From positions 6,278 through 70,277 of the forward strand of contig JANRKF010000033.1 of NCBI GenBank assembly GCA_033763575.1: a DNA stretch of 64,000 nucleotides. Direction: 5' to 3'. The translations under genes were made by a program, and so were the position numbers. The notes under the pieces were generated by a model. The model did not search any database and had not been told where the DNA came from. It saw nothing but the letters and a program-made list of their open reading frames with translations. This DNA is from Alphaproteobacteria bacterium (lineage in GTDB: Bacteria > Pseudomonadota > Alphaproteobacteria > Rickettsiales > SXRF01). Below are positions 1 to 64,000 of this stretch, piece by piece (within the stretch, counting starts at the first letter, position 1; every line of letters starts with the position of its first letter).

Positions 1-1592
1 GCGATGTCTTCAGCCGTCACCGCTTCTTTGAGCGTGGCGCTGTCGCCTTCTTTTTCGGCTTCGGCCAGTTTTTTCTGCAAGCCGGGCAGCAGGCTGTACA
101 TGATTTCGCCCGCCCGCGTGAGGTCGCCGCGCCGCTGCGCCACATCGCGCTCCTGCGTCAGTTCGTCGATCTGCTCTTTGAGTTTCTGCGCCGATTGCAG
201 CTGCGATTTTTCCGCCTGCCAGCGGCCCGTCATGTCGGCGCTTTCTTTTTCCCAGACATCCAGGTCGGCTTCCAGTTTTTTCAGGCGTTCTTTCGAGGCA
301 GCGTCCGGCTCTTTTTTCAGCGCCTCCCGTTCGATTTTTGCCTGGATAATTTTGCGGTCCAGCTCGTCAAGTTCCTCCGGTTTGGAATCCACCTCCATCC
401 GCAGGCGGGCGCTGGCTTCATCCACCAAGTCAATCGCCTTATCCGGCAGGAAACGGTCGGTGATATAGCGGCTGGAGAGCGTCGCCGCCGCAACAATCGC
501 CGCATCGGTGATGCGGATACCGTGATGCAGTTCGTATTTTTCCTTGAGGCCGCGCAGGATGGAGATGGTATCTTCCACCGTCGGCTCCTCGATGAACACG
601 GCCTGAAACCGGCGGGCGAGTGCGGCGTCTTTTTCGATATATTTGCGATATTCGTCGAGCGTGGTCGCGCCGATGCAATGCAGGTCGCCACGCGCCAATG
701 CGGGTTTCAATAAGTTGGAGGCGTCCATCGCCCCATCGGTTTTCCCGGCGCCCACCAGCGTGTGCAGTTCGTCAATAAACAGCACCACCTCTCCCTCCGC
801 CGCGTGGATTTCATTCAGCACGGCTTTTAAGCGTTCCTCAAATTCCCCGCGATATTTTGCGCCAGCCACCAGCGCACCCAGATCAAGCGAAAGCAGGCGT
901 TTGTCGCGCAATGTTTCCGGTACGTCGCCTGCAACAATCCGGCGGGCCAGCCCCTCGGCGATCGCGGTTTTGCCCACGCCCGGCTCGCCGATCAGCACCG
1001 GGTTGTTTTTGGTGCGGCGGGAAAGCACCTGCATGGCGCGGCGGATTTCCTCATCCCGCCCGATCACAGGGTCTAGCTTGCCTTCACGCGCCAGCGCCGT
1101 GAAATCGCGGGTATATTTGGAGAGCGCCTCAAACTGATCCTCCGCCCCGGCGGAATGCGCCACGCGGCCTTTGCGCATCTCGTTAATCGCGTTATTCAGT
1201 TGCTGCGGCGAAACTCCCGCCGGTTCCAAGAGCTTGGTGTTCATGGCGATGGCTTGAAGAATCCGTTCCAGCGTCACATAGCTGTCGCCCGCTTTTTCCG
1301 CAAGTTTTTCCGCCGCGTCCAGCAATTTGGCGATTTCGCCGGTTAAATAAAGCTGTCCGCTGCCGCCCTCCACCTTGGGAATGGATTCAAGCGCGGTTTC
1401 GGTGCGGGCTTTTGCCTGCTCCACATCGCCACCCACAGCGCGGATAAGGCGGGCGGCGAGCTGCTCTTTCTCATGCAGCAACGCATGCAATATATGCTCC
1501 GGCTTGAATTGCTGGTGGGAGCGCTTCAGCGCCTCACCCTGGGCGCTTTGCAGCACTGCTTGCGATTTTTCGGTATATTTTTCCAGATTCAT
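1..1592 (-). CDS. clpB: ClpB AAA+ disaggregase, N-terminal ~530 aa (C-terminus beyond window edge)
   Basis: Not in the ORF track because it runs off the window. My reverse-strand translation starts at ATG 1592-1590: [18 protein letters not shown]... It contains the Walker A motif [15 protein letters not shown], then [14 protein letters not shown], then a long coiled-coil middle domain ([23 protein letters not shown]). Confidence 0.9.
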
Positions 1593-1620
1593 GTTAGATT
1601 CCTTATGAAACAAAAGACAT

Positions 1621-2409
1621 GTGTCATATATGGTGCGCCCAATTCACTTCATCAAGCTGCTGCTTATTTTTTTATTGGCGTCGCACCCTGTACAGGCCGA
1701 TGAGCCTTTGATTCCCATCGATTTCAGCGGACATTACGATTTTGCCTTTTCAGGCGTTCCACTGGGAAAACTCGACCTCCGCTTCACCCAATCGGCCACG
1801 AAATACACCGCCACCGCCGATGTAAAAACGGTGGGCCTTGCCCGCGTATTCGTGCAGCATGAGAGCCACACCATCTCCAAAGGCTGGGGCAGCGATTTTC
1901 ATTACCCGCAGGTGGACTATGAAAGCCGTTATTCCACACGCGGCAAACCCAAAAGCGCGAAAATCAGTAAAAAAGACGGCGTGATTTTTGCCGATGTCGT
2001 GAACCCGCCGGATAACCGCGCCATCCGCCCCGCCGTGCCGCTTGAGCAGAAATCCGCCGCCTTCGATCCGCTGGCCGTCGGCCTTGCCATCCGCAGCGAA
2101 TTCGCCCGCGCGCAAAAAGACGGGCGCACCGATTTCACGCTCGATTATTATGATGGGCGCAGGCTCACCCGCGTCTATTTTACAGTCGGCAAAGAACGCG
2201 TGATCCGTATCAAGGGACAGAAATACCCGGTCTTTACGCTCACCGCGAGGCGCGAGCTGCTCGCCGGACATACCGACAAGGAACGCGCCCGCATCGACCC
2301 GCATGAACCCAGCGCAACCCTCTATTTTTCGCGTGACGCCAAATTCATGCCTATTTACCTGGAAGTGCCGGTGCTTTTCGGCATCGCCAGCGCTACACTG
2401 CGGATGTAG
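1621..2409 (+). CDS. DUF3108-like secreted protein
   Basis: 262-aa ORF with an N-terminal signal peptide ([16 protein letters not shown]). The beta-rich body resembles the DUF3108 family by eye. The start is GTG 1621 or ATG 1630. Confidence 0.6.
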
Positions 2410-2531
2410 CTCGGTTTTTTACTAGACTTCCTGTGTAGCTCTACTTGTAATAATCACCGTAACATCACTGTAACATTCGATTTCCGGAAGATGTCACACC
2501 GCAGCCTGAATGATTATGCTATGCTGTGACC

Positions 2532-2900
2532 ATGGACAAAACTCTTCAGAATCCGGCGGACCCTGTGGGTGAGGCGTTCAACTTCGTAGGCGAGGTTGTC
2601 GTCAATGGTGTGAGCCTGCCGCTGCACCTGATCGAACAGCTGCGCATGGCGGGAGTGAGCGCCGTAAACTGGCTCTCAGCCAGCGAATTGCAGGATGCGG
2701 TGCAGGCCGCCAAATTCGACACGCGGCTGGTGGATGATCCGCACGGCACCAGCCTGCGCGATAAGATGACCCTCACCCATGCCGAGCAGGCAAGCCGCAG
2801 GCCGAAGCGCCGCAAAGCGCAAACCTACGAAGAGCTGATCAAAGAAGAGCGCGAAGGAAAAGCGCACGAAATGGAAGACGATCATTTACACTTCTTCTGA
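2532..2900 (+). CDS. hypothetical protein (acidic N-terminus, basic RRPKRRK tail)
   Basis: ORF 2526..2900, with ATG at 2532. High third-position GC supports coding. First of four co-oriented unknown genes. Confidence 0.5.
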   Translation: MDKTLQNPADPVGEAFNFVGEVVVNGVSLPLHLIEQLRMAGVSAVNWLSASELQDAVQAAKFDTRLVDDPHGTSLRDKMTLTHAEQASRRPKRRKAQTYEELIKEEREGKAHEMEDDHLHFF

Positions 2901-3027
2901 TGTCCCCACATCATTTCACGATGTAATTTCCCCTTGCATAAACTGGATATATCCAGTATATTGGCGACTCCTTTCGTGGGAAATAAGAATAATATTATAA
3001 ATAATATAGAAACTTAGGGGAATAGTC

Positions 3028-3510
3028 ATGTCGCCATACGTTGCTTTTGACCATATATCTGGAAATATCCTTATTATTACCCCTCCCGCTCCGATAAAAC
3101 CGAAACGCCGCCGCAAAAAACACTCCTTCTGGCAGGAAGCCCCCTACCATTTCGCGTTTTCCGAAGAATCATTATGGAAAGCCGTCATCACCCAGGCGGT
3201 GGTCGATGCCTGCAGCCGCAATCCGAGGACGGATTATCTCAGCTATAAAAAAGAAGCCACGCAATGGCTCACCGGCGGCTCGGAGGATTTTATCGATGTC
3301 TGCCTGCGCGCCGGGCTGGATCCCGACCACGTGCGGATGCAGGCCAAAAAATCGCTGATGCACCCTTCCCTCTGGCGCGCCGCCCCAAAAACCGGATGGC
3401 GCTACGAAGAAAAACGCCGCTGGCGCACGCGCCGAAAATTCGGCCGCGAAACCGAAAGCCAGCCGCTGGAGCCTGCCCCCACCTGCCTTATCATTCACCC
3501 TTTTACTTAA
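3028..3510 (+). CDS. hypothetical protein
   Basis: 160-aa ORF. AGGGG lies 8 nt upstream of the ATG. It contains a KRRRKK patch. I recognise no family. Confidence 0.5.
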   Translation: MSPYVAFDHISGNILIITPPAPIKPKRRRKKHSFWQEAPYHFAFSEESLWKAVITQAVVDACSRNPRTDYLSYKKEATQWLTGGSEDFIDVCLRAGLDPDHVRMQAKKSLMHPSLWRAAPKTGWRYEEKRRWRTRRKFGRETESQPLEPAPTCLIIHPFT

Positions 3511-3521
3511 GAGAGCATATT

Positions 3522-3788
3522 ATGACACACGATAAACGACAAATGCTGGACCATATTTATTCGCGCCTGTGCTTGCATTGCGGCGTGGAGGCGGAACGCT
3601 ACAACCATAAACGCAAACGTTTCATTGCAGCGCTTGGCAGCTATCCCGACGACCTGCTATGCGCTGCCTACCAGCATATATCGCATCACCTTTCCCCGGC
3701 GCGGATGGCATCGGAACAAGACTTCATCGCGTTCATGGAACCGGCATTCCGACTCCGCCAGCACGATACATGCATGGAGGCGTTATGA
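3522..3788 (+). CDS. hypothetical small protein (88 aa)
   Basis: Internal ATG at 3522 of ORF 3264..3788, 11 nt after the stop of the previous gene. Translation begins MTHDKRQMLDHIYSRLCLHCG... Confidence 0.45.
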   Translation: MTHDKRQMLDHIYSRLCLHCGVEAERYNHKRKRFIAALGSYPDDLLCAAYQHISHHLSPARMASEQDFIAFMEPAFRLRQHDTCMEAL

Positions 3789-4261
3789 CCGGCAGCACCG
3801 CACGCAGGCAAGGCAAACGCGGCCGCCCGAAAATCATCCGCGAAGAACATGATCGCGGCACGCCGGAGCTGCAATTCAAACGACTGTCGGGCGATACGCT
3901 GGAGGCGCTCGATCTTTGCCTGGAGAAAGGCGCCATCACACCGGAGCAGCATTGGTGCGGCATTCATTTGCGCTGGCTTTATACGCTGCGCTATGGCGCG
4001 CCGGGGGTGCGTGCGGTCGATTTCAACCATGTGCACGGGCTGGATATAGAAAGCGACGACCCCACATGGCGCGAATCACGCGAGGCGGAATATCACGCCG
4101 CGCTCAAATATATCTCCGATTATGGCTTCGATGCCATGCTGGTGAGTGTCTGCATCCATAATGAAAGACCCTGCCGTCTCACTATCGAGACCCTTTCCGA
4201 GGGGCTGCAACTATTGGTTAAGCATTGGAAACGGGGGCGTAAGAAACAATCCCAATCGTAG
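3785..4261 (+). CDS. hypothetical protein (158 aa)
   Basis: ATG 3785 overlaps the previous stop (ATGA), which suggests translational coupling. Translation begins MTGSTARRQGKRGRPKIIRE... Confidence 0.5.
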   Translation: MTGSTARRQGKRGRPKIIREEHDRGTPELQFKRLSGDTLEALDLCLEKGAITPEQHWCGIHLRWLYTLRYGAPGVRAVDFNHVHGLDIESDDPTWRESREAEYHAALKYISDYGFDAMLVSVCIHNERPCRLTIETLSEGLQLLVKHWKRGRKKQSQS

Positions 4262-4494
4262 ATTTGATTAATTCCCGTTATTTCTTAATAACTTGAAAAT
4301 TTATCTAAAATGCAAGATAAATACCAGACAAATACTCGGCAAAAGCTATTGAAAAATATAAAGAAAAATGCATTTTCTTGTTGCATTGAAAATATGAATG
4401 AGCTATAACTATTCTTAGCTGATGCATTCAGCGTAAACAGGCAGGCCGAACGGGGGAAACACGGGGCGCCGCCAAAACACACAGGAGACTGACC

Positions 4495-4662
4495 ATGAAA
4501 ACACTTGTACAACTCTTTAAAGATGAAAATGGTGCAACCGCAATTGAATACGGCCTGATCGCCGCCCTGATTTCCGTTGCCGCTATCGGTGCAATGACTG
4601 CTCTTGGCACCCAGCTTTCGACCACTTTCGGTGATGTTACCGCAAGCCTGGCCGCTGTATAA
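4495..4662 (+). CDS. flp: Flp family type IVb pilin (55 aa)
   Basis: Unlisted short ORF: MKTLVQLFKDENGATAIEYGLIAALISVAAIGAMTALGTQLSTTFGDVTASLAAV. It has the Flp motif G/ATAIEYGLI. GGAGA lies upstream of the ATG. Confidence 0.85.
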   Translation: MKTLVQLFKDENGATAIEYGLIAALISVAAIGAMTALGTQLSTTFGDVTASLAAV

Positions 4663-4717
4663 TTCCACTTATTGCAAAATAAAAACAAATAACCATATTA
4701 ACAACGGGAGACTGACC

Positions 4718-4885
4718 ATGAAAACACTTGTACAACTTTTTAAAAATGAAGATGGCGCAACCGCAATCGAATACGGCCTGATCGCCGCCCTGATTTCTGT
4801 TGCCGCTATCGGTGCAATGACCGCTCTGGGTACTCAGCTGTCGACCACGTTCGGCGACATTACTGCGAGCCTGGCTGCTGTATAA
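4718..4885 (+). CDS. flp: Flp family type IVb pilin, tandem paralog (55 aa)
   Basis: MKTLVQLFKNEDGATAIEYGLIAALISVAAIGAMTALGTQLSTTFGDITASLAAV differs from the first copy at three residues. The 5' leader GGGAGACTGACCATG is the same. Confidence 0.85.
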   Translation: MKTLVQLFKNEDGATAIEYGLIAALISVAAIGAMTALGTQLSTTFGDITASLAAV

Positions 4886-4905
4886 TATTACCTCTTCAGC
4901 AAAAT

Positions 4906-4931
4906 AGCCCGCCCTTGTGGCGGGCTTTTTT
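4906..4931 (+). terminator. rho-independent terminator after the flp pair
   Basis: Stem AGCCCGCC / GGCGGGCT with loop CTTGT, followed by TTTTT. Confidence 0.7.
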
Positions 4932-5030
4932 GTGCAAAATTCCCGTTTGATGTTGGCAACTGAATATATTTATGTTAGCATTCATACGACAATCCTTTTG
5001 ATTTATCTCAGGCTTTGGAGGGCAATTTAG

Positions 5031-5495
5031 ATGGTATCACATACAGGAAGGCTCCTGAATCGCAACACCCCTGAGGCTGCTAGTGTTCAGCCTGTTAGTG
5101 TAGTTGAGGTGCTGAAAGATGCCGGCTTCGATATTAAACCCGGTGATAATGCCTCCAAAGGAATTAAGCACAAACTAAAGCATTATGGAATGTTTTACTG
5201 GCCACCAACTAGCGTTGAGAACATGCACATCCCGCCTGCCGTCAAGCATGCGCTGGTGGAGACAGCCACAGCAATCATTCTCGTACGCTCCCCAGCCTTC
5301 AAAAAGGATGCCGTATTGCAGGAGTCATTGAATCGTTATCAGGATGGTCGTGCAATTGCAGCAGCTTGCAACCATTGCTACTCTGGCGGTGGCGAAATGG
5401 ATATTTACCTTGAACTTGCTCAAAATTGGTTCAAAAGAATTGAAGCCGCTGCAGACACGCGAATGGTACGTGCGGCGCCTAGCGCAGCCGTCTAG
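5031..5495 (+). CDS. hypothetical protein (154 aa)
   Basis: ORF with GGAGGG 8-14 nt upstream of the ATG. The region is visibly more AT-rich than its neighbours. I recognise no family. Confidence 0.45.
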   Translation: MVSHTGRLLNRNTPEAASVQPVSVVEVLKDAGFDIKPGDNASKGIKHKLKHYGMFYWPPTSVENMHIPPAVKHALVETATAIILVRSPAFKKDAVLQESLNRYQDGRAIAAACNHCYSGGGEMDIYLELAQNWFKRIEAAADTRMVRAAPSAAV

Positions 5496-5498
5496 AAG

Positions 5499-6443
5499 CT
5501 ATTTCTTCCCGATATTCACCGAAAGTTCCAGCATCCGGTCCAGCGGTTTCCGGGCGCGCTGGATAAGATCGTCGGACAGTTCGATGCTGGGCGTGCCGTT
5601 TTTCAGGCAGAGATAGATTTTTTCCAGCGTATTCATTTTCATATAGGGGCAGTTATTGCAGGAAATGCACGCTCCGCCTGATATTCCTGGCACTTCATAG
5701 AATGTGCTGCCCTGCGAGCGTTTTTTCATCTCATGCAGAATGCCCGGCTCAGTGAGCACGATAAAGGACTCGCCCGGATGCTCGGCGGTGTAGCCGATGA
5801 GTTTGGCCGTAGAACCAATGAATTTGGCATAGCGAAGCAGGTGCGCCGGGCATTCCGGATGGGCGATGACATGCGCGGCCGGGTGGCGAACGGTGAGCTT
5901 CACCAGCTCTTCTTCCGAAAAACGCTCATGCACCATGCAGGTGCCGTTCCACAGCAGCATATTGCGCCCGGTTTTCTTGTTCAGGTAATCGCCCAGATAT
6001 TTATCCGGCGCGAAGATGATTTTCTGGTCGTGAGGCAGCGAATTGATAATCGCCTCGGCGTTGCTGGAGGTGACGATGATGTCCGAAAGCGCCTTCACCT
6101 CCGCCGAGCAGTTGATATAGGTCACCACCATATGCTCCGGATGCGCCTTGCAGAAGGCCGCAAATTCTTTGGGCGGGCAGGAATCCTCCAGCGAACAGCC
6201 CGCCGCCATATCCGGTATCAGCACCTTTTTGCCGGGATTTAAAATCTTCGCGCCCTCGGCCATGAAACGCACGCCGGAAAACACGATCACATCCGCATCC
6301 GTCCCCGCCGCTTTACGCGCCAGCTCCAGCGAATCGCCGACAAAATCGGCAATGTCCTGAATATCGTCGTCCTGGTAATAATGTGCAAGCAGGATGGCGT
6401 TTTGTTCGGCCTTCAGCGCTGCGATTTCAGATTCGTAGTTCAT
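5499..6443 (-). CDS. nadA: quinolinate synthase NadA
   Basis: 314 aa. Contains [19 protein letters not shown], and cysteines for the 4Fe-4S cluster ([13 protein letters not shown]). Confidence 0.95.
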
Positions 6444-6449
6444 ATGCGG

Positions 6450-7499
6450 TCAAATCCCATCCCTTGAAAAAGGGCGCTCCAGAAGGGTTTGCATCACCTC
6501 ATCCACCGTCGCCTGCTCATAAAGTATCCGATAAACGGCATGGCAAATGGGCATTTCCACCTCGTATTTACGGGCGACCTTCGTCACCGATTCGGCAGCG
6601 ATCACCCCTTCGGTCGAGGTGCGGCCACGCAATTCCAGCAGCTCTTTTACCGATTTACCCTGCCCCACCGCAATACCAAACGACATATTGCGCGATTTCT
6701 TGCTGCCGCAGGTAAGCAGCAAATCGCCCAGGCCGGCAAGTCCGGCCATCGTCTCATACCGCGCACCACGCGCCAGCGCCAGCCGGGTCATTTCGGAAAA
6801 GCCACGCGTGATAATCGCTGCCGCCGCGTTTTCGCCCATACCGCGCCCATGCGCAATCCCGCAGGCAATCGCAATCACGTTTTTAATCGCACCGCCCACC
6901 TGTGCGCCGATAATATCATCCGTGAGGTAAGGCCGGAACAGCTTGCCGCCGATAGCGTAGGTGAGGAGATCCCACTGGCTTTTGTCCTCGCAGGCGATGG
7001 TGGTGGCGGTGGGAAGCCCCCGCGCCGCCTCATCGGCGAAATTCGGGCCGGAGACAATCGCAATCGGATTGCCCGGCAGCACCGAGCGCACCACCTCGCT
7101 CATCAGCATCAGGCTGCCGCGCTCAATGCCCTTGCTCGCGACCAGAAGCAGCGTCCCGGCGTGTAATTGGTCGGATATCGAAATACAGACCGAACGCACA
7201 TAATTAGTCGGCGTCGCAATCACCAGCATATCGGCATCGCATACGTCCTTCGCCGAGTCGGTGACACTGATTTCCGGTGAAATATAGACACCCGGCAGGT
7301 AGGCATCGTTCATGCGCTTTTCCTGGATCTGGGCGATGACATTGCGATTACGGGTGTATATCTGCACGCGGCTGCCAGCGCGGTTGGCGAGGATAGCGAG
7401 CGCCGTTCCCCACGCACCGCCGCCGATGACTCCGACTTTGTATGCAGAACTATTCCCGCGAAGGCGGGAATCCTGTAGATCATTCATGGTGCTGTGCAT
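6450..7499 (-). CDS. gpsA: NAD(P)H-dependent glycerol-3-phosphate dehydrogenase
   Basis: Contains VGVIGGGAWGTALA (Rossmann fold), then NFADEAARGLPTATT and GGAIKNVIAIACGI. The track ORF extends to 7556, but that would overlap virB9. Likely starts are ATG 7499 or ATG 7487. Confidence 0.9.
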   Translation of the reverse strand: MHSTMNDLQDSRLRGNSSAYKVGVIGGGAWGTALAILANRAGSRVQIYTRNRNVIAQIQEKRMNDAYLPGVYISPEISVTDSAKDVCDADMLVIATPTNYVRSVCISISDQLHAGTLLLVASKGIERGSLMLMSEVVRSVLPGNPIAIVSGPNFADEAARGLPTATTIACEDKSQWDLLTYAIGGKLFRPYLTDDIIGAQVGGAIKNVIAIACGIAHGRGMGENAAAAIITRGFSEMTRLALARGARYETMAGLAGLGDLLLTCGSKKSRNMSFGIAVGQGKSVKELLELRGRTSTEGVIAAESVTKVARKYEVEMPICHAVYRILYEQATVDEVMQTLLERPFSRDGI

Positions 7500-7538
7500 G
7501 TTGCAGCTACAGGCTCCCCGCTCTCGCGGGGAGATGAC
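7452..7538. repeat. double-hairpin palindromic element (GTCAT/ATGAC family)
   Basis: One arm is ATTCCCGCGAAGGCGGGAATCCTGTAG. The other is CTACAGGCTCCCCGCTCTCGCGGGGAGATGAC. The element spans the virB9 stop and the gpsA start. Confidence 0.6.
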
Positions 7539-8271
7539 GGGCTTCGTTGAAGACACAGATCACATCCGGACCATGACGCAGCGTGAATCGGCCCGCCACA
7601 CGCTCCACCACGATATAATCGCCGCGTGTGCGATAGTTGATGAGCGATTCGTTGCCTTTATCATCCACCCAGAAGAACGCGGGCACTTCGGCATTCTTAT
7701 CGCGGAACTGGAAGTAGGTGAATTCGCCATCGTCGAAAATGCGGATGGGCGCGGTCACTTCCGGCCCGGAAATGGTGTAGTTGAAATTATATTTTTCCGG
7801 ATTTTCTTCAATGTCGGCATCAGGCACGCCGTCCAGCCCGGTGGTGATCGCCTGCAGGTCGCCCTCATCCTGATAAATAAAGCGCATGATAAAGGTCATG
7901 TCGGGATCGTTGATGTCATCGGTATCGCGGGCATGCAGCTCGAAAAGATAGGTGCGCTTGTTGGTGATGAGCGTCATGTTGGTCGTCGCGTCCTGATCGA
8001 TCGGCTTGAGGAAAAGGCGGTTGCCCGCCGGGTTCATCATCCACGCCGTCGAATCCCCCATGGAAATGGTCTCGATTTTCTCGTCTTTGGCGAACTCGAT
8101 CGAGGTTTGATAGCGGTAATGGCCGGTGAATTTATAGACTTCATCGGGCTGGTAGAGCATCGTGCGCACACGGTGATCGAGCTTGACAGGCCTTGGCTCA
8201 CGAGTAGCCGCCGCATCCCACGACACGCTCATGCAGGCAAGGAAGGCGAGAAAAGTGAAGCGCAGGTTCAT
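7507..8271 (-). CDS. virB9: type IV secretion VirB9/TrbG/CagX family protein
   Basis: Has a signal peptide, then the family pattern YKFTGHYRYQTSIEF...ISMGDSTAWMMNPAGNRLFLKP...TNMTLITNKRTYLFEL, then C-terminal IFDDGEFTYFQF. Confidence 0.85.
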   Translation of the reverse strand: MNLRFTFLAFLACMSVSWDAAATREPRPVKLDHRVRTMLYQPDEVYKFTGHYRYQTSIEFAKDEKIETISMGDSTAWMMNPAGNRLFLKPIDQDATTNMTLITNKRTYLFELHARDTDDINDPDMTFIMRFIYQDEGDLQAITTGLDGVPDADIEENPEKYNFNYTISGPEVTAPIRIFDDGEFTYFQFRDKNAEVPAFFWVDDKGNESLINYRTRGDYIVVERVAGRFTLRHGPDVICVFNEARHLPARAGSL

Positions 8272-9050
8272 GGGTTTTCCTGAAATATTTTACTGTTATA
8301 GCTCGTGACGGTAAACGTTACCGGCTTCACCTTATCAGCTTTTTCATCGAATTCAACGCCGCTGTATTGATAGGCGATGACAGCCTTGTGCCGGGTGGCC
8401 TGGCTGCGCTCCGCGTTCACCACGGTCGCGTCAAATACCACTTCCAGGGTATTGGCCGGCGATTCCAGCTTGCGCACCGATGCCACATCGATCAGGCGCA
8501 CCGAATGCCGTTCATACTTCACCACCGGGCTTTCGGGGTTGCTAACTTGCAGCATCTGCTGATATTGCGCCATCACCTCCGGCGAGGAGACGTGTGCGAC
8601 GCCGCTGTAATTGCGGTCCAGCTTGCTGATATTGTAGCTCTCATATTCATCGACATACACTTTTGCGAAGAAAAAAAGCACCGCGTCATCGACGCTCTGG
8701 TGAGGGCTGCTGCGCAGCGGCGCGATGCTCGGCACATCCTCCAGCACATCGTTCAGCGCATAAATAAACGGCACCGTGCGGGCCAGCGGATAAAGCGACT
8801 GCATGGCCGCGAATGCGCCTAAAAACGTCAGCAGCGCAATGGTCGTCACGAACACATAAAAATAACGCTCGGCCATCGGATCATTGACCGACAGGTCATA
8901 CATGCTGCGGGCCTCGCGGAAATACTCACCGCTACGGACTTTTTCCGCAATGTTCAGATATTCGTCGGGTGAGGGTTCTGTGTATTTCATAAGCCACTTG
9001 TCATCATACTCTTTTTCATAGAAAATGCCTAGCATGGAAAAGTTAAGCAT
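8268..9050 (-). CDS. virB8: VirB8-like type IV secretion protein
   Basis: 260 aa. Has one N-proximal TM helix (YFYVFVTTIALLTFLGAFAAM) and an NTF2-like body (FFAKVYVDEYESYN). Its stop overlaps the virB9 start at 8268-8271. Confidence 0.65.
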   Translation of the reverse strand: MLNFSMLGIFYEKEYDDKWLMKYTEPSPDEYLNIAEKVRSGEYFREARSMYDLSVNDPMAERYFYVFVTTIALLTFLGAFAAMQSLYPLARTVPFIYALNDVLEDVPSIAPLRSSPHQSVDDAVLFFFAKVYVDEYESYNISKLDRNYSGVAHVSSPEVMAQYQQMLQVSNPESPVVKYERHSVRLIDVASVRKLESPANTLEVVFDATVVNAERSQATRHKAVIAYQYSGVEFDEKADKVKPVTFTVTSYNSKIFQENP

Positions 9051-9177
9051 GGGTGAATATAGCGGCGTGGTGTGGGCGGCCTATCTGGTTGCTGCCGTGG
9101 TGCTGGGGGTATGTGTATGGCAAGCCCTGCGCGGCTTGCGGAAGGCCGAGCGCACGCTTAAGGGAATCGGCGAGTGA
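9049..9177 (+). CDS. ccmD: heme exporter protein CcmD
   Basis: Unlisted 42-codon ORF: MGEYSGVVWAAYLVAAVVLGVCVWQALRGLRKAERTLKGIGE. It has a single TM helix. Its TGA overlaps the GTG start of ccmE. There is an alternative in-frame ATG at 9034. Confidence 0.65.
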   Translation: MGEYSGVVWAAYLVAAVVLGVCVWQALRGLRKAERTLKGIGE

Positions 9178-9611
9178 AACCCAAACACCAACGGCTGGTA
9201 TTCGTGCTGGCGAGTGTGCTGTTCCTGTGCGCCGCCGTCCTGCTGGTGATGCAGGCTTTCAAGCAAAACCTCGTCTATTTTTATAGCCCAAGCGATATTG
9301 CAGGAAATCCGCCCGCACCCACACAAAAAATCCGCATCGGCGGGCTGGTGAAAACCGGCAGCATCGCGCAGGCCGATGACCGCGTGCGGTTCACCGTCAC
9401 CGACCAGCAACATGAGATCGAGGTGCGCTACCAGGGCGTGCTGCCTGCGCTGTTTCGTGAAGGGCAAGGGGTGATTGCCGAAGGGGTGATGGATGGCGCG
9501 CATTTCTCCGCCTCAACCATCCTTGCCAAGCATGATGAAAAATATATGCCGAAAGAAGTCGTCGATGCCTTGAAAAAAAGCGGGCATTGGGAAGGGCAAT
9601 ATGCTCGCTGA
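9174..9611 (+). CDS. ccmE: cytochrome c-type biogenesis heme chaperone CcmE
   Basis: 145 aa. Has an N-terminal TM anchor, then RIGGLV, GVIAEG and AKHDEKYMP (heme-binding His region). Confidence 0.9.
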   Translation: MKPKHQRLVFVLASVLFLCAAVLLVMQAFKQNLVYFYSPSDIAGNPPAPTQKIRIGGLVKTGSIAQADDRVRFTVTDQQHEIEVRYQGVLPALFREGQGVIAEGVMDGAHFSASTILAKHDEKYMPKEVVDALKKSGHWEGQYAR

Positions 9612-11454
9612 ACTTGCCGTTTTCGCGCTGGCGCTGGCGTTTTCCCTAAGCCTGCTTCAGGCCTTTTCACTCTATGAAAAGCGGCTTCTTCCGCTGCTTT
9701 CCCCGGGCTCATCACTTTCGGCGCTTCTGGTATTTCTGGCCTTTATCATCCTCATACTGCTGCGGATCGATTCCGATTTTACCGTGGCCAATGTCGCAGA
9801 GCATTCCAACCGCGCATTGCCACTGCTCTATAAAATCGCCGGGACGTGGGGCAACCATGAAGGATCGCTGCTGTTATGGGCGCTGGTGGTCACCGGTTTC
9901 GGCGCCTGCCTCGCTGGCCGCCATCCCCGCGCCGCCGCCATTCAAGCGCTGCTGGCTGCAGGTGTGCTGGCCTTTATCCTTGGCAGCTCCAACCCGTTTG
10001 AACGAATTTTCCCGCCGCCGCCGGATGGCAAGATGCTGAATCCATTGCTGCAGGATATCGCGCTTTCGCTGCATCCGCCGATGCTATATCTCGGCTATGT
10101 CGGTTTTTCGGCGGTATTTTCCCTCGCGCTCGCCGGGCTGTGGGAAAGGAAAATCGACCGCGCATGGGCCGAGGCCGCGCATCCATGGATCATGTTCGCA
10201 TGGTCGGCCCTCACCATGGGTATAGCGCTGGGTAGCTGGTGGGCATATCGCGAACTCGGCTGGGGCGGCTACTGGTTCTGGGACCCGGTGGAAAATGCCT
10301 CGCTCATGCCGTGGCTCGCGGCAACGGCGCTCCTGCATTCCAATATCGTGCTCAAAAAACGCGGGCAACTTGCACGCTGGGTGGCGCTGCTCGCCATACT
10401 CACCTTTGCGATGAGCCTGATCGGCACGTTCCTGGTGCGTTCCGGTGCCATCACCTCGGTGCATAGCTTCGCCAGCGATCCGGCACGCGGGCTGTATATT
10501 CTGGGCTATATCGCGCTCTCCATCGGCGGCGGGCTATGGCTCTACGGCGCACGGGCGGGCAGCCTTGCAGAGACTGCGCCGCTTCGTCCGGCTTCGCGTG
10601 AGGGCGCCATCGTCGTCAATAATTTATTCCTCACCACTGCCTGCGCTACCGTCCTGCTCGGCACGCTCTACCCAATGATCGCAGAGCTTGCGAGCGGTGC
10701 ACAAATCACCGTCGGCGCGCCTTATTTCAACAGCGTCGTGCTGCCGATACTGGCCGCACCCTTGCTGCTTGCCGCGCTCACCGCCTTCCTGCCGTGGAAA
10801 AAAGCGTCGCTCGCGCAGGTGGTTAAACGGGCGTGGTTTGCGTTCGCCGCTGCACTGGTGGTGGCTATGCTGGTGATGGCCGTGGTGGCGCAGGAAACAC
10901 TGCTGGCTGCCTGCGGGCTTGGGCTTGGGGCCTTCCTGATGGCGGGAAGCGCGCAGTGGCTGGCCGCCGGAAGATGGCGGATGCGGGGAAGCTGGCCGGT
11001 ATTCCTGGGGCATACGGGTGCAGCGATGATTGTGATCGGCATCACCGGCACCAGCCTGTGGAGCAAGCAGACCGAGAGTTTTGCCGGCATCGGCGATGAT
11101 ATTGCGCTCGCCGGTTATGTGCTGAACGTCGCCGGGGAAACCACGCTGGACAAACCGAATTACCAGGCGCAACGCCTGACCCTGCATGTGAAAAAAAATG
11201 GCGCGCATGTCACCACGCTCGCACCGGAATTCCGCCGCTATAAAATACAGGGCAGCGCCACCAGCGAGGCCGCCATCCACAGCACCGGCGCCTATGACCT
11301 CTATGCCGTGATCGGCGAAAAAAATGACAAGGGCAAAACCGCGCTGCGGATTTATTTTAAGCCCACCATCTCGTTTTTATGGCTCGGCGCGCTGGTGATC
11401 GCCAGCGGCGGTCTATTGGCAGGCACCATCTCCCTGCGAAGAAGGCGGCCATGA
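9601..11454 (+). CDS. ccmF: heme lyase CcmF
   Basis: 617-aa polytopic protein containing the WGGYWFWDPVEN tryptophan-rich motif. Confidence 0.95.
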   Translation: MLAELAVFALALAFSLSLLQAFSLYEKRLLPLLSPGSSLSALLVFLAFIILILLRIDSDFTVANVAEHSNRALPLLYKIAGTWGNHEGSLLLWALVVTGFGACLAGRHPRAAAIQALLAAGVLAFILGSSNPFERIFPPPPDGKMLNPLLQDIALSLHPPMLYLGYVGFSAVFSLALAGLWERKIDRAWAEAAHPWIMFAWSALTMGIALGSWWAYRELGWGGYWFWDPVENASLMPWLAATALLHSNIVLKKRGQLARWVALLAILTFAMSLIGTFLVRSGAITSVHSFASDPARGLYILGYIALSIGGGLWLYGARAGSLAETAPLRPASREGAIVVNNLFLTTACATVLLGTLYPMIAELASGAQITVGAPYFNSVVLPILAAPLLLAALTAFLPWKKASLAQVVKRAWFAFAAALVVAMLVMAVVAQETLLAACGLGLGAFLMAGSAQWLAAGRWRMRGSWPVFLGHTGAAMIVIGITGTSLWSKQTESFAGIGDDIALAGYVLNVAGETTLDKPNYQAQRLTLHVKKNGAHVTTLAPEFRRYKIQGSATSEAAIHSTGAYDLYAVIGEKNDKGKTALRIYFKPTISFLWLGALVIASGGLLAGTISLRRRRP

Positions 11455-11954
11455 AATTACTGCCGCTTGGAATTTTACTTGCGATATGCGCCCTGCTCGC
11501 TTTTGGCATGATGCGGAAAAATGACGCGCCGCCGGATTCGCCGCTCATTGGGAAAGCTTTTCCAGCGCTGGCTTTAGAAGGCCGCTCACTTCAGGAACTT
11601 TCCGCAAGGCAGGTAACGATTATCAATATTTTTGCAAGCTGGTGCGCTCCCTGCGCGCTGGAACAGCCGACGCTCTTGCGCTTCAAAGAAAAAAATATTG
11701 CACCCACCATCGGCATTGCATGGAAAAACAAACCCGGCGATGTGGCGCAGTGGCTGCAGGAACACGGCAATCCCTACACCCATTTACTGCATGATGAAAA
11801 AGGCGATATTACCGTGCCACTCTCGCTCACCGGCGTTCCGGAAACCTTCATCATCGATAAAGGCGGCGTGGTGCGCTATCACACCAGCCAGCCCATTACC
11901 GATGAGCACATGGCACAGGAAATCATTCCGCTAGTGGAAAGGTTGCAGCAATGA
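11451..11954 (+). CDS. ccmG: thiol:disulfide oxidoreductase CcmG/DsbE
   Basis: ATG 11451 overlaps the ccmF stop (ATGA). It has a TM anchor, a WCAPC active site and GVPETF. Confidence 0.9.
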   Translation: MKLLPLGILLAICALLAFGMMRKNDAPPDSPLIGKAFPALALEGRSLQELSARQVTIINIFASWCAPCALEQPTLLRFKEKNIAPTIGIAWKNKPGDVAQWLQEHGNPYTHLLHDEKGDITVPLSLTGVPETFIIDKGGVVRYHTSQPITDEHMAQEIIPLVERLQQ

Positions 11955-12415
11955 AATATATATTTGTCATTGCGAGCGAAGCGCGGCAATCCATAGCTGT
12001 GAGTTGTATTAAAGCAAGATGGATCGCCACGGCCTGCGGCCTCGCGATGACGATATTTCTTATCTCACCTGCCGCCGCGCTCACTGTGGATGCGAAGCTG
12101 CCCGACCGCGCACAGGAAGCGCGTGCGCAAGCCCTTTTCCATGAATTGCGCTGCGTGGTCTGCCAGGGCGAAGCGATTGCCGATTCACCCGCCGATGTCG
12201 CACGCGATTTACGCCGCGTCGTGCGTGAAGAAATCGCGAGCGGGAAAAGCGATGACGAGGTCAAAAGCTTTCTGGTCGATCATTACGGCGAGCGCGTGCT
12301 GATGATGCCGGTGAAGAATACGCGCAATGCTCCTTTGTGGTTGCTGCCTTTAATATTGCTGCTTGGCGGCGCATTATTCGCGTGGAAACGACTGTTCCGC
12401 AGGGGGCCCCAATGA
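11951..12415 (+). CDS. ccmH: cytochrome c-type biogenesis protein CcmH
   Basis: Contains the LRCVVCQGE motif and a C-terminal TM helix. ATG 11951 overlaps the ccmG stop (ATGA). The first 32 codons are repeat-derived. An alternative start, ATG 12047 (MTIFLISPAAALT), gives a canonical length. Confidence 0.85.
   Translation: MKYIFVIASEARQSIAVSCIKARWIATACGLAMTIFLISPAAALTVDAKLPDRAQEARAQALFHELRCVVCQGEAIADSPADVARDLRRVVREEIASGKSDDEVKSFLVDHYGERVLMMPVKNTRNAPLWLLPLILLLGGALFAWKRLFRRGPQ
11966..12051. repeat. double-hairpin palindromic element (GTCATTGCGAG family)
   Basis: One arm is GTCATTGCGAGCGAAGCGCGGCAATCCAT. The other is ATGGATCGCCACGGCCTGCGGCCTCGCGATGAC. It lies in frame within the 5' part of the ccmH ORF. 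Confidence 0.7.
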
Positions 12416-13029
12416 CCCTGTTCATCTTCAGCATGATCCTGTTGTTGCTCGCAGTGCTGGCGCTTATGCTGCTGCCAATGGCGCGAACGGGCGACCGAAA
12501 ATCTGCGCTACAGATAGCAGTCGCCATTACATCGGCCAGCGTGCTGGTGTATGCACTTTGCGGCTCGCCGCGTGTGGTGCCGCTGGCTGAGGAGCATAAT
12601 GCCGAATTGCGTGCCCTCTACGCACAGATCAAAACCACCTCGGCGCTGATCGAAAAACAACCGCAGAACCTGGAAGCGTGGCTCACACTGGCGCAGGCCT
12701 TTTCCGATGCGGGCGATTATGCGGCGGCGGCGAACGGCTTCAAGCAGGCGGTGCTACTTTCCAAAGGCCACCCGCGCATCATCATGGCGTACGCTGAATC
12801 GCTCATTTTACAGGCCGACGGAGTGGTGACGGATGCGGCCAAAAAATCCATCGACATCGCGCTGATGATCGACCCGCAACTGCCGCTCACCCGCTATTAC
12901 CAGGCGGTGTGGTTGTTGCAGGAAGGGCGGCAGCCGGAAGCGATGGAGATGATGAAAACGCTCTACCACGAACTGCCGGATGACTCTTCGCTCAAGAAAC
13001 GAATGAAAGCGCAAATAGGCCGCGACTAG
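12412..13029 (+). CDS. ccmI: c-type cytochrome biogenesis protein CcmI/CycH-like (TM plus TPR)
   Basis: ATG 12412 overlaps the ccmH stop (ATGA). It has two N-terminal TM helices and then TPR-like repeats (EAWLTLAQAFSDAGDYAAAANGFKQAV). Confidence 0.75.
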   Translation: MTLFIFSMILLLLAVLALMLLPMARTGDRKSALQIAVAITSASVLVYALCGSPRVVPLAEEHNAELRALYAQIKTTSALIEKQPQNLEAWLTLAQAFSDAGDYAAAANGFKQAVLLSKGHPRIIMAYAESLILQADGVVTDAAKKSIDIALMIDPQLPLTRYYQAVWLLQEGRQPEAMEMMKTLYHELPDDSSLKKRMKAQIGRD

Positions 13030-13152
13030 AGCGTTTTCGCTTTAGTTGTGCGCTAGGCAACTGAGGCGAGGCGCACGGAATGTACAACCAGTACATGAGT
13101 ACGCCGAGTCCGAAGGGTAACAACGCGCACGGCTAAATGGAAAATGCTCTAG
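13026..13152. repeat. long imperfect palindrome spanning stop-to-stop between convergent ccmI and nadE
   Basis: The termini CTAGAGCGTTTTC and GAAAATGCTCTAG are inverted repeats with one mismatch. Inner arms are GTGCGC...GCGCAC. Both TAG stops lie inside the termini. Confidence 0.55.
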
Positions 13153-14771
13153 AAATGATTGGTCAGCGGATAACGACGGTCACGGCCAAACATCATCGAG
13201 GTTATTTTGACGCCCGGCGCGCTCTGGCGGCGCTTATATTCACTGATACGCACCAGATGCACGACGCGTTTTACCACCCCGACATCAAAGCCCTGCGCCA
13301 CAATTTCCTCGGCGGATTTGCGGCCTTCGAGATGCAGCGCTAAGATCTTATCCAGCAGCGGATACTCCGGTAGCTGGTCGCTGTCTTTCTGGTTTGGCGC
13401 AAGCTCCGCCGACGGCACCTTGGTAAGCGAGCGCGCCGGAATCACAAAACCTTGCCCGTTGCGCCACTCCGCCAGTGTATACACCTGCGTTTTATAGACG
13501 TCCTTGATGCAGTTATAGCCGCCGCAGGCATCGCCGTACAAGGTGGTGTACCCCACCGCGATTTCCGATTTATTGCCGGTTGAAAGCAGCATGAGGCCGG
13601 TTTTATTGGAAAGCGCCATGAGCAACTGCCCGCGTATGCGCGCCTGGATATTGCCACCCACCGCCACATCTTCCATCACTTCGCCCATCAGCGGATGCAG
13701 GGTTTGCCGCGCGGTTTCCATCATCGGCGTGATCGGAATGATGTCGGTCTTAATCGTCAGGTTGGCTGCGAGTTCCAAGGCGTCGTCGGTGCTTGCTTGC
13801 GAAGTATAGGGCGAAGGCAGGAGCACGCCGCGCACATTGGCCGCGCCCAGCGCATCCACCGCCACCGCCGCCGAAACCGCCGAATCGATGCCGCCGGAAA
13901 GCCCCAGCAGCACGCCGGAAAAACCGTTCTTGCGCACATAATCGCCGAGGCCCGTCTCCATCGCCTTCCAAACCGCATGCTCTTCCGAAATTGTTTCAAG
14001 GCGTGGCCGCTGGTCGTCGTCATGCGCCGCGCCACCGACCTTCAGCGGCGAGCGCACCACATGCAGCGTCTCGGCAAATTGCGGCGCTTCCGACACCACA
14101 TAGCCGCTGGAATTCACCACAAACGAGCCGCCGTCGAACACAATATCGTCCTGCCCGCCCATCATATTGGCGTAGATGATCGGCGTATGCGAGACCTGCG
14201 CCGCCAGCGCCGTGATTTTCTTGCGCGCCGCGAGCTTGCCCATTTCAAACGGCGAGGAATTGATGACGATAATCATCTCCGCATGCTGGCGCGACAATTC
14301 CTGCGCATATTGCAGGTGCCAGATATCTTCACACACCAGAAGCGCCATCCGCGTGCCGTTCCACTCGAATACCTTGGCTTTGTGACCGGCGGTGAAATGG
14401 CGTTTTTCATCGAAGATGCCGTCATTCGGCAGCATGATTTTAAAATGGATATTCTGAATGCGCGCATCCGAAGCAAACACCGCCGCGTTATACACCGCAC
14501 CGCCTTCCTCCCATACCGTGCCGAAGACCAGCCCGGCCTCGGTCGTCGATGCCGCGATTTTTCGCGCCCTCTGCATCGCTGCCGCCCGAAACGAAGGCAT
14601 CAAAAGCAAATCCTCCGGCGGATAACCGATGAGCGAGAGCTCCGGGCAAATCACCAGCCCGGCGCGCTTGTCGCCCGCCTGCGCATAGGCCGCAAGAATC
14701 TTTTCCGCATTGCCGTCAAGATCACCGACGACCGGGTTAAGCTGGGCCAGGATGATGTTCGGTTGTTGCAT
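13149..14771 (-). CDS. nadE: glutamine-dependent NAD+ synthetase
   Basis: 540 aa. N-terminal CN-hydrolase domain (CPELSLIGYPPEDL, LLVCEDIWH). C-terminal NAD synthetase domain with the SGGIDSAV P-loop. Confidence 0.95.
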   Translation of the reverse strand: MQQPNIILAQLNPVVGDLDGNAEKILAAYAQAGDKRAGLVICPELSLIGYPPEDLLLMPSFRAAAMQRARKIAASTTEAGLVFGTVWEEGGAVYNAAVFASDARIQNIHFKIMLPNDGIFDEKRHFTAGHKAKVFEWNGTRMALLVCEDIWHLQYAQELSRQHAEMIIVINSSPFEMGKLAARKKITALAAQVSHTPIIYANMMGGQDDIVFDGGSFVVNSSGYVVSEAPQFAETLHVVRSPLKVGGAAHDDDQRPRLETISEEHAVWKAMETGLGDYVRKNGFSGVLLGLSGGIDSAVSAAVAVDALGAANVRGVLLPSPYTSQASTDDALELAANLTIKTDIIPITPMMETARQTLHPLMGEVMEDVAVGGNIQARIRGQLLMALSNKTGLMLLSTGNKSEIAVGYTTLYGDACGGYNCIKDVYKTQVYTLAEWRNGQGFVIPARSLTKVPSAELAPNQKDSDQLPEYPLLDKILALHLEGRKSAEEIVAQGFDVGVVKRVVHLVRISEYKRRQSAPGVKITSMMFGRDRRYPLTNHF

Positions 14772-14797
14772 AAAAAATACTCTATTTGTGGAGAAGC

Positions 14798-15139
14798 TTA
14801 TGGAGCGACAAAACCGTAAATTGCACCGCGCAACGCATCATTCATGCGCGTTTGCCAACCCGCACCAAGCGCCTTGTAAGCGGCCACAATATCCGGATCA
14901 ATGCGTAACTTCACCTCTTGTTTTGTTTGCGGTAATTTTGGGCGGCCACGCTTGCGAATTCTCTCTTGATTCTCGGCCAAGAATTTCTTGGCCGCTTTCT
15001 CACCCATTAATTCAGCAAGAACCTCCGGACCAGGGCGCGTATTTTTAAAAAACGCCGCGCCCGCTTCCGGCACATCATCTTCATCCAACAGCACACGTTT
15101 TCCATTGTTATATTCAATATATTTATCGCGTTTTTTCAT
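14798..15139 (-). CDS. brnA: BrnA-type antitoxin
   Basis: 113 aa. The C-terminal part (KLRIDPDIVAAYKALGAGWQTRMNDALR) is typical of BrnA/DUF4415-like antitoxins. It overlaps the brnT stop by 17 nt. Confidence 0.7.
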   Translation of the reverse strand: MKKRDKYIEYNNGKRVLLDEDDVPEAGAAFFKNTRPGPEVLAELMGEKAAKKFLAENQERIRKRGRPKLPQTKQEVKLRIDPDIVAAYKALGAGWQTRMNDALRGAIYGFVAP

Positions 15140-15392
15140 AGTGCTTCCTTTCTTTCTTATTCGCCGTCCGAAGCGAAATCACCCGCGCATTTCCATCGCG
15201 GTATGTAAACGACATAAAACATAACTCGCCATCTATCATACCCACCGCATTATAGCGCGGCTCACCATAATCCTTACGTGTATCAATCTCTAATTGCGCT
15301 GCGCTCCAATCAAAATAATACGCCCGCTCAAAATCCAACCCGTGCTTGGCAATGTTTCTGGCATTCTTGACCGGGTCGAACGTAATTCTCAT
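15123..15392 (-). CDS. brnT: BrnT-type toxin (DUF497)
   Basis: Internal ATG 15392 gives MRITFDPVKNARNIAKHGLDFERA...RVISLRTANKKERKHY, the BrnT family pattern. The longer track ORF starting at 15473 would run into etfA. Confidence 0.75.
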   Translation of the reverse strand: MRITFDPVKNARNIAKHGLDFERAYYFDWSAAQLEIDTRKDYGEPRYNAVGMIDGELCFMSFTYRDGNARVISLRTANKKERKHYEKTR

Positions 15393-15433
15393 CCGATTAT
15401 TTGTACACCCAATAAATAAGAATGTCAAGCAAA

Positions 15434-16363
15434 CTAAAGCAGTTTTTCCAACTCCGGCAACACCGTTTCCCACTCGCCGACCAGCCCGTAATCCGCGATT
15501 TCAAAAATCGGCGCGTTTTCGTCTTTGTTGATGGCGACGATGATCTTGCTGTCTTTCATGCCCGCGAGATGCTGGATCGCACCAGAAATGCCGATAGCGA
15601 TGTACAGCTCAGGGGCGACGATTTTCCCCGTCTGCCCCACCTGCGCATCGTTGCTCACATATCCTGCATCCACTGCCGCACGGCTCGCGCCAATCGCCGC
15701 GCCCAGTCTATCTGCCAGCGGCCCCAGCTTTTTGAAATTCTCCGCAGAGCCAAATGCGCGACCACCGGAGACTACCACCCGTGCCGAGGTGAGTTCCGGG
15801 CGTTCGGATGTGCTCGCCTGCAATTCCACGAAACCCGAAAGGCCGGAATCGGGAAGTGCAGCAATGGTTTCTATAACTGCACCAGACCCCGCAACAAGTG
15901 CGGGGATAAAGGCGCTTTGGCGCACCGTGACGACGAGCGGCGAAACCGGCGCCTTCACCGTCTCGATCGCATTGCCCGCATAAATCGGGCGCTTAAATGT
16001 GTCCGGCGAAATCACCTCGATAATATCCGACACCTGAATCGTATCGAGCAGCGCGGCGGCCCGCGGCATGATGTCTTTGCCGGTGGTCGTCGCGGTGGCA
16101 AGGATGTGCGAATAATTCTTGCCGATGCCCGCAATGAGCGGCGCGATATTTTCCGCCAGAGGCCATGCGTAATGCGGCGCGTCGCTATGCAAAATTTTCG
16201 TTACCCCGGCAAGGCCAGAAGCCTGCTTAGCCGCCTCACTCGCATTATGCCCCGCCACCAGCACATGAATCTCACCGCCGATTTTTGAAGCCGCCGTCAC
16301 CGCATTCCGCGTGGCAGATGCGAGGGACGTATTATTATGCTCGGCAAGTATGAGAATGGTCAT
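15434..16363 (-). CDS. etfA: electron transfer flavoprotein alpha subunit
   Basis: 309 aa. Contains VVSGGRA, AVDAGYVSNDAQVGQTGKIVAPELYIAIGISGAIQHLAGM. Confidence 0.95.
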   Translation of the reverse strand: MTILILAEHNNTSLASATRNAVTAASKIGGEIHVLVAGHNASEAAKQASGLAGVTKILHSDAPHYAWPLAENIAPLIAGIGKNYSHILATATTTGKDIMPRAAALLDTIQVSDIIEVISPDTFKRPIYAGNAIETVKAPVSPLVVTVRQSAFIPALVAGSGAVIETIAALPDSGLSGFVELQASTSERPELTSARVVVSGGRAFGSAENFKKLGPLADRLGAAIGASRAAVDAGYVSNDAQVGQTGKIVAPELYIAIGISGAIQHLAGMKDSKIIVAINKDENAPIFEIADYGLVGEWETVLPELEKLL

Positions 16364-16373
16364 ATTATTCCCA

Positions 16374-16490
16374 ATCCCCGCACTTGTTGCGGGGTCCAGT
16401 CAGTTTTCTACTATAAATCTTCATGTATATTCCCATATTTTCTACCAGACCCCGCAATGCGCCTGCGATGCAGGCTTATGCGGGGATAAC
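16374..16490. repeat. double-hairpin palindromic element in the etfB-etfA spacer
   Basis: One arm is ATCCCCGCACTTGTTGCGGGGTC. The other is CCAGACCCCGCAATGCGCCTGCGATGCAGGCTTATGCGGGGATAAC. The last codons and the stop of etfB (VIPA*) lie in the right arm. Confidence 0.6.
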
Positions 16491-17228
16491 GCCCTCATTC
16501 TTCAGTTTATCCACCAGCTCGGCCACGTCTTTTACTTTGACGCCGCCACTGCGTTTTTTCGGTTCCTCGAATTTCTCGTGGGTGAACCGCAGCGCAATAT
16601 CCACGCCCATGTCCGCCGCCGGAATTTTTTCCAGCGGCTTGGCTCTCGCCTTCATGATATTCGGCAGCGCCAGGTGGCGCGGCTCGTTCAGGCGCAAATC
16701 GGTGGTGACGATACAAGGCAGCGGCAATTTCACCGTGACCAGCCCGCCATCAATCTCCCGCGTGACCACCGCCGCACCGTTTTCCACCACCACTTTCGAG
16801 GCGAAGGTGCCCTGCCCCCAATTGAGTAACCCGGCGAGCATCTGCCCGGTTTGCGAGGCATCATCATCAATCGCCTGCTTGCCGATAATCACCATTTCCG
16901 GCGCTTCTTTTTCCACCAGCGCCTTCAATAATTTAGCCGCACCGAGCGGCTGTATTTCGGTGTCGGTGTGGATATGCACGGCGCGATCCGCCCCCATGGC
17001 AAGGGCCGAACGCAACTGCTCCTGCGCGCCATCCGCACCAATCGTTGCGACCACGATTTCCGTTGCAATGCCTTTTTCCTTGAGGCGGACCGCCTCTTCC
17101 ACCGCGATCTCATCAAACGGGTTCATCGACATTTTGACGTTGGCCAGCTCCACGCCCGAACCATCCGCCGCAACACGAATACGCACGTTGTAATCCACCA
17201 CACGTTTGACGGAAACAAGGATTTTCAT
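16476..17228 (-). CDS. etfB: electron transfer flavoprotein beta subunit
   Basis: 250 aa. Translation begins [19 protein letters not shown]..., with [11 protein letters not shown] and [10 protein letters not shown]. Confidence 0.95.
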
Positions 17229-17417
17229 AGGTTTACCATAGCGAAAGAGAATGAAGGAAGGGTTAATCGCCTCCCCGCAGACATAGGGTTATCTCAGGTT
17301 ACATTTATACTCTCCCATGGGGAAATGTGTCACGGAAGGGGGTAAAGTGGATTTTTTTGAAAAAAATGACAACCCACTCAATTCCAATGAAAGATCGGTT
17401 ATCCGGGGACGAATAGC

Positions 17418-17984
17418 TCAGCGATTGACGCCCGGCACCCAGAGCACGTCATCGACGCCGTTATTGTTCATGGCGCGGGCCAGTACAAAAAGGAAATCCG
17501 ACAAGCGGTTGAGGTATTTCACCGCTTCGGGATTGGTTTTTTCCTCCACCGCCAGATGACATACCAGCCGCTCGGCGCGCCGCACCACCGTGCGCGCCAG
17601 ATGCAGGTGCGCCGAGGCCTGCGAGCCGCCGGGCAGCACGAAGGAGTTGAGCGGCGCGATATGTTCGTTGAGCGAATCCATCTCGGCTTCGAGACGCGAA
17701 ACCTGCGCCGGAATAATGCGAAGCGCCTTGTCCTCGCCGCCCGCATAAGGGGTCGACAAATCCGCGCCTAAATCAAATAAATCATGCTGGATGCGCGAGA
17801 GCATATCGTCATGCCGGCTGCCATGCGCGGTGCATAAACGCACCACGCCTATGGCGGAGTTGGCCTCATCGACCGTGCCATAGGCCTCAACGCGCAGGTC
17901 ATACTTCGCCCGCCGCGATCCATCCACCAGCCCGGTATCCCCCGCGTCACCCGTGCGGGTGTAAATTTTGTTCAGCTTGACCAT
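17418..17984 (-). CDS. cob(I)yrinic acid a,c-diamide adenosyltransferase, PduO type
   Basis: 188 aa. Contains IYTRTGDAGDTGL, then FVLPGGS and LHLARTVVRRAER. Confidence 0.9.
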   Translation of the reverse strand: MVKLNKIYTRTGDAGDTGLVDGSRRAKYDLRVEAYGTVDEANSAIGVVRLCTAHGSRHDDMLSRIQHDLFDLGADLSTPYAGGEDKALRIIPAQVSRLEAEMDSLNEHIAPLNSFVLPGGSQASAHLHLARTVVRRAERLVCHLAVEEKTNPEAVKYLNRLSDFLFVLARAMNNNGVDDVLWVPGVNR

Positions 17985-17987
17985 TCA

Positions 17988-18182
17988 CTATGTATTGCCC
18001 AACATGAACATGAACGCAAGCATAAGCAATGCCAGACCCTGCATGCCCACGCGGCTGAACATCAAACTGTTTCCGTATTTACGATTCGCTTCTCCACCGG
18101 CCGCCATCAGCGCAATGCCCGCAATCAGCACACCAAACGTTACGAGCATCAGAACGACGACGATGTAATCACCGACTGTCAT
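17988..18182 (-). CDS. twin transmembrane helix small protein (HIG1-like)
   Basis: 64 aa with two predicted TM helices separated by GGEANRKYGNSLMFSR. Confidence 0.65.
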   Translation of the reverse strand: MTVGDYIVVVLMLVTFGVLIAGIALMAAGGEANRKYGNSLMFSRVGMQGLALLMLAFMFMLGNT

Positions 18183-18303
18183 AACTACCTCCCGCTTGCG
18201 CCTTTGATATTTTTTTGAATATCGGAACTATGGAACAAAGGCCCCGGAAACGTAATCCTGTTTTGGTGCGAATGCAACGGAAGAATATGCTGCAACGCAG
18301 CAT

Positions 18304-18486
18304 TCAGGCTTTTCTGCGCACCATTTTCAAAACGTAGGTCTTGCTGCAATAAGGGCAGGAAATGCGCCCGGCCGCCTCGTCGATATGCAGGAACACGCGT
18401 GGATGCCCAAGCGCGCCGCCGCCGCCGTCGCAGGCGACTTCAGGATGATGGGTTTCGATGAGTTCAAACGCTTTCATATTCGTCAT
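18304..18486 (-). CDS. zinc-finger domain protein (NDUFS6-like)
   Basis: MTNMKAFELIETHHPEVACDGGGGALGHPRVFLHID...ISCPYCSKTYVL. The start ATG 18486 is the ATGAC terminus of the adjacent repeat. The track ORF extends into the repeat. Confidence 0.7.
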   Translation of the reverse strand: MTNMKAFELIETHHPEVACDGGGGALGHPRVFLHIDEAAGRISCPYCSKTYVLKMVRRKA

Positions 18487-18564
18487 TCTGCGGCTTGCGA
18501 TAGCAAGAGCGCAGAATCTCCCTTTTGGATCCTGCGCAGTCGCCAACGCGACTCGCAGGATGAC
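18482..18564. repeat. double-hairpin palindromic element (GTCATTCTGCG variant)
   Basis: One arm is GTCATTCTGCGGCTTGCGATAGCAAGAGCGCAGAATC. The other is GGATCCTGCGCAGTCGCCAACGCGACTCGCAGGATGAC. Confidence 0.65.
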
Positions 18565-18582
18565 ACCATTTTAAAATTCCTG

Positions 18583-25520: not shown

Positions 25521-28451
25521 TCAATACCCACTCCATTCGCTGCGGCGGATAAGATGGTCATATTCATCCCGATATTCCGGTAGTTTAGGGATGATTTCCG
25601 GGGCGTAAGGAGTATTTGCGGTGAGGCTTTCGGCAATCATCGCAAAAAGCTCCTCCTGCGTGCGCGCAAGCAAGTCGGTTGCCTCGCTGATTTCGACAAA
25701 ATCCTTGCCCTGCTCGCGGGTTTTGAGCGCCCAGTAAATCAGCGCGCCGGGCGAGGCAGCGATGCGGCCGGAACGAATCAGCGCCAGCGCGGTAAGCGGC
25801 AATTGCTTCGCCTCGCCCTTTTCGACATTGGCTTTGCCGGGCGGCGTGCCGGTTTTGTAATCGATGAGGCGGAAGCTGCCCGCCATCACATCCACCCGGT
25901 CGGCGCGGGCGGAAAAAATGATGCGCTCCCCGGCAATCTCAAATTCCCACTTCGCCGAGACCTCGCTTTCGGTGCTGTATCGTTCGCGGCGAAACTCACG
26001 TTCGCGGGCGAGCCAATGGCGGGCGATCGCCTCAAAACGCGGCCACCAGAGCGTCGCCACGCTGGGACGGTGCATATAAGGCTGGAACTCGCGCTGCCCC
26101 TGCGCGATCAGAATCTGGTAAGCCTGTTCGGGCAGGGCGTCCGGATGCGCCGCCGAAAAATGCTCAAGCGCCGAGTGAATCAACTCGCCGAACTCGCGGT
26201 TGTCCGGCTCCGCGTCGAGCTCGTCCAGCGCTTTCAATCCCAGAATATATTTCGCGTAGAAGGCATAGGGTTCGCTGCTCCACAAATCGATAGCGCTCGG
26301 CGAAAAGCGGCGCGGGCGGGCGGAAGGCGGCGGCACCGGCTTCGGGCGCTCAAGCGGCGGAAGTGCGCGGGGCGCATCCTGCGCGTCGATGCTCGCCTGC
26401 ATGAGGGCACTTATATCCATCGCCGCAAGCAGTTGCGGGTTTTTCCCGCCGACCAGCGTAGCAAGCCGCACCCACCAGCGCGACGGCTCCTGCGGGCTTC
26501 CGGATATTTTCCGCGCGCGCGACAAAATCACTTCCGGCGCATGCAGCAACATCCACACGTCATGCGCGCTCTGCCCGGTCTGCACCGCATGCGACGGCAG
26601 GCCGAACGATTCGCGCATCGGCGCGCTCATCCACGGATCGACGGTCATGGCGGCGGGCCATATCCCCTCGTTCATCTCGCCCAGAATGACGAGATCGTAA
26701 TGCATGAGCCGCGCCTCAATGGGACTTAGGATATGCAGGCGCGGATGGGTGCCAAACGGCCTGCGCGCCACTTCCCGCGCCAGCAGCGCATCGAACAAGG
26801 CGGGGTAATCATGCGGCAGGATATCGCCGAGCGCAGCCGCTGCTACCGCCCATTCAGAGAGCGTTTTCGAGAGCGCCTCGCCGCTTTCCTGCGCCCATAA
26901 AATATCGCCACCGCTTTGGTCTTGCGTAGTGGCGATCGCCTCGGCAACGCGGCAATGCACCGCCAGCAATTCGGCCAACGGAGCCGGTGTATTGCGCAGG
27001 AACAACATCTCCAGCGGACGCAGCAGCTCGCGCAGCCGCGCAATGAATTGCTGCAACCCGGCAGAGGTGGTTTTTTCTTTGAGCTCCTCCACCAGCGCAT
27101 CCATGCCCGGTTGCAGGCGCACGCCGCGCAGGCAGGCGGCCTCCAGCGCACGGCTATATTCACGCGCCGCCACCGTATCCGATTCCACCGCCGCGAAAGG
27201 ATGGCGCAGCAATGCAAGCAGCGGCAGCGGGGCCGCACCGCTTACCGCCACTTCCAGCAACAGCCGCATGAACACGGCGCCCGGCGTATCGCGCATCGGC
27301 TGCCCCGCCGAATCATCGATGGCGATGCCCCAGCGCGCACATTGCGCCGACACCATCCGCGCAAGCTGGCGGTCGGGCGTGATGAGGGCGGCGGTTTTTT
27401 CCGGCACCTCCAGCGCCTCGCGCAGCTTGAACGCAATCATCCGCGCTTCGTCGTTCTGCGTGTCGGCCTGCATCAGCGACAGATGCGCGAAATCCTGTCC
27501 AAGCGGCAACTCCGCCTCTCGCCAACGGGCGGTGAGAGCGGCGGGGGCAAAGAGCGTGCTCATTCCCTCTCCATTAGGGGGAGGGTTAGGGTGGGGGCAT
27601 ATTTGCGTTATATTACGAACATTGTGCAGGAATGCCCCCCTCCCGGCCTCCCCCCTACTGGGTGAGGAGAGGAGGAAATGCCGCAGGCCGTATTGCGGAT
27701 GGGTGGGGTCGAGCTGGTCCCACGCGGCATCGGTCATGGCGGCATCAAGCCCGGGCAAAATCACCATGCCGTTCGGCATCGCTGCAATCGCCCGAAGGAG
27801 CGCAGCAGTCGCAGGGATACTGCCGGTCGAGCCCGCCGCGACCACCGGGAAATCCGGCGGCGAGAGGCGCCATTTTTCCGCAAGCTGCAACATGCGGTCG
27901 CGCATGACCTCCGCCTCGTCGCGCATCCCCGCTTCGGCCAGAATGCGCGGCCATTGGCGGGTGATGATGGTGAGGAATTCGGTGGTGGTTTTCCAGTGTT
28001 TGGCCAGCTCCTCGAACGGCGCCAGCTCTTTCAGCTTCTCAAAATCAAGGCTGTGCCGGATGGTTTCATCAAGCAGGCGGGCAAGCTCGACCGCAAGCTG
28101 ATAGGCCCGCGCCGGCGTGGTTTGCCCCTGCCCGAGAATGAGGCGGGTAAGCATGGAGAGCCGCTCTTTCTCCGGCATGATGCGCGGCACCTCTTCGCCC
28201 GCGAGCGCAAGAATATCCGCCTCGCCGTCGATTTCACCGATCGGCATGATGCGCGGCAGCAGAAGCGGCGTGCCCATGCTTTCGCGCAAAAACGCCTCGC
28301 GCAGGCTGCGGCAGCTCCGGCGCGACGGCAGCAGCACCAGCGTCCGCGCCAGCTCCAGCGGATCGCCGCGATGCTTCGCAAGCAGCATACCGGCCAGTGC
28401 ATCGAGGAACGGCAGGTGCGGCGGCAGGTTATAAAAACATCGAACGCTCAT
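25521..28451 (-). CDS. addB: double-strand break repair protein AddB (alphaproteobacterial type)
   Basis: About 976 aa. The N-terminus is MSVRCFYNLPPHLPFLDALA. The C-terminal PD-(D/E)XK nuclease region is RADRVD...RLIDYKTG. The track ORF start at 28547 lies in a repeat. ATG 28451 is preferred. Confidence 0.85.
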   Translation of the reverse strand: MSVRCFYNLPPHLPFLDALAGMLLAKHRGDPLELARTLVLLPSRRSCRSLREAFLRESMGTPLLLPRIMPIGEIDGEADILALAGEEVPRIMPEKERLSMLTRLILGQGQTTPARAYQLAVELARLLDETIRHSLDFEKLKELAPFEELAKHWKTTTEFLTIITRQWPRILAEAGMRDEAEVMRDRMLQLAEKWRLSPPDFPVVAAGSTGSIPATAALLRAIAAMPNGMVILPGLDAAMTDAAWDQLDPTHPQYGLRHFLLSSPSRGEAGRGAFLHNVRNITQICPHPNPPPNGEGMSTLFAPAALTARWREAELPLGQDFAHLSLMQADTQNDEARMIAFKLREALEVPEKTAALITPDRQLARMVSAQCARWGIAIDDSAGQPMRDTPGAVFMRLLLEVAVSGAAPLPLLALLRHPFAAVESDTVAAREYSRALEAACLRGVRLQPGMDALVEELKEKTTSAGLQQFIARLRELLRPLEMLFLRNTPAPLAELLAVHCRVAEAIATTQDQSGGDILWAQESGEALSKTLSEWAVAAAALGDILPHDYPALFDALLAREVARRPFGTHPRLHILSPIEARLMHYDLVILGEMNEGIWPAAMTVDPWMSAPMRESFGLPSHAVQTGQSAHDVWMLLHAPEVILSRARKISGSPQEPSRWWVRLATLVGGKNPQLLAAMDISALMQASIDAQDAPRALPPLERPKPVPPPSARPRRFSPSAIDLWSSEPYAFYAKYILGLKALDELDAEPDNREFGELIHSALEHFSAAHPDALPEQAYQILIAQGQREFQPYMHRPSVATLWWPRFEAIARHWLAREREFRRERYSTESEVSAKWEFEIAGERIIFSARADRVDVMAGSFRLIDYKTGTPPGKANVEKGEAKQLPLTALALIRSGRIAASPGALIYWALKTREQGKDFVEISEATDLLARTQEELFAMIAESLTANTPYAPEIIPKLPEYRDEYDHLIRRSEWSGY
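27565..27674. repeat. palindromic G/C-tract element inserted in frame inside addB
   Basis: One arm is CCTCTCCATTAGGGGGAGGGTTAGGGTGGGGGCAT. The other is ATGCCCCCCTCCCGGCCTCCCCCCTACTGGGTGAGGAGAGG. It is translated as SPSRGEAGRGAFLHNVRNITQICPHPNPPPNGEG. Confidence 0.6.
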
Positions 28452-28462
28452 ACACATACCTT

Positions 28463-28666
28463 CGCTCCCCCCTTGAGGGGGAGCGGCTGAAAGCGAGCAT
28501 GTAAAGCGACGCTCGAAGCTGTGGGGGGTGATTTTTGAAACTGGCACAAGGCGTCAAGCATCAGATAGGCGATGCCCAGCCCGCGACCTTCAACATCTAA
28601 TCCCCCCCACGGCTTAACCAGCGTGCGTTGCACTTGGTTTCGCCTGCTCCCCCTCAAGGGGGGAGC
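28463..28666. repeat. nested palindromic element in the addB 5' region
   Basis: Its ends are CGCTCCCCCCTTGAGGGGGAGCG and GCTCCCCCTCAAGGGGGGAGC. The inner inverted pair is GTGGGGGGTGAT / ATCTAATCCCCCCCAC. Confidence 0.55.
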
Positions 28667-28769
28667 GTAGTATAGAAGTATATGAAAACATCGGTTATTC
28701 ATGATATCTTAATATGTAAAACGCATAGATTATGCTATCATTACTCCATACCAGACGATGTGAAAAGAC

Positions 28770-30401
28770 ATGGTTGCTGACATCGAACAAGTGCCGGAAT
28801 TATTGGCCTACGAATTAGCCACGCTTTGGCGCGCCCATGCGGCGGTGGGGCTTTCGGGCTTCATGCAGCTCTATACCCGCGACGACCAGGTGCCGTTTCG
28901 CGCCAAGCAGGCGGGGCTTTCGTTCTGGTTCGGGCCGGACGACAACGAGGCGGCGATTGCCGAGATCATCCGGCATTACAACTCCGGCCAGCTTCCCAAC
29001 ACGCCGCTCCTCCTCAACCCCATCGTGCATAAAAAAGAGGGGGGCGATTATGTGCCGCTCGGTTCGGGGTTCGCGTGGTGCACATCGCTCTCGCTTGGCG
29101 TCGATGTCCTCAACAACGAATCCGGCGAGCGGCTTCAGGAGGCGGGCGCCATCGCCGGGCTGTTCGAGCGCGGCGATAATGACCGCGCCGGCCTCAAAAT
29201 CCTCGCCTTCACCACCGAAGCCCAACCACCCACAGGGGACGGGAAAACCGTCACCGGCTGCCGCGAGCTTTACGAGCTGGCCCATATCAAAAGCGAGCAA
29301 TATGCCGGTCATTACCTGCTGTCGGGTATTTCCTACCTCACCAATAACGGCCTGTTCCAGCACCCCGATTTCAGGGCGCTGTTTAAAAGCGAAGTGGACA
29401 TAAAAACGCTCGCGATCAATGTGCAAAACGTGATCGATGCCGCCTATTGCTGGAATGCTTACGACCACCACCATTCGCTCTACCAGAAATTCGGGCGCAA
29501 ACCGGCGAATGTCGAACAAAACCTGCGTTTTTTCAATCTGGTCGCACGCGATGTGAGGCTGTTCGATGCCACCGGCCCGATGCGCAAAGAGGCCGATGCC
29601 ATGTTCGAATTTATCGTGCCGGGATGGATTCCCCGCGGCGCGGTGACGCTGCTTGCGGCTTCCGGCGGCACCGGAAAATCCAGCCTCGCCCACCAGCTCT
29701 GCGTCATGGGCGCGATCGATTACAAGAAAGGCGAAGAAGCGCCGAAATGGCTGGGCCAGCGGCTGGCGATCGAGAAATGCACCGGCATCAATGTTTATTT
29801 CGCAGGCGAGGACGGCCCGCCGATCATCAACGCTCGCGCCGCGCTGTTCGACCCCAAGGGCCGCGCCAAACGCCTGATGTTCCAACGCACCGATTTCGGC
29901 GAGGGCGTCACCTTCCCGGAATATCTCCGCAGCCTGCACAAGATTCCGGAAGTGCCGATCATGGTGATCGATCCGGCGCGGAAATACCTGACCGGCGATG
30001 AGAACGACGCCGGGGCGGTGAGTGAATTCTTCGAGGCGATTGAAGAATTCGCAATCAAGAAAAATACCGCCGTGGTGGTGGTGCATCACCTGCAGAAAAA
30101 CGCCTACCCCAAAACCGCGCGCGAGGTGCTCGATATGCTGCGTGGATCGCAGGTGTTCATCGACCGGCCCCGCGTGGTAATCGGCATGTTCCGCGACGGG
30201 CCGTATACGATTGCCGGGCTGGCCAAAAACAACATCCCGCCGAATATGGGCATGGTCGCCGAGGAGCGCGTTTTCGCCCGCGACCCGCAGCATTTAAGCC
30301 TCATCTGGATGCCCGGCGACCAGGGCATACGCAATGCAGCGCTTTCGGAAGAAGAGCTGGAAGCGCTCGCCGAAGAAGCCAAAAAAGAGGGCCGGATCTA
30401 A
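28770..30401 (+). CDS. RepA/AAA_25-like RecA-fold ATPase with an unknown ~290-aa N-terminal domain
   Basis: Walker A LLAASGGTGKSSLAHQL, Walker B IMVIDPA, and VVVVHHLQKN as in RepA-like/AAA_25 ATPases. The N-terminal half matches nothing I recognise. Confidence 0.7.
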   Translation: MVADIEQVPELLAYELATLWRAHAAVGLSGFMQLYTRDDQVPFRAKQAGLSFWFGPDDNEAAIAEIIRHYNSGQLPNTPLLLNPIVHKKEGGDYVPLGSGFAWCTSLSLGVDVLNNESGERLQEAGAIAGLFERGDNDRAGLKILAFTTEAQPPTGDGKTVTGCRELYELAHIKSEQYAGHYLLSGISYLTNNGLFQHPDFRALFKSEVDIKTLAINVQNVIDAAYCWNAYDHHHSLYQKFGRKPANVEQNLRFFNLVARDVRLFDATGPMRKEADAMFEFIVPGWIPRGAVTLLAASGGTGKSSLAHQLCVMGAIDYKKGEEAPKWLGQRLAIEKCTGINVYFAGEDGPPIINARAALFDPKGRAKRLMFQRTDFGEGVTFPEYLRSLHKIPEVPIMVIDPARKYLTGDENDAGAVSEFFEAIEEFAIKKNTAVVVVHHLQKNAYPKTAREVLDMLRGSQVFIDRPRVVIGMFRDGPYTIAGLAKNNIPPNMGMVAEERVFARDPQHLSLIWMPGDQGIRNAALSEEELEALAEEAKKEGRI

Positions 30402-30572
30402 AACCTCCCCCCTTGAGGGGGAGGAAGAAATTTCTTGGGCTTACAACGTAAGCCTTAGAAATTTCAGGTGGGGGGTACAGCTTCTTCAAGTTTACCCCTC
30501 TCCCACTCGACTAACCGCTTCCCTTCGGTAAGCGGAAGTCTCGTTGCCCTCTCCCTCAAGGGGAGAGGGAAT
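30399..30572 (+). mobile_element. 174-bp multi-hairpin element, copy 1, starting with the TAA stop of the ATPase gene
   Basis: It is roughly 95 percent identical by eye to the reverse complement of 49121..49294. It is flanked by a 25-bp imperfect direct repeat (30374-30398 and 30573-30597). Confidence 0.85.
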
Positions 30573-30605
30573 AGAAGCCAAAAAAGAGGGGCGGATTTAG
30601 CTTTT

Positions 30606-30695
30606 GTCATTGCGAGGAGCGCAGCGACGTGGCAATCCATTTTACTTATCAACACAGGCAAGGCAGATGGATTGCTTTGCTATGCTCGCAATGAC
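30606..30695. repeat. double-hairpin palindromic element (GTCATTGCGAG family)
   Basis: One arm is GTCATTGCGAGGAGCGCAGCGACGTGGCAATCCAT. The other is ATGGATTGCTTTGCTATGCTCGCAATGAC. It lies just upstream of tgt. Confidence 0.7.
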
Positions 30696-30704
30696 GAATA
30701 GAAC

Positions 30705-31889
30705 ATGACCACGCATTTCACCATCAAAGCCACCGACGGCCCGGCCCGGCTCGGCACACTTAAAACCGCGCATGGCGACATTCGCACGCCCGCCTTCATG
30801 CCGGTGGGCACGGTGGGTACGGTCAAGGGCATGAAGCCCGACGAGGTAAAAAAGCTGGGCGCGGATATACTCCTCGGCAACACCTATCACCTCATGCTGC
30901 GGCCCACGGCGGAGCGGGTGGCGAAGCTCGGCGGCCTGCACAAATTCATGAACTGGCACGGGCCGATACTCACCGATTCCGGCGGGTTTCAGGTGATGTC
31001 GCTCGCGAAACTTCGCAAAATAAATGAGAACGGCGTCACCTTCCAATCGCATCTGGATGGCACGAAGATCGAGCTTTCGCCCGAACGCTCGATGGAAATC
31101 CAGCATCTGCTGGGCGCGGATATCACCATGGCGTTCGATGAATGCACGCCCTTCCCCGCCACGCATGAGGTGGCGAAGGAGAGCATGGAGCTTTCGATGC
31201 GCTGGGCACAAAGATCCAAAGATGCATTCGCATCTTTGAAGGGATTGGGCACTAGGGATTCGGGATTAGGGAAGGATGGTTTGATTTCTAATCCCCAATC
31301 CCCAAAGCCTAATCCCCTGCTCTTCGGCATCGTGCAGGGTGGGGTGTACAAAGATCTGCGCGAAATCTCCGCCGAAGCGCTCAAAAAAATCGGCTTCGAT
31401 GGCTATGCCATTGGCGGCCTCGCCGTGGGTGAAGGGCAGGAGCTGATGTTTCAAACGCTGGACATCACCATGCCGCATCTGCCGAAAGAACAGCCGCGTT
31501 ATCTGATGGGGGTGGGCAAGCCGGATGACATCATCGGCGCGGTCATGCGCGGGGTGGATATGTTTGATTGCGTGATTCCCACAAGAAGTGGCCGCAATGC
31601 GCGGGGCTATACTTTCTCCGGCGAAATGAACCTGCGCAATGCCAAATTCGCCGACGACAATACGCCGCTGGAGGCCCGATGTCCCTGCACGCTCTGCACC
31701 CAGTTTTCCCGTGCATACCTGCACCATTTATTCAAATCGGATGAGATGCTGGGGCCGATGCTGCTCACCGAACATAATCTCACCTTTTACCAGCGCTTGA
31801 TGGCTCAGATTCGCGAGGCAATTACACATGGAAAGCTTACACAGTATCATGCAGCCTTCATGCAGGGGTATCATGCGGAGAAAGACTAA
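30705..31889 (+). CDS. tgt: tRNA-guanine transglycosylase (queuine tRNA-ribosyltransferase)
   Basis: 394 aa. Contains [40 protein letters not shown] and the zinc site CPCTLC...H. Confidence 0.95.
31241..31317. repeat. palindromic GGGATT-tract element inserted in frame inside tgt
   Basis: One arm is GGGATTGGGCACTAGGGATTCGGGATTAGGG. The other is CTAATCCCCAATCCCCAAAGCCTAATCCCC. It is translated as [25 protein letters not shown]. Confidence 0.6.
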
Positions 31890-32874
31890 GTATTTTATTG
31901 CTGTGTTGCTGTTGATTTTTGCTGCGGTGGCGATATTCGCTTCGCAGTTCTCGCTGCATGGCGAGCTGGAAAAGCGCATAAGCGCCGCGCTTGCCGCGCA
32001 AGGATTATCGGACGTGAAAATCACCATTGCCGAGCTCGACGAACGGCATATTCTTTTTTCGCATATATCCTTTGCGAAAGATAAAATACAGCTGGCGGCG
32101 GATGATGTGAATATCACCGCGACCGCCCTGCCCGTTGCCGAATTGCTGCGTAAAAACTACGCGAATCTCTCCGCCGAATGGTCGGTAAAATCGCTCGTCG
32201 TCTCCGGCCTGCCGCAAGAGCTGCCAAGCTTTTCTGGCGAAGGAAAACTCCGTGGCGATGAAATTTCCGGCACGCTGCATGATGCGGGCCGCCGGTATGA
32301 AAGCAGTTTCATCATAAACCCGGTGAAGGCCGTGCTGCATAATATTCGCCTGCCGTGGGAAGGTGCCGTGGTGAGCGCGAAGGAGGTGGCGTTTTCGTTC
32401 GGCGAACCGAAGCCCATCCATATTCCCCTGCGTATTGAAAAGCTGCCGCTTACCACCCTGCTTGCGATGATTTCCAGCGACAAGGCAAGCGGCACCGGCA
32501 CGGTATCGGGCAACACGGAGCTGATTATTTTTCCGGACGGGAATTTCAGCCTCGGCAACGGAACATTCACCGCGGGAAAAGACGGGCTGATTCAGCTCTC
32601 GCCGGAGGTGCTGCCGGGCGACGCGCCGCAAATGGAGATTGCGCGGCAGGCGCTCGCCAATTTTCATTACAAAGATTTAAGGCTGACGTTATCTCCGGAT
32701 AAGCGCGGCAAAGTGTCTATCCGCCTGAATCTGGAAGGAAACAACCCGGACGCGCTCGGCGGACGCCCGGTAAAATTAAATATAAATCTTTCCGGCGATG
32801 TGCTAGAACTGTTACAACAAACCATCATGCCGATGGCCGATCCGACCCGTTTGATAGAAAAGGACACACGATGA
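31873..32874 (+). CDS. YdbH-like (AsmA-family) intermembrane transport protein
   Basis: ATG 31873 gives an N-terminal TM anchor ([17 protein letters not shown]). The C-terminal pattern ([27 protein letters not shown]) and the downstream ynbE-ydbL-like genes fit a ydbH operon. Confidence 0.65.
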
Positions 32875-33041
32875 GATATTTGACAGCCGCATTATTACTC
32901 GCCGCCTGCACGCCCACTGTCAATGTGGGCACCGAGAAGCCAATCGAAATCAATATGAACATCAATATCGAGCATCGCGTGAAGATCGAAATCGAGAAAG
33001 ATGTGCAGACCGCAATCAAAAATAACAAAGATATTTTCTAG
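32871..33041 (+). CDS. YnbE family small lipoprotein
   Basis: Unlisted 56-codon [59 protein letters not shown]. It has an LLAAC lipobox. Its ATG overlaps the ydbH stop (ATGA). Confidence 0.75.
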   Translation: MRYLTAALLLAACTPTVNVGTEKPIEINMNINIEHRVKIEIEKDVQTAIKNNKDIF

Positions 33042-33054
33042 TCAGGGAGCATAT

Positions 33055-33378
33055 ATGAAAAAATTATTCGTAGTGATGAGCAGCGTAATCATGATGGCCG
33101 CCCTGCCCGCCTGGGCGCTCGATTTGCAGGAAGCGCGCACGCAGGGGCTGGTCGGCGAAACGCGTGCGGGCTATGTCGCACGCATTTCCGGCGGCGCGGA
33201 AGTGTCGGCGCTGGTATCGGATGTGAACCTGAAACGCCGCGAGGAATATGAGCGCATTTCCGGCGAAAACGGCCAGCCCGTGGATATAGTGGCGAAAATC
33301 GCCGCCGAAAAAATCATCACCGGCCTGCCCGCAGGCGCGAAATATAAAGATGCAAAGGGCAAGTGGGTAGCGCGATAA
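33055..33378 (+). CDS. YdbL family periplasmic protein (DUF1318)
   Basis: Internal ATG 33055: MKKLFVVMSSVIMMAALPAWA/LDLQEARTQGLVGETRAGYV... Contains NLKRREEY. Confidence 0.75.
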   Translation: MKKLFVVMSSVIMMAALPAWALDLQEARTQGLVGETRAGYVARISGGAEVSALVSDVNLKRREEYERISGENGQPVDIVAKIAAEKIITGLPAGAKYKDAKGKWVAR

Positions 33379-33505
33379 AAGGAATTGGCGCAAGATTGGC
33401 GGCGGTAGGCCGGTGAGTCGCTCTTTCTCAATGTGTTTTGAGACGCTATTGGCTCTCACCCTACGCCCGTTTGCATAAAAACACGAAAATAGTCGGCTTT
33501 ACCTG

Positions 33506-33533
33506 TTGACAACCCTGACTAAAACCTTATTGT
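33506..33533 (+). promoter_or_regulatory. candidate sigma70-like promoter for tRNA-Lys
   Basis: TTGACA (33506-33511), a 16-nt spacer, then TATTGT (33528-33533). This lies about 22 nt upstream of the tRNA 5' end. Confidence 0.35.
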
Positions 33534-33555
33534 CCCACTCTCTTTTCACCGAAAT

Positions 33556-33631
33556 GATCCGGTAGCTCAGTCGGTAGAGCACCTGACTTTTAATCAGGTT
33601 GTCGCGGGTTCGATTCCCGCCCGGATCACCA
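33556..33631 (+). tRNA. tRNA-Lys (anticodon UUU), CCA encoded
   Basis: Cloverleaf read by eye: acceptor GATCCGG/CCGGATC, D arm GCTC-AGTCGGT-AGAGC, anticodon arm CCTGA-CTTTTAA-TCAGG, T arm GCGGG-TTCGATT-CCCGC, discriminator A plus CCA. Confidence 0.95.
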
Positions 33632-33695
33632 CCCTACGCCTGCGGCTTCGGGTGGCGCAGCCGCCTGATTGCCATTCTTAGGCAGAGGAGTGCCC

Positions 33696-34937
33696 TTGTC
33701 CGTGGAACTATCGCGCCGGGAAGCATTGCTGGGAATGGTGGGAATGGCGGCGACATTTGCCGCGCCTCGCCTCGCCACTGGCAACACACTGGGCGGTGCG
33801 ACGCCGCTCCCAACCCCGGAGTGGGACAACCTCAAAACGCATTTCCTGATCGACCCGAACCTCACCTATCTCAACACAGGTTCGCTGGGCGCGGTGCCGA
33901 AGATCGTGCTGGAAAAGGTCGCCGCCGAAAGCCGCGCACTGGAGCAAAATCCGGCGGATAATCAATATCAGCTATTTACTGAAAAACTATTCGCGGTAAA
34001 ACGCGCAGTGGCGGATTTCATCAATTGTAAAACCGACGAGCTGGTGATGACCGGCGGCACCACTGACGGCATGGCGCTGCTCATGGAAGCGCTGCCGCTG
34101 GAGCCGGGCCAGCGCGTGCTCATCACCGATAAGGAATATGGCCGTATCCGCGAATATTGGGAATATTACTGCAGGCGTGCCGGGGCAACGCTCGACATCG
34201 TGAAGCTGCCATTATTGCCACGCGACGAAGCGGAAATCGTGACGCTGGTTGCTGCGGCAATCCGCCCGGAAACCCGCGCACTCTGTATCAGCCATGTCAC
34301 CACCGCCAATGGGGTACGACTTCCGGTCAAAGCCATCGGTGAAGCCATCAAACACACAGACTGCCTGCTATTGGTCGATGGCGCACAGGCAGTGGGCGCT
34401 ATCGAGGTGGATGTGCAGGCGCTGGGGTGCGATGCCTATGCCGCCAGCGGTCATAAATGGCTCCTGGGACCGAAAGGAACCGGCTTTCTCTATGTCGCGG
34501 AACGGGCGAAGCAATCCTTCCCCTCGCCCAAGCTGAGCGGTGGTTATGGCGACCGCGCCAACACCATCAGCGCGCAGAATTTACCGAATATCATTGGGCT
34601 GGGCGCATCCCTTGAATGGCTAGCTAAACTCGACCATGCAAAACGCCATGAGCGGCTGAAACTGTTGCGCAGCAACCTTTACAACCGGCTTGCCGCGTTG
34701 GAATGCCTGGAATTGCTTAGTCCACCCTCGGAAAGCCCCCTTTCCTCGCCGCTGGTGGCGCTGCGGCTGCGCGATCCGGCAAAACGCAAGGGAATATTGG
34801 CAGCGGCGAGCAAAAAAGGCATATCAGTCAAAACCATGGGTGAACAGCAGGCCGTTGATCTGCGGGTCGGCTGCCATATATATAATAACGAACAAAATAT
34901 TGTGCGATTTATCGATTTTTTAATTGAATCTTGTTAG
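33696..34937 (+). CDS. class V aminotransferase-fold PLP enzyme with a putative Tat signal
   Basis: Twin-arginine motif SRREALLGMVGMAATFAAPRLA. Class V fold pattern (LNTGSLG, HVTTANG, ASGHKWLLGPKGTG). The start is uncertain (TTG 33669, TTG 33696 or GTG 33702). GAGGAG lies at 33685-33690. Confidence 0.8.
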   Translation: MSVELSRREALLGMVGMAATFAAPRLATGNTLGGATPLPTPEWDNLKTHFLIDPNLTYLNTGSLGAVPKIVLEKVAAESRALEQNPADNQYQLFTEKLFAVKRAVADFINCKTDELVMTGGTTDGMALLMEALPLEPGQRVLITDKEYGRIREYWEYYCRRAGATLDIVKLPLLPRDEAEIVTLVAAAIRPETRALCISHVTTANGVRLPVKAIGEAIKHTDCLLLVDGAQAVGAIEVDVQALGCDAYAASGHKWLLGPKGTGFLYVAERAKQSFPSPKLSGGYGDRANTISAQNLPNIIGLGASLEWLAKLDHAKRHERLKLLRSNLYNRLAALECLELLSPPSESPLSSPLVALRLRDPAKRKGILAAASKKGISVKTMGEQQAVDLRVGCHIYNNEQNIVRFIDFLIESC

Positions 34938-34999
34938 TATTGAGACAGTAGTAGTGTCTAGGCAGCGCTAATGCCTGTAAAAAAAACACCAGAAAGACG

Positions 35000-35695
35000 A
35001 TGCATAAAACCAGCTCCATTAAAATAAAAAACGGCTTTTCGCTGCTGGAACTGTCGATAGTATTGACCATCATCGGGCTGCTGGTCGGCGGTATTCTGGT
35101 CGGCAGAGCGCTGATACGCGCCTCAGAGGTTCGCTCGGTTGTGTCCGATGTCAACCGCCTCAAAACAGAAATCAGCACCTTCCGCCTGAAATACGGCACG
35201 CTTCCGGGCGATGCGATCAACGCCTCGACCTACCTTGGCGGTTCTGCCGTTAACGGCAACAACAATTCCCAGATTGATTACCTGCTCGGCCTGCCCGGCG
35301 AGGAATATTACGCATGGCAGCATCTTGCGCTCGCCAAAATGACGGCGGGTGATTATGACGGCTCCACCACCAACCTTCCAAAGTCCAGAATCAGCAACGG
35401 TTTTTACCGCATCTCTTACCAGACAAACGTGTATGGCAAGAGCGGCAACATGATCTCGTTCAACGCCCTGAACCAGACATTCAGCCTCGCGCATGATCCG
35501 ATCCTCAACCCTGCCGACGCCCATTCGATCGATGGAAAGCTGGACGATGGGCTAGCCGATAAAGGCCGGGTGCTGGCGTTTAATCCCGAAGGGGTTCCCG
35601 GCTGCGTCACCAACGATTACACCGCCGGTTCCGGTGACTACATCCTCACCAACAATTCGGTGCTGTGCAAAATGTTCTTCATCCTGGAATATTAG
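35000..35695 (+). CDS. prepilin-type N-terminal cleavage/methylation domain protein (type IV pilin/pseudopilin-like)
   Basis: KNGFSLLELSIVLTIIGLLVGGIL is the class III signal (G/FSLLE). The rest is a 200-aa variable globular part. Confidence 0.75.
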   Translation: MHKTSSIKIKNGFSLLELSIVLTIIGLLVGGILVGRALIRASEVRSVVSDVNRLKTEISTFRLKYGTLPGDAINASTYLGGSAVNGNNNSQIDYLLGLPGEEYYAWQHLALAKMTAGDYDGSTTNLPKSRISNGFYRISYQTNVYGKSGNMISFNALNQTFSLAHDPILNPADAHSIDGKLDDGLADKGRVLAFNPEGVPGCVTNDYTAGSGDYILTNNSVLCKMFFILEY

Positions 35696-37688
35696 GATCT
35701 CGTCCTAATGCTCGGTAGTATATCTCGTCATAGGCTTTCGCTGCACGAGTGATGGAATAATCATCAATAATCCGCTGCCTTCCCCTCTCCCGCCGCGCAC
35801 GCTTTTCTTCTTCCGGAAGGGCCAGTATCGCCGTCCAGGCCTCGACCAGCGATTTCGGATCGTCGGTAATGCTGTAGGTGATACCCACATCCTTCAGCAG
35901 TTCCGGCATAACCCCGGTGTGGGTGGCCACGCTCAGTGTTTTGCATGCCATGGCCTCCGTGACCACAAGCCCGAAGGCTTCAAATGAGGAGTTGAGCGTA
36001 TGGACATCAAGCGCCGAATAAATATCGGCCATATCATTGCGTATGCCCAGTATATGCACCCTGTCTTGCAATTCCAAGCTTGCGACCAGCTCTCGCAAAG
36101 CAATGTTTTCGGCCGTACGCTTGCCACAAAACAGAAAATGGGCATTCGGGTGCGACAATGAAAATAATTTAGCGGCGATCGTGAAATGCGGATGACGTTT
36201 GAGAACCGTGCCTTCGCTGGCCATGCCGATCAGCAGCGTATCATCGCTGATTCCAAGCTCCTCCCGGATGCGTTTCCTGCCTTCGGGGCTATATTGAAAC
36301 CTCTCGGCGTCAGTACCATTTTCAATGAGCGTGAGCAGTTTCTTCTTATAACCGAATTTACGGCAGGTGTCATAGGCCGGCTGTGAGCAACAGATGACGA
36401 TGCGGGGGATGAAGCGCCTGAGGAAGGTCTGCTGACGCACATCGAGCGGATAAGGCGGTTCCGGGTGCACATTATGAATACCCCAGATGACCGGCTTGCC
36501 GAGCAGCTTGGCCATGATGCCGCCAGCGATATTGGACGGCGGAAGCCACGTCGTGACGACATCGGGATCGGTCTCGCGGATGAAATCAAAACATTTCCTG
36601 TAACCTTCCGGATCCCACTTCCCATGCACCAGCTCGAAGCTTTTATAGGGGATGCCGTGTGTATGCTGAATATCAGCCAACCGCTCTCCCTGCTCAGACA
36701 GCGACAATACCATATGTTCGAATTTTTCATTATCGCTGCTGGCAAGCAGGCTGGTCATGATGCGTTCGGCACCGCCGGCATAGAACCATTTGGCTATATG
36801 CAACACCCGTATCCTGTCTCTTGGCACCCGCAGGCGACGCAATATCCCCTGCTGTTTCAGCATACGGAAATACTGCTTGCGATCGCGATAAACATACCAG
36901 AGATACTTATGGATCAGCCGCAGGTGAATAACGCGGTATTCGGCCAGTTTTTTCTCGCCGATGCGCTGGGTGACACGCGGATCGTTAAAAACATGGTCGA
37001 ACATCTTGAACAGCTCGGCGGGATTATCCGGCACCTCAGCCGACACATTCTTGCCATGTGTGCGCAGCGACAGCAGCACCCGGTCGCCGACATAGACGAT
37101 ATCGCCGAGCAGCGACAGGCGGCACCATGTCACCCAGTCTTCACCCTGACGTATGCGCTCGGGGAAATCGACTTTGGCCAACACTGCACGCCGCATACAG
37201 ATATTGCCATGGGAGAACAAAGGGCTGCCCTTCAGCAGCGACGGAAGCACATCGCCGGAGACAATATGCTCCGGCGGTGGCAGGATGCTGTCCCTGATAA
37301 AAGCGCCATCCTCCTCCATCCGCATTTTCCGCCCATACACACCGATGGCCTCAGGATGAGCGTCCATATTCTCAACCAGAAATGGAACCGCTCCCGGCAG
37401 CAGGATATCGTCGGCATCGAGGAAAATAATATAGTCGCCACGGGCGTTCATCACGCCGGTTCGCCGCGCAAGCGCCTGCCCCTGGTTCTTCTGGTGGATG
37501 AGCCGCACCTGTTTATAGGCCGAGCAAATGGCCGTGATTTCCATCTCGGCGGCGCGCTCCGATCCGTCATTCACCACCACGATCTCCAGATCATGATAAT
37601 TCTGCGCGAGGACCGAGCGGATCGCTTCGTCGAGAAATTTCGAGACGTTGTAGACGGGGATGACAATAGAAACATGCGGTGTTTTCAT
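35679..37688 (-). CDS. bifunctional glycosyltransferase (N-terminal GT2, C-terminal GT4)
   Basis: GT2 domain: VSIVIPVYNVSKFLDEAIRSVLAQ, VVNDGS, FLDADD. GT4 domain: the C-terminal half with EAFGLVVTEAMAC. It lies 7 nt downstream of the previous GT gene. Confidence 0.85.
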   Translation of the reverse strand: MKTPHVSIVIPVYNVSKFLDEAIRSVLAQNYHDLEIVVVNDGSERAAEMEITAICSAYKQVRLIHQKNQGQALARRTGVMNARGDYIIFLDADDILLPGAVPFLVENMDAHPEAIGVYGRKMRMEEDGAFIRDSILPPPEHIVSGDVLPSLLKGSPLFSHGNICMRRAVLAKVDFPERIRQGEDWVTWCRLSLLGDIVYVGDRVLLSLRTHGKNVSAEVPDNPAELFKMFDHVFNDPRVTQRIGEKKLAEYRVIHLRLIHKYLWYVYRDRKQYFRMLKQQGILRRLRVPRDRIRVLHIAKWFYAGGAERIMTSLLASSDNEKFEHMVLSLSEQGERLADIQHTHGIPYKSFELVHGKWDPEGYRKCFDFIRETDPDVVTTWLPPSNIAGGIMAKLLGKPVIWGIHNVHPEPPYPLDVRQQTFLRRFIPRIVICCSQPAYDTCRKFGYKKKLLTLIENGTDAERFQYSPEGRKRIREELGISDDTLLIGMASEGTVLKRHPHFTIAAKLFSLSHPNAHFLFCGKRTAENIALRELVASLELQDRVHILGIRNDMADIYSALDVHTLNSSFEAFGLVVTEAMACKTLSVATHTGVMPELLKDVGITYSITDDPKSLVEAWTAILALPEEEKRARRERGRQRIIDDYSITRAAKAYDEIYYRALGRDPNIPG

Positions 37689-37695
37689 GCGTGCA

Positions 37696-39780
37696 TTAGG
37701 CTCCCAATAACCGGCTCAACTGTTCGATTTGCCGGGGCACTGAAAAATATTTTTCTACTCTCGCCCGGCCTGCCATTCCCATCAGACGCCGCCCCGCATC
37801 CGCGAGCGCTTCCACCTGCATCACGGCATCGGCGAGCGTTGCCGGGGCGTTGGGCGGACAGAGTATGGCACATTCCTCGCCGACCAGATGCGGAATGTCA
37901 ATAAATTGAGTGGTGACGATCGGCAGCGCCATCGCCATCGCTTCTTTCAGCACCATCGGCGCGGTGTCGCGGCTGCCGTTGCCGCCCTGCCGGAACGGGG
38001 CGATCAAAGCGCGGTAGGCCGGGCCATGTTCACATAACCACGCGGAATTTTTTGCGCCGAGGAAACGAACATGCTCCTGCACGCCAAGCGTTTCGGCCAG
38101 CGATTGCAAGCTCTCACGCAGCTCGCCGTCACCCACCACATCCAGCGCCGGGCGCGATGGCTGCGGCAGCAACGCCCATGCGTGCAGCACATCGTCCAGC
38201 CCCTTGCAATCCACCATCCTGCCGACAAAAAGCCACCGCGCATGCCGCAGCGATGCATCGGCCAGCGGTGCAAAACGCCCGGTATCCACACCGCAATAAA
38301 CCGTGTGGCATGGCGTTTTCGGGGAGATTTTCTGCACATCGGCCGTAATGGTCGGCGCCACGGCAATCACGGCGCTGGCCCAGCGGCATTTCAATTCAAG
38401 ATCGAGCGGGCGGGCATATACGTCCGAACCGTGGCAGGTAAAGCTGACCGGAATCCCAAGCAATCTGGCCGCCGCAATCGCATAAGTAGCCGCACCCCAT
38501 GCGAAATGCGCGTGCACATGCTGGCAGCCATTTGTTTTAAGATGCTCGGCCATGTGCGCTGCATGCACTAAAAAAGCCCGGAGCGGTTCGGTGGTCTGCG
38601 ACAGGGCATAGGGCAGGATACGCCGGAATGTGAAAAAATATTTCCGCAGCAGCCGCGTCGATTCTTCGGAGCTGATACAAGGAAAATACAAGGTACGCGC
38701 CGCCAGCGGCGCATCCTCCGGCTGGTATTCGCCTTCCGGAGGGTGCAGCGCCACAAGCGTGACGCGGTGGCCGGCCTGCTCCATCGCCCGGATTTCCTGA
38801 CCGATAAAGGTCTCCGACATCACCGGGAAGCGCCCCAGCACATAGGCGATGCGCAGGTGGCCCTCCACACTCTTTCGTGGCTTATATTCCTGCGGCGCAA
38901 GGCGAAGCAGGCCCAGCACACGCCCGGCCATGAAGCAGCACACCATCATGGGATGCATCACCGGATGCGTACCGGACAGCGCATGACGGAACAGGCGGAA
39001 AGCATAGCGCCCGGAGTCTCCCATGGCATGCACGACCCGGCGTATGGCATGGCCATATCCTTCCAGCATGATATCGGAGGCGGTCATGGTCGCGCCGATA
39101 CGCAGGTGGCGGCGGGCAATCCACTGCCAGCGCGCCCGGCAGGCCGGAAGGCGGCTTTCCACCACCGCCTCATGACACATGACGATCGACGCGCCATGGC
39201 GTTTCGCACGGCGGAAAAAATGATGGTCGCTACCGCCGGTATGGGTGAAAACCGGGTCAAAGCGCAGGCCCATTTCGCGGCAGAGCCGGGTGGAGAACAG
39301 CACATTATTGGTCCATGCGCTGTCCAGCTCGGTGCCGGTGGGAGTAGGGTCCGGCGCAAAAATATCAAGCACGGAAAAATGGGCGTGCTGTTCATCAAAT
39401 GTATGAACCACGCGACCCTTCACCACCTCGGCCCGGCAGGCGACAGCACAGCGATAAAGCGCATCCAGCCATCCGGAATCGGCGATGTCGTCATCATCGA
39501 TGAAGGCGATGAAATCGCTCTCCATCGCTTCGGCAAGCGCCCGGTTGCGCGCATGCGGAATACCACGCCGTCCTTCCACCACATAACGCACGGGAAACGG
39601 CATGGCGGCGGATGAGACGGCATGTTCCGCCGAACGGGCCGGGTCGTTATCCACCACCAGCAGCGACACATCCACCCCTTCGGGAAGCACGAGCGCCTTG
39701 AGCGAAGCAAGCGTGTGCGCCAATGAATCGGGCCGCCCACAGGTGATGATGGCGATGGTGATCGAGGGGCGCGCACTCAT
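37696..39780 (-). CDS. bifunctional glycosyltransferase (N-terminal GT2, C-terminal GT4)
   Basis: GT2 domain: ITIAIITCGRPDSL, VVDND, FIDDDD. GT4-like C-terminal half: LFVGRMVDCKGLDD, PMVLKEAMAMALPIV. Its ATG overlaps the upstream stop (ATGA). Confidence 0.85.
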   Translation of the reverse strand: MSARPSITIAIITCGRPDSLAHTLASLKALVLPEGVDVSLLVVDNDPARSAEHAVSSAAMPFPVRYVVEGRRGIPHARNRALAEAMESDFIAFIDDDDIADSGWLDALYRCAVACRAEVVKGRVVHTFDEQHAHFSVLDIFAPDPTPTGTELDSAWTNNVLFSTRLCREMGLRFDPVFTHTGGSDHHFFRRAKRHGASIVMCHEAVVESRLPACRARWQWIARRHLRIGATMTASDIMLEGYGHAIRRVVHAMGDSGRYAFRLFRHALSGTHPVMHPMMVCCFMAGRVLGLLRLAPQEYKPRKSVEGHLRIAYVLGRFPVMSETFIGQEIRAMEQAGHRVTLVALHPPEGEYQPEDAPLAARTLYFPCISSEESTRLLRKYFFTFRRILPYALSQTTEPLRAFLVHAAHMAEHLKTNGCQHVHAHFAWGAATYAIAAARLLGIPVSFTCHGSDVYARPLDLELKCRWASAVIAVAPTITADVQKISPKTPCHTVYCGVDTGRFAPLADASLRHARWLFVGRMVDCKGLDDVLHAWALLPQPSRPALDVVGDGELRESLQSLAETLGVQEHVRFLGAKNSAWLCEHGPAYRALIAPFRQGGNGSRDTAPMVLKEAMAMALPIVTTQFIDIPHLVGEECAILCPPNAPATLADAVMQVEALADAGRRLMGMAGRARVEKYFSVPRQIEQLSRLLGA

Positions 39781-41030
39781 AACCAGAACCGCCTCGAATT
39801 ACGCAGAAAATATTTGACGGCGACCAGGATATCTTCATTCTCTTTTTGCCGCCACTGCCGCATCAACCATGCTTCACGTCGCCGGGAAAGCATGTTCCAG
39901 CGATCCTCATGACGCGCCGAAACGGCCATACGGGCATTCGCATATTCTTTTTCGACCTCCCGCCAGCGGTCTTCATGTTTTTGCACTGTATCCATCCAGT
40001 CCGCATGATAGTCGTCGAGCTGTTTTTCATGCGGCCTGCGGCGCGGCAGATCTTCCATATCGATTGCCTCAAGCGCTTTCAGCACTTCTTCCCTGCGCCG
40101 GTTGTGGTGGTCGGCGGCGGCCAGTTCCCGCGCCTTGAACTCCTGCAATCTTTTCTCCAGCCACGCATCAACTTTCTCAACCTCTCCTTTATATCGATCT
40201 TCCAACAGCGCAAAAGATGCGTTCCAATCCTCTTCACGTTCCGGATATTTTTTATATCGCTTACGCAGGCCGCCGATAAAAATACACAACGCTTTCCATT
40301 TTGCGGCGATAAAACCACGGTATTTTTTATGCAAATATAGAAGCGACCATTGGCTGCTTTGCATTCTTAACAATAATAATTCTTTTGTCACCGGGCAGGC
40401 ATGGCCGGGCTCGTGCCGCACGTCCAGCCCCTTCACCAGCAACAGGTCATACCCCGCCCTCCGGGTACGGATGGATATATCGTCATCCTCGTAAAACAGG
40501 AAAAAGGCGGGATCGAAAAAACCCACCTGACGCATCTGCTGCATGCGCCACAAAGCAATCGCACCGGACACAAAGCTCGCGGAAATAATGCGTGGATTAT
40601 CATAGCTCATCGGTGTTGGCAGCACATCAATTTCGATAGCGGAACCACGCAATGCTTTTGTGGTAGGGTAATGATCGTTACCTTCGATCAGCGGCGCGAT
40701 AATCGCCGCGTTCGGACAGGAATCGGCGTATTCCAGCAGTAATTCTATCGCCTCGGAAGCAATGGTCGCATCGGGGTTGAGCAACAAGGAAAATTCCGTC
40801 GCGACCAGTTCCAGCGCCTGGTTGCAGGCGGCGGCAAACCCGTAGTTCCCACGATTATTCAGCAGCCGCACACGCGGGAATTGCGTACGCACCAATTCGA
40901 GCGTAGAATCGCCGCTGGCATTATCGACGACGATGCACTGCGCCACACGCGGATGATTATACACACATCTGAGCGCGGCACTAATCACGTCGGCACTGTT
41001 ATAGGATACGATAACGGCGGTAATACGCAT
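39777..41030 (-). CDS. GT2 glycosyltransferase with a ~150-aa charged coiled-coil C-terminal extension
   Basis: ATG 41030 gives MRITAVIVSYNSADV. Contains VVDNASGD and FFLFYEDDDISIR. The tail is rich in E/R/K/W (EDRW repeats). Confidence 0.8.
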   Translation of the reverse strand: MRITAVIVSYNSADVISAALRCVYNHPRVAQCIVVDNASGDSTLELVRTQFPRVRLLNNRGNYGFAAACNQALELVATEFSLLLNPDATIASEAIELLLEYADSCPNAAIIAPLIEGNDHYPTTKALRGSAIEIDVLPTPMSYDNPRIISASFVSGAIALWRMQQMRQVGFFDPAFFLFYEDDDISIRTRRAGYDLLLVKGLDVRHEPGHACPVTKELLLLRMQSSQWSLLYLHKKYRGFIAAKWKALCIFIGGLRKRYKKYPEREEDWNASFALLEDRYKGEVEKVDAWLEKRLQEFKARELAAADHHNRRREEVLKALEAIDMEDLPRRRPHEKQLDDYHADWMDTVQKHEDRWREVEKEYANARMAVSARHEDRWNMLSRRREAWLMRQWRQKENEDILVAVKYFLRNSRRFWL

Positions 41031-41047
41031 AAAGACAGCAGGCACCA

Positions 41048-41899
41048 ATGGGTTCAACAGTTACAGAAGAGCGCGCTCTCGTCAGCGTTATTATCCCGAC
41101 CAAAAACCGGGACGCCTACTTAAGACAAGCGATCGACTCCATCTATACACAAACTTACCGGCATTTTGAAATCATAGTTATCGATGACGGCTCCAGCTAT
41201 GACATAAAAGCGTCGCTTGCAGGCTACGATGACCGCCTGCACTATTACGCACAGGCAGCGCAAGGCGCCGCCGCCGCCCGCAATCACGGGCTTGCAAAAG
41301 CCAAAGGCGAATTTGTCGCCTTCCTCGACGATGATGACCTCTATCTGCCCGCCCGCCTCGAACGCAGCGTGGCGGCGATGGGTAAGCACCCGGACGCGGT
41401 GTGGCTATGTTCCGGTTTTTCCTTCATCGATGCAAAGGGCGCGCCGCTCGACCGCCCGCCGATCATCCCGCTTAAAACCGAGGTGACGCTCCATGACATC
41501 GCCATGTTCACCTTCATCAGCACGCCCTCCGTGCTGGCGCGCCGCAAGGCGTTGCTGCGGGCGTGCGGATTCCCGGAAGGCGTCAAAGTCTCGGAGGATT
41601 ACCACACATGGGCGCGGGTGCTGGCGCTTGGCAAAGGGCTGGCGCTGCCGGAGGTGCTGGTGCGCGTCCGGCTGCATCCGGGCAATACTAAGCTCCCCTG
41701 CCATGCGCTGCTGCGGGAAAATACGCGGATTATCGATTACCTGCTCACCCACTACCAGCCAATGCTGATGCCACGGCGGCATTATATCGACAATTTATAC
41801 CGGATTATTAGTGAAAACCTGCGATATAAGCGGAAATGGCTGGCCTATGGCTGCTTCCACCTGCATCTTTTTATCAGGAGGGCCTTCGACAAGGGGTAA
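41048..41899 (+). CDS. GT2 glycosyltransferase
   Basis: Contains VSVIIPTKNRDAYLRQAIDSIYTQTY, IVIDDGS, FLDDDD. Confidence 0.85.
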   Translation: MGSTVTEERALVSVIIPTKNRDAYLRQAIDSIYTQTYRHFEIIVIDDGSSYDIKASLAGYDDRLHYYAQAAQGAAAARNHGLAKAKGEFVAFLDDDDLYLPARLERSVAAMGKHPDAVWLCSGFSFIDAKGAPLDRPPIIPLKTEVTLHDIAMFTFISTPSVLARRKALLRACGFPEGVKVSEDYHTWARVLALGKGLALPEVLVRVRLHPGNTKLPCHALLRENTRIIDYLLTHYQPMLMPRRHYIDNLYRIISENLRYKRKWLAYGCFHLHLFIRRAFDKG

Positions 41900-41990
41900 T
41901 TAATAGATTTTAAACCCTTTTACCTTTGTATAAAATAAGTAGATATAGTATGATAGTAGGATATAAACGGTTCAAACTCAGTTTAGAAAT

Positions 41991-42221
41991 ATGAAGCGCC
42001 GCACAAGTAAAAAAACGTCTTTCTCCGGTAAAATACGCCGCCACCGCCTGCCGCTTGCACTGCTGGTCGCGCTGTTTGGGTTCTGCTCGGATATTGGCGT
42101 GCGCCTCGGCATCTGGAGCAGCAATAATAACGGCGTCAGCGAAAGCGGACTGCTGCCGTATGAGAAACCCAACTTCCGTGCCTTCAGCGATATTTTTATC
42201 AGCGACGCTTTCGCGTCTTAA
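41991..42221 (+). CDS. small hypothetical membrane-anchored protein (76 aa)
   Basis: The ORF has GC-rich third codon positions. It has a basic N-terminus (KRRTSKK...RRHR) and one hydrophobic segment (LPLALLVALFGF). An AT-rich putative promoter region lies upstream. Confidence 0.35.
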   Translation: MKRRTSKKTSFSGKIRRHRLPLALLVALFGFCSDIGVRLGIWSSNNNGVSESGLLPYEKPNFRAFSDIFISDAFAS

Positions 42222-43105
42222 GCCACCTCACCTGAATCATCGAACGCGGAAAGCGGCAGCGTAACCTGCCGGAAATGGTGCGCGGCTTTTTCGGCTTCGC
42301 CATTCGCAGCATAGGCGCTGGCGAGATAGGTATGGATCCGGCACAGGCATTTTTCCTTTAGCTCGCGGCATTTTTCTTCACCCAGCGCCTGCGAAAACAC
42401 AGGATGAGCATGGATGGATTCATAGGCTGCCAGAATCAGCTCCGGATTTTCGATACCTTGTGCCGAGACATTTTTTCCATGCTTGCGCCGATGCAGCACC
42501 ACGCGGTTGCCGGCCGGAATAATCGTACCCACCAGCGCCAGGTGGCACCACAACACCCAGTCCTCTCCGACCGTCAGATGGGTGTTTTCTACGTCCAGTT
42601 TTTCCAGCGCCGCCTTGCGAATAATGATCGAGCCGTTACAGAAGGGAAGCTTCCGCTCCAGCAAAAACTCCAGCACCCGCGCCCCGGAGACAATCCTCGC
42701 ATCGGCAGGCATGATACCGCCGGTGAGACGCCCTCCTGCATCCATCATCTGCACCCGGCCATAGGAAGCGATCGCATCCGGGTGCTCACGCAACGCCCCA
42801 ACCAGGAAACCGAGTGCGCCGGGTTGCAACACATCATCTGCATCAAGGAAAAACACCAGCTCCCCGCTGGCATTCGCCACACCAAAATTCCGCGCCGCCG
42901 CCGCGCCGCCATGCGGTTGCTGCAGCAATTTCACCAAAGGATAGCGCTGGCAGATCGAGGCGATGACAGCGGCATTTTCCGGCGACGAACCATCATCCAC
43001 CACCAGCACCTCCTTATCGGCATAGTCCCCGCTGGCCGCAGATTGCACCGCTTCTTCAAGGAAGGCGGTGATTTCATATACCGGAATGATAATTGAAACA
43101 TGCAT
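42218..43105 (-). CDS. GT2 glycosyltransferase (paralog of the N-terminal domain of 35679..37688)
   Basis: ATG 43105 gives MHVSIIIPVYEITAFLEEAVQS. Contains VVDDGS, FLDADD and GEDWVLWCHLAL, which matches GEDWVTWCRLSL in the fusion protein. The track start is 43147. Confidence 0.85.
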   Translation of the reverse strand: MHVSIIIPVYEITAFLEEAVQSAASGDYADKEVLVVDDGSSPENAAVIASICQRYPLVKLLQQPHGGAAAARNFGVANASGELVFFLDADDVLQPGALGFLVGALREHPDAIASYGRVQMMDAGGRLTGGIMPADARIVSGARVLEFLLERKLPFCNGSIIIRKAALEKLDVENTHLTVGEDWVLWCHLALVGTIIPAGNRVVLHRRKHGKNVSAQGIENPELILAAYESIHAHPVFSQALGEEKCRELKEKCLCRIHTYLASAYAANGEAEKAAHHFRQVTLPLSAFDDSGEVA

Positions 43106-43159
43106 GGAGTGGAGGCTCCTCAAAACGTGGGCAGTTGATTTAAACACCCGGTATGCTAC

Positions 43160-43453
43160 ATGAGCGGACAGGTTTTATCAATTTACAGAGTCGCAATGCC
43201 ACAGATCAACACAAACAACGTATTCTGGCGGGAAAAGGACGGCGTGGTCACGGTGCTGGTGATTGCCACCGGCGAATATTTTGAATTCAACCGCGTGGGA
43301 AGCGCCGTGTGGAAAGGCATCGCCGAGGGCCTTGCCGCCGACGCGATTATCGACCGGCTCGCACAAACCTATGACACCACCCGCGAGCAACTGGCCATCG
43401 ATGTGCACGCCCTCATCGTTAAAATGATCGCCCGCGAATTGATTGAAGAGTAA
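43160..43453 (+). CDS. PqqD-family (RRE-like) small protein
   Basis: VFWREKDGVVTVLVIATGEYFEFNRVGSAVWKGIAEGLAADAIIDRLAQTYDTTREQLAIDVHALIVKMIARELIEE matches the PqqD pattern (N..G..IW..L). An alternative start is ATG 43196. Confidence 0.65.
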   Translation: MSGQVLSIYRVAMPQINTNNVFWREKDGVVTVLVIATGEYFEFNRVGSAVWKGIAEGLAADAIIDRLAQTYDTTREQLAIDVHALIVKMIARELIEE

Positions 43454-43455
43454 GG

Positions 43456-44775
43456 TCAGCGGCGAATGGAACGGTACACCACCACCACGAACAGCAGCCC
43501 GCCGATAATCGCCAGCAGCCCGCCAAGCCCCATGAAACCCAGCGCGATTTTGATGTTGGGCGCCAGTGCATCGACACCGCCTGCGGTTTTACGCAACACG
43601 CCGTAACCGCCGCTATACGCCAGCCCCGACACATGCATCACCTGCCCGGCGCCGTACAATATCGGCTGCCAGTAAGCCATGCGCCAGCCGGTGACCTCAC
43701 GATAGCCGAAACGCGGCAGCATCACATAGGCAAACGCCATGAACCCGATGGTGATGCCGACGATGGAGCCATGGTAATGCGCCGGGATCAACACGTTCTG
43801 CCCATGGATATAAGCCCCCAGGATATTCCCATACAGGAAGAGCAGTATCGACATGAGCAGCGCCGACCACAAGGCCCGCTTATCGCCATGGCGCAGCGAG
43901 CGAAGCGACAGAAGCCCCGGCAGGATCCATAGCGCCAGAACCGTCGGCGCCACGCCGTTGGCCGCGATCATCAGCGAGGTGAAGAACTGGCGGAACGGAG
44001 CAGATTCCAGATCATACAGCAGATAGGCCACCGGCGCGGCGCAGGCAGAAAGCAGGCCGATTGCAAACAGAATATAGAGATGCCGAGGAGGAATTTGAAA
44101 GATATGAAAAAGCGCCTGCGCCACCAGCAGCCAGCACAGCATGACGATTTGCACATGCACCAGTTGCAGCACATGCCCGCCGCCCCAGAACAGCATTTCA
44201 AAATATTGCACGCCCTCGAAAACCTGCGGCATCAGGCGGTAGGACCAGAGAAAACAGGCGATGGAAATCAGCGTAATCCAGCCCGCCGAAAGAATGCCGA
44301 AACGCACCGGCCCATCGAAACCGGCAAGCGACGAGGTGAATATTTTCACCAGCATAAAACCGACGCCGCACAGCAAAAACCCCAGCGCCATCAGGAATAT
44401 CGGGCTGCTGATCACCGGAATGTAATTGCTCATCAGCGCCTCGGCCTTCGGGTCGAACGGCGAGAGCATCATGAAGAGAATGGTCAGCGCGAAGCATGTC
44501 AAGGCCCCCTGCTCCAGCGGCAGGATGCTGCGGGCATGGGCCGTCGCCATGCTCCAGAACAGGCAGGCGATCGCCAAAAACCACACCAGCACCGATAAAT
44601 CCACATGCACCACCAGCGCGTCCTTGAAGATGCGCTGGATTTCCGGATTGTTGGAAAGCACCGGCGCGCGGCCGATCACCAGCGTCAGCGAATATAGCCC
44701 CGCCACCGCCAGCGCCACCACGCCAAGCAGAAGCCAGTAGCGGGAGAGAGTCTTTGGTCTTTGGTCTGTCGTCAT
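43456..44775 (-). CDS. polytopic membrane protein, heme-copper oxidase subunit I-like
   Basis: About 12 predicted TM helices. Conserved-looking His residues sit in helices (VVHVD; GGGHVLQLVHVQ; PAHYHG; VMHVSG). ATG 44775 (MTTDQRPK). The family assignment is tentative. Confidence 0.5.
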   Translation of the reverse strand: MTTDQRPKTLSRYWLLLGVVALAVAGLYSLTLVIGRAPVLSNNPEIQRIFKDALVVHVDLSVLVWFLAIACLFWSMATAHARSILPLEQGALTCFALTILFMMLSPFDPKAEALMSNYIPVISSPIFLMALGFLLCGVGFMLVKIFTSSLAGFDGPVRFGILSAGWITLISIACFLWSYRLMPQVFEGVQYFEMLFWGGGHVLQLVHVQIVMLCWLLVAQALFHIFQIPPRHLYILFAIGLLSACAAPVAYLLYDLESAPFRQFFTSLMIAANGVAPTVLALWILPGLLSLRSLRHGDKRALWSALLMSILLFLYGNILGAYIHGQNVLIPAHYHGSIVGITIGFMAFAYVMLPRFGYREVTGWRMAYWQPILYGAGQVMHVSGLAYSGGYGVLRKTAGGVDALAPNIKIALGFMGLGGLLAIIGGLLFVVVVYRSIRR

Positions 44776-44828
44776 GGGTATAGTAATATAGTGGTTGTAT
44801 TGAGGTGGCAATTCAATACAACAACGTC

Positions 44829-45857
44829 ATGACCAACGACCAACGACCAACGACCATTTACGTAATCGCATGGCTCACAATCTGCGCGCTGCTCGTCGTG
44901 GGTATGGTCGCGGTCGGCGGCTACACGCGACTTTCCGGCTCCGGGCTTTCCATCACCGAGTGGAAACCCATCCACGGCGCGATCCCGCCGAGGAGTGAAG
45001 CCGAATGGGCCGAGGAATTCGCCAAATACCGCGCCATCCCGCAATATGCCGCCGTGAATCCGGGCATGACGCTTGATGAATTCAAAACGATTTTCTGGCC
45101 GGAATTTTTGCATCGCCTGCTCGGACGAATTATTGGCATTGTGTTCATTGTGCCGCTGATTTTTTTCTGGGCGCGTGGCGCAATCAGCCATCGACAAGGC
45201 TTCAAATTTCTGGCCATATTCTCGCTCGGCGGATTGCAGGGATTCATGGGCTGGTACATGGTTTCCAGCGGGCTTGCAACCAATGTCTATGTCAGCCACC
45301 TGCGGCTCGCCACCCACCTCACGCTGGCGCTGCTGCTGCTGGGATTGATCGTGTGGGAACTTTGCAAGGTGACAGGTGACAGGATCAAGGTGACAGACAA
45401 GCAGGCTCCTGACTCCTGCCGCCTCGCGCCTGTCACCTACCTCCTCTGGTTTGCCCTGCTCTGCCTCCAGATCCTCTACGGCGCGCTGATGGCGGGTTTG
45501 CACGCGGGCCTGCTTTACAATACCTGGCCGCTGATGGACGGCGCGATCGTGCCTTCCGGGCTGTCCACCGCCATTTTCACCGACCATACGACTGTACAAT
45601 TTTGGCACAGAATCCTTGCATTTGCCGTGGTTTTTGGGTTTTTATCTTGGTGGTTTTTTAACCGCCGGTATGTTAAGAATCTCGGAGTGACAAAACTTGC
45701 GGCAGGTATCGCCCTTGTCATTGCCTTGCAGTTTACGCTCGGGGTCTTGACACTGGTCAATGCGGTGCAGCTGGAATTGGGCATGATGCACCAGATGACG
45801 GCGGTGTTGTTGTTCGTGCTGTCGGTGGTGATGTTGCACAGATTGGGAAAAAGGTGA
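44829..45857 (+). CDS. ctaA: heme A synthase (COX15/CtaA)
   Basis: Contains [25 protein letters not shown], and His-bearing TM helices. ATG 44829 (MTNDQRP). The track start is 44805. Confidence 0.9.
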
Positions 45858-47083
45858 CCATAAACTACGAAGCATTTTTTGAAGCCTCCATCGCCCGCCT
45901 GAAAATGGAAGGGCGCTACCGCGTGTTCAACGACCTCGAACGCAAAGCCGGCTCCTTCCCACTCGCCCGCAGCCACGCCACCGGCCGCGACGTGACGGTG
46001 TGGTGCAGCAACGATTATCTTGGCATGGGCCAGCACCCGAAAGTGACCACCGCCATGGCCGAAACCATCGGCCGCATGGGCGCAGGCGCAGGCGGCACGC
46101 GCAATATTTCCGGCACCAACCACGCCATCGTCACGCTCGAAAAAACCCTCGCCGAACTGCACCAAAAAGAAGCCGCCCTCGTGATGACCTCCGGCTATGT
46201 CACCAACGAAGCCGCGCTCTCGACACTGTGCTCAATGCTGCCGGGCGCCATCGTATTCTCCGACGCCTGCAACCACGCTTCGATGATCCACGGCATCCGC
46301 CAGAGCAAATGCGAAAAGAAAATCTTCCGCCATAACGACGCCGCCCATCTCGAAGAACTCCTCGCGAGCGCCGACCCGGCGCGCCCGAAAATCATCGCCT
46401 TTGAATCGGTGTACTCGATGGACGGCGACATCGCCCCCATCAACGCATTCTGCGACCTCGCCGACCAGTATAACGCCATCACCTATCTCGACGAAGTGCA
46501 CGCCGTGGGCATGTATGGCGAACACGGCGCAGGCATCGCCGAACGCGAAGGACTCATGCACCGCCTCACCGTCATCCAGGGCACGCTCGGCAAAGCCTTC
46601 GGCGTGATGGGCGGCTACATCGCCGCGTCGCGCAACCTGATCGACATGATCCGCTCCTACGCGCCCGGCTTTATTTTTACCACCGCCCTGCCGCCCGCGC
46701 TCGCCGCCGGCGCCGACGCCTCCATCCGCCACCTGATGAACAGCAGCGAGGAGCGCGAACGCCAGCAATATAACGTGCAGGTGCTCAAAGACATGCTGAC
46801 CAAGGCCGCCCTGCCGGTGATGCCGACGATGAGCCATATCCTGCCGGTGCTGATCGGCGACCCCGTGAAATGCAAACAGGCAAGCGACATGCTGCTTGAG
46901 CAGTTCGATATTTATGTGCAGCCGATCAATTTCCCGACCGTGCCCCGCGGCACCGAGCGCCTGCGGATTACCCCCAACCCATGCCACACGCATGAGATGA
47001 TGTTCGAACTCACCCGCGCACTGGTGTGGGTGTTCGAACGCCTCGCTATCAAACCGGACCTGAAGCTGCTGGAAGCGGCCTAG
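45854..47083 (+). CDS. hemA: 5-aminolevulinate synthase
   Basis: 409 aa. Contains [30 protein letters not shown] and the PLP Lys region TLGKAFG. The GTG start overlaps the ctaA stop (GTGA). Confidence 0.95.
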
Positions 47084-47089
47084 TTTTTA

Positions 47090-47170
47090 CTGATTCCGGC
47101 TGATTCGGAGCTTGTTTCGACTGATTCGTAGCTTGTTTCGACTGATTTCGACTGATTTTAGCTTGTTTTG
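47090..47170. repeat. degenerate tandem repeat (21-bp unit CTGATTCGNAGCTTGTTTCGA)
   Basis: Two full units lie at 47100-47141, with partial CTGATT-containing copies on both sides. Confidence 0.7.
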
Positions 47171-47344
47171 TGGTGTTTTTGCCTTCCCCCCTCGCTATAT
47201 ATCGTTATTTTTCAATGAATTGCCATCCTGTGCGGCTCCAAAACGCTAAAAACCACGCCACAGCATGACAAGCCTCATATCCCCAGCTTCTAAGCTTCTC
47301 ACGGCATAATGTGTCACGGAAGGGGTAAATTTAAAAAAGTTTCC

Positions 47345-47366
47345 GTGGCCACCGGCGGGTGGCCAC
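47345..47366 (-). terminator. candidate terminator hairpin downstream of the chemoreceptor gene
   Basis: GTGGCCACC-GGCG-GGTGGCCAC hairpin. On the minus strand it is followed after 6 nt by TTTTTT. Confidence 0.45.
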
Positions 47367-47423
47367 ATGAAACGCAGCTCCGCTGGCTCATGGCTGCTCT
47401 TTTTTGAATTATTTTATTACAGC

Positions 47424-48941
47424 CTATTTTATCAGCGCCTGCATTTCCAGGTTGAGCTTCTCGGCCTGCTGGGAAAGCGTGCTCGCCGCCTCGCGCACCT
47501 GCCGGGTCGATTCGTCGGCCTGCTTGCTGGACTCGGCAATGCTTACCACGCTGCTCCTCACCTGCTCGACGCCCGCCGACGCCGTTTGCATGTTGGCGGA
47601 AATTTCCTGCGTGACCACCGACTGCTCCTCGATCGCCCCGGCAACGCCCACAATATAGCCGTTCACCTCGCTGACCGATTGCTTGATCGCACTCAACGCG
47701 TCAATCACACCCTTGGAAACATTCTGCATATTGTCGATCTCGCGGGAAATTTCCTCGGTCGCCTTGGTGGTCTGGCTCGCCAGATTCTTCACTTCGCTTG
47801 CAACCACGGCGAAGCCCTTGCCCGCATCGCCCGCCCGCGCCGACTCGATGGTGGCATTGAGCGCGAGCAGATTGATCTGCCCGGCAATGCTCTGAATCAG
47901 CTCGACGATATTGCTCATCGCCTTCGCCGCATTCTCCAGATTCGTCGCCGACTGGTCGGCGTTGGTCGCATTCCTGACCACCTCTTCCATCGCCGTGCGC
48001 GACTTGGCCATGTTCGACGAAATCTCATTCACCGACGAACTCATTTCTTCCGCCGCCGCCGCCACCGACTGCACGTTGGACGCCGTCTGGTTGGTCGCCG
48101 CCGAAGCGCTGGTGGATTGCTGGCTGGCGGTGGAAACCACGCGCCCCATCTCATCCGAGCTATGCGATAATTCAGTGGACGCCGCCGCCACCGCATTGGC
48201 AATCTGCTGCACATTCTCGGCGATTTGCACCTGCTGGGTGATGACGCTCCACGACACCATCGGGCCGAGATACGCCCCCTGATTATCAATGATCGCCGCC
48301 ACGTTCAGCTCCAGCCACTCGGTGCCAAGGCGGATCTTGGCGCGGTGCGGGAAATTTTTCGGATCCGCCAGCATCTTGCGCTGATGCTCCGGATGCTTGT
48401 GGAAAATATCGATGCACGAACCCACCACCTTGTCGGCCTTCACCGGCAGGAATTGCTCCACCGTGCGCAGCGTGTTCAGGCTGGTTTCGTTCATGAAGGT
48501 GATCTCGAACGTCTCCGGATCGCACATCATGATATTGATCGGCATTTTATCGACCATGCGCTTTAAACGCTCCATCGCCGTAATCACCGTCCAGGTGAGC
48601 ATGAGCTGGTCTTTGCCGAAGGAGCCGCCCGGCACCTCCATGATCTTCAGCTCCAAAAATTCCTTGCCGAGGCGAATGGTCGCGCTGTGCGGAAAATTCT
48701 TTTTATTGCCGAGAATATCGCGCTGGTGCTGCGGGCGCTTGTGAAAAATATCGATGCACTGCCCGACGACGTTATCGCCGGAAACGCCCGGTGGCAAAAG
48801 CGTTGTGAGCGTATTCAGCGTGTCGCGGCTCTGCTTGTTGGCGTAGGTAATCACGAGATTTTTCGTATCACATACCAATAGATTGATCGGCATGTGTTCA
48901 ACCATGTGCCTCGCAGCACTGTTCGATAGCGTCATAGACAT
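47424..48941 (-). CDS. soluble methyl-accepting chemotaxis protein with tandem PAS domains
   Basis: 505 aa with no TM helix. It has two PAS-like repeats sharing CIDIFHK.P.HQR, and a C-terminal MCP signalling domain ([37 protein letters not shown]). Confidence 0.9.
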
Positions 48942-49120
48942 CCTCCGTTACGATGATTCGATTACTGTTATTATTTTTTCCCGGCTTTTTACGCGCCGGT
49001 GTTTTGTGCCATCAGCCTAACGCAACCGGATAATAGGGCAAGGGGGTTTTTGGTTAACAATCTGAAATAACTAAGTAATTTAGTATGCTATTGTCAGGCC
49101 CGGTACAGCGCCCCGCCGGT

Positions 49121-49294
49121 TATCTGCCTCTCCCCTTGAGGGAGAGGGCAACGAGACTTCCGCTTCCGAAGGAAAGCGGTTAGTCGAGTGGGAGAGGGGT
49201 AAACTTGAAGGCTGCACCCCCCACCTGAAATTTCTAAGGCTTACGTTGTAAGCCCAAGAAATTTCTTCCTCCCCCTCAAGGGGGGAGGTTTTAA
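49121..49294 (-). mobile_element. 174-bp multi-hairpin element, copy 2, abutting the anmK stop codon
   Basis: It is the reverse complement of copy 1 (30399..30572), with a few substitutions and indels. It is flanked by a perfect 23-bp direct repeat (49098-49120 and 49295-49317). Confidence 0.85.
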
Positions 49295-50391
49295 GCCCGG
49301 TACAGCGCCCCGCCGGTCACGGCACGCAGTGCGCCGGTGGTGGTGGGCAGCGACAGCGGCAATCGTTTCAGGCTGCGCACGGCGAGGAACGCGAAGGCCT
49401 GCGCCTCCAGCGCATCGCCTTTCCAGCCGAGCGCCTCGACGCGGTAGACATTGCCGAGCGCGTCTTTCAAGCCCTGCATCAGGGCCGGGTTCAGCCTGCC
49501 GCCGCCGGAAACAAACCATTGCCGGGCCGGCGCCGGAAAATAGTGCTGCCCGCGCCTGACCGCTTCGACCACGAAGGCGGTAAGCGTCGCCGCGCCGTCT
49601 TCCGCGGAAAGATGCTGCATGTGATCGGCGGAGAAGTGATTGCGGTCGAGCGATTTCGGCGGATGCTTGGAAAAATAAGCATTGTTGAGCAACATATCGA
49701 GCGTGGCCTGATCCACTTTCCCCGCAAGCGCCAGCTTGCCGTCGGCATCGTAATCGACGCCGGTTTTCGCATCGGCCCATTCATTGAGCATCACGTTGCC
49801 GGGGCCGGTATCGAACGCGAGGATGTCCAGCGCCATCAGCTCCGACCCGCCGCGCTCGGACTTCCCGATCCATGTGACATTGGCAATGCCACCGATATTC
49901 AGCACCGCGATCGGCAGCTCCATATGCCTTGAGAGCGCCGCGTGATAAAGCGGAACCAGCGGCGCACCCTCGCCGCCCGCCGCCACATCGCGCCGCCGGA
50001 AATCGCACACCACGTCGATCTTGGTTTTTTCCGCCAACAGCGCGCCGTTGCCCATCTGCCAGGTGAGATCCTCCTCCGGGCGATGCGCCACCGTCTGCCC
50101 GTGGAAACCCACCACCTGCACGTCTTTATAAGAAAGCCCCGCCTTGTCGAGCAGCATCTTCACCGCCTCGGCGTGCTTCATGGTCATCACATGCTCGGCC
50201 AGCAGCAAATCGCCGCGCCCGCGCACCGCCGCCGCCAGTATCGCCTTCATCGCCTCGTCATACGGCAGAGTGAGCCACGCCCCGAACTCATGCACCTGCT
50301 CGCCGTCCGTGCGGATGAGCGCCGCGTCAATGCCGTCAAGCGACGTGCCGCTCATCAGCCCCAGCGACCAGCGTGTTTCTTCTTTTTGCAT
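49291..50391 (-). CDS. anmK: anhydro-N-acetylmuramic acid kinase
   Basis: 366 aa. Contains GLMSGTSLDGIDAAL, GFHGQTV, DFRRRDVAAGGEGAPL and FDTGPGN. Confidence 0.9.
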   Translation of the reverse strand: MQKEETRWSLGLMSGTSLDGIDAALIRTDGEQVHEFGAWLTLPYDEAMKAILAAAVRGRGDLLLAEHVMTMKHAEAVKMLLDKAGLSYKDVQVVGFHGQTVAHRPEEDLTWQMGNGALLAEKTKIDVVCDFRRRDVAAGGEGAPLVPLYHAALSRHMELPIAVLNIGGIANVTWIGKSERGGSELMALDILAFDTGPGNVMLNEWADAKTGVDYDADGKLALAGKVDQATLDMLLNNAYFSKHPPKSLDRNHFSADHMQHLSAEDGAATLTAFVVEAVRRGQHYFPAPARQWFVSGGGRLNPALMQGLKDALGNVYRVEALGWKGDALEAQAFAFLAVRSLKRLPLSLPTTTGALRAVTGGALYRA

Positions 50392-50483
50392 TCGGTTACT
50401 TTAAGAATCCTTGCCCATGTTAACCAGACGATAATATATAGATGATACTTAAAATTTAGTGAACTTTATGCAGGGCATATTTT

Positions 50484-51887
50484 ATGGCTAAGGAAAAATA
50501 CACCTCCGACTTCATGCGCACCATGGAGGAACGCGGATTCATCCACCAGGCGACCGACGCCGAAGGACTGGACAAGCAACTCAGCGAAGGCCGCGTCACC
50601 GCCTATATCGGCTTCGACGCCACCGCCGACAGCCTGCATGTCGGCAGCCTGATGCAGATCATGGCGCTGCGCCATTTGCAAAAAACCGGGCATAAACCCA
50701 TCGTCCTGCTCGGCGGCGGCACCACCAAAGTCGGCGACCCTTCCGGCAAAGACGAAGCGCGCAAACTGCTTTCCGACGCCGACATCGCCAGGAATATCGA
50801 ATCGATCAGCGCCACCTTCGGCCAGTTCCTGAAAATCGGCACCGGCGCGCAGGACGCCATCATCGTCAATAATGCCGAGTGGCTGGATCACCTGAATTAC
50901 ATCGAGTTCCTGCGTAAATACGGACGGCATTTCTCGGTCAACCGCATGCTGACGCAGGACAGCGTGAAGCTGCGGCTGGAGCGCGAGCAGAACCTCTCCT
51001 TCCTCGAATTCAACTACATGATTCTGCAGGCCTACGATTTCGTCGAGCTGCACAACCGCTATGATTGCAGCCTGCAAATCGGCGGCAGCGACCAGTGGGG
51101 CAATATCGTCATGGGCATCGACCTCGCCCGCAGGCTTGATGCCGAAACGCGCTTCCAGCCGGTGCCGCTGTCGGCGACCAAGGGTATGCGCGTGGTCGAG
51201 GTGCAGCCGATTATCCAGTCCAAACGCAGCGATCCTGGCGGCTATGAAACCACCAATTTCATGGATTATTTCGGTGCCGAAAACAGCCGCGGCCTGTTCG
51301 GCCTGACCACCCCGCTGCTTTCCACCGCAAGCGGCGCGAAAATGGGCAAGACCGCGAGCGGCGCGGTGTGGCTCTCCAAAGACCTGCTCTCCGCCTATGA
51401 TTACTGGCAATATTGGCGCAACACCGAAGACGCCGATGTCGGCCGCTTCCTTAAATTATTTACCGACCTGCCGATGGCCGAAATCGCCAAGCTCGAAAAA
51501 TTGAAAGGCGCCGACATCAACGAGGCAAAAAAAATCCTCGCCACCGAAGCCACCAAACTCTGCCACGGCTCGCACGCCGCAAAACAGGCCGCCGAAACCG
51601 CGCAGAAAACCTTCGAGCAGGGCGGCATCGGCGCGGATATTCCCGTGCATGTCATCAAAACCGGCGAGCTGGGCAAAGGCGTGGCCGCCTACGAACTGTT
51701 CCGGCTTGCCGGGCTCGCCGATTCCGGCGGCGAAGCCAAGCGCCTCATCCGTGGCGGCGGCGCCCGCATCAACGATAAAAAAGTCGATGACGAAAACGAC
51801 CTGATCGGCCAAACGCAATTCGGCAAAGAAGGCGAGCTGAAATTATCGGCGGGCAAGAAGAAGCATGTGCTGGTGCAATTGCGATAG
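50484..51887 (+). CDS. tyrS: tyrosine--tRNA ligase (with an unusual ~50-aa internal insertion)
   Basis: Contains [16 protein letters not shown] (HIGH-type), [14 protein letters not shown] (KMSKS) and a C-terminal S4 domain. At 467 aa it is longer than I expect for this enzyme (about 410-425 aa). Confidence 0.95.
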
Positions 51888-52019
51888 TTGCTTCCGCGAT
51901 TGCCTACTGGCAATCGCATGAAGCGTGCTCAGGGCTGGTTCGCGGCTACTCCGCTCTCATGACATCGCGCTGCGAAGCACGCGCCATGTAATTTTCAGTA
52001 GAAAATTACGGGCGCACCA

Positions 52020-52256
52020 TTAAGAGCCAAACCCGTGCTTTTTGAGCACTTCCGGCGGGATGGAGGTGCCGAAACCGCTCTCCAGCACCGTGCCGTACTT
52101 GGTCATGTCGAGATGGCCCTTGTCGATAATCGCCGAGAAAATGACCAGCTTCTCCGGCTTTATCCGCAGCACCCACCAGGCATCCCGCCCGCTGACACTA
52201 TCTTTCCCAAGCACTTTATAGAGATATTTCTTTTGGTTAGCGATGTCCATGGCCAT
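52020..52256 (-). CDS. hypothetical small protein (78 aa)
   Basis: ORF in a visibly AT-richer islet. I recognise no family. Confidence 0.4.
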   Translation of the reverse strand: MAMDIANQKKYLYKVLGKDSVSGRDAWWVLRIKPEKLVIFSAIIDKGHLDMTKYGTVLESGFGTSIPPEVLKKHGFGS

Positions 52257-52344
52257 AAAAATATTTAGTTAATTTATATAAACTATTGTTTACCTGACGA
52301 TGACTTTATGGTATAAATACAAAAGTTTCAAGGAGAAGAAATAT

Positions 52345-52857
52345 ATGGAACATGTAGAAGCCGCTCTTAAAAAGGCTCCCAAACTGGCCGTAAAATTAGC
52401 GGAGGAGTTGTTGGGGGAGGAAAATCTGAAAACACTGCGGAATCCGAGAACGATTCCCCATATGAGTCCGGCAGCAACCTCTTATTTCACACAAACGCTC
52501 TTTGCACATGTTTCAGAGATCGGCTTGACAAAAGTAGAGTGGGAAGCACTTGCGCATGAACTTCTGAAACACGGCATGAGGGTCAGCGAGCCAGATATTA
52601 TCCAATTGCTGGAAGCAACTGAACATGGACGCGAGCTATTGGCAAACGAGATGAAATACCTCAAACCAGAAAGTCTCAATAAATTAGTCGCTGATGGTAT
52701 GGGTGCTACGCCGCATTCCGGGGATAAGCCTACTATTCGTTACAATCCTTCCTATGAAGGTGTAGAACATGCGTTATATGTTATGCGCCATCCAGACGAT
52801 CACCAGCATGTGCCCGCCTACGCGGAAGTTCACGGCCGCCATCACCATCATCGCTAA
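52345..52857 (+). CDS. hypothetical protein with a His-rich C-terminus
   Basis: ATG 52345 is preceded by AGGAGAAG. 170 aa ending HGRHHHHR. AT-richer islet. Confidence 0.5.
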   Translation: MEHVEAALKKAPKLAVKLAEELLGEENLKTLRNPRTIPHMSPAATSYFTQTLFAHVSEIGLTKVEWEALAHELLKHGMRVSEPDIIQLLEATEHGRELLANEMKYLKPESLNKLVADGMGATPHSGDKPTIRYNPSYEGVEHALYVMRHPDDHQHVPAYAEVHGRHHHHR

Positions 52858-55853
52858 AACACATCGAATAAATTGCGCAGGAAGCCGGGCGTCAGGATGG
52901 AGAGCGGATTCACCGACACGTTGGGATTGTCGCTGTCACCCTTCATGCTGTAGCGCGCCGCGAACACGCCCTCGCCCTTGCCGCCGGTCAGGATGTCGCC
53001 GACGAGCGGCACTTTCCCCGCCACATTATTGAGCGTGTATGACGGCACGATCGCCCCTTCGAGATGCAGCGTGGTCGCCGGAAAAGTGATCGTTCCATCC
53101 GCCGTCAACCCCATCGCCGAGCCGAACGCCTTGCCGTCCTGGATCGTCACCACATCATCCTGCAGCGTATAGGGCGCGGCGAGTTTTTTAAAGGCGATGC
53201 CGTTGCCCGACAGCGTATCGAAAATACCGGTGAGCGATGCCAACGACAGCATCTTCGCCAGTACCGGAGCGTCTTTCAGCACATAATCATGAATATCGAG
53301 CTGGCCGCGCAGCAGGCCGCTGCCCTTCGCATCGTCGAACAGGCCGGTGAGCGACAGGGTGCCGCCTTCCATGCCCGGCACAATGCCGAGCGCCCGCAAC
53401 AGGCCGCCCGCATCATCTGAGGTCGCGCTCAAGCGGCGATTCTTTCCTTCCTTCTTAATACCGAAGGCGAATTTCGCCTCACCGATTTTCCCGCCGATAT
53501 CGGCGGCGGTGCAACGCGTTTGCGTGCATGTCATCCGCCCTTTGACCGCCTGCAAAGAAGCGCCATGGGCGCCGTAAATCGTGCCGATGTCGAGCGACAA
53601 ATCGATGGCCGGAAAATGCGCGAAGGAAAATCCATCGCCTTTTTTCTCCAGCGACGAGGCGATATCGAGCGACGGCCCTGCAATATTCAGGCGGTAGCCG
53701 CCGGGGGTGGCCTCATATTCCAGCGCGCTCAAACTGGTTTTATCATAACGGAATGTGTCGAGCGTGAGCTTCGCCAGGTCCTTGCCATCCGGCGTGAGCA
53801 GCGCCTTGCCCGCCACGTCAACGCCCTCGCCTTTCAGTGAAAATTTTTCCAGCGACGTCACCTCGCCCTGCGTGGATAGCTCCATATGCAGCGCCGCGTT
53901 CGATAGCGTCCGCACCTCCATCGGCAACTCCACACCGAATTTTTTGAAGGTGTCGCCGTCAAGCGTCGCGGTCGCATCCACCACCGTGTCGATCGCGTTC
54001 TCCGGCGAAAAACTGTAGCGCAATTTACTGTTTGAAAGCGCGGCGCCATTGACCGTGCCGCTGCCGGAAAATTCGATGGCCTCCTCATTCACCTGCATGT
54101 CGCCGCTGGCATTCGCAATATCAAAACGGCCAAGGAAACCGGGCGTTCCCACCTTGTCGAGCGCCGCCCTGATGTCGTAGGTCATCGGCGTATCGTTGCC
54201 ATCTTGATCCTTGGCGAAAAAATAAAAACTGAGTTTCGCATCCGCCGCAGCGCGGCCCGTAGCCTTCGCCGCATCGAGATTCAAACGCTTCGCATGTGCA
54301 AGCATCGGCAACCCCAAAAGCGTCACCACGTCACTCGCCGGGGCCTCGGCATGCATCGACATTTCAATCAGCGGGTTATCCGGATTCAAATCCGCAATCA
54401 GCAAACGGCCACCCGAAAGCACCGTGCCGCCAAGCGCATCGGCATGCGAAATCGCCGCATCGAGCGACAGGCCATCGACCTTGATGCGCGCATTCACACC
54501 GCGCACCTCCGGATGATCCGGCAAGTAGCGAATCTTCGCATCCTTCAGGTCGAGCTGCGCATCCACCGCCTCTTTCGGCAGCGACGGCAACTCCATCTCG
54601 CCCGGATTGATATTGAATATGGCCGTCGCCTTCGTCACATCGCCACCATGAATATTGCCGGTCACCCACTCGCGTGAAAGCGGCGACAGCCCCAGCGGCC
54701 AGAACAGCCGCACCTGCCCGGCCGGCACATCGGTAATGCTCACCTGCCCCTGAATGCCCAGGCCTTTTTCCGCCCGCAGCACGGTGCCCACCGCCGTAAA
54801 TTTGCTGCCGGCAAAATCGATGTCGGCCTTGTCGATGGTGATGGTTTTCAGGCCGTCCGACGCTTTGCCTGCCACTTTGAGGCTATGCACATTCAGCGTG
54901 CCGTCAATCCGCTCATGGGTGATTTTCCCGCGCCCGCCATCAAGATTGAATTGCAGCGCCTCCAGCGTGCCGTCATCGGCCAGCGCAAATCCCAGCGTGC
55001 CGCTTACCGGCAGTTGCAGCATCCCGGCCAGCGGATTATCGGAGAGCAGCCCCGAAAGCACCGACGGGTGGAGCTTCGCAACCGACAGCGTCCCCTCCAG
55101 CCGCTTGGCGCGCTTGTTATAGGCCCCCTGCCCGCTGAGCTCGCTCTCGTACTCTTTATATTTAATGGCCGTGCGCAGGAGAAGGGTGATTTGCGTATCC
55201 GACTCCTTGCGCACGACAAAGGTGGTATCCGGCGCGGAAATTATGACCCCGTCCGCATCATTGCCGATGCTGACATCGGCATTCAGAAGCTCGATCGTAT
55301 GCAGCTCGCGCAGGCTGCTCTTGCTGCGCGGATTCACCAGCGATTCAATGAGCGACGCCAGGATGTCGCCGGTGCTGTCGATATTCTCACCCTCCGCCGC
55401 CACTTGCGAATCCGCACCAAAACCGAGCGTTTTATCGGCATTCTGCTTGATGCTGATAATCGGCTTTGTCACGGAAAGCGAGGTGGGGAGGACTTTGCCA
55501 AACGGCAATGACAGCACATCCACCCCCAGCGCAATATCCGGAAACGAGGAAAATTTCTTGCCTTCTTTGGTAAAGAGAGACACCTCTTTCAGGTGTATCT
55601 CCACCGGACGCTGCCAGCCGCCCCAGACCAGCCATGTCTCGCTGATGTCGGCCCGCACATCGCTTTCGCCGGCCAGCGCTTTTTCGATGTAAGGCGTGAA
55701 TTTTTCCAGCGAACGCGGCCCCGTCGCCACCCAGAAGAGCGCCGCGTTAAATGCCACCAGCGCCGCAAGCGCCAGCCCCAGCGCGATGCCGATCAGAAAT
55801 TTACTCCAAGGATGTGCTAACATGCGGCCACCAGTAGCCACCAATATTCGCAT
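52854..55853 (-). CDS. giant AsmA/YhdP-like (DUF3971 plus AsmA_2-like) envelope protein
   Basis: Has an N-terminal TM anchor (FLIGIALGLALAALVAF), a long beta-rich body, and the family-typical C-terminus GKGEGVFAARYSMKGDSDNPNVSVNPLSILTPGFLRNLF. The start is ATG 55853 or ATG 55823. The track start at 55994 would overlap virB6. Confidence 0.75.
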   Translation of the reverse strand: MRILVATGGRMLAHPWSKFLIGIALGLALAALVAFNAALFWVATGPRSLEKFTPYIEKALAGESDVRADISETWLVWGGWQRPVEIHLKEVSLFTKEGKKFSSFPDIALGVDVLSLPFGKVLPTSLSVTKPIISIKQNADKTLGFGADSQVAAEGENIDSTGDILASLIESLVNPRSKSSLRELHTIELLNADVSIGNDADGVIISAPDTTFVVRKESDTQITLLLRTAIKYKEYESELSGQGAYNKRAKRLEGTLSVAKLHPSVLSGLLSDNPLAGMLQLPVSGTLGFALADDGTLEALQFNLDGGRGKITHERIDGTLNVHSLKVAGKASDGLKTITIDKADIDFAGSKFTAVGTVLRAEKGLGIQGQVSITDVPAGQVRLFWPLGLSPLSREWVTGNIHGGDVTKATAIFNINPGEMELPSLPKEAVDAQLDLKDAKIRYLPDHPEVRGVNARIKVDGLSLDAAISHADALGGTVLSGGRLLIADLNPDNPLIEMSMHAEAPASDVVTLLGLPMLAHAKRLNLDAAKATGRAAADAKLSFYFFAKDQDGNDTPMTYDIRAALDKVGTPGFLGRFDIANASGDMQVNEEAIEFSGSGTVNGAALSNSKLRYSFSPENAIDTVVDATATLDGDTFKKFGVELPMEVRTLSNAALHMELSTQGEVTSLEKFSLKGEGVDVAGKALLTPDGKDLAKLTLDTFRYDKTSLSALEYEATPGGYRLNIAGPSLDIASSLEKKGDGFSFAHFPAIDLSLDIGTIYGAHGASLQAVKGRMTCTQTRCTAADIGGKIGEAKFAFGIKKEGKNRRLSATSDDAGGLLRALGIVPGMEGGTLSLTGLFDDAKGSGLLRGQLDIHDYVLKDAPVLAKMLSLASLTGIFDTLSGNGIAFKKLAAPYTLQDDVVTIQDGKAFGSAMGLTADGTITFPATTLHLEGAIVPSYTLNNVAGKVPLVGDILTGGKGEGVFAARYSMKGDSDNPNVSVNPLSILTPGFLRNLFDVF

Positions 55854-55872
55854 TTTGTCGAGGCAAAAATTA

Positions 55873-57165
55873 TCACGGGTTAGGCCGCGTGCCACCCGCC
55901 GGACCGCCAATTGGAGTCGTGCCGCCCCCGGCCGGCTGACCGGATTGACCCGCTTTCTTAAACCAATCGCCCAGCGGGCCCTGCATGCTCGCAAGATTGG
56001 TGCTGGCGCCCGCCAGGTCGCTTGCGATCAGGGTGACGATACTGTTGAAGCGCGACGCCAGGTCCGCCAGCATCACCAACACCAGAACGCCCACGATATC
56101 AATCGGGAAAATCGGCCCCTGCGTCGTCTGCGGCCCGTTGAACGACCACGACCCGCCATACGGCTGGCAGCCGCTGCCCTGACACAACGCAAAGCGCCAG
56201 TAATGCATGGCAAACGGCGAGCCGGTCATGCTGTTCGCCCACTGGGTCCAGCATACCGGCGTGAGCAGGATGTTGTTGATCGCGACATCGATCAACTGCA
56301 CGAAAAATGCCAGGAAGGTGAACAGCAAAATCGGCTGCAGCGTGGCGTTGACGATCTGGTTGAGCCAGCCGTCGAATAAATAACGCGTCCGCACGAACAG
56401 CAGGAACGACAGGAAAATAGGCGCAATGCCGAACAGCAACGCCTTTAAAATCAGCGACATCAGATACACCCACGCGGCGGTGAGGATCGCACGCATGAAC
56501 GTGCCAAGCCCCAGCGCCAATAACAGGCCGAAAATCGGGCCGTAGGGCGGGGTGAAGAACATCGCCATCATCGTCACCGCCATTTTCGCCGACACCGCCT
56601 TGGTGAGCGCCTGATCGACCACGTAGAAGGGCGGCGCATTGACCGGCACCGCCTGGTTCAGCACCGCCGCCGACACCTGGTTGATCCACGCATCCGTCCC
56701 GGCATTGAAGAATTTAACCACGGTAATATTGAAGAAATACCAGGCATCCGGCGAAAGCAGCAGCGCGATAATCCCGATCTTCACCATCCGCACGCTGAAA
56801 TCAAACAGCGTGATCTGCACCATGCCGAAGGTGAACATGATGCCGTAAAAAATAATGTAGAGCGTCGCCAATGCCGAAATCGCATTGAGGAAGCCGACAT
56901 CGCTGATGATCGCCGCGAACAGCGCCGCCGTGACCTGATTCAGGATGTTTTGTATCTCGACGATGATGGTGGAAATAAGCCCCTGCCCGGGCGGAGGCGA
57001 GGGAATGGCGAATTGCGGATCGCTGGTGCAGGTGCCGTGCGGCACGGTGGGCGGCTGGTTGGCGAACGCGCTCTCCGGTATCAGGAGGCACAACACGGCG
57101 ATCGCCAGTATCGCCGGCAGGATCGCCTTCGCATGTGACCGTAAAGAATGGGCTGTGTGTTTCAT
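55873..57165 (-). CDS. virB6: VirB6/TrbL family type IV secretion protein, paralog 3
   Basis: ATG 57165 overlaps the upstream stop (ATGA). It has a signal/TM N-terminus (MKHTAHSLRSHAKAILPAILAIAVLCL), multiple TM helices, and a G/P/Q-rich tail. Confidence 0.8.
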   Translation of the reverse strand: MKHTAHSLRSHAKAILPAILAIAVLCLLIPESAFANQPPTVPHGTCTSDPQFAIPSPPPGQGLISTIIVEIQNILNQVTAALFAAIISDVGFLNAISALATLYIIFYGIMFTFGMVQITLFDFSVRMVKIGIIALLLSPDAWYFFNITVVKFFNAGTDAWINQVSAAVLNQAVPVNAPPFYVVDQALTKAVSAKMAVTMMAMFFTPPYGPIFGLLLALGLGTFMRAILTAAWVYLMSLILKALLFGIAPIFLSFLLFVRTRYLFDGWLNQIVNATLQPILLFTFLAFFVQLIDVAINNILLTPVCWTQWANSMTGSPFAMHYWRFALCQGSGCQPYGGSWSFNGPQTTQGPIFPIDIVGVLVLVMLADLASRFNSIVTLIASDLAGASTNLASMQGPLGDWFKKAGQSGQPAGGGTTPIGGPAGGTRPNP

Positions 57166-58568
57166 GGCGTTTGCCTTCCTCCAACCAATTGTGATATTTG
57201 TGCAGTAAGACCTGAAAGGCTGCGCGCCGCCTGCCCCGCTTGACCGCTTTGCACCTGGCTTTGCAATTGGCCGGTGGCCTGCTGCAGCTTGCCGATCACC
57301 GCCGAATTCGCGCCGAACGCGATCTGGCTCGATACCCCGGCGATACTCGATGCCACCTGCGGCAGCAACTGCAGCATCGATTTCATCAGCGACGAAAATA
57401 TCCATAGCGTGATGAAGGCAAAGCTGAGTGCTTGAGTGAAGAAAACGTCGTTACTACCGAAACTGACCCGCGCCATCCGCCCGATGACGGCATCGAACGA
57501 GTTCTTGGCCATCGGGTTCACAAAGGATTGCACCGGCGGCGCGATGTTGCGCGCAACGCATGGCACATCGGTGCTGGTCGAAAGGTTTTTCATCATCACA
57601 TTGGTATTGGGATCCGACGGTATCATCCATGAGGAAAGCGACGAGTTGTTGCGCCAGTAGGCCCTGAAATCATTGCCGCCCAACACATCGAAAATATTCT
57701 GGATCAATATATCGAAAATACCCACGAACATCCAGACGAAAGCAAAAATCAGCGTCGGCGTCAGGATGGCGGCGACAATAATATCCGCCCATTTTTTGAA
57801 ATAGCGCTCGGTGTAGAAGAACAGCGCCAGCGGTATCATCACCGGCATCAGGGTGAGCAGGAAGCCGATGGTGAGGAACGCCATCAGGTAGGTGTAAATC
57901 AGCGACAGGATGAAAATGAGCAGGTTCATCATGCCGATGATGCCGAAGAAAAACAGCGACACGCCCACATTCGACGAAAATACCGATGCGCCGACAATCC
58001 CCATCAGCCCGTTCATCATCGCAATGCTGGGACCGGCCCCCACCAGATTGCCAAGGAAGGCGTCGATGCGCTGCCACGGCGACACCCCGCCCACCACCAG
58101 CCGCAACATGTCGGCGAGAATGGCAAACACCCAGCCCACAATATCGGGCAGTATGTTCATAAACGCCGCAACAAACGCAAGCTTGATGAACAGGGTGGAG
58201 CTGCGCTTGAGCAGCTCGCGCTCGCCCATCGCAATGCGTATGCCGTAAAAGGTGATGACCAGCGTGGAAAGCACCGCCGTCACCCAGCCGAATTCATCGG
58301 AGATGATATACATCATGTTGATCACCGCATCCTTGATCGTGCCCTCAATGCACGCCACCAGTTTCGAGGTGAACTCATAGGACTGGTATTGGATGCCGGT
58401 ATAGTTGGACGCGCAGCTGCCAAGCTCGAACCGCCCCGTATTCATGCCGGAGCGCGCTACCGAAGCGGTGGGGCAGCCCTGCGCAGCGAACGCCTGGACG
58501 GGCGCCATCACCGAAAGCAACAGCGACGCAAGCGCTACGAATAAGAATGGAAATGGCTTCCTGCTCAT
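57162..58568 (-). CDS. virB6: VirB6/TrbL family type IV secretion protein, paralog 2
   Basis: 468-aa polytopic protein. Its ATG overlaps the upstream stop (ATGA). It has a Q/G-rich C-terminal tail. Confidence 0.8.
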   Translation of the reverse strand: MSRKPFPFLFVALASLLLSVMAPVQAFAAQGCPTASVARSGMNTGRFELGSCASNYTGIQYQSYEFTSKLVACIEGTIKDAVINMMYIISDEFGWVTAVLSTLVITFYGIRIAMGERELLKRSSTLFIKLAFVAAFMNILPDIVGWVFAILADMLRLVVGGVSPWQRIDAFLGNLVGAGPSIAMMNGLMGIVGASVFSSNVGVSLFFFGIIGMMNLLIFILSLIYTYLMAFLTIGFLLTLMPVMIPLALFFYTERYFKKWADIIVAAILTPTLIFAFVWMFVGIFDILIQNIFDVLGGNDFRAYWRNNSSLSSWMIPSDPNTNVMMKNLSTSTDVPCVARNIAPPVQSFVNPMAKNSFDAVIGRMARVSFGSNDVFFTQALSFAFITLWIFSSLMKSMLQLLPQVASSIAGVSSQIAFGANSAVIGKLQQATGQLQSQVQSGQAGQAARSLSGLTAQISQLVGGRQTP

Positions 58569-60241
58569 GGCCCGGCCCCTCCCACGCTTGCTTTCACCTG
58601 GCCGAGTATCGAGTTACCCGGCGGCGAGAGCTTGCCCGCGCCAAACGGCATCTTCGCGCTTTGTTCGCCGCCGATGCCCGCGCCGATGAACGGCAGAAAA
58701 TCGAGCATCAACCCGAACACATACATGGTGAGGAATGCCATCAAAAGCGCCAGCAACAGGTTGATCAGATAGTCGAGCGTGATGTTATGGAGCGTCTCGT
58801 CCAGCTGCTCCTGCTCCGCCGCAGTGCAGCCGCTATAGCCGCAAATATTGACTTCATAGGTCGCCCTCTGGGTGATCGCCGTGCAGTTCGGCGCACTGCA
58901 AAGATGCAGCAGCGCGAGGTCCTGCCAGCTGATGCGCTTGATCGGCCAGCTCACCGAATACACCCCGATCGGCGCGAAGCTGTTCAGGATATTAATCACA
59001 ATCCCCCCGGCATCTTTCCGGTTGAAGCTTTGGACCGGCGGCTGGTTGCCGCCCATGGTGCCGCCGATACCCACATTGAACCCGGACGGCTTCGCCGCCA
59101 GCCGCGGATTGGTGCCGACACCGAACGAACCGACGCTGGTATCCTTATAGACCCCCTCGTTATACAGCCAGTTGCCGATCATGAAATCGCCGTAAGGGTT
59201 GGTGTTCTGGTTCTGGAACGGATAGGAATTGAGCGGGCTGGGGTAATAGCCGATCTCGTTGGCCGGAACGATGGCGCGATAAATTGAATACGGCCCGTCA
59301 TACACCACCGTGTCGAACGCCGCGAGCATCATCGCCAGATAGGCGAACAGGAAAATCGGCTGAAGCATGAACCCGATCAGCAGCTTCAGCCATTTCTCAA
59401 AATAGGCGCGGGTGACACTGAACAGAATGCAGGTGATGAAAATCGGAGAAATAATCGCCATCACCGCAATTGCGATATAGGCGGTGATGGTGATGTAGGC
59501 GGCGCGCAGGATGGCGAAGATCAGGGTGGAAAGAATCGAAAATCCCACCAGCGCAATGAACACCCCGATCGTGCCGGACACAAAGGCGCAGACAAAAAAT
59601 CCCAGCAGGCCGGAGAGCAAAAGGCTCGGGTTGAAAACAGAGCCGACCAGCGTATTGATCGCGCAGTCGACCTTCCCCCACATATCGGTCGGGGCGTAAT
59701 TCGCGGCGCAGCGCATGGTCGTCGAATAACCTACATAGGACGTGACGATGCCGCTCATCTGGTCGATAATCTGGATCAACACCGGAAACAGCCCCTGCGG
59801 CCAGATATAGGACTGGCCGAGCACAAAAGTGAAAAACGACACCCCGCCGATCTTCAGCGCCACCACAAACGCATCACGCGTCGGCGCGGAATTTTTCCCC
59901 ACCGCCATGAGCCAGCCCCAGAACAATACCGCAAGCGTCATCGCCGCCGCCACCGTGCCGGCAATGTAGTTCACCGAGAAATAATACATGATCTGGTAGG
60001 CGGCGGGAATCACCAGCCCCTGCACACAATAAACGATGCGCTTGACCAGGCCATATTTCTGGCGGTTGTTCAGCACCTCATTCGGATCGTTGACATTGTA
60101 ATCATCCACCGGGCAGATCTGCTTGCCGAATATCTGGCCGTTATATTGCGAGATCTCCGGATTCACCAACACCGGAAAACTTGCCTCGGCAGAAAATGGA
60201 TACAATAAGCCACATACGGCGATTACCTGGAGGCAATGCAT
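58565..60241 (-). CDS. virB6: VirB6/TrbL family type IV secretion protein, paralog 1
   Basis: ATG 60241 (MHCLQVIAVCGLLYPFSAEA) lies 16 nt after the virB4 stop. It is polytopic, with a ~200-aa C-terminal periplasmic/soluble part. The track start at 60367 would overlap virB4. Confidence 0.8.
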   Translation of the reverse strand: MHCLQVIAVCGLLYPFSAEASFPVLVNPEISQYNGQIFGKQICPVDDYNVNDPNEVLNNRQKYGLVKRIVYCVQGLVIPAAYQIMYYFSVNYIAGTVAAAMTLAVLFWGWLMAVGKNSAPTRDAFVVALKIGGVSFFTFVLGQSYIWPQGLFPVLIQIIDQMSGIVTSYVGYSTTMRCAANYAPTDMWGKVDCAINTLVGSVFNPSLLLSGLLGFFVCAFVSGTIGVFIALVGFSILSTLIFAILRAAYITITAYIAIAVMAIISPIFITCILFSVTRAYFEKWLKLLIGFMLQPIFLFAYLAMMLAAFDTVVYDGPYSIYRAIVPANEIGYYPSPLNSYPFQNQNTNPYGDFMIGNWLYNEGVYKDTSVGSFGVGTNPRLAAKPSGFNVGIGGTMGGNQPPVQSFNRKDAGGIVINILNSFAPIGVYSVSWPIKRISWQDLALLHLCSAPNCTAITQRATYEVNICGYSGCTAAEQEQLDETLHNITLDYLINLLLALLMAFLTMYVFGLMLDFLPFIGAGIGGEQSAKMPFGAGKLSPPGNSILGQVKASVGGAGP

Positions 60242-60257
60242 CGTTATGCGAAACAGC

Positions 60258-62678
60258 CTATTTTTTCCCTTCCTTCGAGACAATTTTTTCCCTTTCCAAT
60301 CGCACGCGTTCCTGGAATGCCGCCATCCACGCTTCCGGCTCATCGCCATATTTTTCGCGCACCGCATCGAGAATCGCCACCGTTTCCGCCCGCGCCGAGA
60401 GCACGTTGATGACCTCGTCCATGCCCGACAAATCGATGCGCGCCACCACCACGTCCTTGCCCTGCTTCACCAGGAAAAACCGGCTGCCCGGATCGGTGGT
60501 TTTCAGTAAATTGAATTCGCGCTCCGTGACCATGAACGCTTGCCGGTAAGCCTCGGTCGCCTTCGGGTTCGGCAGGAAAATCTGCGTCGCCGTCTGCTGG
60601 ATGAGCGTCTCCGAAATCGCCGACTGAGTGGCATCTTCCACCGATTGCGTGGCGAACACCACCATGCCGTTTAATTTCCGTAGCGTCTTCAGCCAGTCGC
60701 GGATACGGGTGGCGAAAATCTTGTTGTCGATCAGCGCCCACGCCTCGTCGAGCACGATGATGGTCGGCGTGCCATCGAGCGCGAGGTTGATGCGGTGGAA
60801 CAAATATAAAAGCGTCGGCGCGAGCGTCGCCTTGTCGCGCAGAATCTCGCCCATCTCGAAGCCGAACGCATTGCCCAGCGAGAAATCGATCACGTCGGTT
60901 TCATTATCGAACAGCCCGGCATACGGCCCGTCGCCATGCCACATTTTCAAGCGGCCCGCAAGCGTCCCCGGCCCTTCGATACCAAGGAACGGCGCGATGT
61001 TGCGGAGGATGCGGTCTTTTCTTTCGAGCTTGTAATTGCCCATCACCGCCTCGTTGATATGCTCCATGTCGTCGGCGGTGAACGGCTCGTCATTGACCGT
61101 GACCAGCGTGTGCAGCCACTCGGCAATGAAGGTGCGGTTCTCCGGCGTGTCCGGCAGGTGCAGCGGATTGAACCGGCACTGCTTGCCCGGCTCGATCACC
61201 GTATATTTGCCGCCGATCGCCCGCAGGAAAATCTCGGCACCGCGATCCTTGTCGAAGAAGAAAACGCGGCAATTGAATTTTTGCGCCTGCGCGCAGAGGA
61301 AGTTGAGCAGCACCGTCTTACCCGACCCGGTAGGGCCGATGATGGTGGTGTGGCCGACGTCGCGGGCATGGAAATTGAAGAAATACGGCGTGCCCGACGA
61401 GGTGTCGAATACCGTCACCGCATCGCCCCAGTGATTGCCGCGAATGCGGCCTGTCGGATAGTTGTGCAGCGACGCAAACCCGGCGAGGTTCATGGTGTTG
61501 ATGTCGGCAGGCCGCCCGATGAAATCGAAATTCCCCGGAAGCTGCGCCCAGTAGACCTGCTCCATGATAAATTTTTCACGCACCGGATTGATGCCGAGAT
61601 TCACCAGCTCGGCCAGCGCCAGCGAGAGTATTTTTTCCAACTCGTGCATATCCTCATCAAAACACAGCACGCTTAAATGGTGCGGGCCGAAGGCCACGTG
61701 CCCGCTCATCGCCATGTCGAGCGCATCCGAAATCTCGGCGATCTGCGAAATCGCCGCATCCTCCGCCGCCATCATCCGCCGCTGGCGAATCTGCATGCGG
61801 TTGATGTTCACCGAGCGGTTATAAAAATTGAACGACTGCGAAATGATAAACTCGAACGGCAATTGCAAAAAGCCGTCGAGCAGGCCGGCGGCGGTGGCCG
61901 GCGCATATTCCTTGATGCTGACGATACCGGCAAAACGCTTTTTCGGCGCGCCGCTCACCTCGATCGCACGGTCGCCGAAATAGAGGCGGTACATCGCAAG
62001 ACTCTCAGCAATATTATTCGGCGCGTAACGCACCGGATGCGCGAATCCGCAATTGACCAGACGCGATAAAAATTCCATCGGCTCGGAAAACACGCCGTCT
62101 TCGTTCTCGTAGGTGGAAAGCAACCGCGCACCGTAATCCTTAAGCGTGGCGACCAACCGCCCCGTCACCTCGGTCAGCTCTTTCTGGGTATCGCGCATCG
62201 CCTGTATCTGCGTCGCCTTGTTGCCCGCCTCGCTCGCACGCTTCAGGAAATAATGCACCTTGGCCGCGCCCTTGGTATCGGGCTTGCGCAGCACCGAAAT
62301 ATACAGCTCGTTGATGAACGAATCCTTGTGGTCGTGCTTCTCGCGCCAGAGCTTATCGACATGCGCCGGAAAGCCCGGCGGTTGCTTGCCGCCCGGATAG
62401 GCGCTCTGCTTGCGGCGCACCGTGTGGAACCACACCGCGAACGTGCCGTCCGCCAATGATTTCATCAGCGAATTACGCACCAGTTTTTTCATGTCGACAT
62501 CTTCGTCATCCGCCGTCTCGAACGAAAACCCTTCGAGCTTGATAATCTGCAGGAATTCTTTTTTCTTGGTGAGGATGGTCTCCTTATCCCAGTGATGATC
62601 GTAGGGAATGAACGTCGAGGCCGGCACCTCGTTCTTCGAGTAGGCCGCTTTCCTGGTGTGTCTGCGAGCAAGTTTCAT
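60258..62678 (-). CDS. virB4: type IV secretion ATPase VirB4
   Basis: 806 aa. Walker A GPTGSGKT, Walker B IIVLDEAW, and FATQS. Confidence 0.95.
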   Translation of the reverse strand: MKLARRHTRKAAYSKNEVPASTFIPYDHHWDKETILTKKKEFLQIIKLEGFSFETADDEDVDMKKLVRNSLMKSLADGTFAVWFHTVRRKQSAYPGGKQPPGFPAHVDKLWREKHDHKDSFINELYISVLRKPDTKGAAKVHYFLKRASEAGNKATQIQAMRDTQKELTEVTGRLVATLKDYGARLLSTYENEDGVFSEPMEFLSRLVNCGFAHPVRYAPNNIAESLAMYRLYFGDRAIEVSGAPKKRFAGIVSIKEYAPATAAGLLDGFLQLPFEFIISQSFNFYNRSVNINRMQIRQRRMMAAEDAAISQIAEISDALDMAMSGHVAFGPHHLSVLCFDEDMHELEKILSLALAELVNLGINPVREKFIMEQVYWAQLPGNFDFIGRPADINTMNLAGFASLHNYPTGRIRGNHWGDAVTVFDTSSGTPYFFNFHARDVGHTTIIGPTGSGKTVLLNFLCAQAQKFNCRVFFFDKDRGAEIFLRAIGGKYTVIEPGKQCRFNPLHLPDTPENRTFIAEWLHTLVTVNDEPFTADDMEHINEAVMGNYKLERKDRILRNIAPFLGIEGPGTLAGRLKMWHGDGPYAGLFDNETDVIDFSLGNAFGFEMGEILRDKATLAPTLLYLFHRINLALDGTPTIIVLDEAWALIDNKIFATRIRDWLKTLRKLNGMVVFATQSVEDATQSAISETLIQQTATQIFLPNPKATEAYRQAFMVTEREFNLLKTTDPGSRFFLVKQGKDVVVARIDLSGMDEVINVLSARAETVAILDAVREKYGDEPEAWMAAFQERVRLEREKIVSKEGKK

Positions 62679-62684
62679 GACGGC

Positions 62685-64000: not shown

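Follow-up and report, generated by a model that had tools for sequence, protein, structure and literature searches.

The window, that is, the whole 64-kb stretch of DNA analysed here, stems from an alphaproteobacterial metagenome-assembled genome (MAG) and contains three short hairpin elements, A, B, and C, each of which adjoins the start or stop codon of a protein-coding gene. Element A lies at the 3' end of a gene for an AAA_25 ATPase, the product of which matches PF13481 (Pfam, E = 6.8e-21), element B at the 3' end of anmK (PF03702, Pfam, E = 3e-87), and element C at the 5' end of an addB-like gene (Table 1). All three are flanked by direct duplications of 22-25 bp of host DNA. The duplicated sequences are mutually unrelated. 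At each locus, one copy forms the functional gene end (live copy) and the other remains on the far side of the element (relic).

Table 1. Host genes, elements and duplicated gene ends in the window.
Feature	Position	Strand	Details and basis
AAA_25 ATPase CDS (host gene 1, 543 aa)	28770..30401	+	ORF list; ends ..EAKKEGRI + TAA
Locus A, live 25-mer	30374..30398	+	last 8 ATPase codons (AGAAGCCAAAAAAGAGGGCCGGATC)
Element A (174 nt)	30399..30572	+	TAA first (30399-30401); folding, terminal inverted repeat
Hairpins of element A	H1 30404-30424; H2 30427-30465; H3 30468-30506; H4 30509-30540; H5 30547-30569	+	
Locus A, relic	30573..30600	+	25-mer 30573-30597 plus own stop TAG 30598-30600
anmK CDS (host gene 2, 366 aa)	49291..50391	-	ORF list; ends ..GGALYRA + TAA
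Locus B, live copy	49294..49317	-	49295-49317 exact 23-mer; 49294 = variable base before TAA
Element B (173 nt)	49121..49293	-	TAA = 49291-49293
Locus B, relic	49094..49120	-	49098-49120 exact; last codon GCC 49097-49099; stop TGA 49094-49096
addB-like (PDDEXK_1) CDS (host gene 3)	25521..28451	-	live ATG 28449-28451; MSVRCFYNLPP..
Locus C, live copy	28430..28451	-	first 22 nt of addB-like CDS (ATGAGCGTTCGATGTTTTTATA); flank score 10.5, p about 0.005
Element C (229 nt)	28452..28680	-	terminal hairpins as in A/B (CTCCCCCCTTGAGGGGGAG), interior different
Locus C, relic	28681..28702	-	relic of addB-like CDS start (ATGAATAACCGATGTTTTCATA); alignment with orthologous intergenic regions
84-codon ORF	28448..28702	-	relic ATG, through element C, to TGA overlapping live ATG (ATGA)

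At locus A, an earlier note on this DNA had identified the live 25-mer as the 3' end of the ATPase gene encoding ..EAKKEGRI, which was verified on the sequence and the ORF. Its reported recurrence behind the element with two synonymous mismatches was also verified, the differences being GGC/GGG and ATC/ATT, as were the TAG retained by the relic and the TAA into which the live copy runs. The intervening element, described as a chain of hairpins, consists of five of them and folds with -95.8 kcal/mol as RNA (z = -9.3 versus shuffles) and with -50.3 kcal/mol as DNA (z = -9.1 versus shuffles). Its terminal inverted repeat has 28-nt arms (30397-30424 and 30548-30575) that are 82% complementary. The near-identical copy at the anmK stop codon, which had also been noticed before, proved to be 173 nt long and 97% identical to element A. 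Elements A and B are 18.7 kb apart at unrelated genes, and this combination of identity and distribution points to recent mobility. Both insertions spare the C-terminus of the host protein, as had been claimed, since ..KKEGRI of the ATPase and ..GGALYRA of the anmK product are the conserved ends in relatives.

The flanks of A and B gave local alignment scores of 22 and 23, respectively, against a null of mismatched flank pairs with a mean of 6.1, a 99th percentile of 9.5, and a maximum of 15. Among the 53 gene 3' ends of the 64-kb window, a downstream relic was found only for the ATPase and anmK genes. Relic gene ends in the window are confined to host genes 1-3; the one other match, a pair of pilin genes, represents tandem paralogues. 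The exact repeat comprises 24 nt at locus A and 23 nt at locus B, and with the stop codon counted it extends to 28 nt with 3 mismatches and 27 nt with 2 mismatches, respectively. Four of the five live/relic differences fall in the last 4 nt adjoining the element, and the base just before TAA is C/T (live/relic) at locus A and T/C at locus B. An argument based on all differences being synonymous was dropped (3 of 3, P about 0.08, not significant). Comparison of the differences with outgroups gave no polarity, since substitutions at synonymous sites have reached saturation and different relatives point in different directions.

At locus C, the relic of the addB-like coding start remains attached to the conserved upstream region, as seen in the alignment with orthologous intergenic regions. 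The two repeat copies are identical at 16 of 22 positions. Element C as a whole is an imperfect palindrome, 69% self-complementary over 223 nt; a GTAG motif adjoins the hairpin at one of its ends, and a GAAGG motif at its end precedes the live addB-like ATG by 7 nt. The frame set by the relic ATG is the only open one of six through the element, with a probability of being open of about 0.06 in shuffles.

The three elements are connected by their ends. A 19-nt hairpin core occurs at four of the six ends and a version with one mismatch at the other two, with 0.6 chance matches expected, and the window contains no such hairpin end beyond these six. One terminus reads TAAAACC.. and the other, as reverse complement, ATTCCC.. 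(..GGGAAT in forward direction) or TATCTGC... No reading frame of A or B is free of stop codons, and the single open frame of C is set by the host start. Covariation, proposed in the earlier note as a check, was found in hairpin H2 as six compensatory pairs when A and B were compared with a distantly related element at metagenome locus L025. The hairpin structure is therefore under selection, because pairing in H2 is kept through these changes. All three elements have the same orientation, co-oriented with the host transcript, and a terminator-like hairpin followed by TTTTA is present on the antisense strand only.

Relatives of the MAG were represented by 13 contigs (96 kb, 80-90% amino acid identity), in which no copy of the element was found. 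Contigs reaching the ATPase or anmK end contain neither element nor duplication. The ATPase/tgt and addB/ATPase sites are empty in L002-L004 and the anmK site is empty in L126-L134, in each case with a single gene end; in L129, the gene spacing at the ATPase/tgt and addB/ATPase sites is too short for an element. The orthologous empty sites that the note had suggested looking for thus exist at every fetched position, with one gene-end copy each, as expected for a mobile insertion. Relatives with the duplicated gene end but without the element, which would have contradicted such an insertion, were not encountered at these sites. Because the gene ends of the relatives are without element and without duplication, A and B are lineage-specific insertions.

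The relatives also bear on the origin of the TAA. The proposal that the stop codon is borne by the element is the more parsimonious reading, but it is weakened by the closest relative, L126, whose native anmK end (..CGG GCT TAA) does not differ from the live copy. In another relative, L129, anmK ends in TGA like the relic of locus B. In view of both ends, the TAA could instead be host sequence within a duplication of 27-28 bp. Duplication of a TA dinucleotide as in IS630-like elements was also considered; it would account for the formation of TAA, but not for the extra 24 nt.

Searches for further copies covered several data sets. An autonomous partner or a transposase gene with these ends was not found in the 64-kb window. 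A 20-mer of the element had one match in genome contigs, located in a Vibrio coding region and judged to be a chance match, and an element-specific 24-mer had no match in metagenome contigs. The 19-nt hairpin core was detected at 120 metagenome loci, almost all of which belong to other repeat families with the same hairpin. Neither long flanking repeats nor a recurrent neighbouring protein family fit for a transposase was found at these loci, which include about 40 other paired-hairpin elements. The only true relative among them is the one at L025, which follows a stop codon at a distance of about 10 nt and has no flanking repeat. It adjoins a C-terminal end that we take to resemble an ISAzo13-type transposase (FHGEWNYTI motif); this neighbour is treated as incidental. 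The expectation that other copies would also carry flanking duplications holds for element C with its 22 bp, but not for the L025 relative. A protein search with an element-derived ORF yielded no candidates, and plasmid BLAST and two viral scans yielded no match.

Elements A, B, and C probably constitute a family of non-autonomous, MITE-like transposons, the integration of which duplicates about 22-28 bp of target DNA. Its members are non-coding units of 173-229 nt with terminal inverted repeats of about 26-28 nt, each of which forms a GC hairpin, and an interior of further hairpins. Several features expected of MITEs were found in all three, whereas a related autonomous IS with the same ends, which is also expected, was not found in the window. 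The features found are small size (173, 174, and 229 nt), lack of coding capacity, terminal inverted repeats, flanking duplications of unrelated host sequence, although of atypical length, and empty sites in relatives. With the Correia/NEMIS, ERIC, and Coxiella QMITE elements they share small size, absence of coding sequence, inverted-repeat ends, flanking direct repeats, strong folding, and a location in or beside transcription units. To our knowledge, however, described MITEs produce duplications of 2-10 bp, and none has been reported to rebuild a coding end with about 25 bp.

The earlier premise that duplications of 23-25 bp are much longer than those known for IS elements is incorrect. Members of the IS1202 group produce duplications of 16-28 bp (27 in IS1202, 28 in ISSeq2, 16-17 in the ISTde1 subgroup), have terminal inverted repeats of about 23-26 bp, and are reported without a fixed target sequence (PMC10132070; bioRxiv 10.1101/2022.12.17.520857). 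Long target duplications combined with terminal inverted repeats are thus common to this group and to A, B, and C. In contrast to the latter, which are non-coding and 173-229 nt long, members of the IS1202 group are autonomous IS elements of 1.3-1.7 kb with a TnsB-like DDE transposase, which has 394-507 aa in the IS1202 subgroup. Their ends start with 5'-TGT, or in the IS1202 subgroup with 5'-TGT at the right end (IRR) and 5'-T(A/G)T at the left end (IRL), whereas the GC hairpins described here start with TAAAACC or ATTCCC. The IS1202 subgroup duplicates 27-28 bp, a length reached here (A and B) only with the stop codon counted, the repeats otherwise being 22-25 bp long. No description of a non-autonomous element with an IS1202-scale stagger was found in the literature searched; if the long duplication is regular in the family, A, B, and C would represent such an element.

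Integration of these MITE-like elements would be initiated by a transposase acting in trans, which would make staggered cuts in both strands of the target, separated by about 2 to 2.5 helical turns, as do the DDE (TnsB-like) transposases of the IS1202 group. Gap repair would then duplicate the stretch between the cuts. Because this duplication has the length of eight codons, a gene hit within its first or last codons would retain one intact coding end. At the 3' ends, the reading frame would pass directly into the TAA at the element edge. At the addB-like 5' end, translation from the orphaned native start would cross element C and stop on the ATGA over the regenerated start, an arrangement suited to coupling, with the GAAGG motif lying 7 nt upstream of this regenerated start. 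The terminator-like hairpin would face antisense transcription, so that host transcripts would not be terminated. The insertions look harmless because the duplication of host DNA rebuilds the gene end. If this is correct, the mechanism would provide a simple route for a transposon into coding ends without harm to the host.

Several observations speak against the MITE-like reading. Neither a transposase nor an autonomous partner was found in the window, the termini TAAAACC.. / ..GGGAAT do not have the 5'-TGT of the IS1202 family, and the number of insertions is three, with the repeat at C being the least conserved. The L025 relative and the roughly 40 paired-hairpin metagenome elements are without a flanking repeat. 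Hairpin-dominated ends are more typical of single-strand transposition by HUH/RAYT enzymes, which produces no duplication. A simple staggered-cut model would also not predict the crowding of live/relic differences beside the element.

At each of the three loci, the boundary of the duplication falls together with a start or stop codon. This coincidence may be due to purifying selection, given the compact genome, or to a real preference for such targets. The latter would be explained by integration machinery directed to the places where translation starts and ends, the gene-end position then being a consequence of the mechanism and not of survivorship. The element would be built for such sites, its 5' edge carrying a stop codon and its 3' edge a Shine-Dalgarno-like motif together with a read-through ORF. 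This reading is tentative and on balance unlikely. In 3 of 3 cases, one duplication boundary lies within 1 to 4 nt of a start or stop codon, and A and B are inserted in identical register despite 100-150 other intergenic positions. TAA is the first triplet common to A and B, the relics retaining TAG and TGA, and both the clustering of live/relic differences next to the element and the sole open frame through C would fit. A precedent is found in the MIRUs, which are reported to insert at start codons and to carry an internal ORF coupled to the host gene by a -4 (ATGA) overlap with minimal effect on expression (PMC12548453). Among the three elements, however, only C has this ATGA overlap. MIRUs are mycobacterial tandem units of 46-101 bp, in contrast to the single 173-229-nt copies in an alphaproteobacterial MAG, and their description contains neither a hairpin chain with inverted-repeat ends nor a long target duplication, both of which are present in A, B, and C.

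Homing to translation boundaries is further weakened by the small number of cases (n = 3), by the absence of a visible common sequence motif at the three targets, and by the fact that codons are unreadable to a DNA transposase. The genome is 87% coding according to a greedy ORF count, and selection alone could confine survivors to harmless places. The L126 anmK end argues against an element-borne stop, and the L025 relative lies past a stop codon without a duplication. The dedicated insertion mode at gene 3' ends that had been suggested agrees with the position of A and B at stop codons but not with that of C at a 5' end. It is doubtful whether these elements form a class of mini-transposons specialised for translation boundaries, restoring the gene end through a duplication of about 25 bp and contributing a stop codon on one side and, on the other, an ORF for ribosome delivery with a Shine-Dalgarno-like motif. 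If such a class existed, gene-end insertions in a compact genome would be phenotypically silent, and target selection would have to recognise where genes start and stop, or else some structure or protein would have to mark these positions. Should the boundary coincidence result from targeting, one would have to ask how an integration apparatus acting on DNA locates start and stop codons.

An improbable explanation is that the elements are REP/REPIN-like or belong to the IS200/IS605 type and that an HUH enzyme (RAYT or TnpA-Y1) transposes these hairpins in single-stranded form. The duplications would then be secondary, arising e.g. when replication slips or a break is repaired at the palindrome. 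The elements consist almost entirely of hairpins, C being one long imperfect palindrome with GTAG next to the hairpin at one end, and conservation of the structure of H2 but not of its sequence is in line with this. Like REPs and REPINs, they are GC-rich extragenic palindromes with inverted pairs and a conserved structure. However, IS200/IS605 and REP/RAYT elements make no target duplication, and here repeats of 22-25 bp directly abut the element in three independent insertions. REPINs are accompanied by a RAYT and occur in hundreds of copies per genome, compared with three copies in 64 kb, and neither a RAYT nor a TnpA gene was seen among the 10 other ORFs of the window that were scanned.

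A reading in which the elements serve mainly as a structured non-coding RNA, be it a 3'-UTR, an sRNA, or a stabiliser and perhaps with kinship to whalefall-1, and have spread with mobility as an incidental property is very improbable. The fold is very stable with compensatory changes, the elements are always co-oriented with the host transcript, and the Rfam model RF01762 (whalefall-1) matches positions 30401-30476 over its full length with 25.3 bits (E = 1e-4 in a 300-nt search). The order of modules is also that of whalefall-1, in which a hairpin with CUCCCC..GGGGAG is followed by an A-rich linker, a second, variable hairpin, and AG(G)UG/GGGAGG. Membership was nevertheless rejected, as the score does not reach the gathering threshold of 37 and the context differs: the family, of unknown function, is known only from a whale-fall metagenome, and its members stem from AT-rich contigs with a different, larger conserved context. 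The L025 relative scores 16.5 bits with this model. An RNA module would leave the flanking duplications unexplained, and it could coexist with the transposon reading, with which it does not really compete.

Site-specific integration of the integrase/att type, in which elements aimed at gene 3' ends likewise leave a duplicated gene end, and an assembly artefact are hardly credible and were rejected: the three duplicated sequences are unrelated and have no common att core, as the note had argued for two of them, the element is of a size that leaves no room for a gene, and the point differences between repeats and the unique junctions would not result from a collapsed-repeat misassembly. For annotation, it should be considered that relic gene ends and read-through ORFs such as the one through element C can be mistaken for genes or N-terminal extensions; the addB-like ORF is artificially lengthened to 1008 aa.

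At the 3' end of the ATPase gene, the last eight codons (..EAKKEGRI) are followed directly by TAA and by element A, a chain of five hairpins (H1-H5), across which the same 25-mer recurs as a relic with two differences, both synonymous, and with TAG next to it. Checks of the ORF, the 25-mer repeat, and the stops bore out the description of this gene end in the earlier note; the observation is confirmed, and element C is added as a third case. Folding of the 174 nt yields -95.8 kcal/mol as RNA (z = -9.3) and -50.3 kcal/mol as DNA (z = -9.1), both against shuffled controls, and the termini form an inverted repeat of 28 nt that is 82% complementary. Element B starts right behind the last codon of anmK, has 97% identity to A across 170 nt and the same orientation to its host gene, and is bordered on both sides by an exact 23-mer.

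Coordinates of the hairpin-chain elements, their flanking repeats, and neighboring features in the window
Feature	Position	Strand	Remarks
AAA_25 ATPase ORF	28770-30401	+	543 aa; Pfam PF13481
Last eight codons of ATPase gene (live)	30374-30398	+	TAA at 30399-30401
Element A	30399-30572	+	
H1	30404-30424	+	
H2	30427-30465	+	
H3	30468-30506	+	
H4	30509-30540	+	
H5	30547-30569	+	
H1 then TTTTA	30404-30430	-	
Relic 25-mer of ATPase gene	30573-30597	+	
Second palindromic repeat	30606-30700		partial copies: 21530-21571, 11961-11994
anmK CDS	49291-50391	-	Pfam PF03702
Element B	49121-49293	-	
Repeats around B	49098-49120, 49295-49317		
Element C	28452-28680	-	
Repeats around C	28430-28451, 28681-28702		
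ORF from relic ATG	28448-28702	-	84 codons
Longest addB-like ORF call	25521-28547	-	1008 aa; GTG start
Element-like stretch in addB-like CDS	27562-27668	-	
Flp-type pilin paralogues	4495-4662, 4718-4885	+	

The flanking repeats at A and B are not due to chance, as alignment of flank against flank scored 22 and 23, respectively, against a null of mismatched flank pairs with a mean of 6.1, a 99th percentile of 9.5, and a maximum of 15. A downstream relic is present at two of the 53 gene 3' ends in the window, namely those of the ATPase gene and anmK. The only other signal of a duplicated gene end came from tandem Flp-type pilin paralogues, which encode 55-aa products (MKTLVQLFK..), are 90% identical over 183 nt, and have no relation to the element. 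All three differences within the 24-25-nt repeats are synonymous, which is not significant (P ~0.08). Four of the five differences between live and relic copies fall within the 4 nt adjoining the element, and the base before TAA differs between the copies at both loci.

For comparison, 13 contigs (96 kb) from relatives at 80-90% amino-acid identity were used. At the ATPase gene (L002-L004) and at anmK (L126-L134), the 3' gene end is present only once in these contigs and leads through a stop codon into ordinary intergenic sequence; in L129, the gap between the ATPase gene and tgt is 89 bp, too short for the element. BLAST detected no copy of either element type in the 96 kb. The empty sites and the absence of BLAST copies from these contigs indicate that the elements are lineage-specific insertions. 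A duplicated 25-mer without the element, listed in the earlier note among its refuting cases, was looked for in the relatives and not found. As ..KKEGRI and ..GGALYRA are conserved native C-termini in the relatives, the insertions of A and B leave both proteins unaltered. The proposal of a mobile element that keeps gene ends is thus upheld by the empty orthologous sites and the retained native C-termini, and the rejection of an att-type duplication by the unrelatedness of the duplicated host sequences. Directly 3' of the relic stop at locus A, a second palindromic repeat (GTCATTGCGAG..GCAATCCAT / ATGGATTGC..CTCGCAATGAC) is found, which is unrelated to element A; relatives have analogous but different palindromes beside the same genes (gtcattctgcgg.. 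in L004, gtcatcccgagcg.. in L132, and gtcattccggcgaaagccggaatcc in L133).

The window has six occurrences of the 19-nt hairpin core CTCCCCCCTTGAGGGGGAG (0.6 expected), one at either end of each of A, B, and C. The interior of element C is unlike that of A and B, and the element as a whole forms an imperfect palindrome (69% self-complementarity across 223 nt). It occupies the gap separating the addB-like gene from the divergently oriented ATPase gene, a gap of only ~67-72 bp in relatives. The direct repeat around C is identical at 16 of 22 positions (flank score 10.5, p ~0.005) and constitutes, on the minus strand, the first 22 nt of the addB-like CDS. The live copy ATGAGCGTTCGATGTTTTTATA is joined to the addB-like gene, the relic ATGAATAACCGATGTTTTCATA remains joined to the conserved upstream region, and the orientation to the host gene matches that of A and B. 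The ORF starting at the relic ATG uses the sole open one of six frames through C (probability of an open frame ~0.06 in shuffles); its stop TGA overlaps the live addB-like ATG (ATGA), and GAAGG is located 7 nt upstream of this ATG. The longest addB-like ORF call includes 32 codons inside C (..SLSAAPPQGGSEGMC-MSVRCF..); these added N-terminal residues are an artefact of the insertion. Orthologues begin where the internal ATG (28451) lies. Further inside the same CDS, a degenerate stretch resembling a hairpin element, with ..CCCTCCCCCTAATGGAGAGGGAAT at its end as at the right end of A, is translated in frame (..SSPSRGEAGRGAFLHNVRNITQICPHPNPPPNGEGM..), with ~21-29 residues extra compared to three orthologues; it has the look of a related element that entered a variable loop in frame long ago.

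A, B, and C are shown to be insertions, each with an abutting 22-25 bp duplication of unrelated host DNA. The simplest cause would be cutting of the target strands with a stagger of 22-25 bp followed by gap repair. With eight codons duplicated, an insertion in the last or first ~25 nt of a gene would leave one complete coding end. At A and B, the reading frame meets TAA at the element edge; at C, ribosomes loading at the orphaned native start could traverse the element and arrive at the regenerated one. On the antisense strand only, H1 plus the TTTTA behind it scores as an intrinsic terminator, which may explain the shared orientation of A, B, and C. In this orientation, host transcripts could run on into tgt or the gene following anmK.

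For the TAA at A and B, an element-borne stop is favored, because the identity between A and B runs from TAA into the element and the relic copies have retained TAG and TGA. Alternatively, TAA could be host sequence inside the duplication: anmK of the closest relative ends ..CGG GCT TAA, exactly as the live copy, anmK in L129 ends in TGA, as the relic, and the ATPase gene in L002 ends ATT TAA. As synonymous sites are saturated at this distance, these outgroups do not decide the origin of TAA. A host-derived TAA would bring the duplications to 28 and 27 bp, the IS1202 value.

In all three cases, one duplication boundary is a coding boundary, the last sense codon at A and B and the A of ATG at C. 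The window is ~87% coding according to a greedy ORF count, so harmless insertion sites are scarce. Selection alone would hardly account for an identical register at two insertions together with a third that lies exactly at ATG; that the coincidence reflects targeting is, with three events, considered unlikely. The suggested insertion at gene 3' ends applies to A and B, but a restriction to 3' ends is contradicted by C at a gene start.

To our knowledge, REP/REPIN elements make no duplication; they have the hairpin character in common with A, B, and C, but only the latter are duplicated at their flanks. In the IS1202 family, one subgroup has 27-28-bp duplications and another 16-17 bp, with inverted repeats of 23-26 bp and no known site specificity (PMC10132070; bioRxiv 10.1101/2022.12.17.520857). 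The earlier assumption that no IS duplicates so long a target therefore does not hold. The ends of IS1202-family members start 5'-TGT (bioRxiv 10.1101/2022.12.17.520857), in contrast to the TAAAACC and ATTCCC or TATCTGC found here. This family is the closest mechanistic precedent, of which A, B, and C would be at most putative members. MIRUs are reported to insert at start codons and to contain an ORF that is coupled to the host gene with a -4 overlap (PMC12548453), an arrangement that C shares with them, and nothing else. The element is classified as MITE-like with an IS1202-scale target duplication at coding boundaries, based on n=3 and with no transposase found.

An element-specific 20-mer had a single match in 596 Gb of reference genomes, judged to be chance, and an element 24-mer had none in metagenome or viral contigs. 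Distant BLAST of plasmids gave no match to the element, and the element-derived ORF was without relatives in the protein database. The hairpin 19-mer by itself is common (at least 120 loci in metagenome contigs), and the listed loci mostly represent other repeat families. Among the matches listed, none of ~40 paired-hairpin elements had a long flanking repeat, no recurrent transposase candidate adjoined the 19-mer loci, and one locus was a true relative (contig L025, 6405-6600; 80% identity over 75 nt). This element has the layout H1-H2-GGTGGGGGG, as in A and B, and lies ~10 nt past a stop codon without a flanking repeat. On one side it is bordered by the stop codon of a GspE/PilB-like ATPase gene and on the other by the 3' end of a gene (6600-6730) that terminates in ..FHGEWNYTIAPNAE, where the contig ends; this terminus resembles the C-terminus of ISAzo13-family transposases.

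Covariation was analyzed with four sequences, A, B, and each half of the L025 element. In H2, 99% of cells stay paired and both sides changed in 6 of 17 pairs; the covariation score was reached by no shuffle, and slid controls were 36-63% paired. This pairing with two-sided changes shows that the hairpin structure itself is conserved. A search of Rfam at the A, B, and C loci returned nothing at any gathering threshold. Under permissive settings, 30401-30476 (+) matched the orphan whalefall-1 (RF01762) over its full length with 25.3 bits (threshold 37). The module order is alike, whereas whalefall-1 members are AT-rich and have another conserved context, and the likeness is regarded as a lead only. 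Whalefall-1 could itself be a repeat-element module.

Follow-up and report, generated by a model that had tools for sequence, protein, structure and literature searches.

A rare glycosyltransferase module linked to pseudopilin-family and PqqD-family genes points to possible protein or peptide decoration in uncultured alphaproteobacteria

Introduction

Does a cluster of glycosyltransferase (GT) genes bordered by a prepilin-like gene and a PqqD-family gene assemble a surface polysaccharide, or does it decorate a protein or peptide? The question arises from a window of 64,000 nucleotides (positions 6,278 to 70,277 of contig JANRKF010000033.1, assembly GCA_033763575.1) in an alphaproteobacterial genome of 1.94 Mb that is 92% complete. 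An earlier note on this DNA had read the cluster at 35000-43453 as a possible glycosylation system, acting for example on the pilin-like protein, with a polysaccharide locus whose transport genes lie elsewhere as the null model. The new result reported here is the conservation of the linkage between the pilin-like, PqqD and GT genes. The module is rare and patchy, occurring in a handful of related uncultured alphaproteobacteria, and points to possible protein or peptide decoration over an ordinary surface-polysaccharide locus.

Results

Pfam analysis bore out the gene content first described, namely seven GT domains in five genes (two GT2-GT4 fusions of 669 and 694 aa and three single GT2 proteins), along with a prepilin-type gene, a PqqD-family gene, and a 76-codon open reading frame (ORF). 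The island is indeed without exporter, flippase, initiating transferase, or sugar-nucleotide gene, and the whole 135-kb contig of the window gave zero Pfam matches to ABC2_membrane, Bac_transf, Glycos_transf_4, Polysacc_synt (PF01943), and Wzy_C. A convincing membrane segment is absent from all five GT proteins.

The 669-aa fusion (35679..37688, minus strand) carries Glycos_transf_2 at residues 7-170 and Glyco_transf_4 plus Glycos_transf_1 at 305-636; its best solved relative is the chondroitin polymerase K4CP (1e-24), a generic GT2 match. The 694-aa fusion (37696..39780, minus strand) recurs as a single protein in G269, and most relatives have the GT4 half as a gene of its own and the GT2 half joined to the upstream GT2 (split/fused forms in G002, L115, L116, L117, and L136). 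The single GT2 for which a long tail had been noted (39777..41030, minus strand, or from TTG 41057) probably starts at 41030, as judged from its orthologues, and its gene overlaps the next one by 4 nt. Its GT2 domain spans residues 14-129, and the tail of ~160 residues (the last ~164) is 45% D/E/K/R with 8 Trp; the equivalent segment in relatives joins two GT2 domains within one protein of 642-684 aa. The 283-aa GT2 (41048..41899, plus strand; Pfam, 113 bits) has orthologues at 43-55% identity in G052, G269, G251, and L118, and none was found in G002. The remaining GT2 (42218..43105, minus strand; Pfam, 98.5 bits) measures 309 aa from GTG 43147 and 295 aa from ATG 43105, its probable start by comparison with orthologues; as proposed earlier, this protein and the GT2 half of the 669-aa fusion are paralogs (42-43% identity).

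A tRNA-Lys(UUU) gene does lie upstream of the island, at 33556-33631. The composition is not foreign (GC 0.561 in the island, 0.566 in the window), no repeat of the tRNA 3' end borders the island (zero common 12-mers), and no recombinase-type ORF was seen among the ORFs scanned with Pfam around ~33.6-47 kb, a scan not aimed at integrase families; the proximity of the tRNA gene is therefore of little weight. The AT-rich breaks are genuine, with GC 0.37 at 34920-35000 and 0.24 at 41900-41990 versus 0.56 in the island, and directly precede the pilin-like gene and the small ORF, respectively. The first intergenic stretch (34920..34999, plus strand) is probably the promoter region of the pilin-like gene, which we infer, since the promoter scan gave no match to the sigma-70 consensus there. 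The second (41900..41990, plus strand) holds one promoter-like match, TTTAAA-16-TAAAAT at 41909-41936, in a sigma-70 scan that overall was not above chance.

The pseudopilin-family protein (231 aa; 35000..35695, plus strand) matches Pfam N_methyl and NCBIfam IV_pilin_GFxxxE and has a class III signal (KNG/FSLLE), a long N-terminal helix, and two invariant C-terminal cysteines. Its AlphaFold model (pLDDT 79.7) comprises a helix at 15-65 plus a beta-sheet, and no PDB fold match to this model had E < 1. The coordinates confirm that the 3' end of the gene overlaps that of the GT operon by 17 nt. The source genome encodes PilB, PilT, PilU, and two A24 prepilin peptidases. The pilin-like protein may be a glycan acceptor. 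For such a role there is a topology problem: its head domain would be periplasmic, and the GTs are soluble and cytoplasmic.

The pilin-like family is very large, with ~11 paralogs in the source genome and >1300 matches in 146 of 201 genomes of the order, which would suit a chance or historical co-location in which one of many paralogs was inherited with a variable GT island. However, the GT-linked copy belongs to a sharply separated orthologue group: among 5.8 billion proteins searched, 14 were 50-67% identical, and the next match was at <=41%. None of the other paralogs of the source genome lies near GT genes. The synteny and co-occurrence check proposed earlier revealed that every pilin-like orthologue with enough context is located in or beside the same GT genes, in at least four arrangements and with unrelated flanking genes each time. 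The gene is convergent with the GT operon in G000, G002, L115, L116, and L117, lies 3' of the GT genes on the same strand in G052 and L139, is placed between GT genes in G199, G251, and L118, and adjoins PqqD in G269. The linkage, which spans three families of the order and unrelated metagenomes, outlives these rearrangements and wholly different flanks, and co-location by chance or history is disfavored as highly improbable.

L118 retains the pilin-like gene together with PqqD, two GT2 genes, and the small ORF, and its remaining GTs are swapped for a methyltransferase-GT2 fusion, a Fic protein, rmlB, and rmlA; the core of the module is therefore constant and the glycan enzymes are variable. 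No exporter, flippase, or initiating transferase was present in any of the ~12 pilin-linked instances. Every relative pairs the GT set with pilin-like and/or PqqD orthologues, and the set was not found inside classical O-antigen loci, a location that would have favored the null model. This conserved linkage supports a functional tie of the GTs to a protein or peptide; the glycosylation interpretation is partly supported, with the pilin-like protein as a candidate acceptor.

The PqqD-family protein (43196..43453, plus strand) has the RiPP recognition element (RRE) fold and, from the start at 43196 as corrected by comparison with orthologues, a length of 85 aa. It matches Pfam with 49.7 bits (cut-off, 23.4), and its best NCBIfam match, a lasso-peptide PqqD chaperone, reaches 40 bits, under the cut-off of 80. 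The orthologue group comprises 14 proteins at 118-157 bits, followed by a gap to 51 bits. Within the order, orthologues of PqqD (401 genomes searched) and of the 669-aa GT2-GT4 fusion (400 genomes searched) share one set of 5 genomes, and 400 other genomes of the class yielded zero PqqD orthologues. The PqqD fold binds peptides, and no part played by it in the assembly of polysaccharides has, to our knowledge, been reported.

The small ORF (76 aa; 41991..42221, plus strand) has no Pfam or NCBIfam match. It has homologues in G002, G052, L116, L117 (two copies), L118, and L141, and with a dN/dS of 0.23 versus G002 it is under purifying selection. Its layout consists of a basic N-terminus, a hydrophobic core of ~12 residues (signal-peptide-like), the motif YExPx[F/L], and a tail of ~14 residues ending in ISDAFAS. 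The motif is invariant in the homologues and restricted to this ORF, occurring once per locus except in L117, whose duplicated ORF gives two. In L118, PqqD lies upstream of the small ORF, adjacent and on the same strand. The 295/309-aa GT2 always adjoins PqqD, is convergent with or near the small ORF, and is present or absent jointly with it; L115, L145, and L146 have PqqD without either. Actinobacterial lasso leaders bind a discrete B1 RRE via a YxxPx[F/L]-type motif (PMC6784204). The small ORF would fit the PqqD domain as a ligand better than the pilin-like protein does.

The genome-wide search for exporters found wzm/wzt, with rmlA, fdtA, and fdtB, on contig C28, in a locus that further holds a DegT-type aminotransferase, an acyltransferase, and GTs of its own. 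Contig C11 carries a WecA/WbpL-type transferase (PNPT) and a WbpM-like dehydratase, and contig C13 a WaaL-like ligase (Wzy_C) between GT2 and GT4 genes. The transport and initiation genes that the earlier note would have counted against glycosylation if immediately outside the window are on other contigs. The presence of all three elsewhere in the genome (wzm/wzt, a WecA/WbpL-type initiator, and a WaaL-like ligase) keeps the polysaccharide null model plausible, and L143 adds to it: here, a PqqD orthologue without the pilin-like gene lies among GT61, an ABC_membrane/ABC_tran exporter, an acyltransferase, and rml genes.

The main rival, which we consider quite possible, is an ordinary block for a lipid-linked surface glycan (O-antigen, capsule, or exopolysaccharide). 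An undecaprenyl-linked primer made by the C11 enzyme would be extended by the soluble GTs, exported by the C28 Wzm/Wzt or another ABC exporter, and ligated by the C13 WaaL-like protein, with the pilin-like protein, PqqD, and the small ORF as accessories (regulators, anchors, or passengers). The parts needed are present, the GT domains match generic polysaccharide GT families only, and rmlB and rmlA adjoin the module in L118. Multi-domain GTs with a charged helical linker typify ABC-transporter-dependent polymer synthesis (WbdA/WbdD, WbbB). Wzy_C and a second PNPT occur in 4 of the 5 other module-bearing genomes; the exception, G251, speaks against this rival in having neither, but its assembly is fragmented and 94% complete. 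Also against it, the C28 locus has its own GTs, none of the ~12 instances has wzm/wzt, a flippase, or an initiator within or next to the module, and the rival leaves unexplained why a peptide-binding PqqD fold, one specific pseudopilin orthologue, and a conserved small ORF with an RRE-type motif strictly co-occur.

A second rival is en bloc glycosylation of the pilin, in which a lipid-linked oligosaccharide would be flipped and moved to the pilin-like protein in the periplasm by a Wzy_C-type O-oligosaccharyltransferase, as in TfpO/PilO or PglL. This would solve the topology problem and agrees with the tight and specific linkage of the pilin-like orthologue to the GTs and with the presence of a Wzy_C protein and a WbpL-like/WbpM-like pair in the genome. 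Yet the sole Wzy_C protein has no PglL_A or Wzy_C_2 domain and neighbors LPS-core-like GT genes, a Wzy_C gene lies beside the pilin-like gene in zero instances, a flippase of the PF01943 type was not found, and PqqD and the small ORF are given no role. We regard it as unlikely.

Discussion

Our preferred reading, held tentatively and short of being probable, is a self-contained, RRE-assisted module for the glycosylation of a protein or peptide, with the acceptor encoded within the module. Gene content, domain assignments, conserved linkage, phyletic co-occurrence, the motif, and purifying selection on the small ORF are observed, and from them we infer every biochemical step, including which molecule is glycosylated. 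The PqqD-fold protein would act as a cytoplasmic recognition element that binds YExPx[F/L] of the small pre-peptide and presents its C-terminal tail to the neighboring soluble GT2. The remaining soluble GT2/GT4 domains (GT2-linker-GT2, GT4, GT2-GT4) would lengthen the glycan from nucleotide sugars, and the signal-peptide-like N-terminus would carry the glycosylated peptide across the inner membrane. The pseudopilin-family protein may be processed by the prepilin peptidase of the cell and handled by its type IV pilus machinery, as a fixed partner that would serve as a second acceptor or as a surface carrier or receptor of the product.

Several points speak against this reading. Five to seven GT domains, with a long charged linker between domains, resemble polymer-building machinery more closely than enzymes for peptide tailoring, the passage of a bulky glycan via Sec would be difficult, and the pilin head would be periplasmic and beyond the reach of soluble GTs. 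YxxPx[F/L] is a short motif, PqqD scores under the lasso-model cut-offs, L115, L145, and L146 keep PqqD without the small ORF, and in L143 it lies beside an ABC exporter.

Among known systems, the O-antigen enzymes WbdA/WbdD and WbbB resemble the module in that soluble multi-domain GT2/GT4 proteins carry a long, charged helical segment that either separates the domains or follows them, and the source genome has a wzm/wzt pair. In contrast, its wzm/wzt, initiator, and sugar-nucleotide genes lie on other contigs with their own GTs, and the GT set of the module was never in a classical O-antigen locus among the relatives searched. In TfpO/PilO, PglL, and TfpW systems, glycosylation genes are likewise linked to a specific prepilin-type gene, but that linked gene encodes a membrane oligosaccharyltransferase (Wzy_C family) or a GT-C enzyme, whereas the module links soluble GT2/GT4 proteins and PqqD, with no such transferase adjacent.

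In glycocins (sublancin/SunS, thurandacin/ThuS), a ribosomal peptide is glycosylated by a GT2 while still in the cytoplasm and is exported afterwards. The tailed GT2 of the module has a weak match to the SunS family (22 bits); however, the GTs of glycocins attach one sugar only and work without a PqqD-like partner, and their clusters include an ABC exporter and thiol-disulfide enzymes, neither of which the module has. Lasso and other RiPP systems with a discrete RRE share with the module a small stand-alone PqqD-fold protein, with lasso PqqD chaperones as its best NCBIfam matches, and an adjoining small ORF with Y-x-x-P-x-[F/L], the lasso leader motif being YxxPxL (PMC6784204). They differ in that the module is without lasso cyclase, leader protease, and dedicated exporter, has GT2/GT4 proteins as partner enzymes, scores below the lasso family cut-offs, and has a small ORF with a signal-peptide-like N-terminus. 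Fusions of an RRE with a GT2 domain (PF00535) have been reported from genome mining with RRE-Finder (PMC7470986, PMC12710340); these fusions and the module are both known from genes alone. In the module, the RRE is separate, several GTs are present, and a pseudopilin-family gene belongs to the conserved set, but in both cases a recognition-element fold is paired with a GT2.

Gene content and boundaries of the island

An ORF listing and Pfam/NCBIfam scans bore out the gene inventory that an earlier note had given for positions 35000-43453 of the window. The island contains a 231-aa pilin-like protein with a prepilin-type N-terminus (KNG/FSLLE), two GT2-GT4 fusion proteins of 669 aa (35679..37688, - strand) and 694 aa (37696..39780, - strand), a GT2 protein (39777..41030, - strand) with a tail of ~160 residues of which 45% are charged, two more single GT2 proteins (283 aa, 41048..41899, + strand; 295 aa, 42218..43105, - strand), a small ORF of 76 codons (41991..42221, + strand) without a Pfam or NCBIfam family match and, at the island end, a PqqD-family protein. 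Judged from orthologues, several genes start inside the longest ORFs: PqqD has 85 aa from 43196, the start of the last GT2 (309 aa in its longest ORF) is placed at 43105, and that of the tailed GT2 at 41030. The same GT2 of 309 aa is indeed paralogous to the GT2 half of this genome's 669-aa fusion (42-43% identity), and the 17-nt 3' overlap between the pilin-like gene and the GT operon, the tRNA-Lys gene at 33556-33631 and two AT-rich gaps were likewise as described. No convincing membrane segment was found in any GT protein of the island.

The GC content of the island equals that of its surroundings, no repeat of the tRNA 3' end was detected around it, and there was no recombinase-type ORF among those scanned; the proximity to the tRNA gene therefore means little, and the idea of a tRNA-linked genomic island was abandoned. 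The corresponding region of G001, a genome of the same genus, is fragmented, so that an empty site could not be defined. Counts from a promoter/terminator scan did not exceed those of shuffled controls.

The neighboring genes were also considered as members of the module and rejected. On the left, a class V aminotransferase-fold protein (33669-34937, + strand) lies between tRNA-Lys and the island; it is kept beside the island only in G002, of the same genus, and was not found in G001 or in the other module instances. On the right, a 451-aa multi-pass membrane protein (43456-44811, - strand) adjoins ctaA; both genes are located elsewhere in G002 and are absent from the other instances. The 451-aa protein has no Pfam match here, and its G002 orthologue, which has a precomputed COX1 (PF00115) match, sits on the other side of tgt, implying a rearrangement between the two species.

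Conserved linkage of the pilin-like, PqqD and glycosyltransferase genes

Every pilin-like orthologue with enough flanking sequence was located in a GT cluster. The order in G002 was the same as here (tRNA-Lys, aminotransferase, pilin-like gene, GTs, small ORF, GT2, and PqqD), except that the 283-aa GT2 was missing and a mechanosensitive channel followed PqqD. All eight genes were present in rearranged order in G052, from another family of the order, where the pilin-like gene is on the same strand as a GT2-GT4 fusion and downstream of it. In three further related genomes, the pilin-like gene was found between a 283-aa-type GT2 and the fusion, all on one strand (G251), flanked by the second fusion and a GT2 (G199), or convergent with the PqqD gene at a distance of 31 nt (G269). 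The metagenome contigs L115, L116, L117, and L139 showed the same pattern within wholly different flanks, which included a histidine kinase, a ZorA-like gene, DUF6384 and a flavodoxin. In the variant on metagenome contig L118, two GT2 genes remain with the pilin-like gene, PqqD, and the small ORF, and the place of the other GTs is taken by rmlB and rmlA, a Fic protein, and a fusion of a methyltransferase with a GT2. The Fic-domain protein (L118:6760-7707) lies within the operon of this variant; in L139, an Exo_endo_phos family protein (L139:3313-4290) directly follows the pilin-like gene within the operon.

Since the linkage is specific to the orthologues and withstands rearrangement, chance co-location is excluded for practical purposes. 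Of the 400 genomes sampled from the order, 5 have a GT2-GT4 orthologue, and each of these also carries pilin-like and PqqD orthologues, with PqqD on a contig other than that of the GT genes in G269 and G251. The module is rare and conserved. The synteny check proposed in the earlier note did not find the GT set in classical O-antigen loci of relatives, and none of the pilin-linked instances contained an exporter, a flippase or an initiating transferase.

The pilin-like protein and its paralogs

The class III signal of the pilin-like protein (KNG/FSLLELSIVLTIIGLL) has the G/F-x-x-x-E pattern, and the protein matches N_methyl and TIGR02532. Its AlphaFold model (pLDDT 79.7) consists of an N-terminal helix (15-65) and a beta-sheet head, as expected of a pilin. 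A Foldseek search of this model against the PDB gave no match at E below 1; with no recognized fold partner for the head domain, the protein is not read as a lectin or an enzyme. The genome encodes type IV pilus machinery, namely PilB-, PilT-, PilU-, and CpaF-like ATPases, along with two Peptidase_A24 prepilin peptidase genes.

The source genome contains about 11 paralogs with 25-36% identity, none of them close to GT genes, and across the order the family has >1300 matches, spread over 146 of 201 genomes. The orthologue group stands apart, with 14 proteins at 50-67% identity and the next match at <=41% among the 5.8 billion proteins searched. When five other genomes were searched with a profile of this group, each had a single high-scoring copy, at 240-380 bits as compared with <=150 bits for the paralogs. 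The motifs KYxxLPGD, NGNGN, and DxKxDDG are common to the pilin-like protein and its paralogs, and the KYxxLPGD motif and DxKxDDG loop were therefore discarded as orthologue-specific signals. The paralog family consists of ~230-290-aa prepilin-type proteins with KYxxLPGD, NG(N/D)G(N/D), and DxKxDDG. Copies in this genome include those at C1:21808-22539, C10:17837-18646, C13:108937-109641, C16:19317-20045, and C3:11671-12501, and three in tandem at C35:106395-108796. Most copies stand alone, and weaker relatives were observed in one Phycisphaerae and one Ancylobacter genome.

The glycosyltransferase set

The GT gene boundaries vary among relatives. The common form comprises a 642-684-aa protein (GT2, charged linker, and GT2), a separate GT4 of 385-392 aa and a GT2-GT4 fusion; the form found here and in G269 is a GT2 with tail followed by two GT2-GT4 proteins. 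The tail, described earlier as a coiled coil, is long and charged in this genome, but owing to the shifted gene boundaries the segment is an interdomain linker in most relatives. The five GT domains behave as one assembly. Searches of the PDB with three of the GT proteins retrieved only generic GT2/GT4 enzymes (chondroitin polymerase, GalT1, PglI, and ArnC), which give no information on the acceptor, and family searches were similarly generic. A scan of genome contigs with the 669-aa fusion returned only generic GT2 relatives from unrelated phyla and was set aside, as it held no organism or synteny information for the module.

The PqqD protein and the small ORF

The PqqD protein matches PF05402 with 49.7 bits (cut-off 23.4), which assigns it to the PqqD/RRE fold; its best NCBIfam models are those of lasso PqqD chaperones, at scores below their cut-offs. 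Orthologues were present in 5 of 401 genomes of the order, the same five that carry the GT2-GT4 orthologue, and were absent from all 400 further genomes that were sampled throughout the class. A profile search started independently from PqqD retrieved 14 orthologues at 118-157 bits, followed by a drop to 51 bits. Among the metagenome contigs, the orthologue is found next to a small ORF and a GT2 (L141), with a GT2-GT2 fusion (L145 and L146), and, in one case (L143/L144), in a different glycan cluster from which the pilin-like gene is absent and which contains a GT61, a GT2 related to the tailed GT2, an ABC_membrane/ABC_tran exporter, an acyltransferase and rml genes. Over all contexts, PqqD is thus invariably linked to glycan enzymes, and mostly also to the pilin-like gene. 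On L143 (JGI 3300020797 contig, 1608-11865), the PqqD orthologue (57% identity) heads the cluster, which also encodes a DUF2946-like exported protein, a beta-barrel-like protein, a methyltransferase, rmlC, and rmlD; the ABC exporter is of the MsbA/PglK type and the YExPxF ORF is absent.

Homologues of the small ORF were identified in G002, G052, L116, L117 (two tandem copies), L118, and L141. In seven loci the ORFs are 65-100 aa long and share an invariant YExPx[F/L]; in the small peptide, the stretch with the Tyr and Pro of the motif reads ..GLLPYEKPNFRAFSDIFISDAFAS. This pattern occurs only in the small ORF, once per locus, and twice in L117, where the ORF is duplicated. All homologues have a basic N-terminus; a hydrophobic core of ~12 residues and then small residues resemble a signal peptide, and the tail of ~14 residues usually ends in (I/V)S(D/N)AFAS. 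The dN/dS between this genome and G002 is 0.23, similar to PqqD (0.21) and the adjacent GT2 (0.19), which marks the small ORF as a genuine gene. Loci have either both the small ORF and the 295-aa GT2 or, as in L115, L145, and L146, neither of them, and in L118 the ORF lies directly 3' of PqqD on the same strand. The YxxPxL leader motif of actinobacterial lasso precursors is recognized by a discrete PqqD-like B1 protein (PMC6784204). By its sequence, the small ORF is a candidate precursor gene that lies within the module and bears a conserved, putative recognition motif.

The peptide-binding fold and the matching small ORF point to a peptide or protein as substrate or obligatory partner. Together with the exclusion of chance co-location, they lead us to rank first, tentatively and short of calling it probable, an RRE-assisted protein or peptide glycosylation module. 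The earlier idea of protein or peptide glycosylation is thus supported in part, more for the small peptide and less for the pilin. All biochemical steps, including the identity of the sugar acceptor, are our inference. A more novel and rather doubtful version takes the module as a first case of glycosylation guided by an RRE, in which the PqqD-fold adaptor would recruit a small Sec-exported peptide, and perhaps also a prepilin, to a multi-enzyme GT2/GT4 assembly line. The glycopeptide might then cooperate with, or be displayed on, a dedicated pseudopilin run by the type IV pilus machinery, and would amount to a novel class of ribosomal products that are glycosylated and linked to pilus biology.

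Transport, initiation and ligase genes elsewhere in the genome

The contig of the window (C33) comprises 135 kb of a 1.94-Mb assembly that is 92% complete. In whole-genome family searches, this contig had no ABC-2 permease, Bac_transf, WecA/MraY-family enzyme, PF01943 flippase or Wzy_C. ABC2_membrane matches were confined to C24, C28, and C26, and no Bac_transf gene was found anywhere in the genome. The earlier statement that the island lacks wzm/wzt holds, and the genes do not lie beside it either, as the wzm/wzt-like pair sits on C28; such a pair was also absent from ~12 related pilin-linked instances. The C28 locus (C28:900-11400) is a separate, classical-looking ABC-transporter-type glycan locus with rmlA, an ABC-2 permease, an ABC ATPase, a GT61-like protein, fdtA, a DegT-type aminotransferase, two GT2 genes and an acyltransferase_3, which points to a polymer that contains a dTDP-3-amino-3,6-dideoxyhexose. 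The highest-scoring ABC2_membrane match in the genome (114 bits; C24:21746-22516) is placed between argD and a Bax1-I family protein, with no ABC ATPase among the neighbors scanned. Unlinked to the island, C11 carries a WecA/WbpL-type transferase (PNPT) and, after it, a WbpM/CapD-type dehydratase; the pair (C11:25005-27883) sits between mutL and purH, isolated from other glycan genes. The single Wzy_C gene, a ligase, was located on C13, where LPS-core-like GT2 and GT4 genes flank it.

The existence of the C28, C11, and C13 loci makes the null model, with transport genes elsewhere, physically possible. The main rival is a lipid-linked glycan block that relies on wzm/wzt, PNPT, and ligase genes at distant sites, which we consider a real possibility without regarding it as probable: the GT domains, by their number and architecture, together with the rml genes of L118, the exporter of L143 and the lipid-carrier pathway in most module-bearing genomes, favor it, but the C28 wzm/wzt locus is equipped with its own GTs. 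In the C13 protein, Wzy_C is the only domain found, and no Wzy_C gene was located beside a pilin-like orthologue in any instance examined. En bloc O-glycosylation of the pilin would resolve the topology problem; as a linked or PglL-type transferase is lacking and PqqD would be left without a role, we judge this route improbable.

Should the module glycosylate the peptide or pseudopilin that it encodes, RRE-GT2 pairings, so far only genome-mined, would acquire a biochemical role, and a cytoplasmic PqqD-assisted route would join the few known bacterial ways of pilin-type protein or peptide glycosylation. This would also establish a defined partner system for one pseudopilin out of a very large and unstudied family in small-genome alphaproteobacteria. 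If the island is instead an O-antigen/EPS block, the constant peptide-binding protein and pseudopilin would form an unexplained accessory layer on polysaccharide synthesis.

Comparison with known systems

No relevant paper on the combination of PqqD, glycosyltransferases and a pilin was found in the searched literature, and as far as this literature shows the module is an undescribed combination. ABC-transporter-dependent O-antigen/EPS systems have wzm/wzt in or beside the GT cluster, whereas the module does not; they also need an initiator, and in this genome, which has no Bac_transf, the candidate is the PNPT on C11, unlinked to the island. With RiPP-type pathways that use an RRE, the module shares the PqqD/RRE-fold protein, but a leader protease or ABC exporter was detected by Pfam in none of the instances, the atypical L143 excepted. 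The Asn-synthetase-like cyclase (C) and the transglutaminase-like protease (B2) of lasso peptide clusters were sought in the window at 33.6-47 kb and in the related loci, and both are lacking. Pilin O-glycosylation systems (TfpO/PilO/PglL) differ by their pilin-linked or PglL-type Wzy_C oligosaccharyltransferase. RRE domains fused to GT2 enzymes are known from genome mining and are uncharacterized (PMC7470986, PMC12710340). With type IV pilins and pseudopilins, the pilin-like protein shares the class III signal and the hydrophobic helix. We class the module as a variant of known glycosylation gene clusters that is new in its combination.

Follow-up and report, generated by a model that had tools for sequence, protein, structure and literature searches.

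Bacterial MITEs, of which the Correia (CREE) elements of Neisseria, ERIC and MITEAba12 are examples, are small, non-coding sequences with terminal inverted repeats and a strong fold that are found in multiple copies. They are flanked by a target duplication, are absent from the same site in relatives and can alter the ends of genes. In these examples the duplications are short, being ~9 bp for MITEAba12 and TA for both the Correia and ERIC elements. Most MITEs are AT-rich and are inserted in AT-rich DNA (PMC10969869). The clearest bacterial precedent found for long duplications of fixed length is the IS1202 family, in which the duplications made by the different subgroups measure 27-28, 15-17 and 5-6 bp (bioRxiv 10.1101/2022.12.17.520857; PMC10132070); its members are 1.5 kb long, encode a transposase and carry TGT ends. 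A literature search for target duplications of 23 bp, or for long ones in general, returned nothing bacterial.

Repeats of the REP, BIME and REPIN type are built from short G+C-rich hairpins arranged in inverted pairs; they are modular, are abundant after stop codons and are likely to affect the 3' ends of mRNAs. Transposition of the IS200/IS605 type is not known to make a target duplication, and the same is true of REPINs. The Rickettsia palindromic elements (RPEs) are alphaproteobacterial palindromes that are tolerated inside genes, where they are translated as part of the host protein. Islands that integrate into tRNA genes or into the 3' ends of genes work via att cores that they carry as a copy of the gene end. 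Casposons, and Cas1 during spacer integration, generate a long duplication of fixed length via a ruler-like second cut, and for some casposons the target lies at the 3' end of a gene.

The stretch of DNA analysed here (64,000 nucleotides at its full length, hereafter the window) carries two copies of a palindromic sequence, each inserted at the very end of a gene. The sequence is a lineage-specific, palindromic, MITE-like element that combines an unusually long 23-bp duplication with an end that rebuilds the stop codon. The likeness to MITEs is seen in its size (174 and 176 bp, below the ~500 bp that bounds MITEs), its apparently non-coding nature, its terminal inverted repeats, the target-derived repeat at either side (23/23 and 22/23 positions identical) and its presence as two copies in 64 kb that are absent from every relative examined. 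Unlike MITEs, it has a duplication of 23 bp rather than a much shorter one, is G+C-rich, lies in coding DNA, gives a stop codon in exact phase at both copies and has no parent insertion sequence in the window or loci scanned. It differs from the IS1202 family in that its ends read TAAAACC... and ...GATA and that it is without a transposase; descent from that family was considered and rejected, as TGT termini are absent and a 23-bp duplication falls outside all three size classes of the subgroups. The inverted pair of hairpins typical of REPINs is present, whereas the exact 23-bp target duplication sets the element apart from them, and no RAYT was found among the window genes scanned or the hairpin-flanked ORFs of the loci. 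A likeness to the RPEs, judged by description, lies in a family member found inside mutS (see below), whereas the 174-bp element stays outside the protein by giving a stop codon. The likeness to casposons is a mechanistic analogy only, no Cas1 or casposon feature having been seen.

Insertions at the ends of anmK and an AAA_25 ATPase gene

The 23-mer GCCCGGTACAGCGCCCCGCCGGT occurs twice in the window, once at the end of anmK and once beyond it, and the same pair was recovered by an independent repeat finder (family D6). No third site is present in the window with up to three mismatches, 0 matches being expected (100 shuffles). The features of this locus are as follows.

49291-50391, minus strand: anmK (anhydro-N-acetylmuramic acid kinase), 366 aa; NCBIfam NF007141, 465 bits
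49295-49317, minus strand: live copy of the 23-bp duplication, the last seven full codons and two bases of anmK
49291-49293, minus strand: live anmK stop, TAA, inside element copy A2
49121-49294, minus strand: element copy A2, 174 bp; minus strand T-TAAAACC...GGCAGATA; four hairpins
49127-49147 and 49268-49288: terminal inverted repeats of A2, 21 nt, inside A2
49098-49120, minus strand: relic copy of the 23-bp duplication
49094-49097, minus strand: relic wobble base and ancestral stop (C TGA), then native intergenic DNA

Read on the minus strand, the live end of anmK is ACC GGC GGG GCG CTG TAC CGG GCT TAA, then AACCTCCCCCC, the reading continuing directly past the TAA into AACCTCCCCCCTTGAGGGGGAGG. 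The relic beyond A2 reads ACC GGC GGG GCG CTG TAC CGG GCC TGA before the intergenic DNA begins. If mismatched bases at the edges are counted, the duplication measures 24-25 rather than 23 bp.

When the 174-bp element was compared with the window by BLAST, one further copy was found at ~30398-30573 on the opposite strand, 97% identical and located at the 3' end of a gene for an AAA_25 ATPase.

28770-30401, plus strand: AAA_25 ATPase gene, 543 aa
30375-30397, plus strand: live copy of the 23-bp duplication at the AAA_25 3' end, GAAGCCAAAAAAGAGGGCCGGAT
30398-30573, plus strand: element copy A1, 176 bp; C-TAAAACC...GGGAATA; 97% identical to A2
30399-30401, plus strand: live AAA_25 stop, TAA, inside A1
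30574-30596, plus strand: relic copy of the 23-bp duplication, GAAGCCAAAAAAGAGGGGCGGAT, followed by T TAG (wobble base and ancestral stop) to 30600

The live end of this gene reads GAAGCCAAAAAAGAGGGCCGGAT-C-TAA-AACCTCCCC, and beyond A1 the relic reads GAAGCCAAAAAAGAGGGGCGGAT-T-TAG; the duplication is again 23 bp long, with one mismatch (22/23 identical). Alignment of the two loci in gene orientation revealed unbroken identity from the T of TAA (TAAAACC) onwards, with a different base before it (T at anmK, C at AAA_25) and unrelated flanks, and the live stops are thus element DNA. The boundaries of A1 and A2 agree to ~1 base at either end, each gene is interrupted between the second and third bases of its last sense codon, and the TAAAACC end points toward the live gene in each case. 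Position by position, the two 23-bp targets agree at 6/23 positions, and with so few matches the idea of a shared target consensus was dropped. The repeats are unrelated and each matches its own gene; the source of the repeat is therefore the target rather than the element. Since the junction lies after codon base 2 and the gene-proximal end of the element carries TAA, the live gene is completed by the 23 duplicated bases, a synonymous wobble base on the element side and the TAA; at both loci the live protein is unchanged, and the old wobble base and stop persist as a relic beyond the element.

An earlier note on this DNA had described the 23-bp repeats that bracket 49121-49294, and all of its coordinates and readings at anmK are correct. 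It had also placed the live anmK TAA in the element terminus, which agrees with the start of the A1/A2 identity at the T of TAA, and had observed that the same element end faces the live gene at both loci, on opposite genome strands, as is indeed the case. Its count of two synonymous changes at the AAA_25 locus holds for one, which is within the 23-bp repeat, but the second is the junction base (C versus T); a third difference between the live and relic ends is the stop codon itself, TAA versus TAG. The suggestion that the anmK insertion is the younger of the two is plausible, but its basis is one mismatch.

Both sites are uninterrupted in relatives. For anmK, seven loci from five distinct relatives with 83-90% protein identity (L001, L002, L003, L126, L127, L128 and L129) read ...GGALYRA, a stop and then unrelated intergenic DNA, the element being absent; all 25 of the closest homologues of the protein end ...VTGGA[L/H/F]YRA at equal length, and the C-terminus in the window, VTGGALYRA, is shared without change by 24 homologues. 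At the AAA_25 gene the element is likewise missing from five loci (L002, L140, L141, L142 and L143), which represent four distinct relatives with 79-85% protein identity; here too the stop is followed by unrelated intergenic DNA, and the protein has the same length. Uninterrupted sites and C-termini of equal length in relatives at ~80-90% protein identity indicate lineage-specific insertions with target duplication: a 174-bp sequence has been inserted, and 23 bp of target have been duplicated on either side of it.

Which of the two repeat copies is the older can also be read from the relatives. The stops of L002 at both sites equal the relic stops of the window, namely TGA at anmK, which ends GCA TGA at the relic-stop position, and TAG at the AAA_25 gene, which ends ...ACC TAG. 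The AAA_25 gene of L140, the closest relative at that locus, ends gaggggcggatt TAA, and it shares the codons GGG CGG ATT with the relic, the live copy having GGC CGG ATC. The agreement of relic stops and codons with those of relatives marks the relic copy as the ancestral gene end, as the earlier note had presumed for GCC TGA. The empty sites that it had proposed looking for in related genomes have thus been found at seven anmK and five AAA_25 loci, and, together with the second copy, they support its wider view that the element is mobile, that the duplication is of the target type, that the stop beyond it is an ancestral relic and that the two loci share a mechanism.

Structure of the element and its wider family

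The element's terminal inverted repeats, CCTCCCCCCTTGAGGGGGAGG and CCTCTCCCTCAAGGGGAGAGG, are 21 nt long and 90% complementary (I6), and each is a hairpin by itself; a longer inverted repeat of 28 nt (82%, I2) was also detected. Beyond these repeats the element extends for another five or six bases, which are (Y)TAAAA at one end and (S)AR(A)TA at the opposite end, and the element ends as read are (Y)TAAAACCTCC on one side and TATCTGCC or TATTCCC on the other. At the gene-proximal end the TAA stands two bases ahead of the terminal hairpin. The interior holds a second long hairpin (GAAATTTCTTGGGCTTAC...GTAAGCCTTAGAAATTTC), a G-box (GGTGGGGGG) that pairs with CCCCTCTCCCAC, and a fourth hairpin. 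The predicted RNA fold of the whole element has an energy of -94.4 kcal/mol (z = -8.3 versus shuffles), and as single-stranded DNA the four hairpins are predicted to form separately. TAA and TA(A/G) flank the element core at both copies. A 3-bp TAA/TAR duplication of the IS5/Harbinger type was rejected as the true target repeat, as it leaves the 23-bp repeat unexplained and other members do not have it.

Most reading frames of the element contain stops, and a protein/translated search with all of its open frames joined gave no match; judged from its sequence, the element does not look protein-coding. No Rfam family reaches its gathering score on the element. The best Rfam match, RF01762 whalefall-1, takes in the first two hairpins as well as the G-box, the full length of the model (a CUCYCC-UUGR-GGRGAG hairpin, a second hairpin and UCAGGKUGRGG) being matched by the left half of the element. 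With 25.3 bits, where the gathering score is 37, the element resembles whalefall-1 but does not belong to it, and none of 18 family loci reached the whalefall-1 threshold. Consensus scans of the element for promoters and terminators gave nothing above shuffled expectation, bar one hairpin followed by TTTT. This hairpin and its TTTT are on the strand opposite the gene.

The element belongs to a much larger family. The terminal 19-mer CTCCCCCCTTGAGGGGGAG was found by a genome scan in at least 120 stretches of alphaproteobacterial genomes, and the matches listed include Mesorhizobium, Agrobacterium, Brucella, Rhizobium, Parvibaculum and many MAGs. What its members have in common is the terminal hairpin (CCTCCCCCCTTGAGGGGGAGG), a variable second one and a G-rich box; the terminal hairpin is followed by either a 4-5-nt linker or a 16-56-nt second hairpin and then by GGGTGGGGGG or GGGAGGGGGG, and the whole arrangement returns as a mirror image in the other half. 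The second hairpin always folds, while its sequence varies between lineages. No close copy of the 174-bp element itself was found by BLAST in 125 loci, where the matches listed contain other subfamilies only; no further copy was found in a plasmid collection searched in distant mode, and two metagenome scans, with an interior 23-mer and a terminal 25-mer, gave 0 matches each. The sequence of the terminal hairpin is absent from the searchable literature. Repeats already named in these bacteria, with which the terminal-hairpin family might coincide, include RIME of Rhizobium and Bru-RS of Brucella.

Long flanking repeats are uncommon in the family, accompanying only a handful of the ~290 family hairpins in the 125 genome loci. 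One instance is a third family member in the window, element B.

28453-28680, minus strand: element B, between addB and the AAA_25 gene, within the addB 5' end; terminal-hairpin 19-mer at both ends, different interior
28431-28452: flanking copy of element B at the live start, 22 bp
28681-28702: flanking copy of element B at the relic start, 22 bp; the two copies are 16/22 identical and both begin ATG

The repeats of element B are the first codons of addB, and it is the copy adjoining the native upstream DNA that matches the start in relatives; the element is absent from five loci (L002, L129, L140, L141 and L143). At L057 a 171-bp member lies between two 19-bp copies of the carB start (ATGCC[G/T]AAGCGCACCGACA), the upstream copy standing directly after the carA stop and the downstream copy heading the real carB. 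The chromosome behind this locus is OY969771.1. At L086 the end of a PMT_2 gene, TAA included, is present on either side of a family member as a 19-20-bp repeat, and at L020 an intergenic member has a flanking repeat of 25-27 bp. Together with element B, these three loci indicate that duplications of 19-27 bp, often over an ORF edge, are a recurring feature of a minority of the family. The long repeats at the L044 and L122 elements were set aside, as what recurs there is a different REP (GTCATTCCGGCG...) rather than a duplicated target. L020 also has the member within mutS, where it is in frame. In L001, a close relative, a member fills the exact gap between the convergent genes yhdP and tyrS, and the yhdP stop beside it is TAA, relatives having TAG.

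How the element may have been inserted

The 174-bp sequence is probably a mobile element of MITE-like or REP-like type, small, non-coding and highly palindromic, that belongs to the large alphaproteobacterial family and was moved in trans by way of target cuts staggered by 23 bp. A transposase with its gene at some other place in the genome would cut the two target strands 23 bp apart (~two helical turns), the ends of the element would be joined to the target, and repair of the gaps would yield the 23-bp duplication; either the enzyme or the joining step may prefer stop-codon sites. That both copies (n = 2) agree in length, orientation and phase speaks for a cut that is measured and for the stop position being preferred, and the fact that 2/2 copies share orientation and phase suggests stop-codon targeting. 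Random transposition followed by selection does not readily explain why both copies lie one base before the stop. An insertion could in principle be tolerated at many other positions, and the chance of finding 2/2 at a single position and orientation under random insertion and selection is put, by inference from these two copies, at ~10^-3 to 10^-5. The earlier note had concluded that a mechanism rather than coincidence was at work; this is reasonable in that the insertions agree in repeat length (23 bp), orientation and codon phase, but it concerns two copies, and no enzyme or master element was found.

A more specific version of transposition in trans, which is tentative and on balance doubtful, is insertion by a stop-finding enzyme, whose first cut would fall one base before a T-purine-purine stop and whose second would fall 23 bp upstream, the TAA of the element then rebuilding the gene. 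The members that duplicate a start codon would be the mirror image of such an insertion. The varied outermost sequences of the repeat-bearing members, and their repeat lengths of 19-27 bp, are awkward to fit to one enzyme. An ORF-bearing master copy would be bounded by the element end sequences TAAAACCTCCCCCCTTGAGGGGGAGG and CCTCTCCCTCAAGGGGAGAGGCAGATA; no transposase, recombinase, nuclease or protein-coding master copy turned up in the scanned genes of the window or beside members of the family. The three window elements have housekeeping or glycosyltransferase genes as their neighbours, genes of these two kinds also make up the block that follows the tRNA gene, and the ORFs flanked by family hairpins in other genomes are ordinary genes.

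The lack of a transposase among the window genes scanned and the ORFs near family hairpins would fit insertion through copying by the host, in which a growing strand, during replication or repair, would quit the anmK 3' end, use a palindromic element at another site as its template and rejoin the original template 23 nt upstream of its point of departure, so that the element ends up between the two copies of a duplication. Such copying is also in keeping with the unrelated outer ends and 19-27-bp repeats of the repeat-bearing members, with the extreme palindromes, which are likely to stall forks, and with the different element-adjacent base at the two copies (T versus C). We consider it unlikely all the same: an unguided process would not be expected to arrive twice at precisely 23 bp with orientation and phase unchanged, the two copies share their boundaries give or take ~1 base at either end, and microhomology is not evident at the junctions. 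A diversity-generating retroelement, which would have a variable repeat at a gene 3' end and a template repeat, was rejected, as the repeats are 23 bp rather than ~100 bp long and the differences are C/T, C/G and stop codons rather than changes at adenines; no reverse transcriptase was found among the neighbour genes scanned.

Movement as single-stranded DNA by a RAYT (IS200/IS605 type), with the element being of REP/REPIN type and the duplication secondary, is improbable. The short G+C-rich hairpins in inverted pairs, their abundance between genes and often just past stops, and a second hairpin of which the structure is kept while the sequence varies all fit such an origin, but an exact and recurring 23-bp duplication does not, and no Y1 transposase was found, whether in the scanned genes of the window or between the hairpins of the loci.

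More improbable by some distance is a site-specific recombinase for which the 23-bp repeats are attL/attR cores carried by the element. The restoration of the gene end after insertion is reminiscent of elements that target gene 3' ends; however, the two loci have unrelated 23-bp repeats, each derived from its own gene, and on this ground att-core integration was excluded, while the 174 bp leave no coding capacity and there is no integrase nearby. There is equally little probability that the structure is an ancient locus-specific tandem arrangement or an assembly artefact, even with a MAG as the source and repeated elements that can confuse assemblers, as a precise empty site was found in every relative examined, the same geometry recurs at two independent loci, and the different sequences after the two repeat copies (TTAA versus CTGA) would not be created by repeat collapse or chimerism.

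Consequences for gene ends

If the geometry of insertion by measured cut and element-borne stop holds over many copies, the element would represent a bacterial mobile element that invades coding DNA without damage to the protein. A long, measured target duplication paired with the element's own stop codon would add ORF ends to the short list of targeting rules known for bacterial transposons, and the same geometry would imply an enzyme, so far undescribed, whose cuts are staggered by 23 bp. The stop-finding reading, if true, would amount to a 'safe-harbour' strategy in which ORF ends are used as landing sites. If the geometry fails, the element is one more lineage-specific palindromic repeat family, notable just for its long duplication.

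Relic gene ends, and hairpins within 2 nt of stops, also affect gene annotation and probably mRNA decay and termination. The strong hairpin predicted 2 nt past the stop is likely to influence both termination and mRNA stability; in E. coli, REPs located within 15 nt of a stop stall ribosomes, according to the summary in PMC5082802. Members of the family are denser here than in the related genomes, with three elements in the 64-kb window versus one in ~135 kb of the relatives' DNA.

Duplicated gene edges around family members

The terminal hairpin of the 174-bp element, the non-coding palindromic insertion at the anmK stop, is shared by a further member of the family in the window, element B, whose interior is different. 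Element B lies within the 5' end of addB and has a copy of the gene's opening 22 bases, ATG among them, on each side (16 of 22 identical).

Window 28453-28680: element B
Window 28431-28702: whole arrangement at the addB start

In the live copy of the addB start, codons 2, 3 and 7 depart from the start in relatives. The relic copy agrees with the relatives in having Asn as codon 2 and His as codon 7, and departs from them at other codons.

Family members flanked by direct duplications were also found in other genomes (coordinates are those of each locus).

L057 2282-2490 (MAG Alphaproteobacteria, OY969771.1): 171-bp member between two 19-bp copies of the carB start
L086 5369-5495: one-hairpin member flanked on either side by 19-20 bp duplicated from the 3' end of a PMT_2 glycosyltransferase gene
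L020 6219-6373: 101-bp member with a 25-27-bp direct repeat, AAATTGTTTCACGTGAAACA(T/A)TTTT, on either side

At L057, the upstream carB-start copy is a relic that follows the carA stop, and the downstream copy is the start of the real carB. The duplication at L086 takes in the stop codon (TAA) of the glycosyltransferase gene. The flanking repeat at L020 is a palindrome in its own right and has the look of a regulator binding site.

Members within and between coding regions

L020 2262-2370 (MAG Rickettsiales bacterium RE-15aug16-6): member in frame within the N-terminal coding region of mutS
L001 8398-8504 (close relative of the source): 105-bp member between the convergent yhdP and tyrS stops

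The mutS reading across the L020 member is MGMAKQAVVLEDIS-PSPLEGEGGVGGDIRSGRTVVTPPPNLLPQGGEE-KTTPAMAQYL..., an arrangement that resembles that of Rickettsia palindromic elements, which are translated within proteins. The L001 member exactly occupies the space from the yhdP stop to the tyrS stop, and the yhdP stop that abuts it is TAA (TAG in relatives). At L009 and L056, further members seem to be located inside coding regions or immediately between them, for example between two nuo-like genes at L009. At L022 2930-3260 (MAG Asaia bogorensis), the family members are not single insertions but units of about 150 bp repeated in tandem.

Resemblance to an RNA motif and other repeats

The Rfam whalefall-1 RNA motif, known from metagenomes, matched window 49216-49291 (minus strand) over its full model with a sub-threshold score of 25.3 bits (gathering score 37), and the motif may represent part of a repeat element of this type.

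Window 30603-30698: different palindromic repeat, TTTGTCATTGCGAGGAGCGCA ... TGCTATGCTCGCAATGACGAA, just after the relic stop
Window 4496-4886: tandem pair of genes encoding small Flp-type pilin-like proteins (MKTLVQLFKDENGATAIEYGLIAALISVAAIG...), with about 90% identity between the two

The former repeat is also present in the relative L002 and is therefore older than the insertion. The tandem pilin-like genes account for D1, the 183-nt direct repeat.
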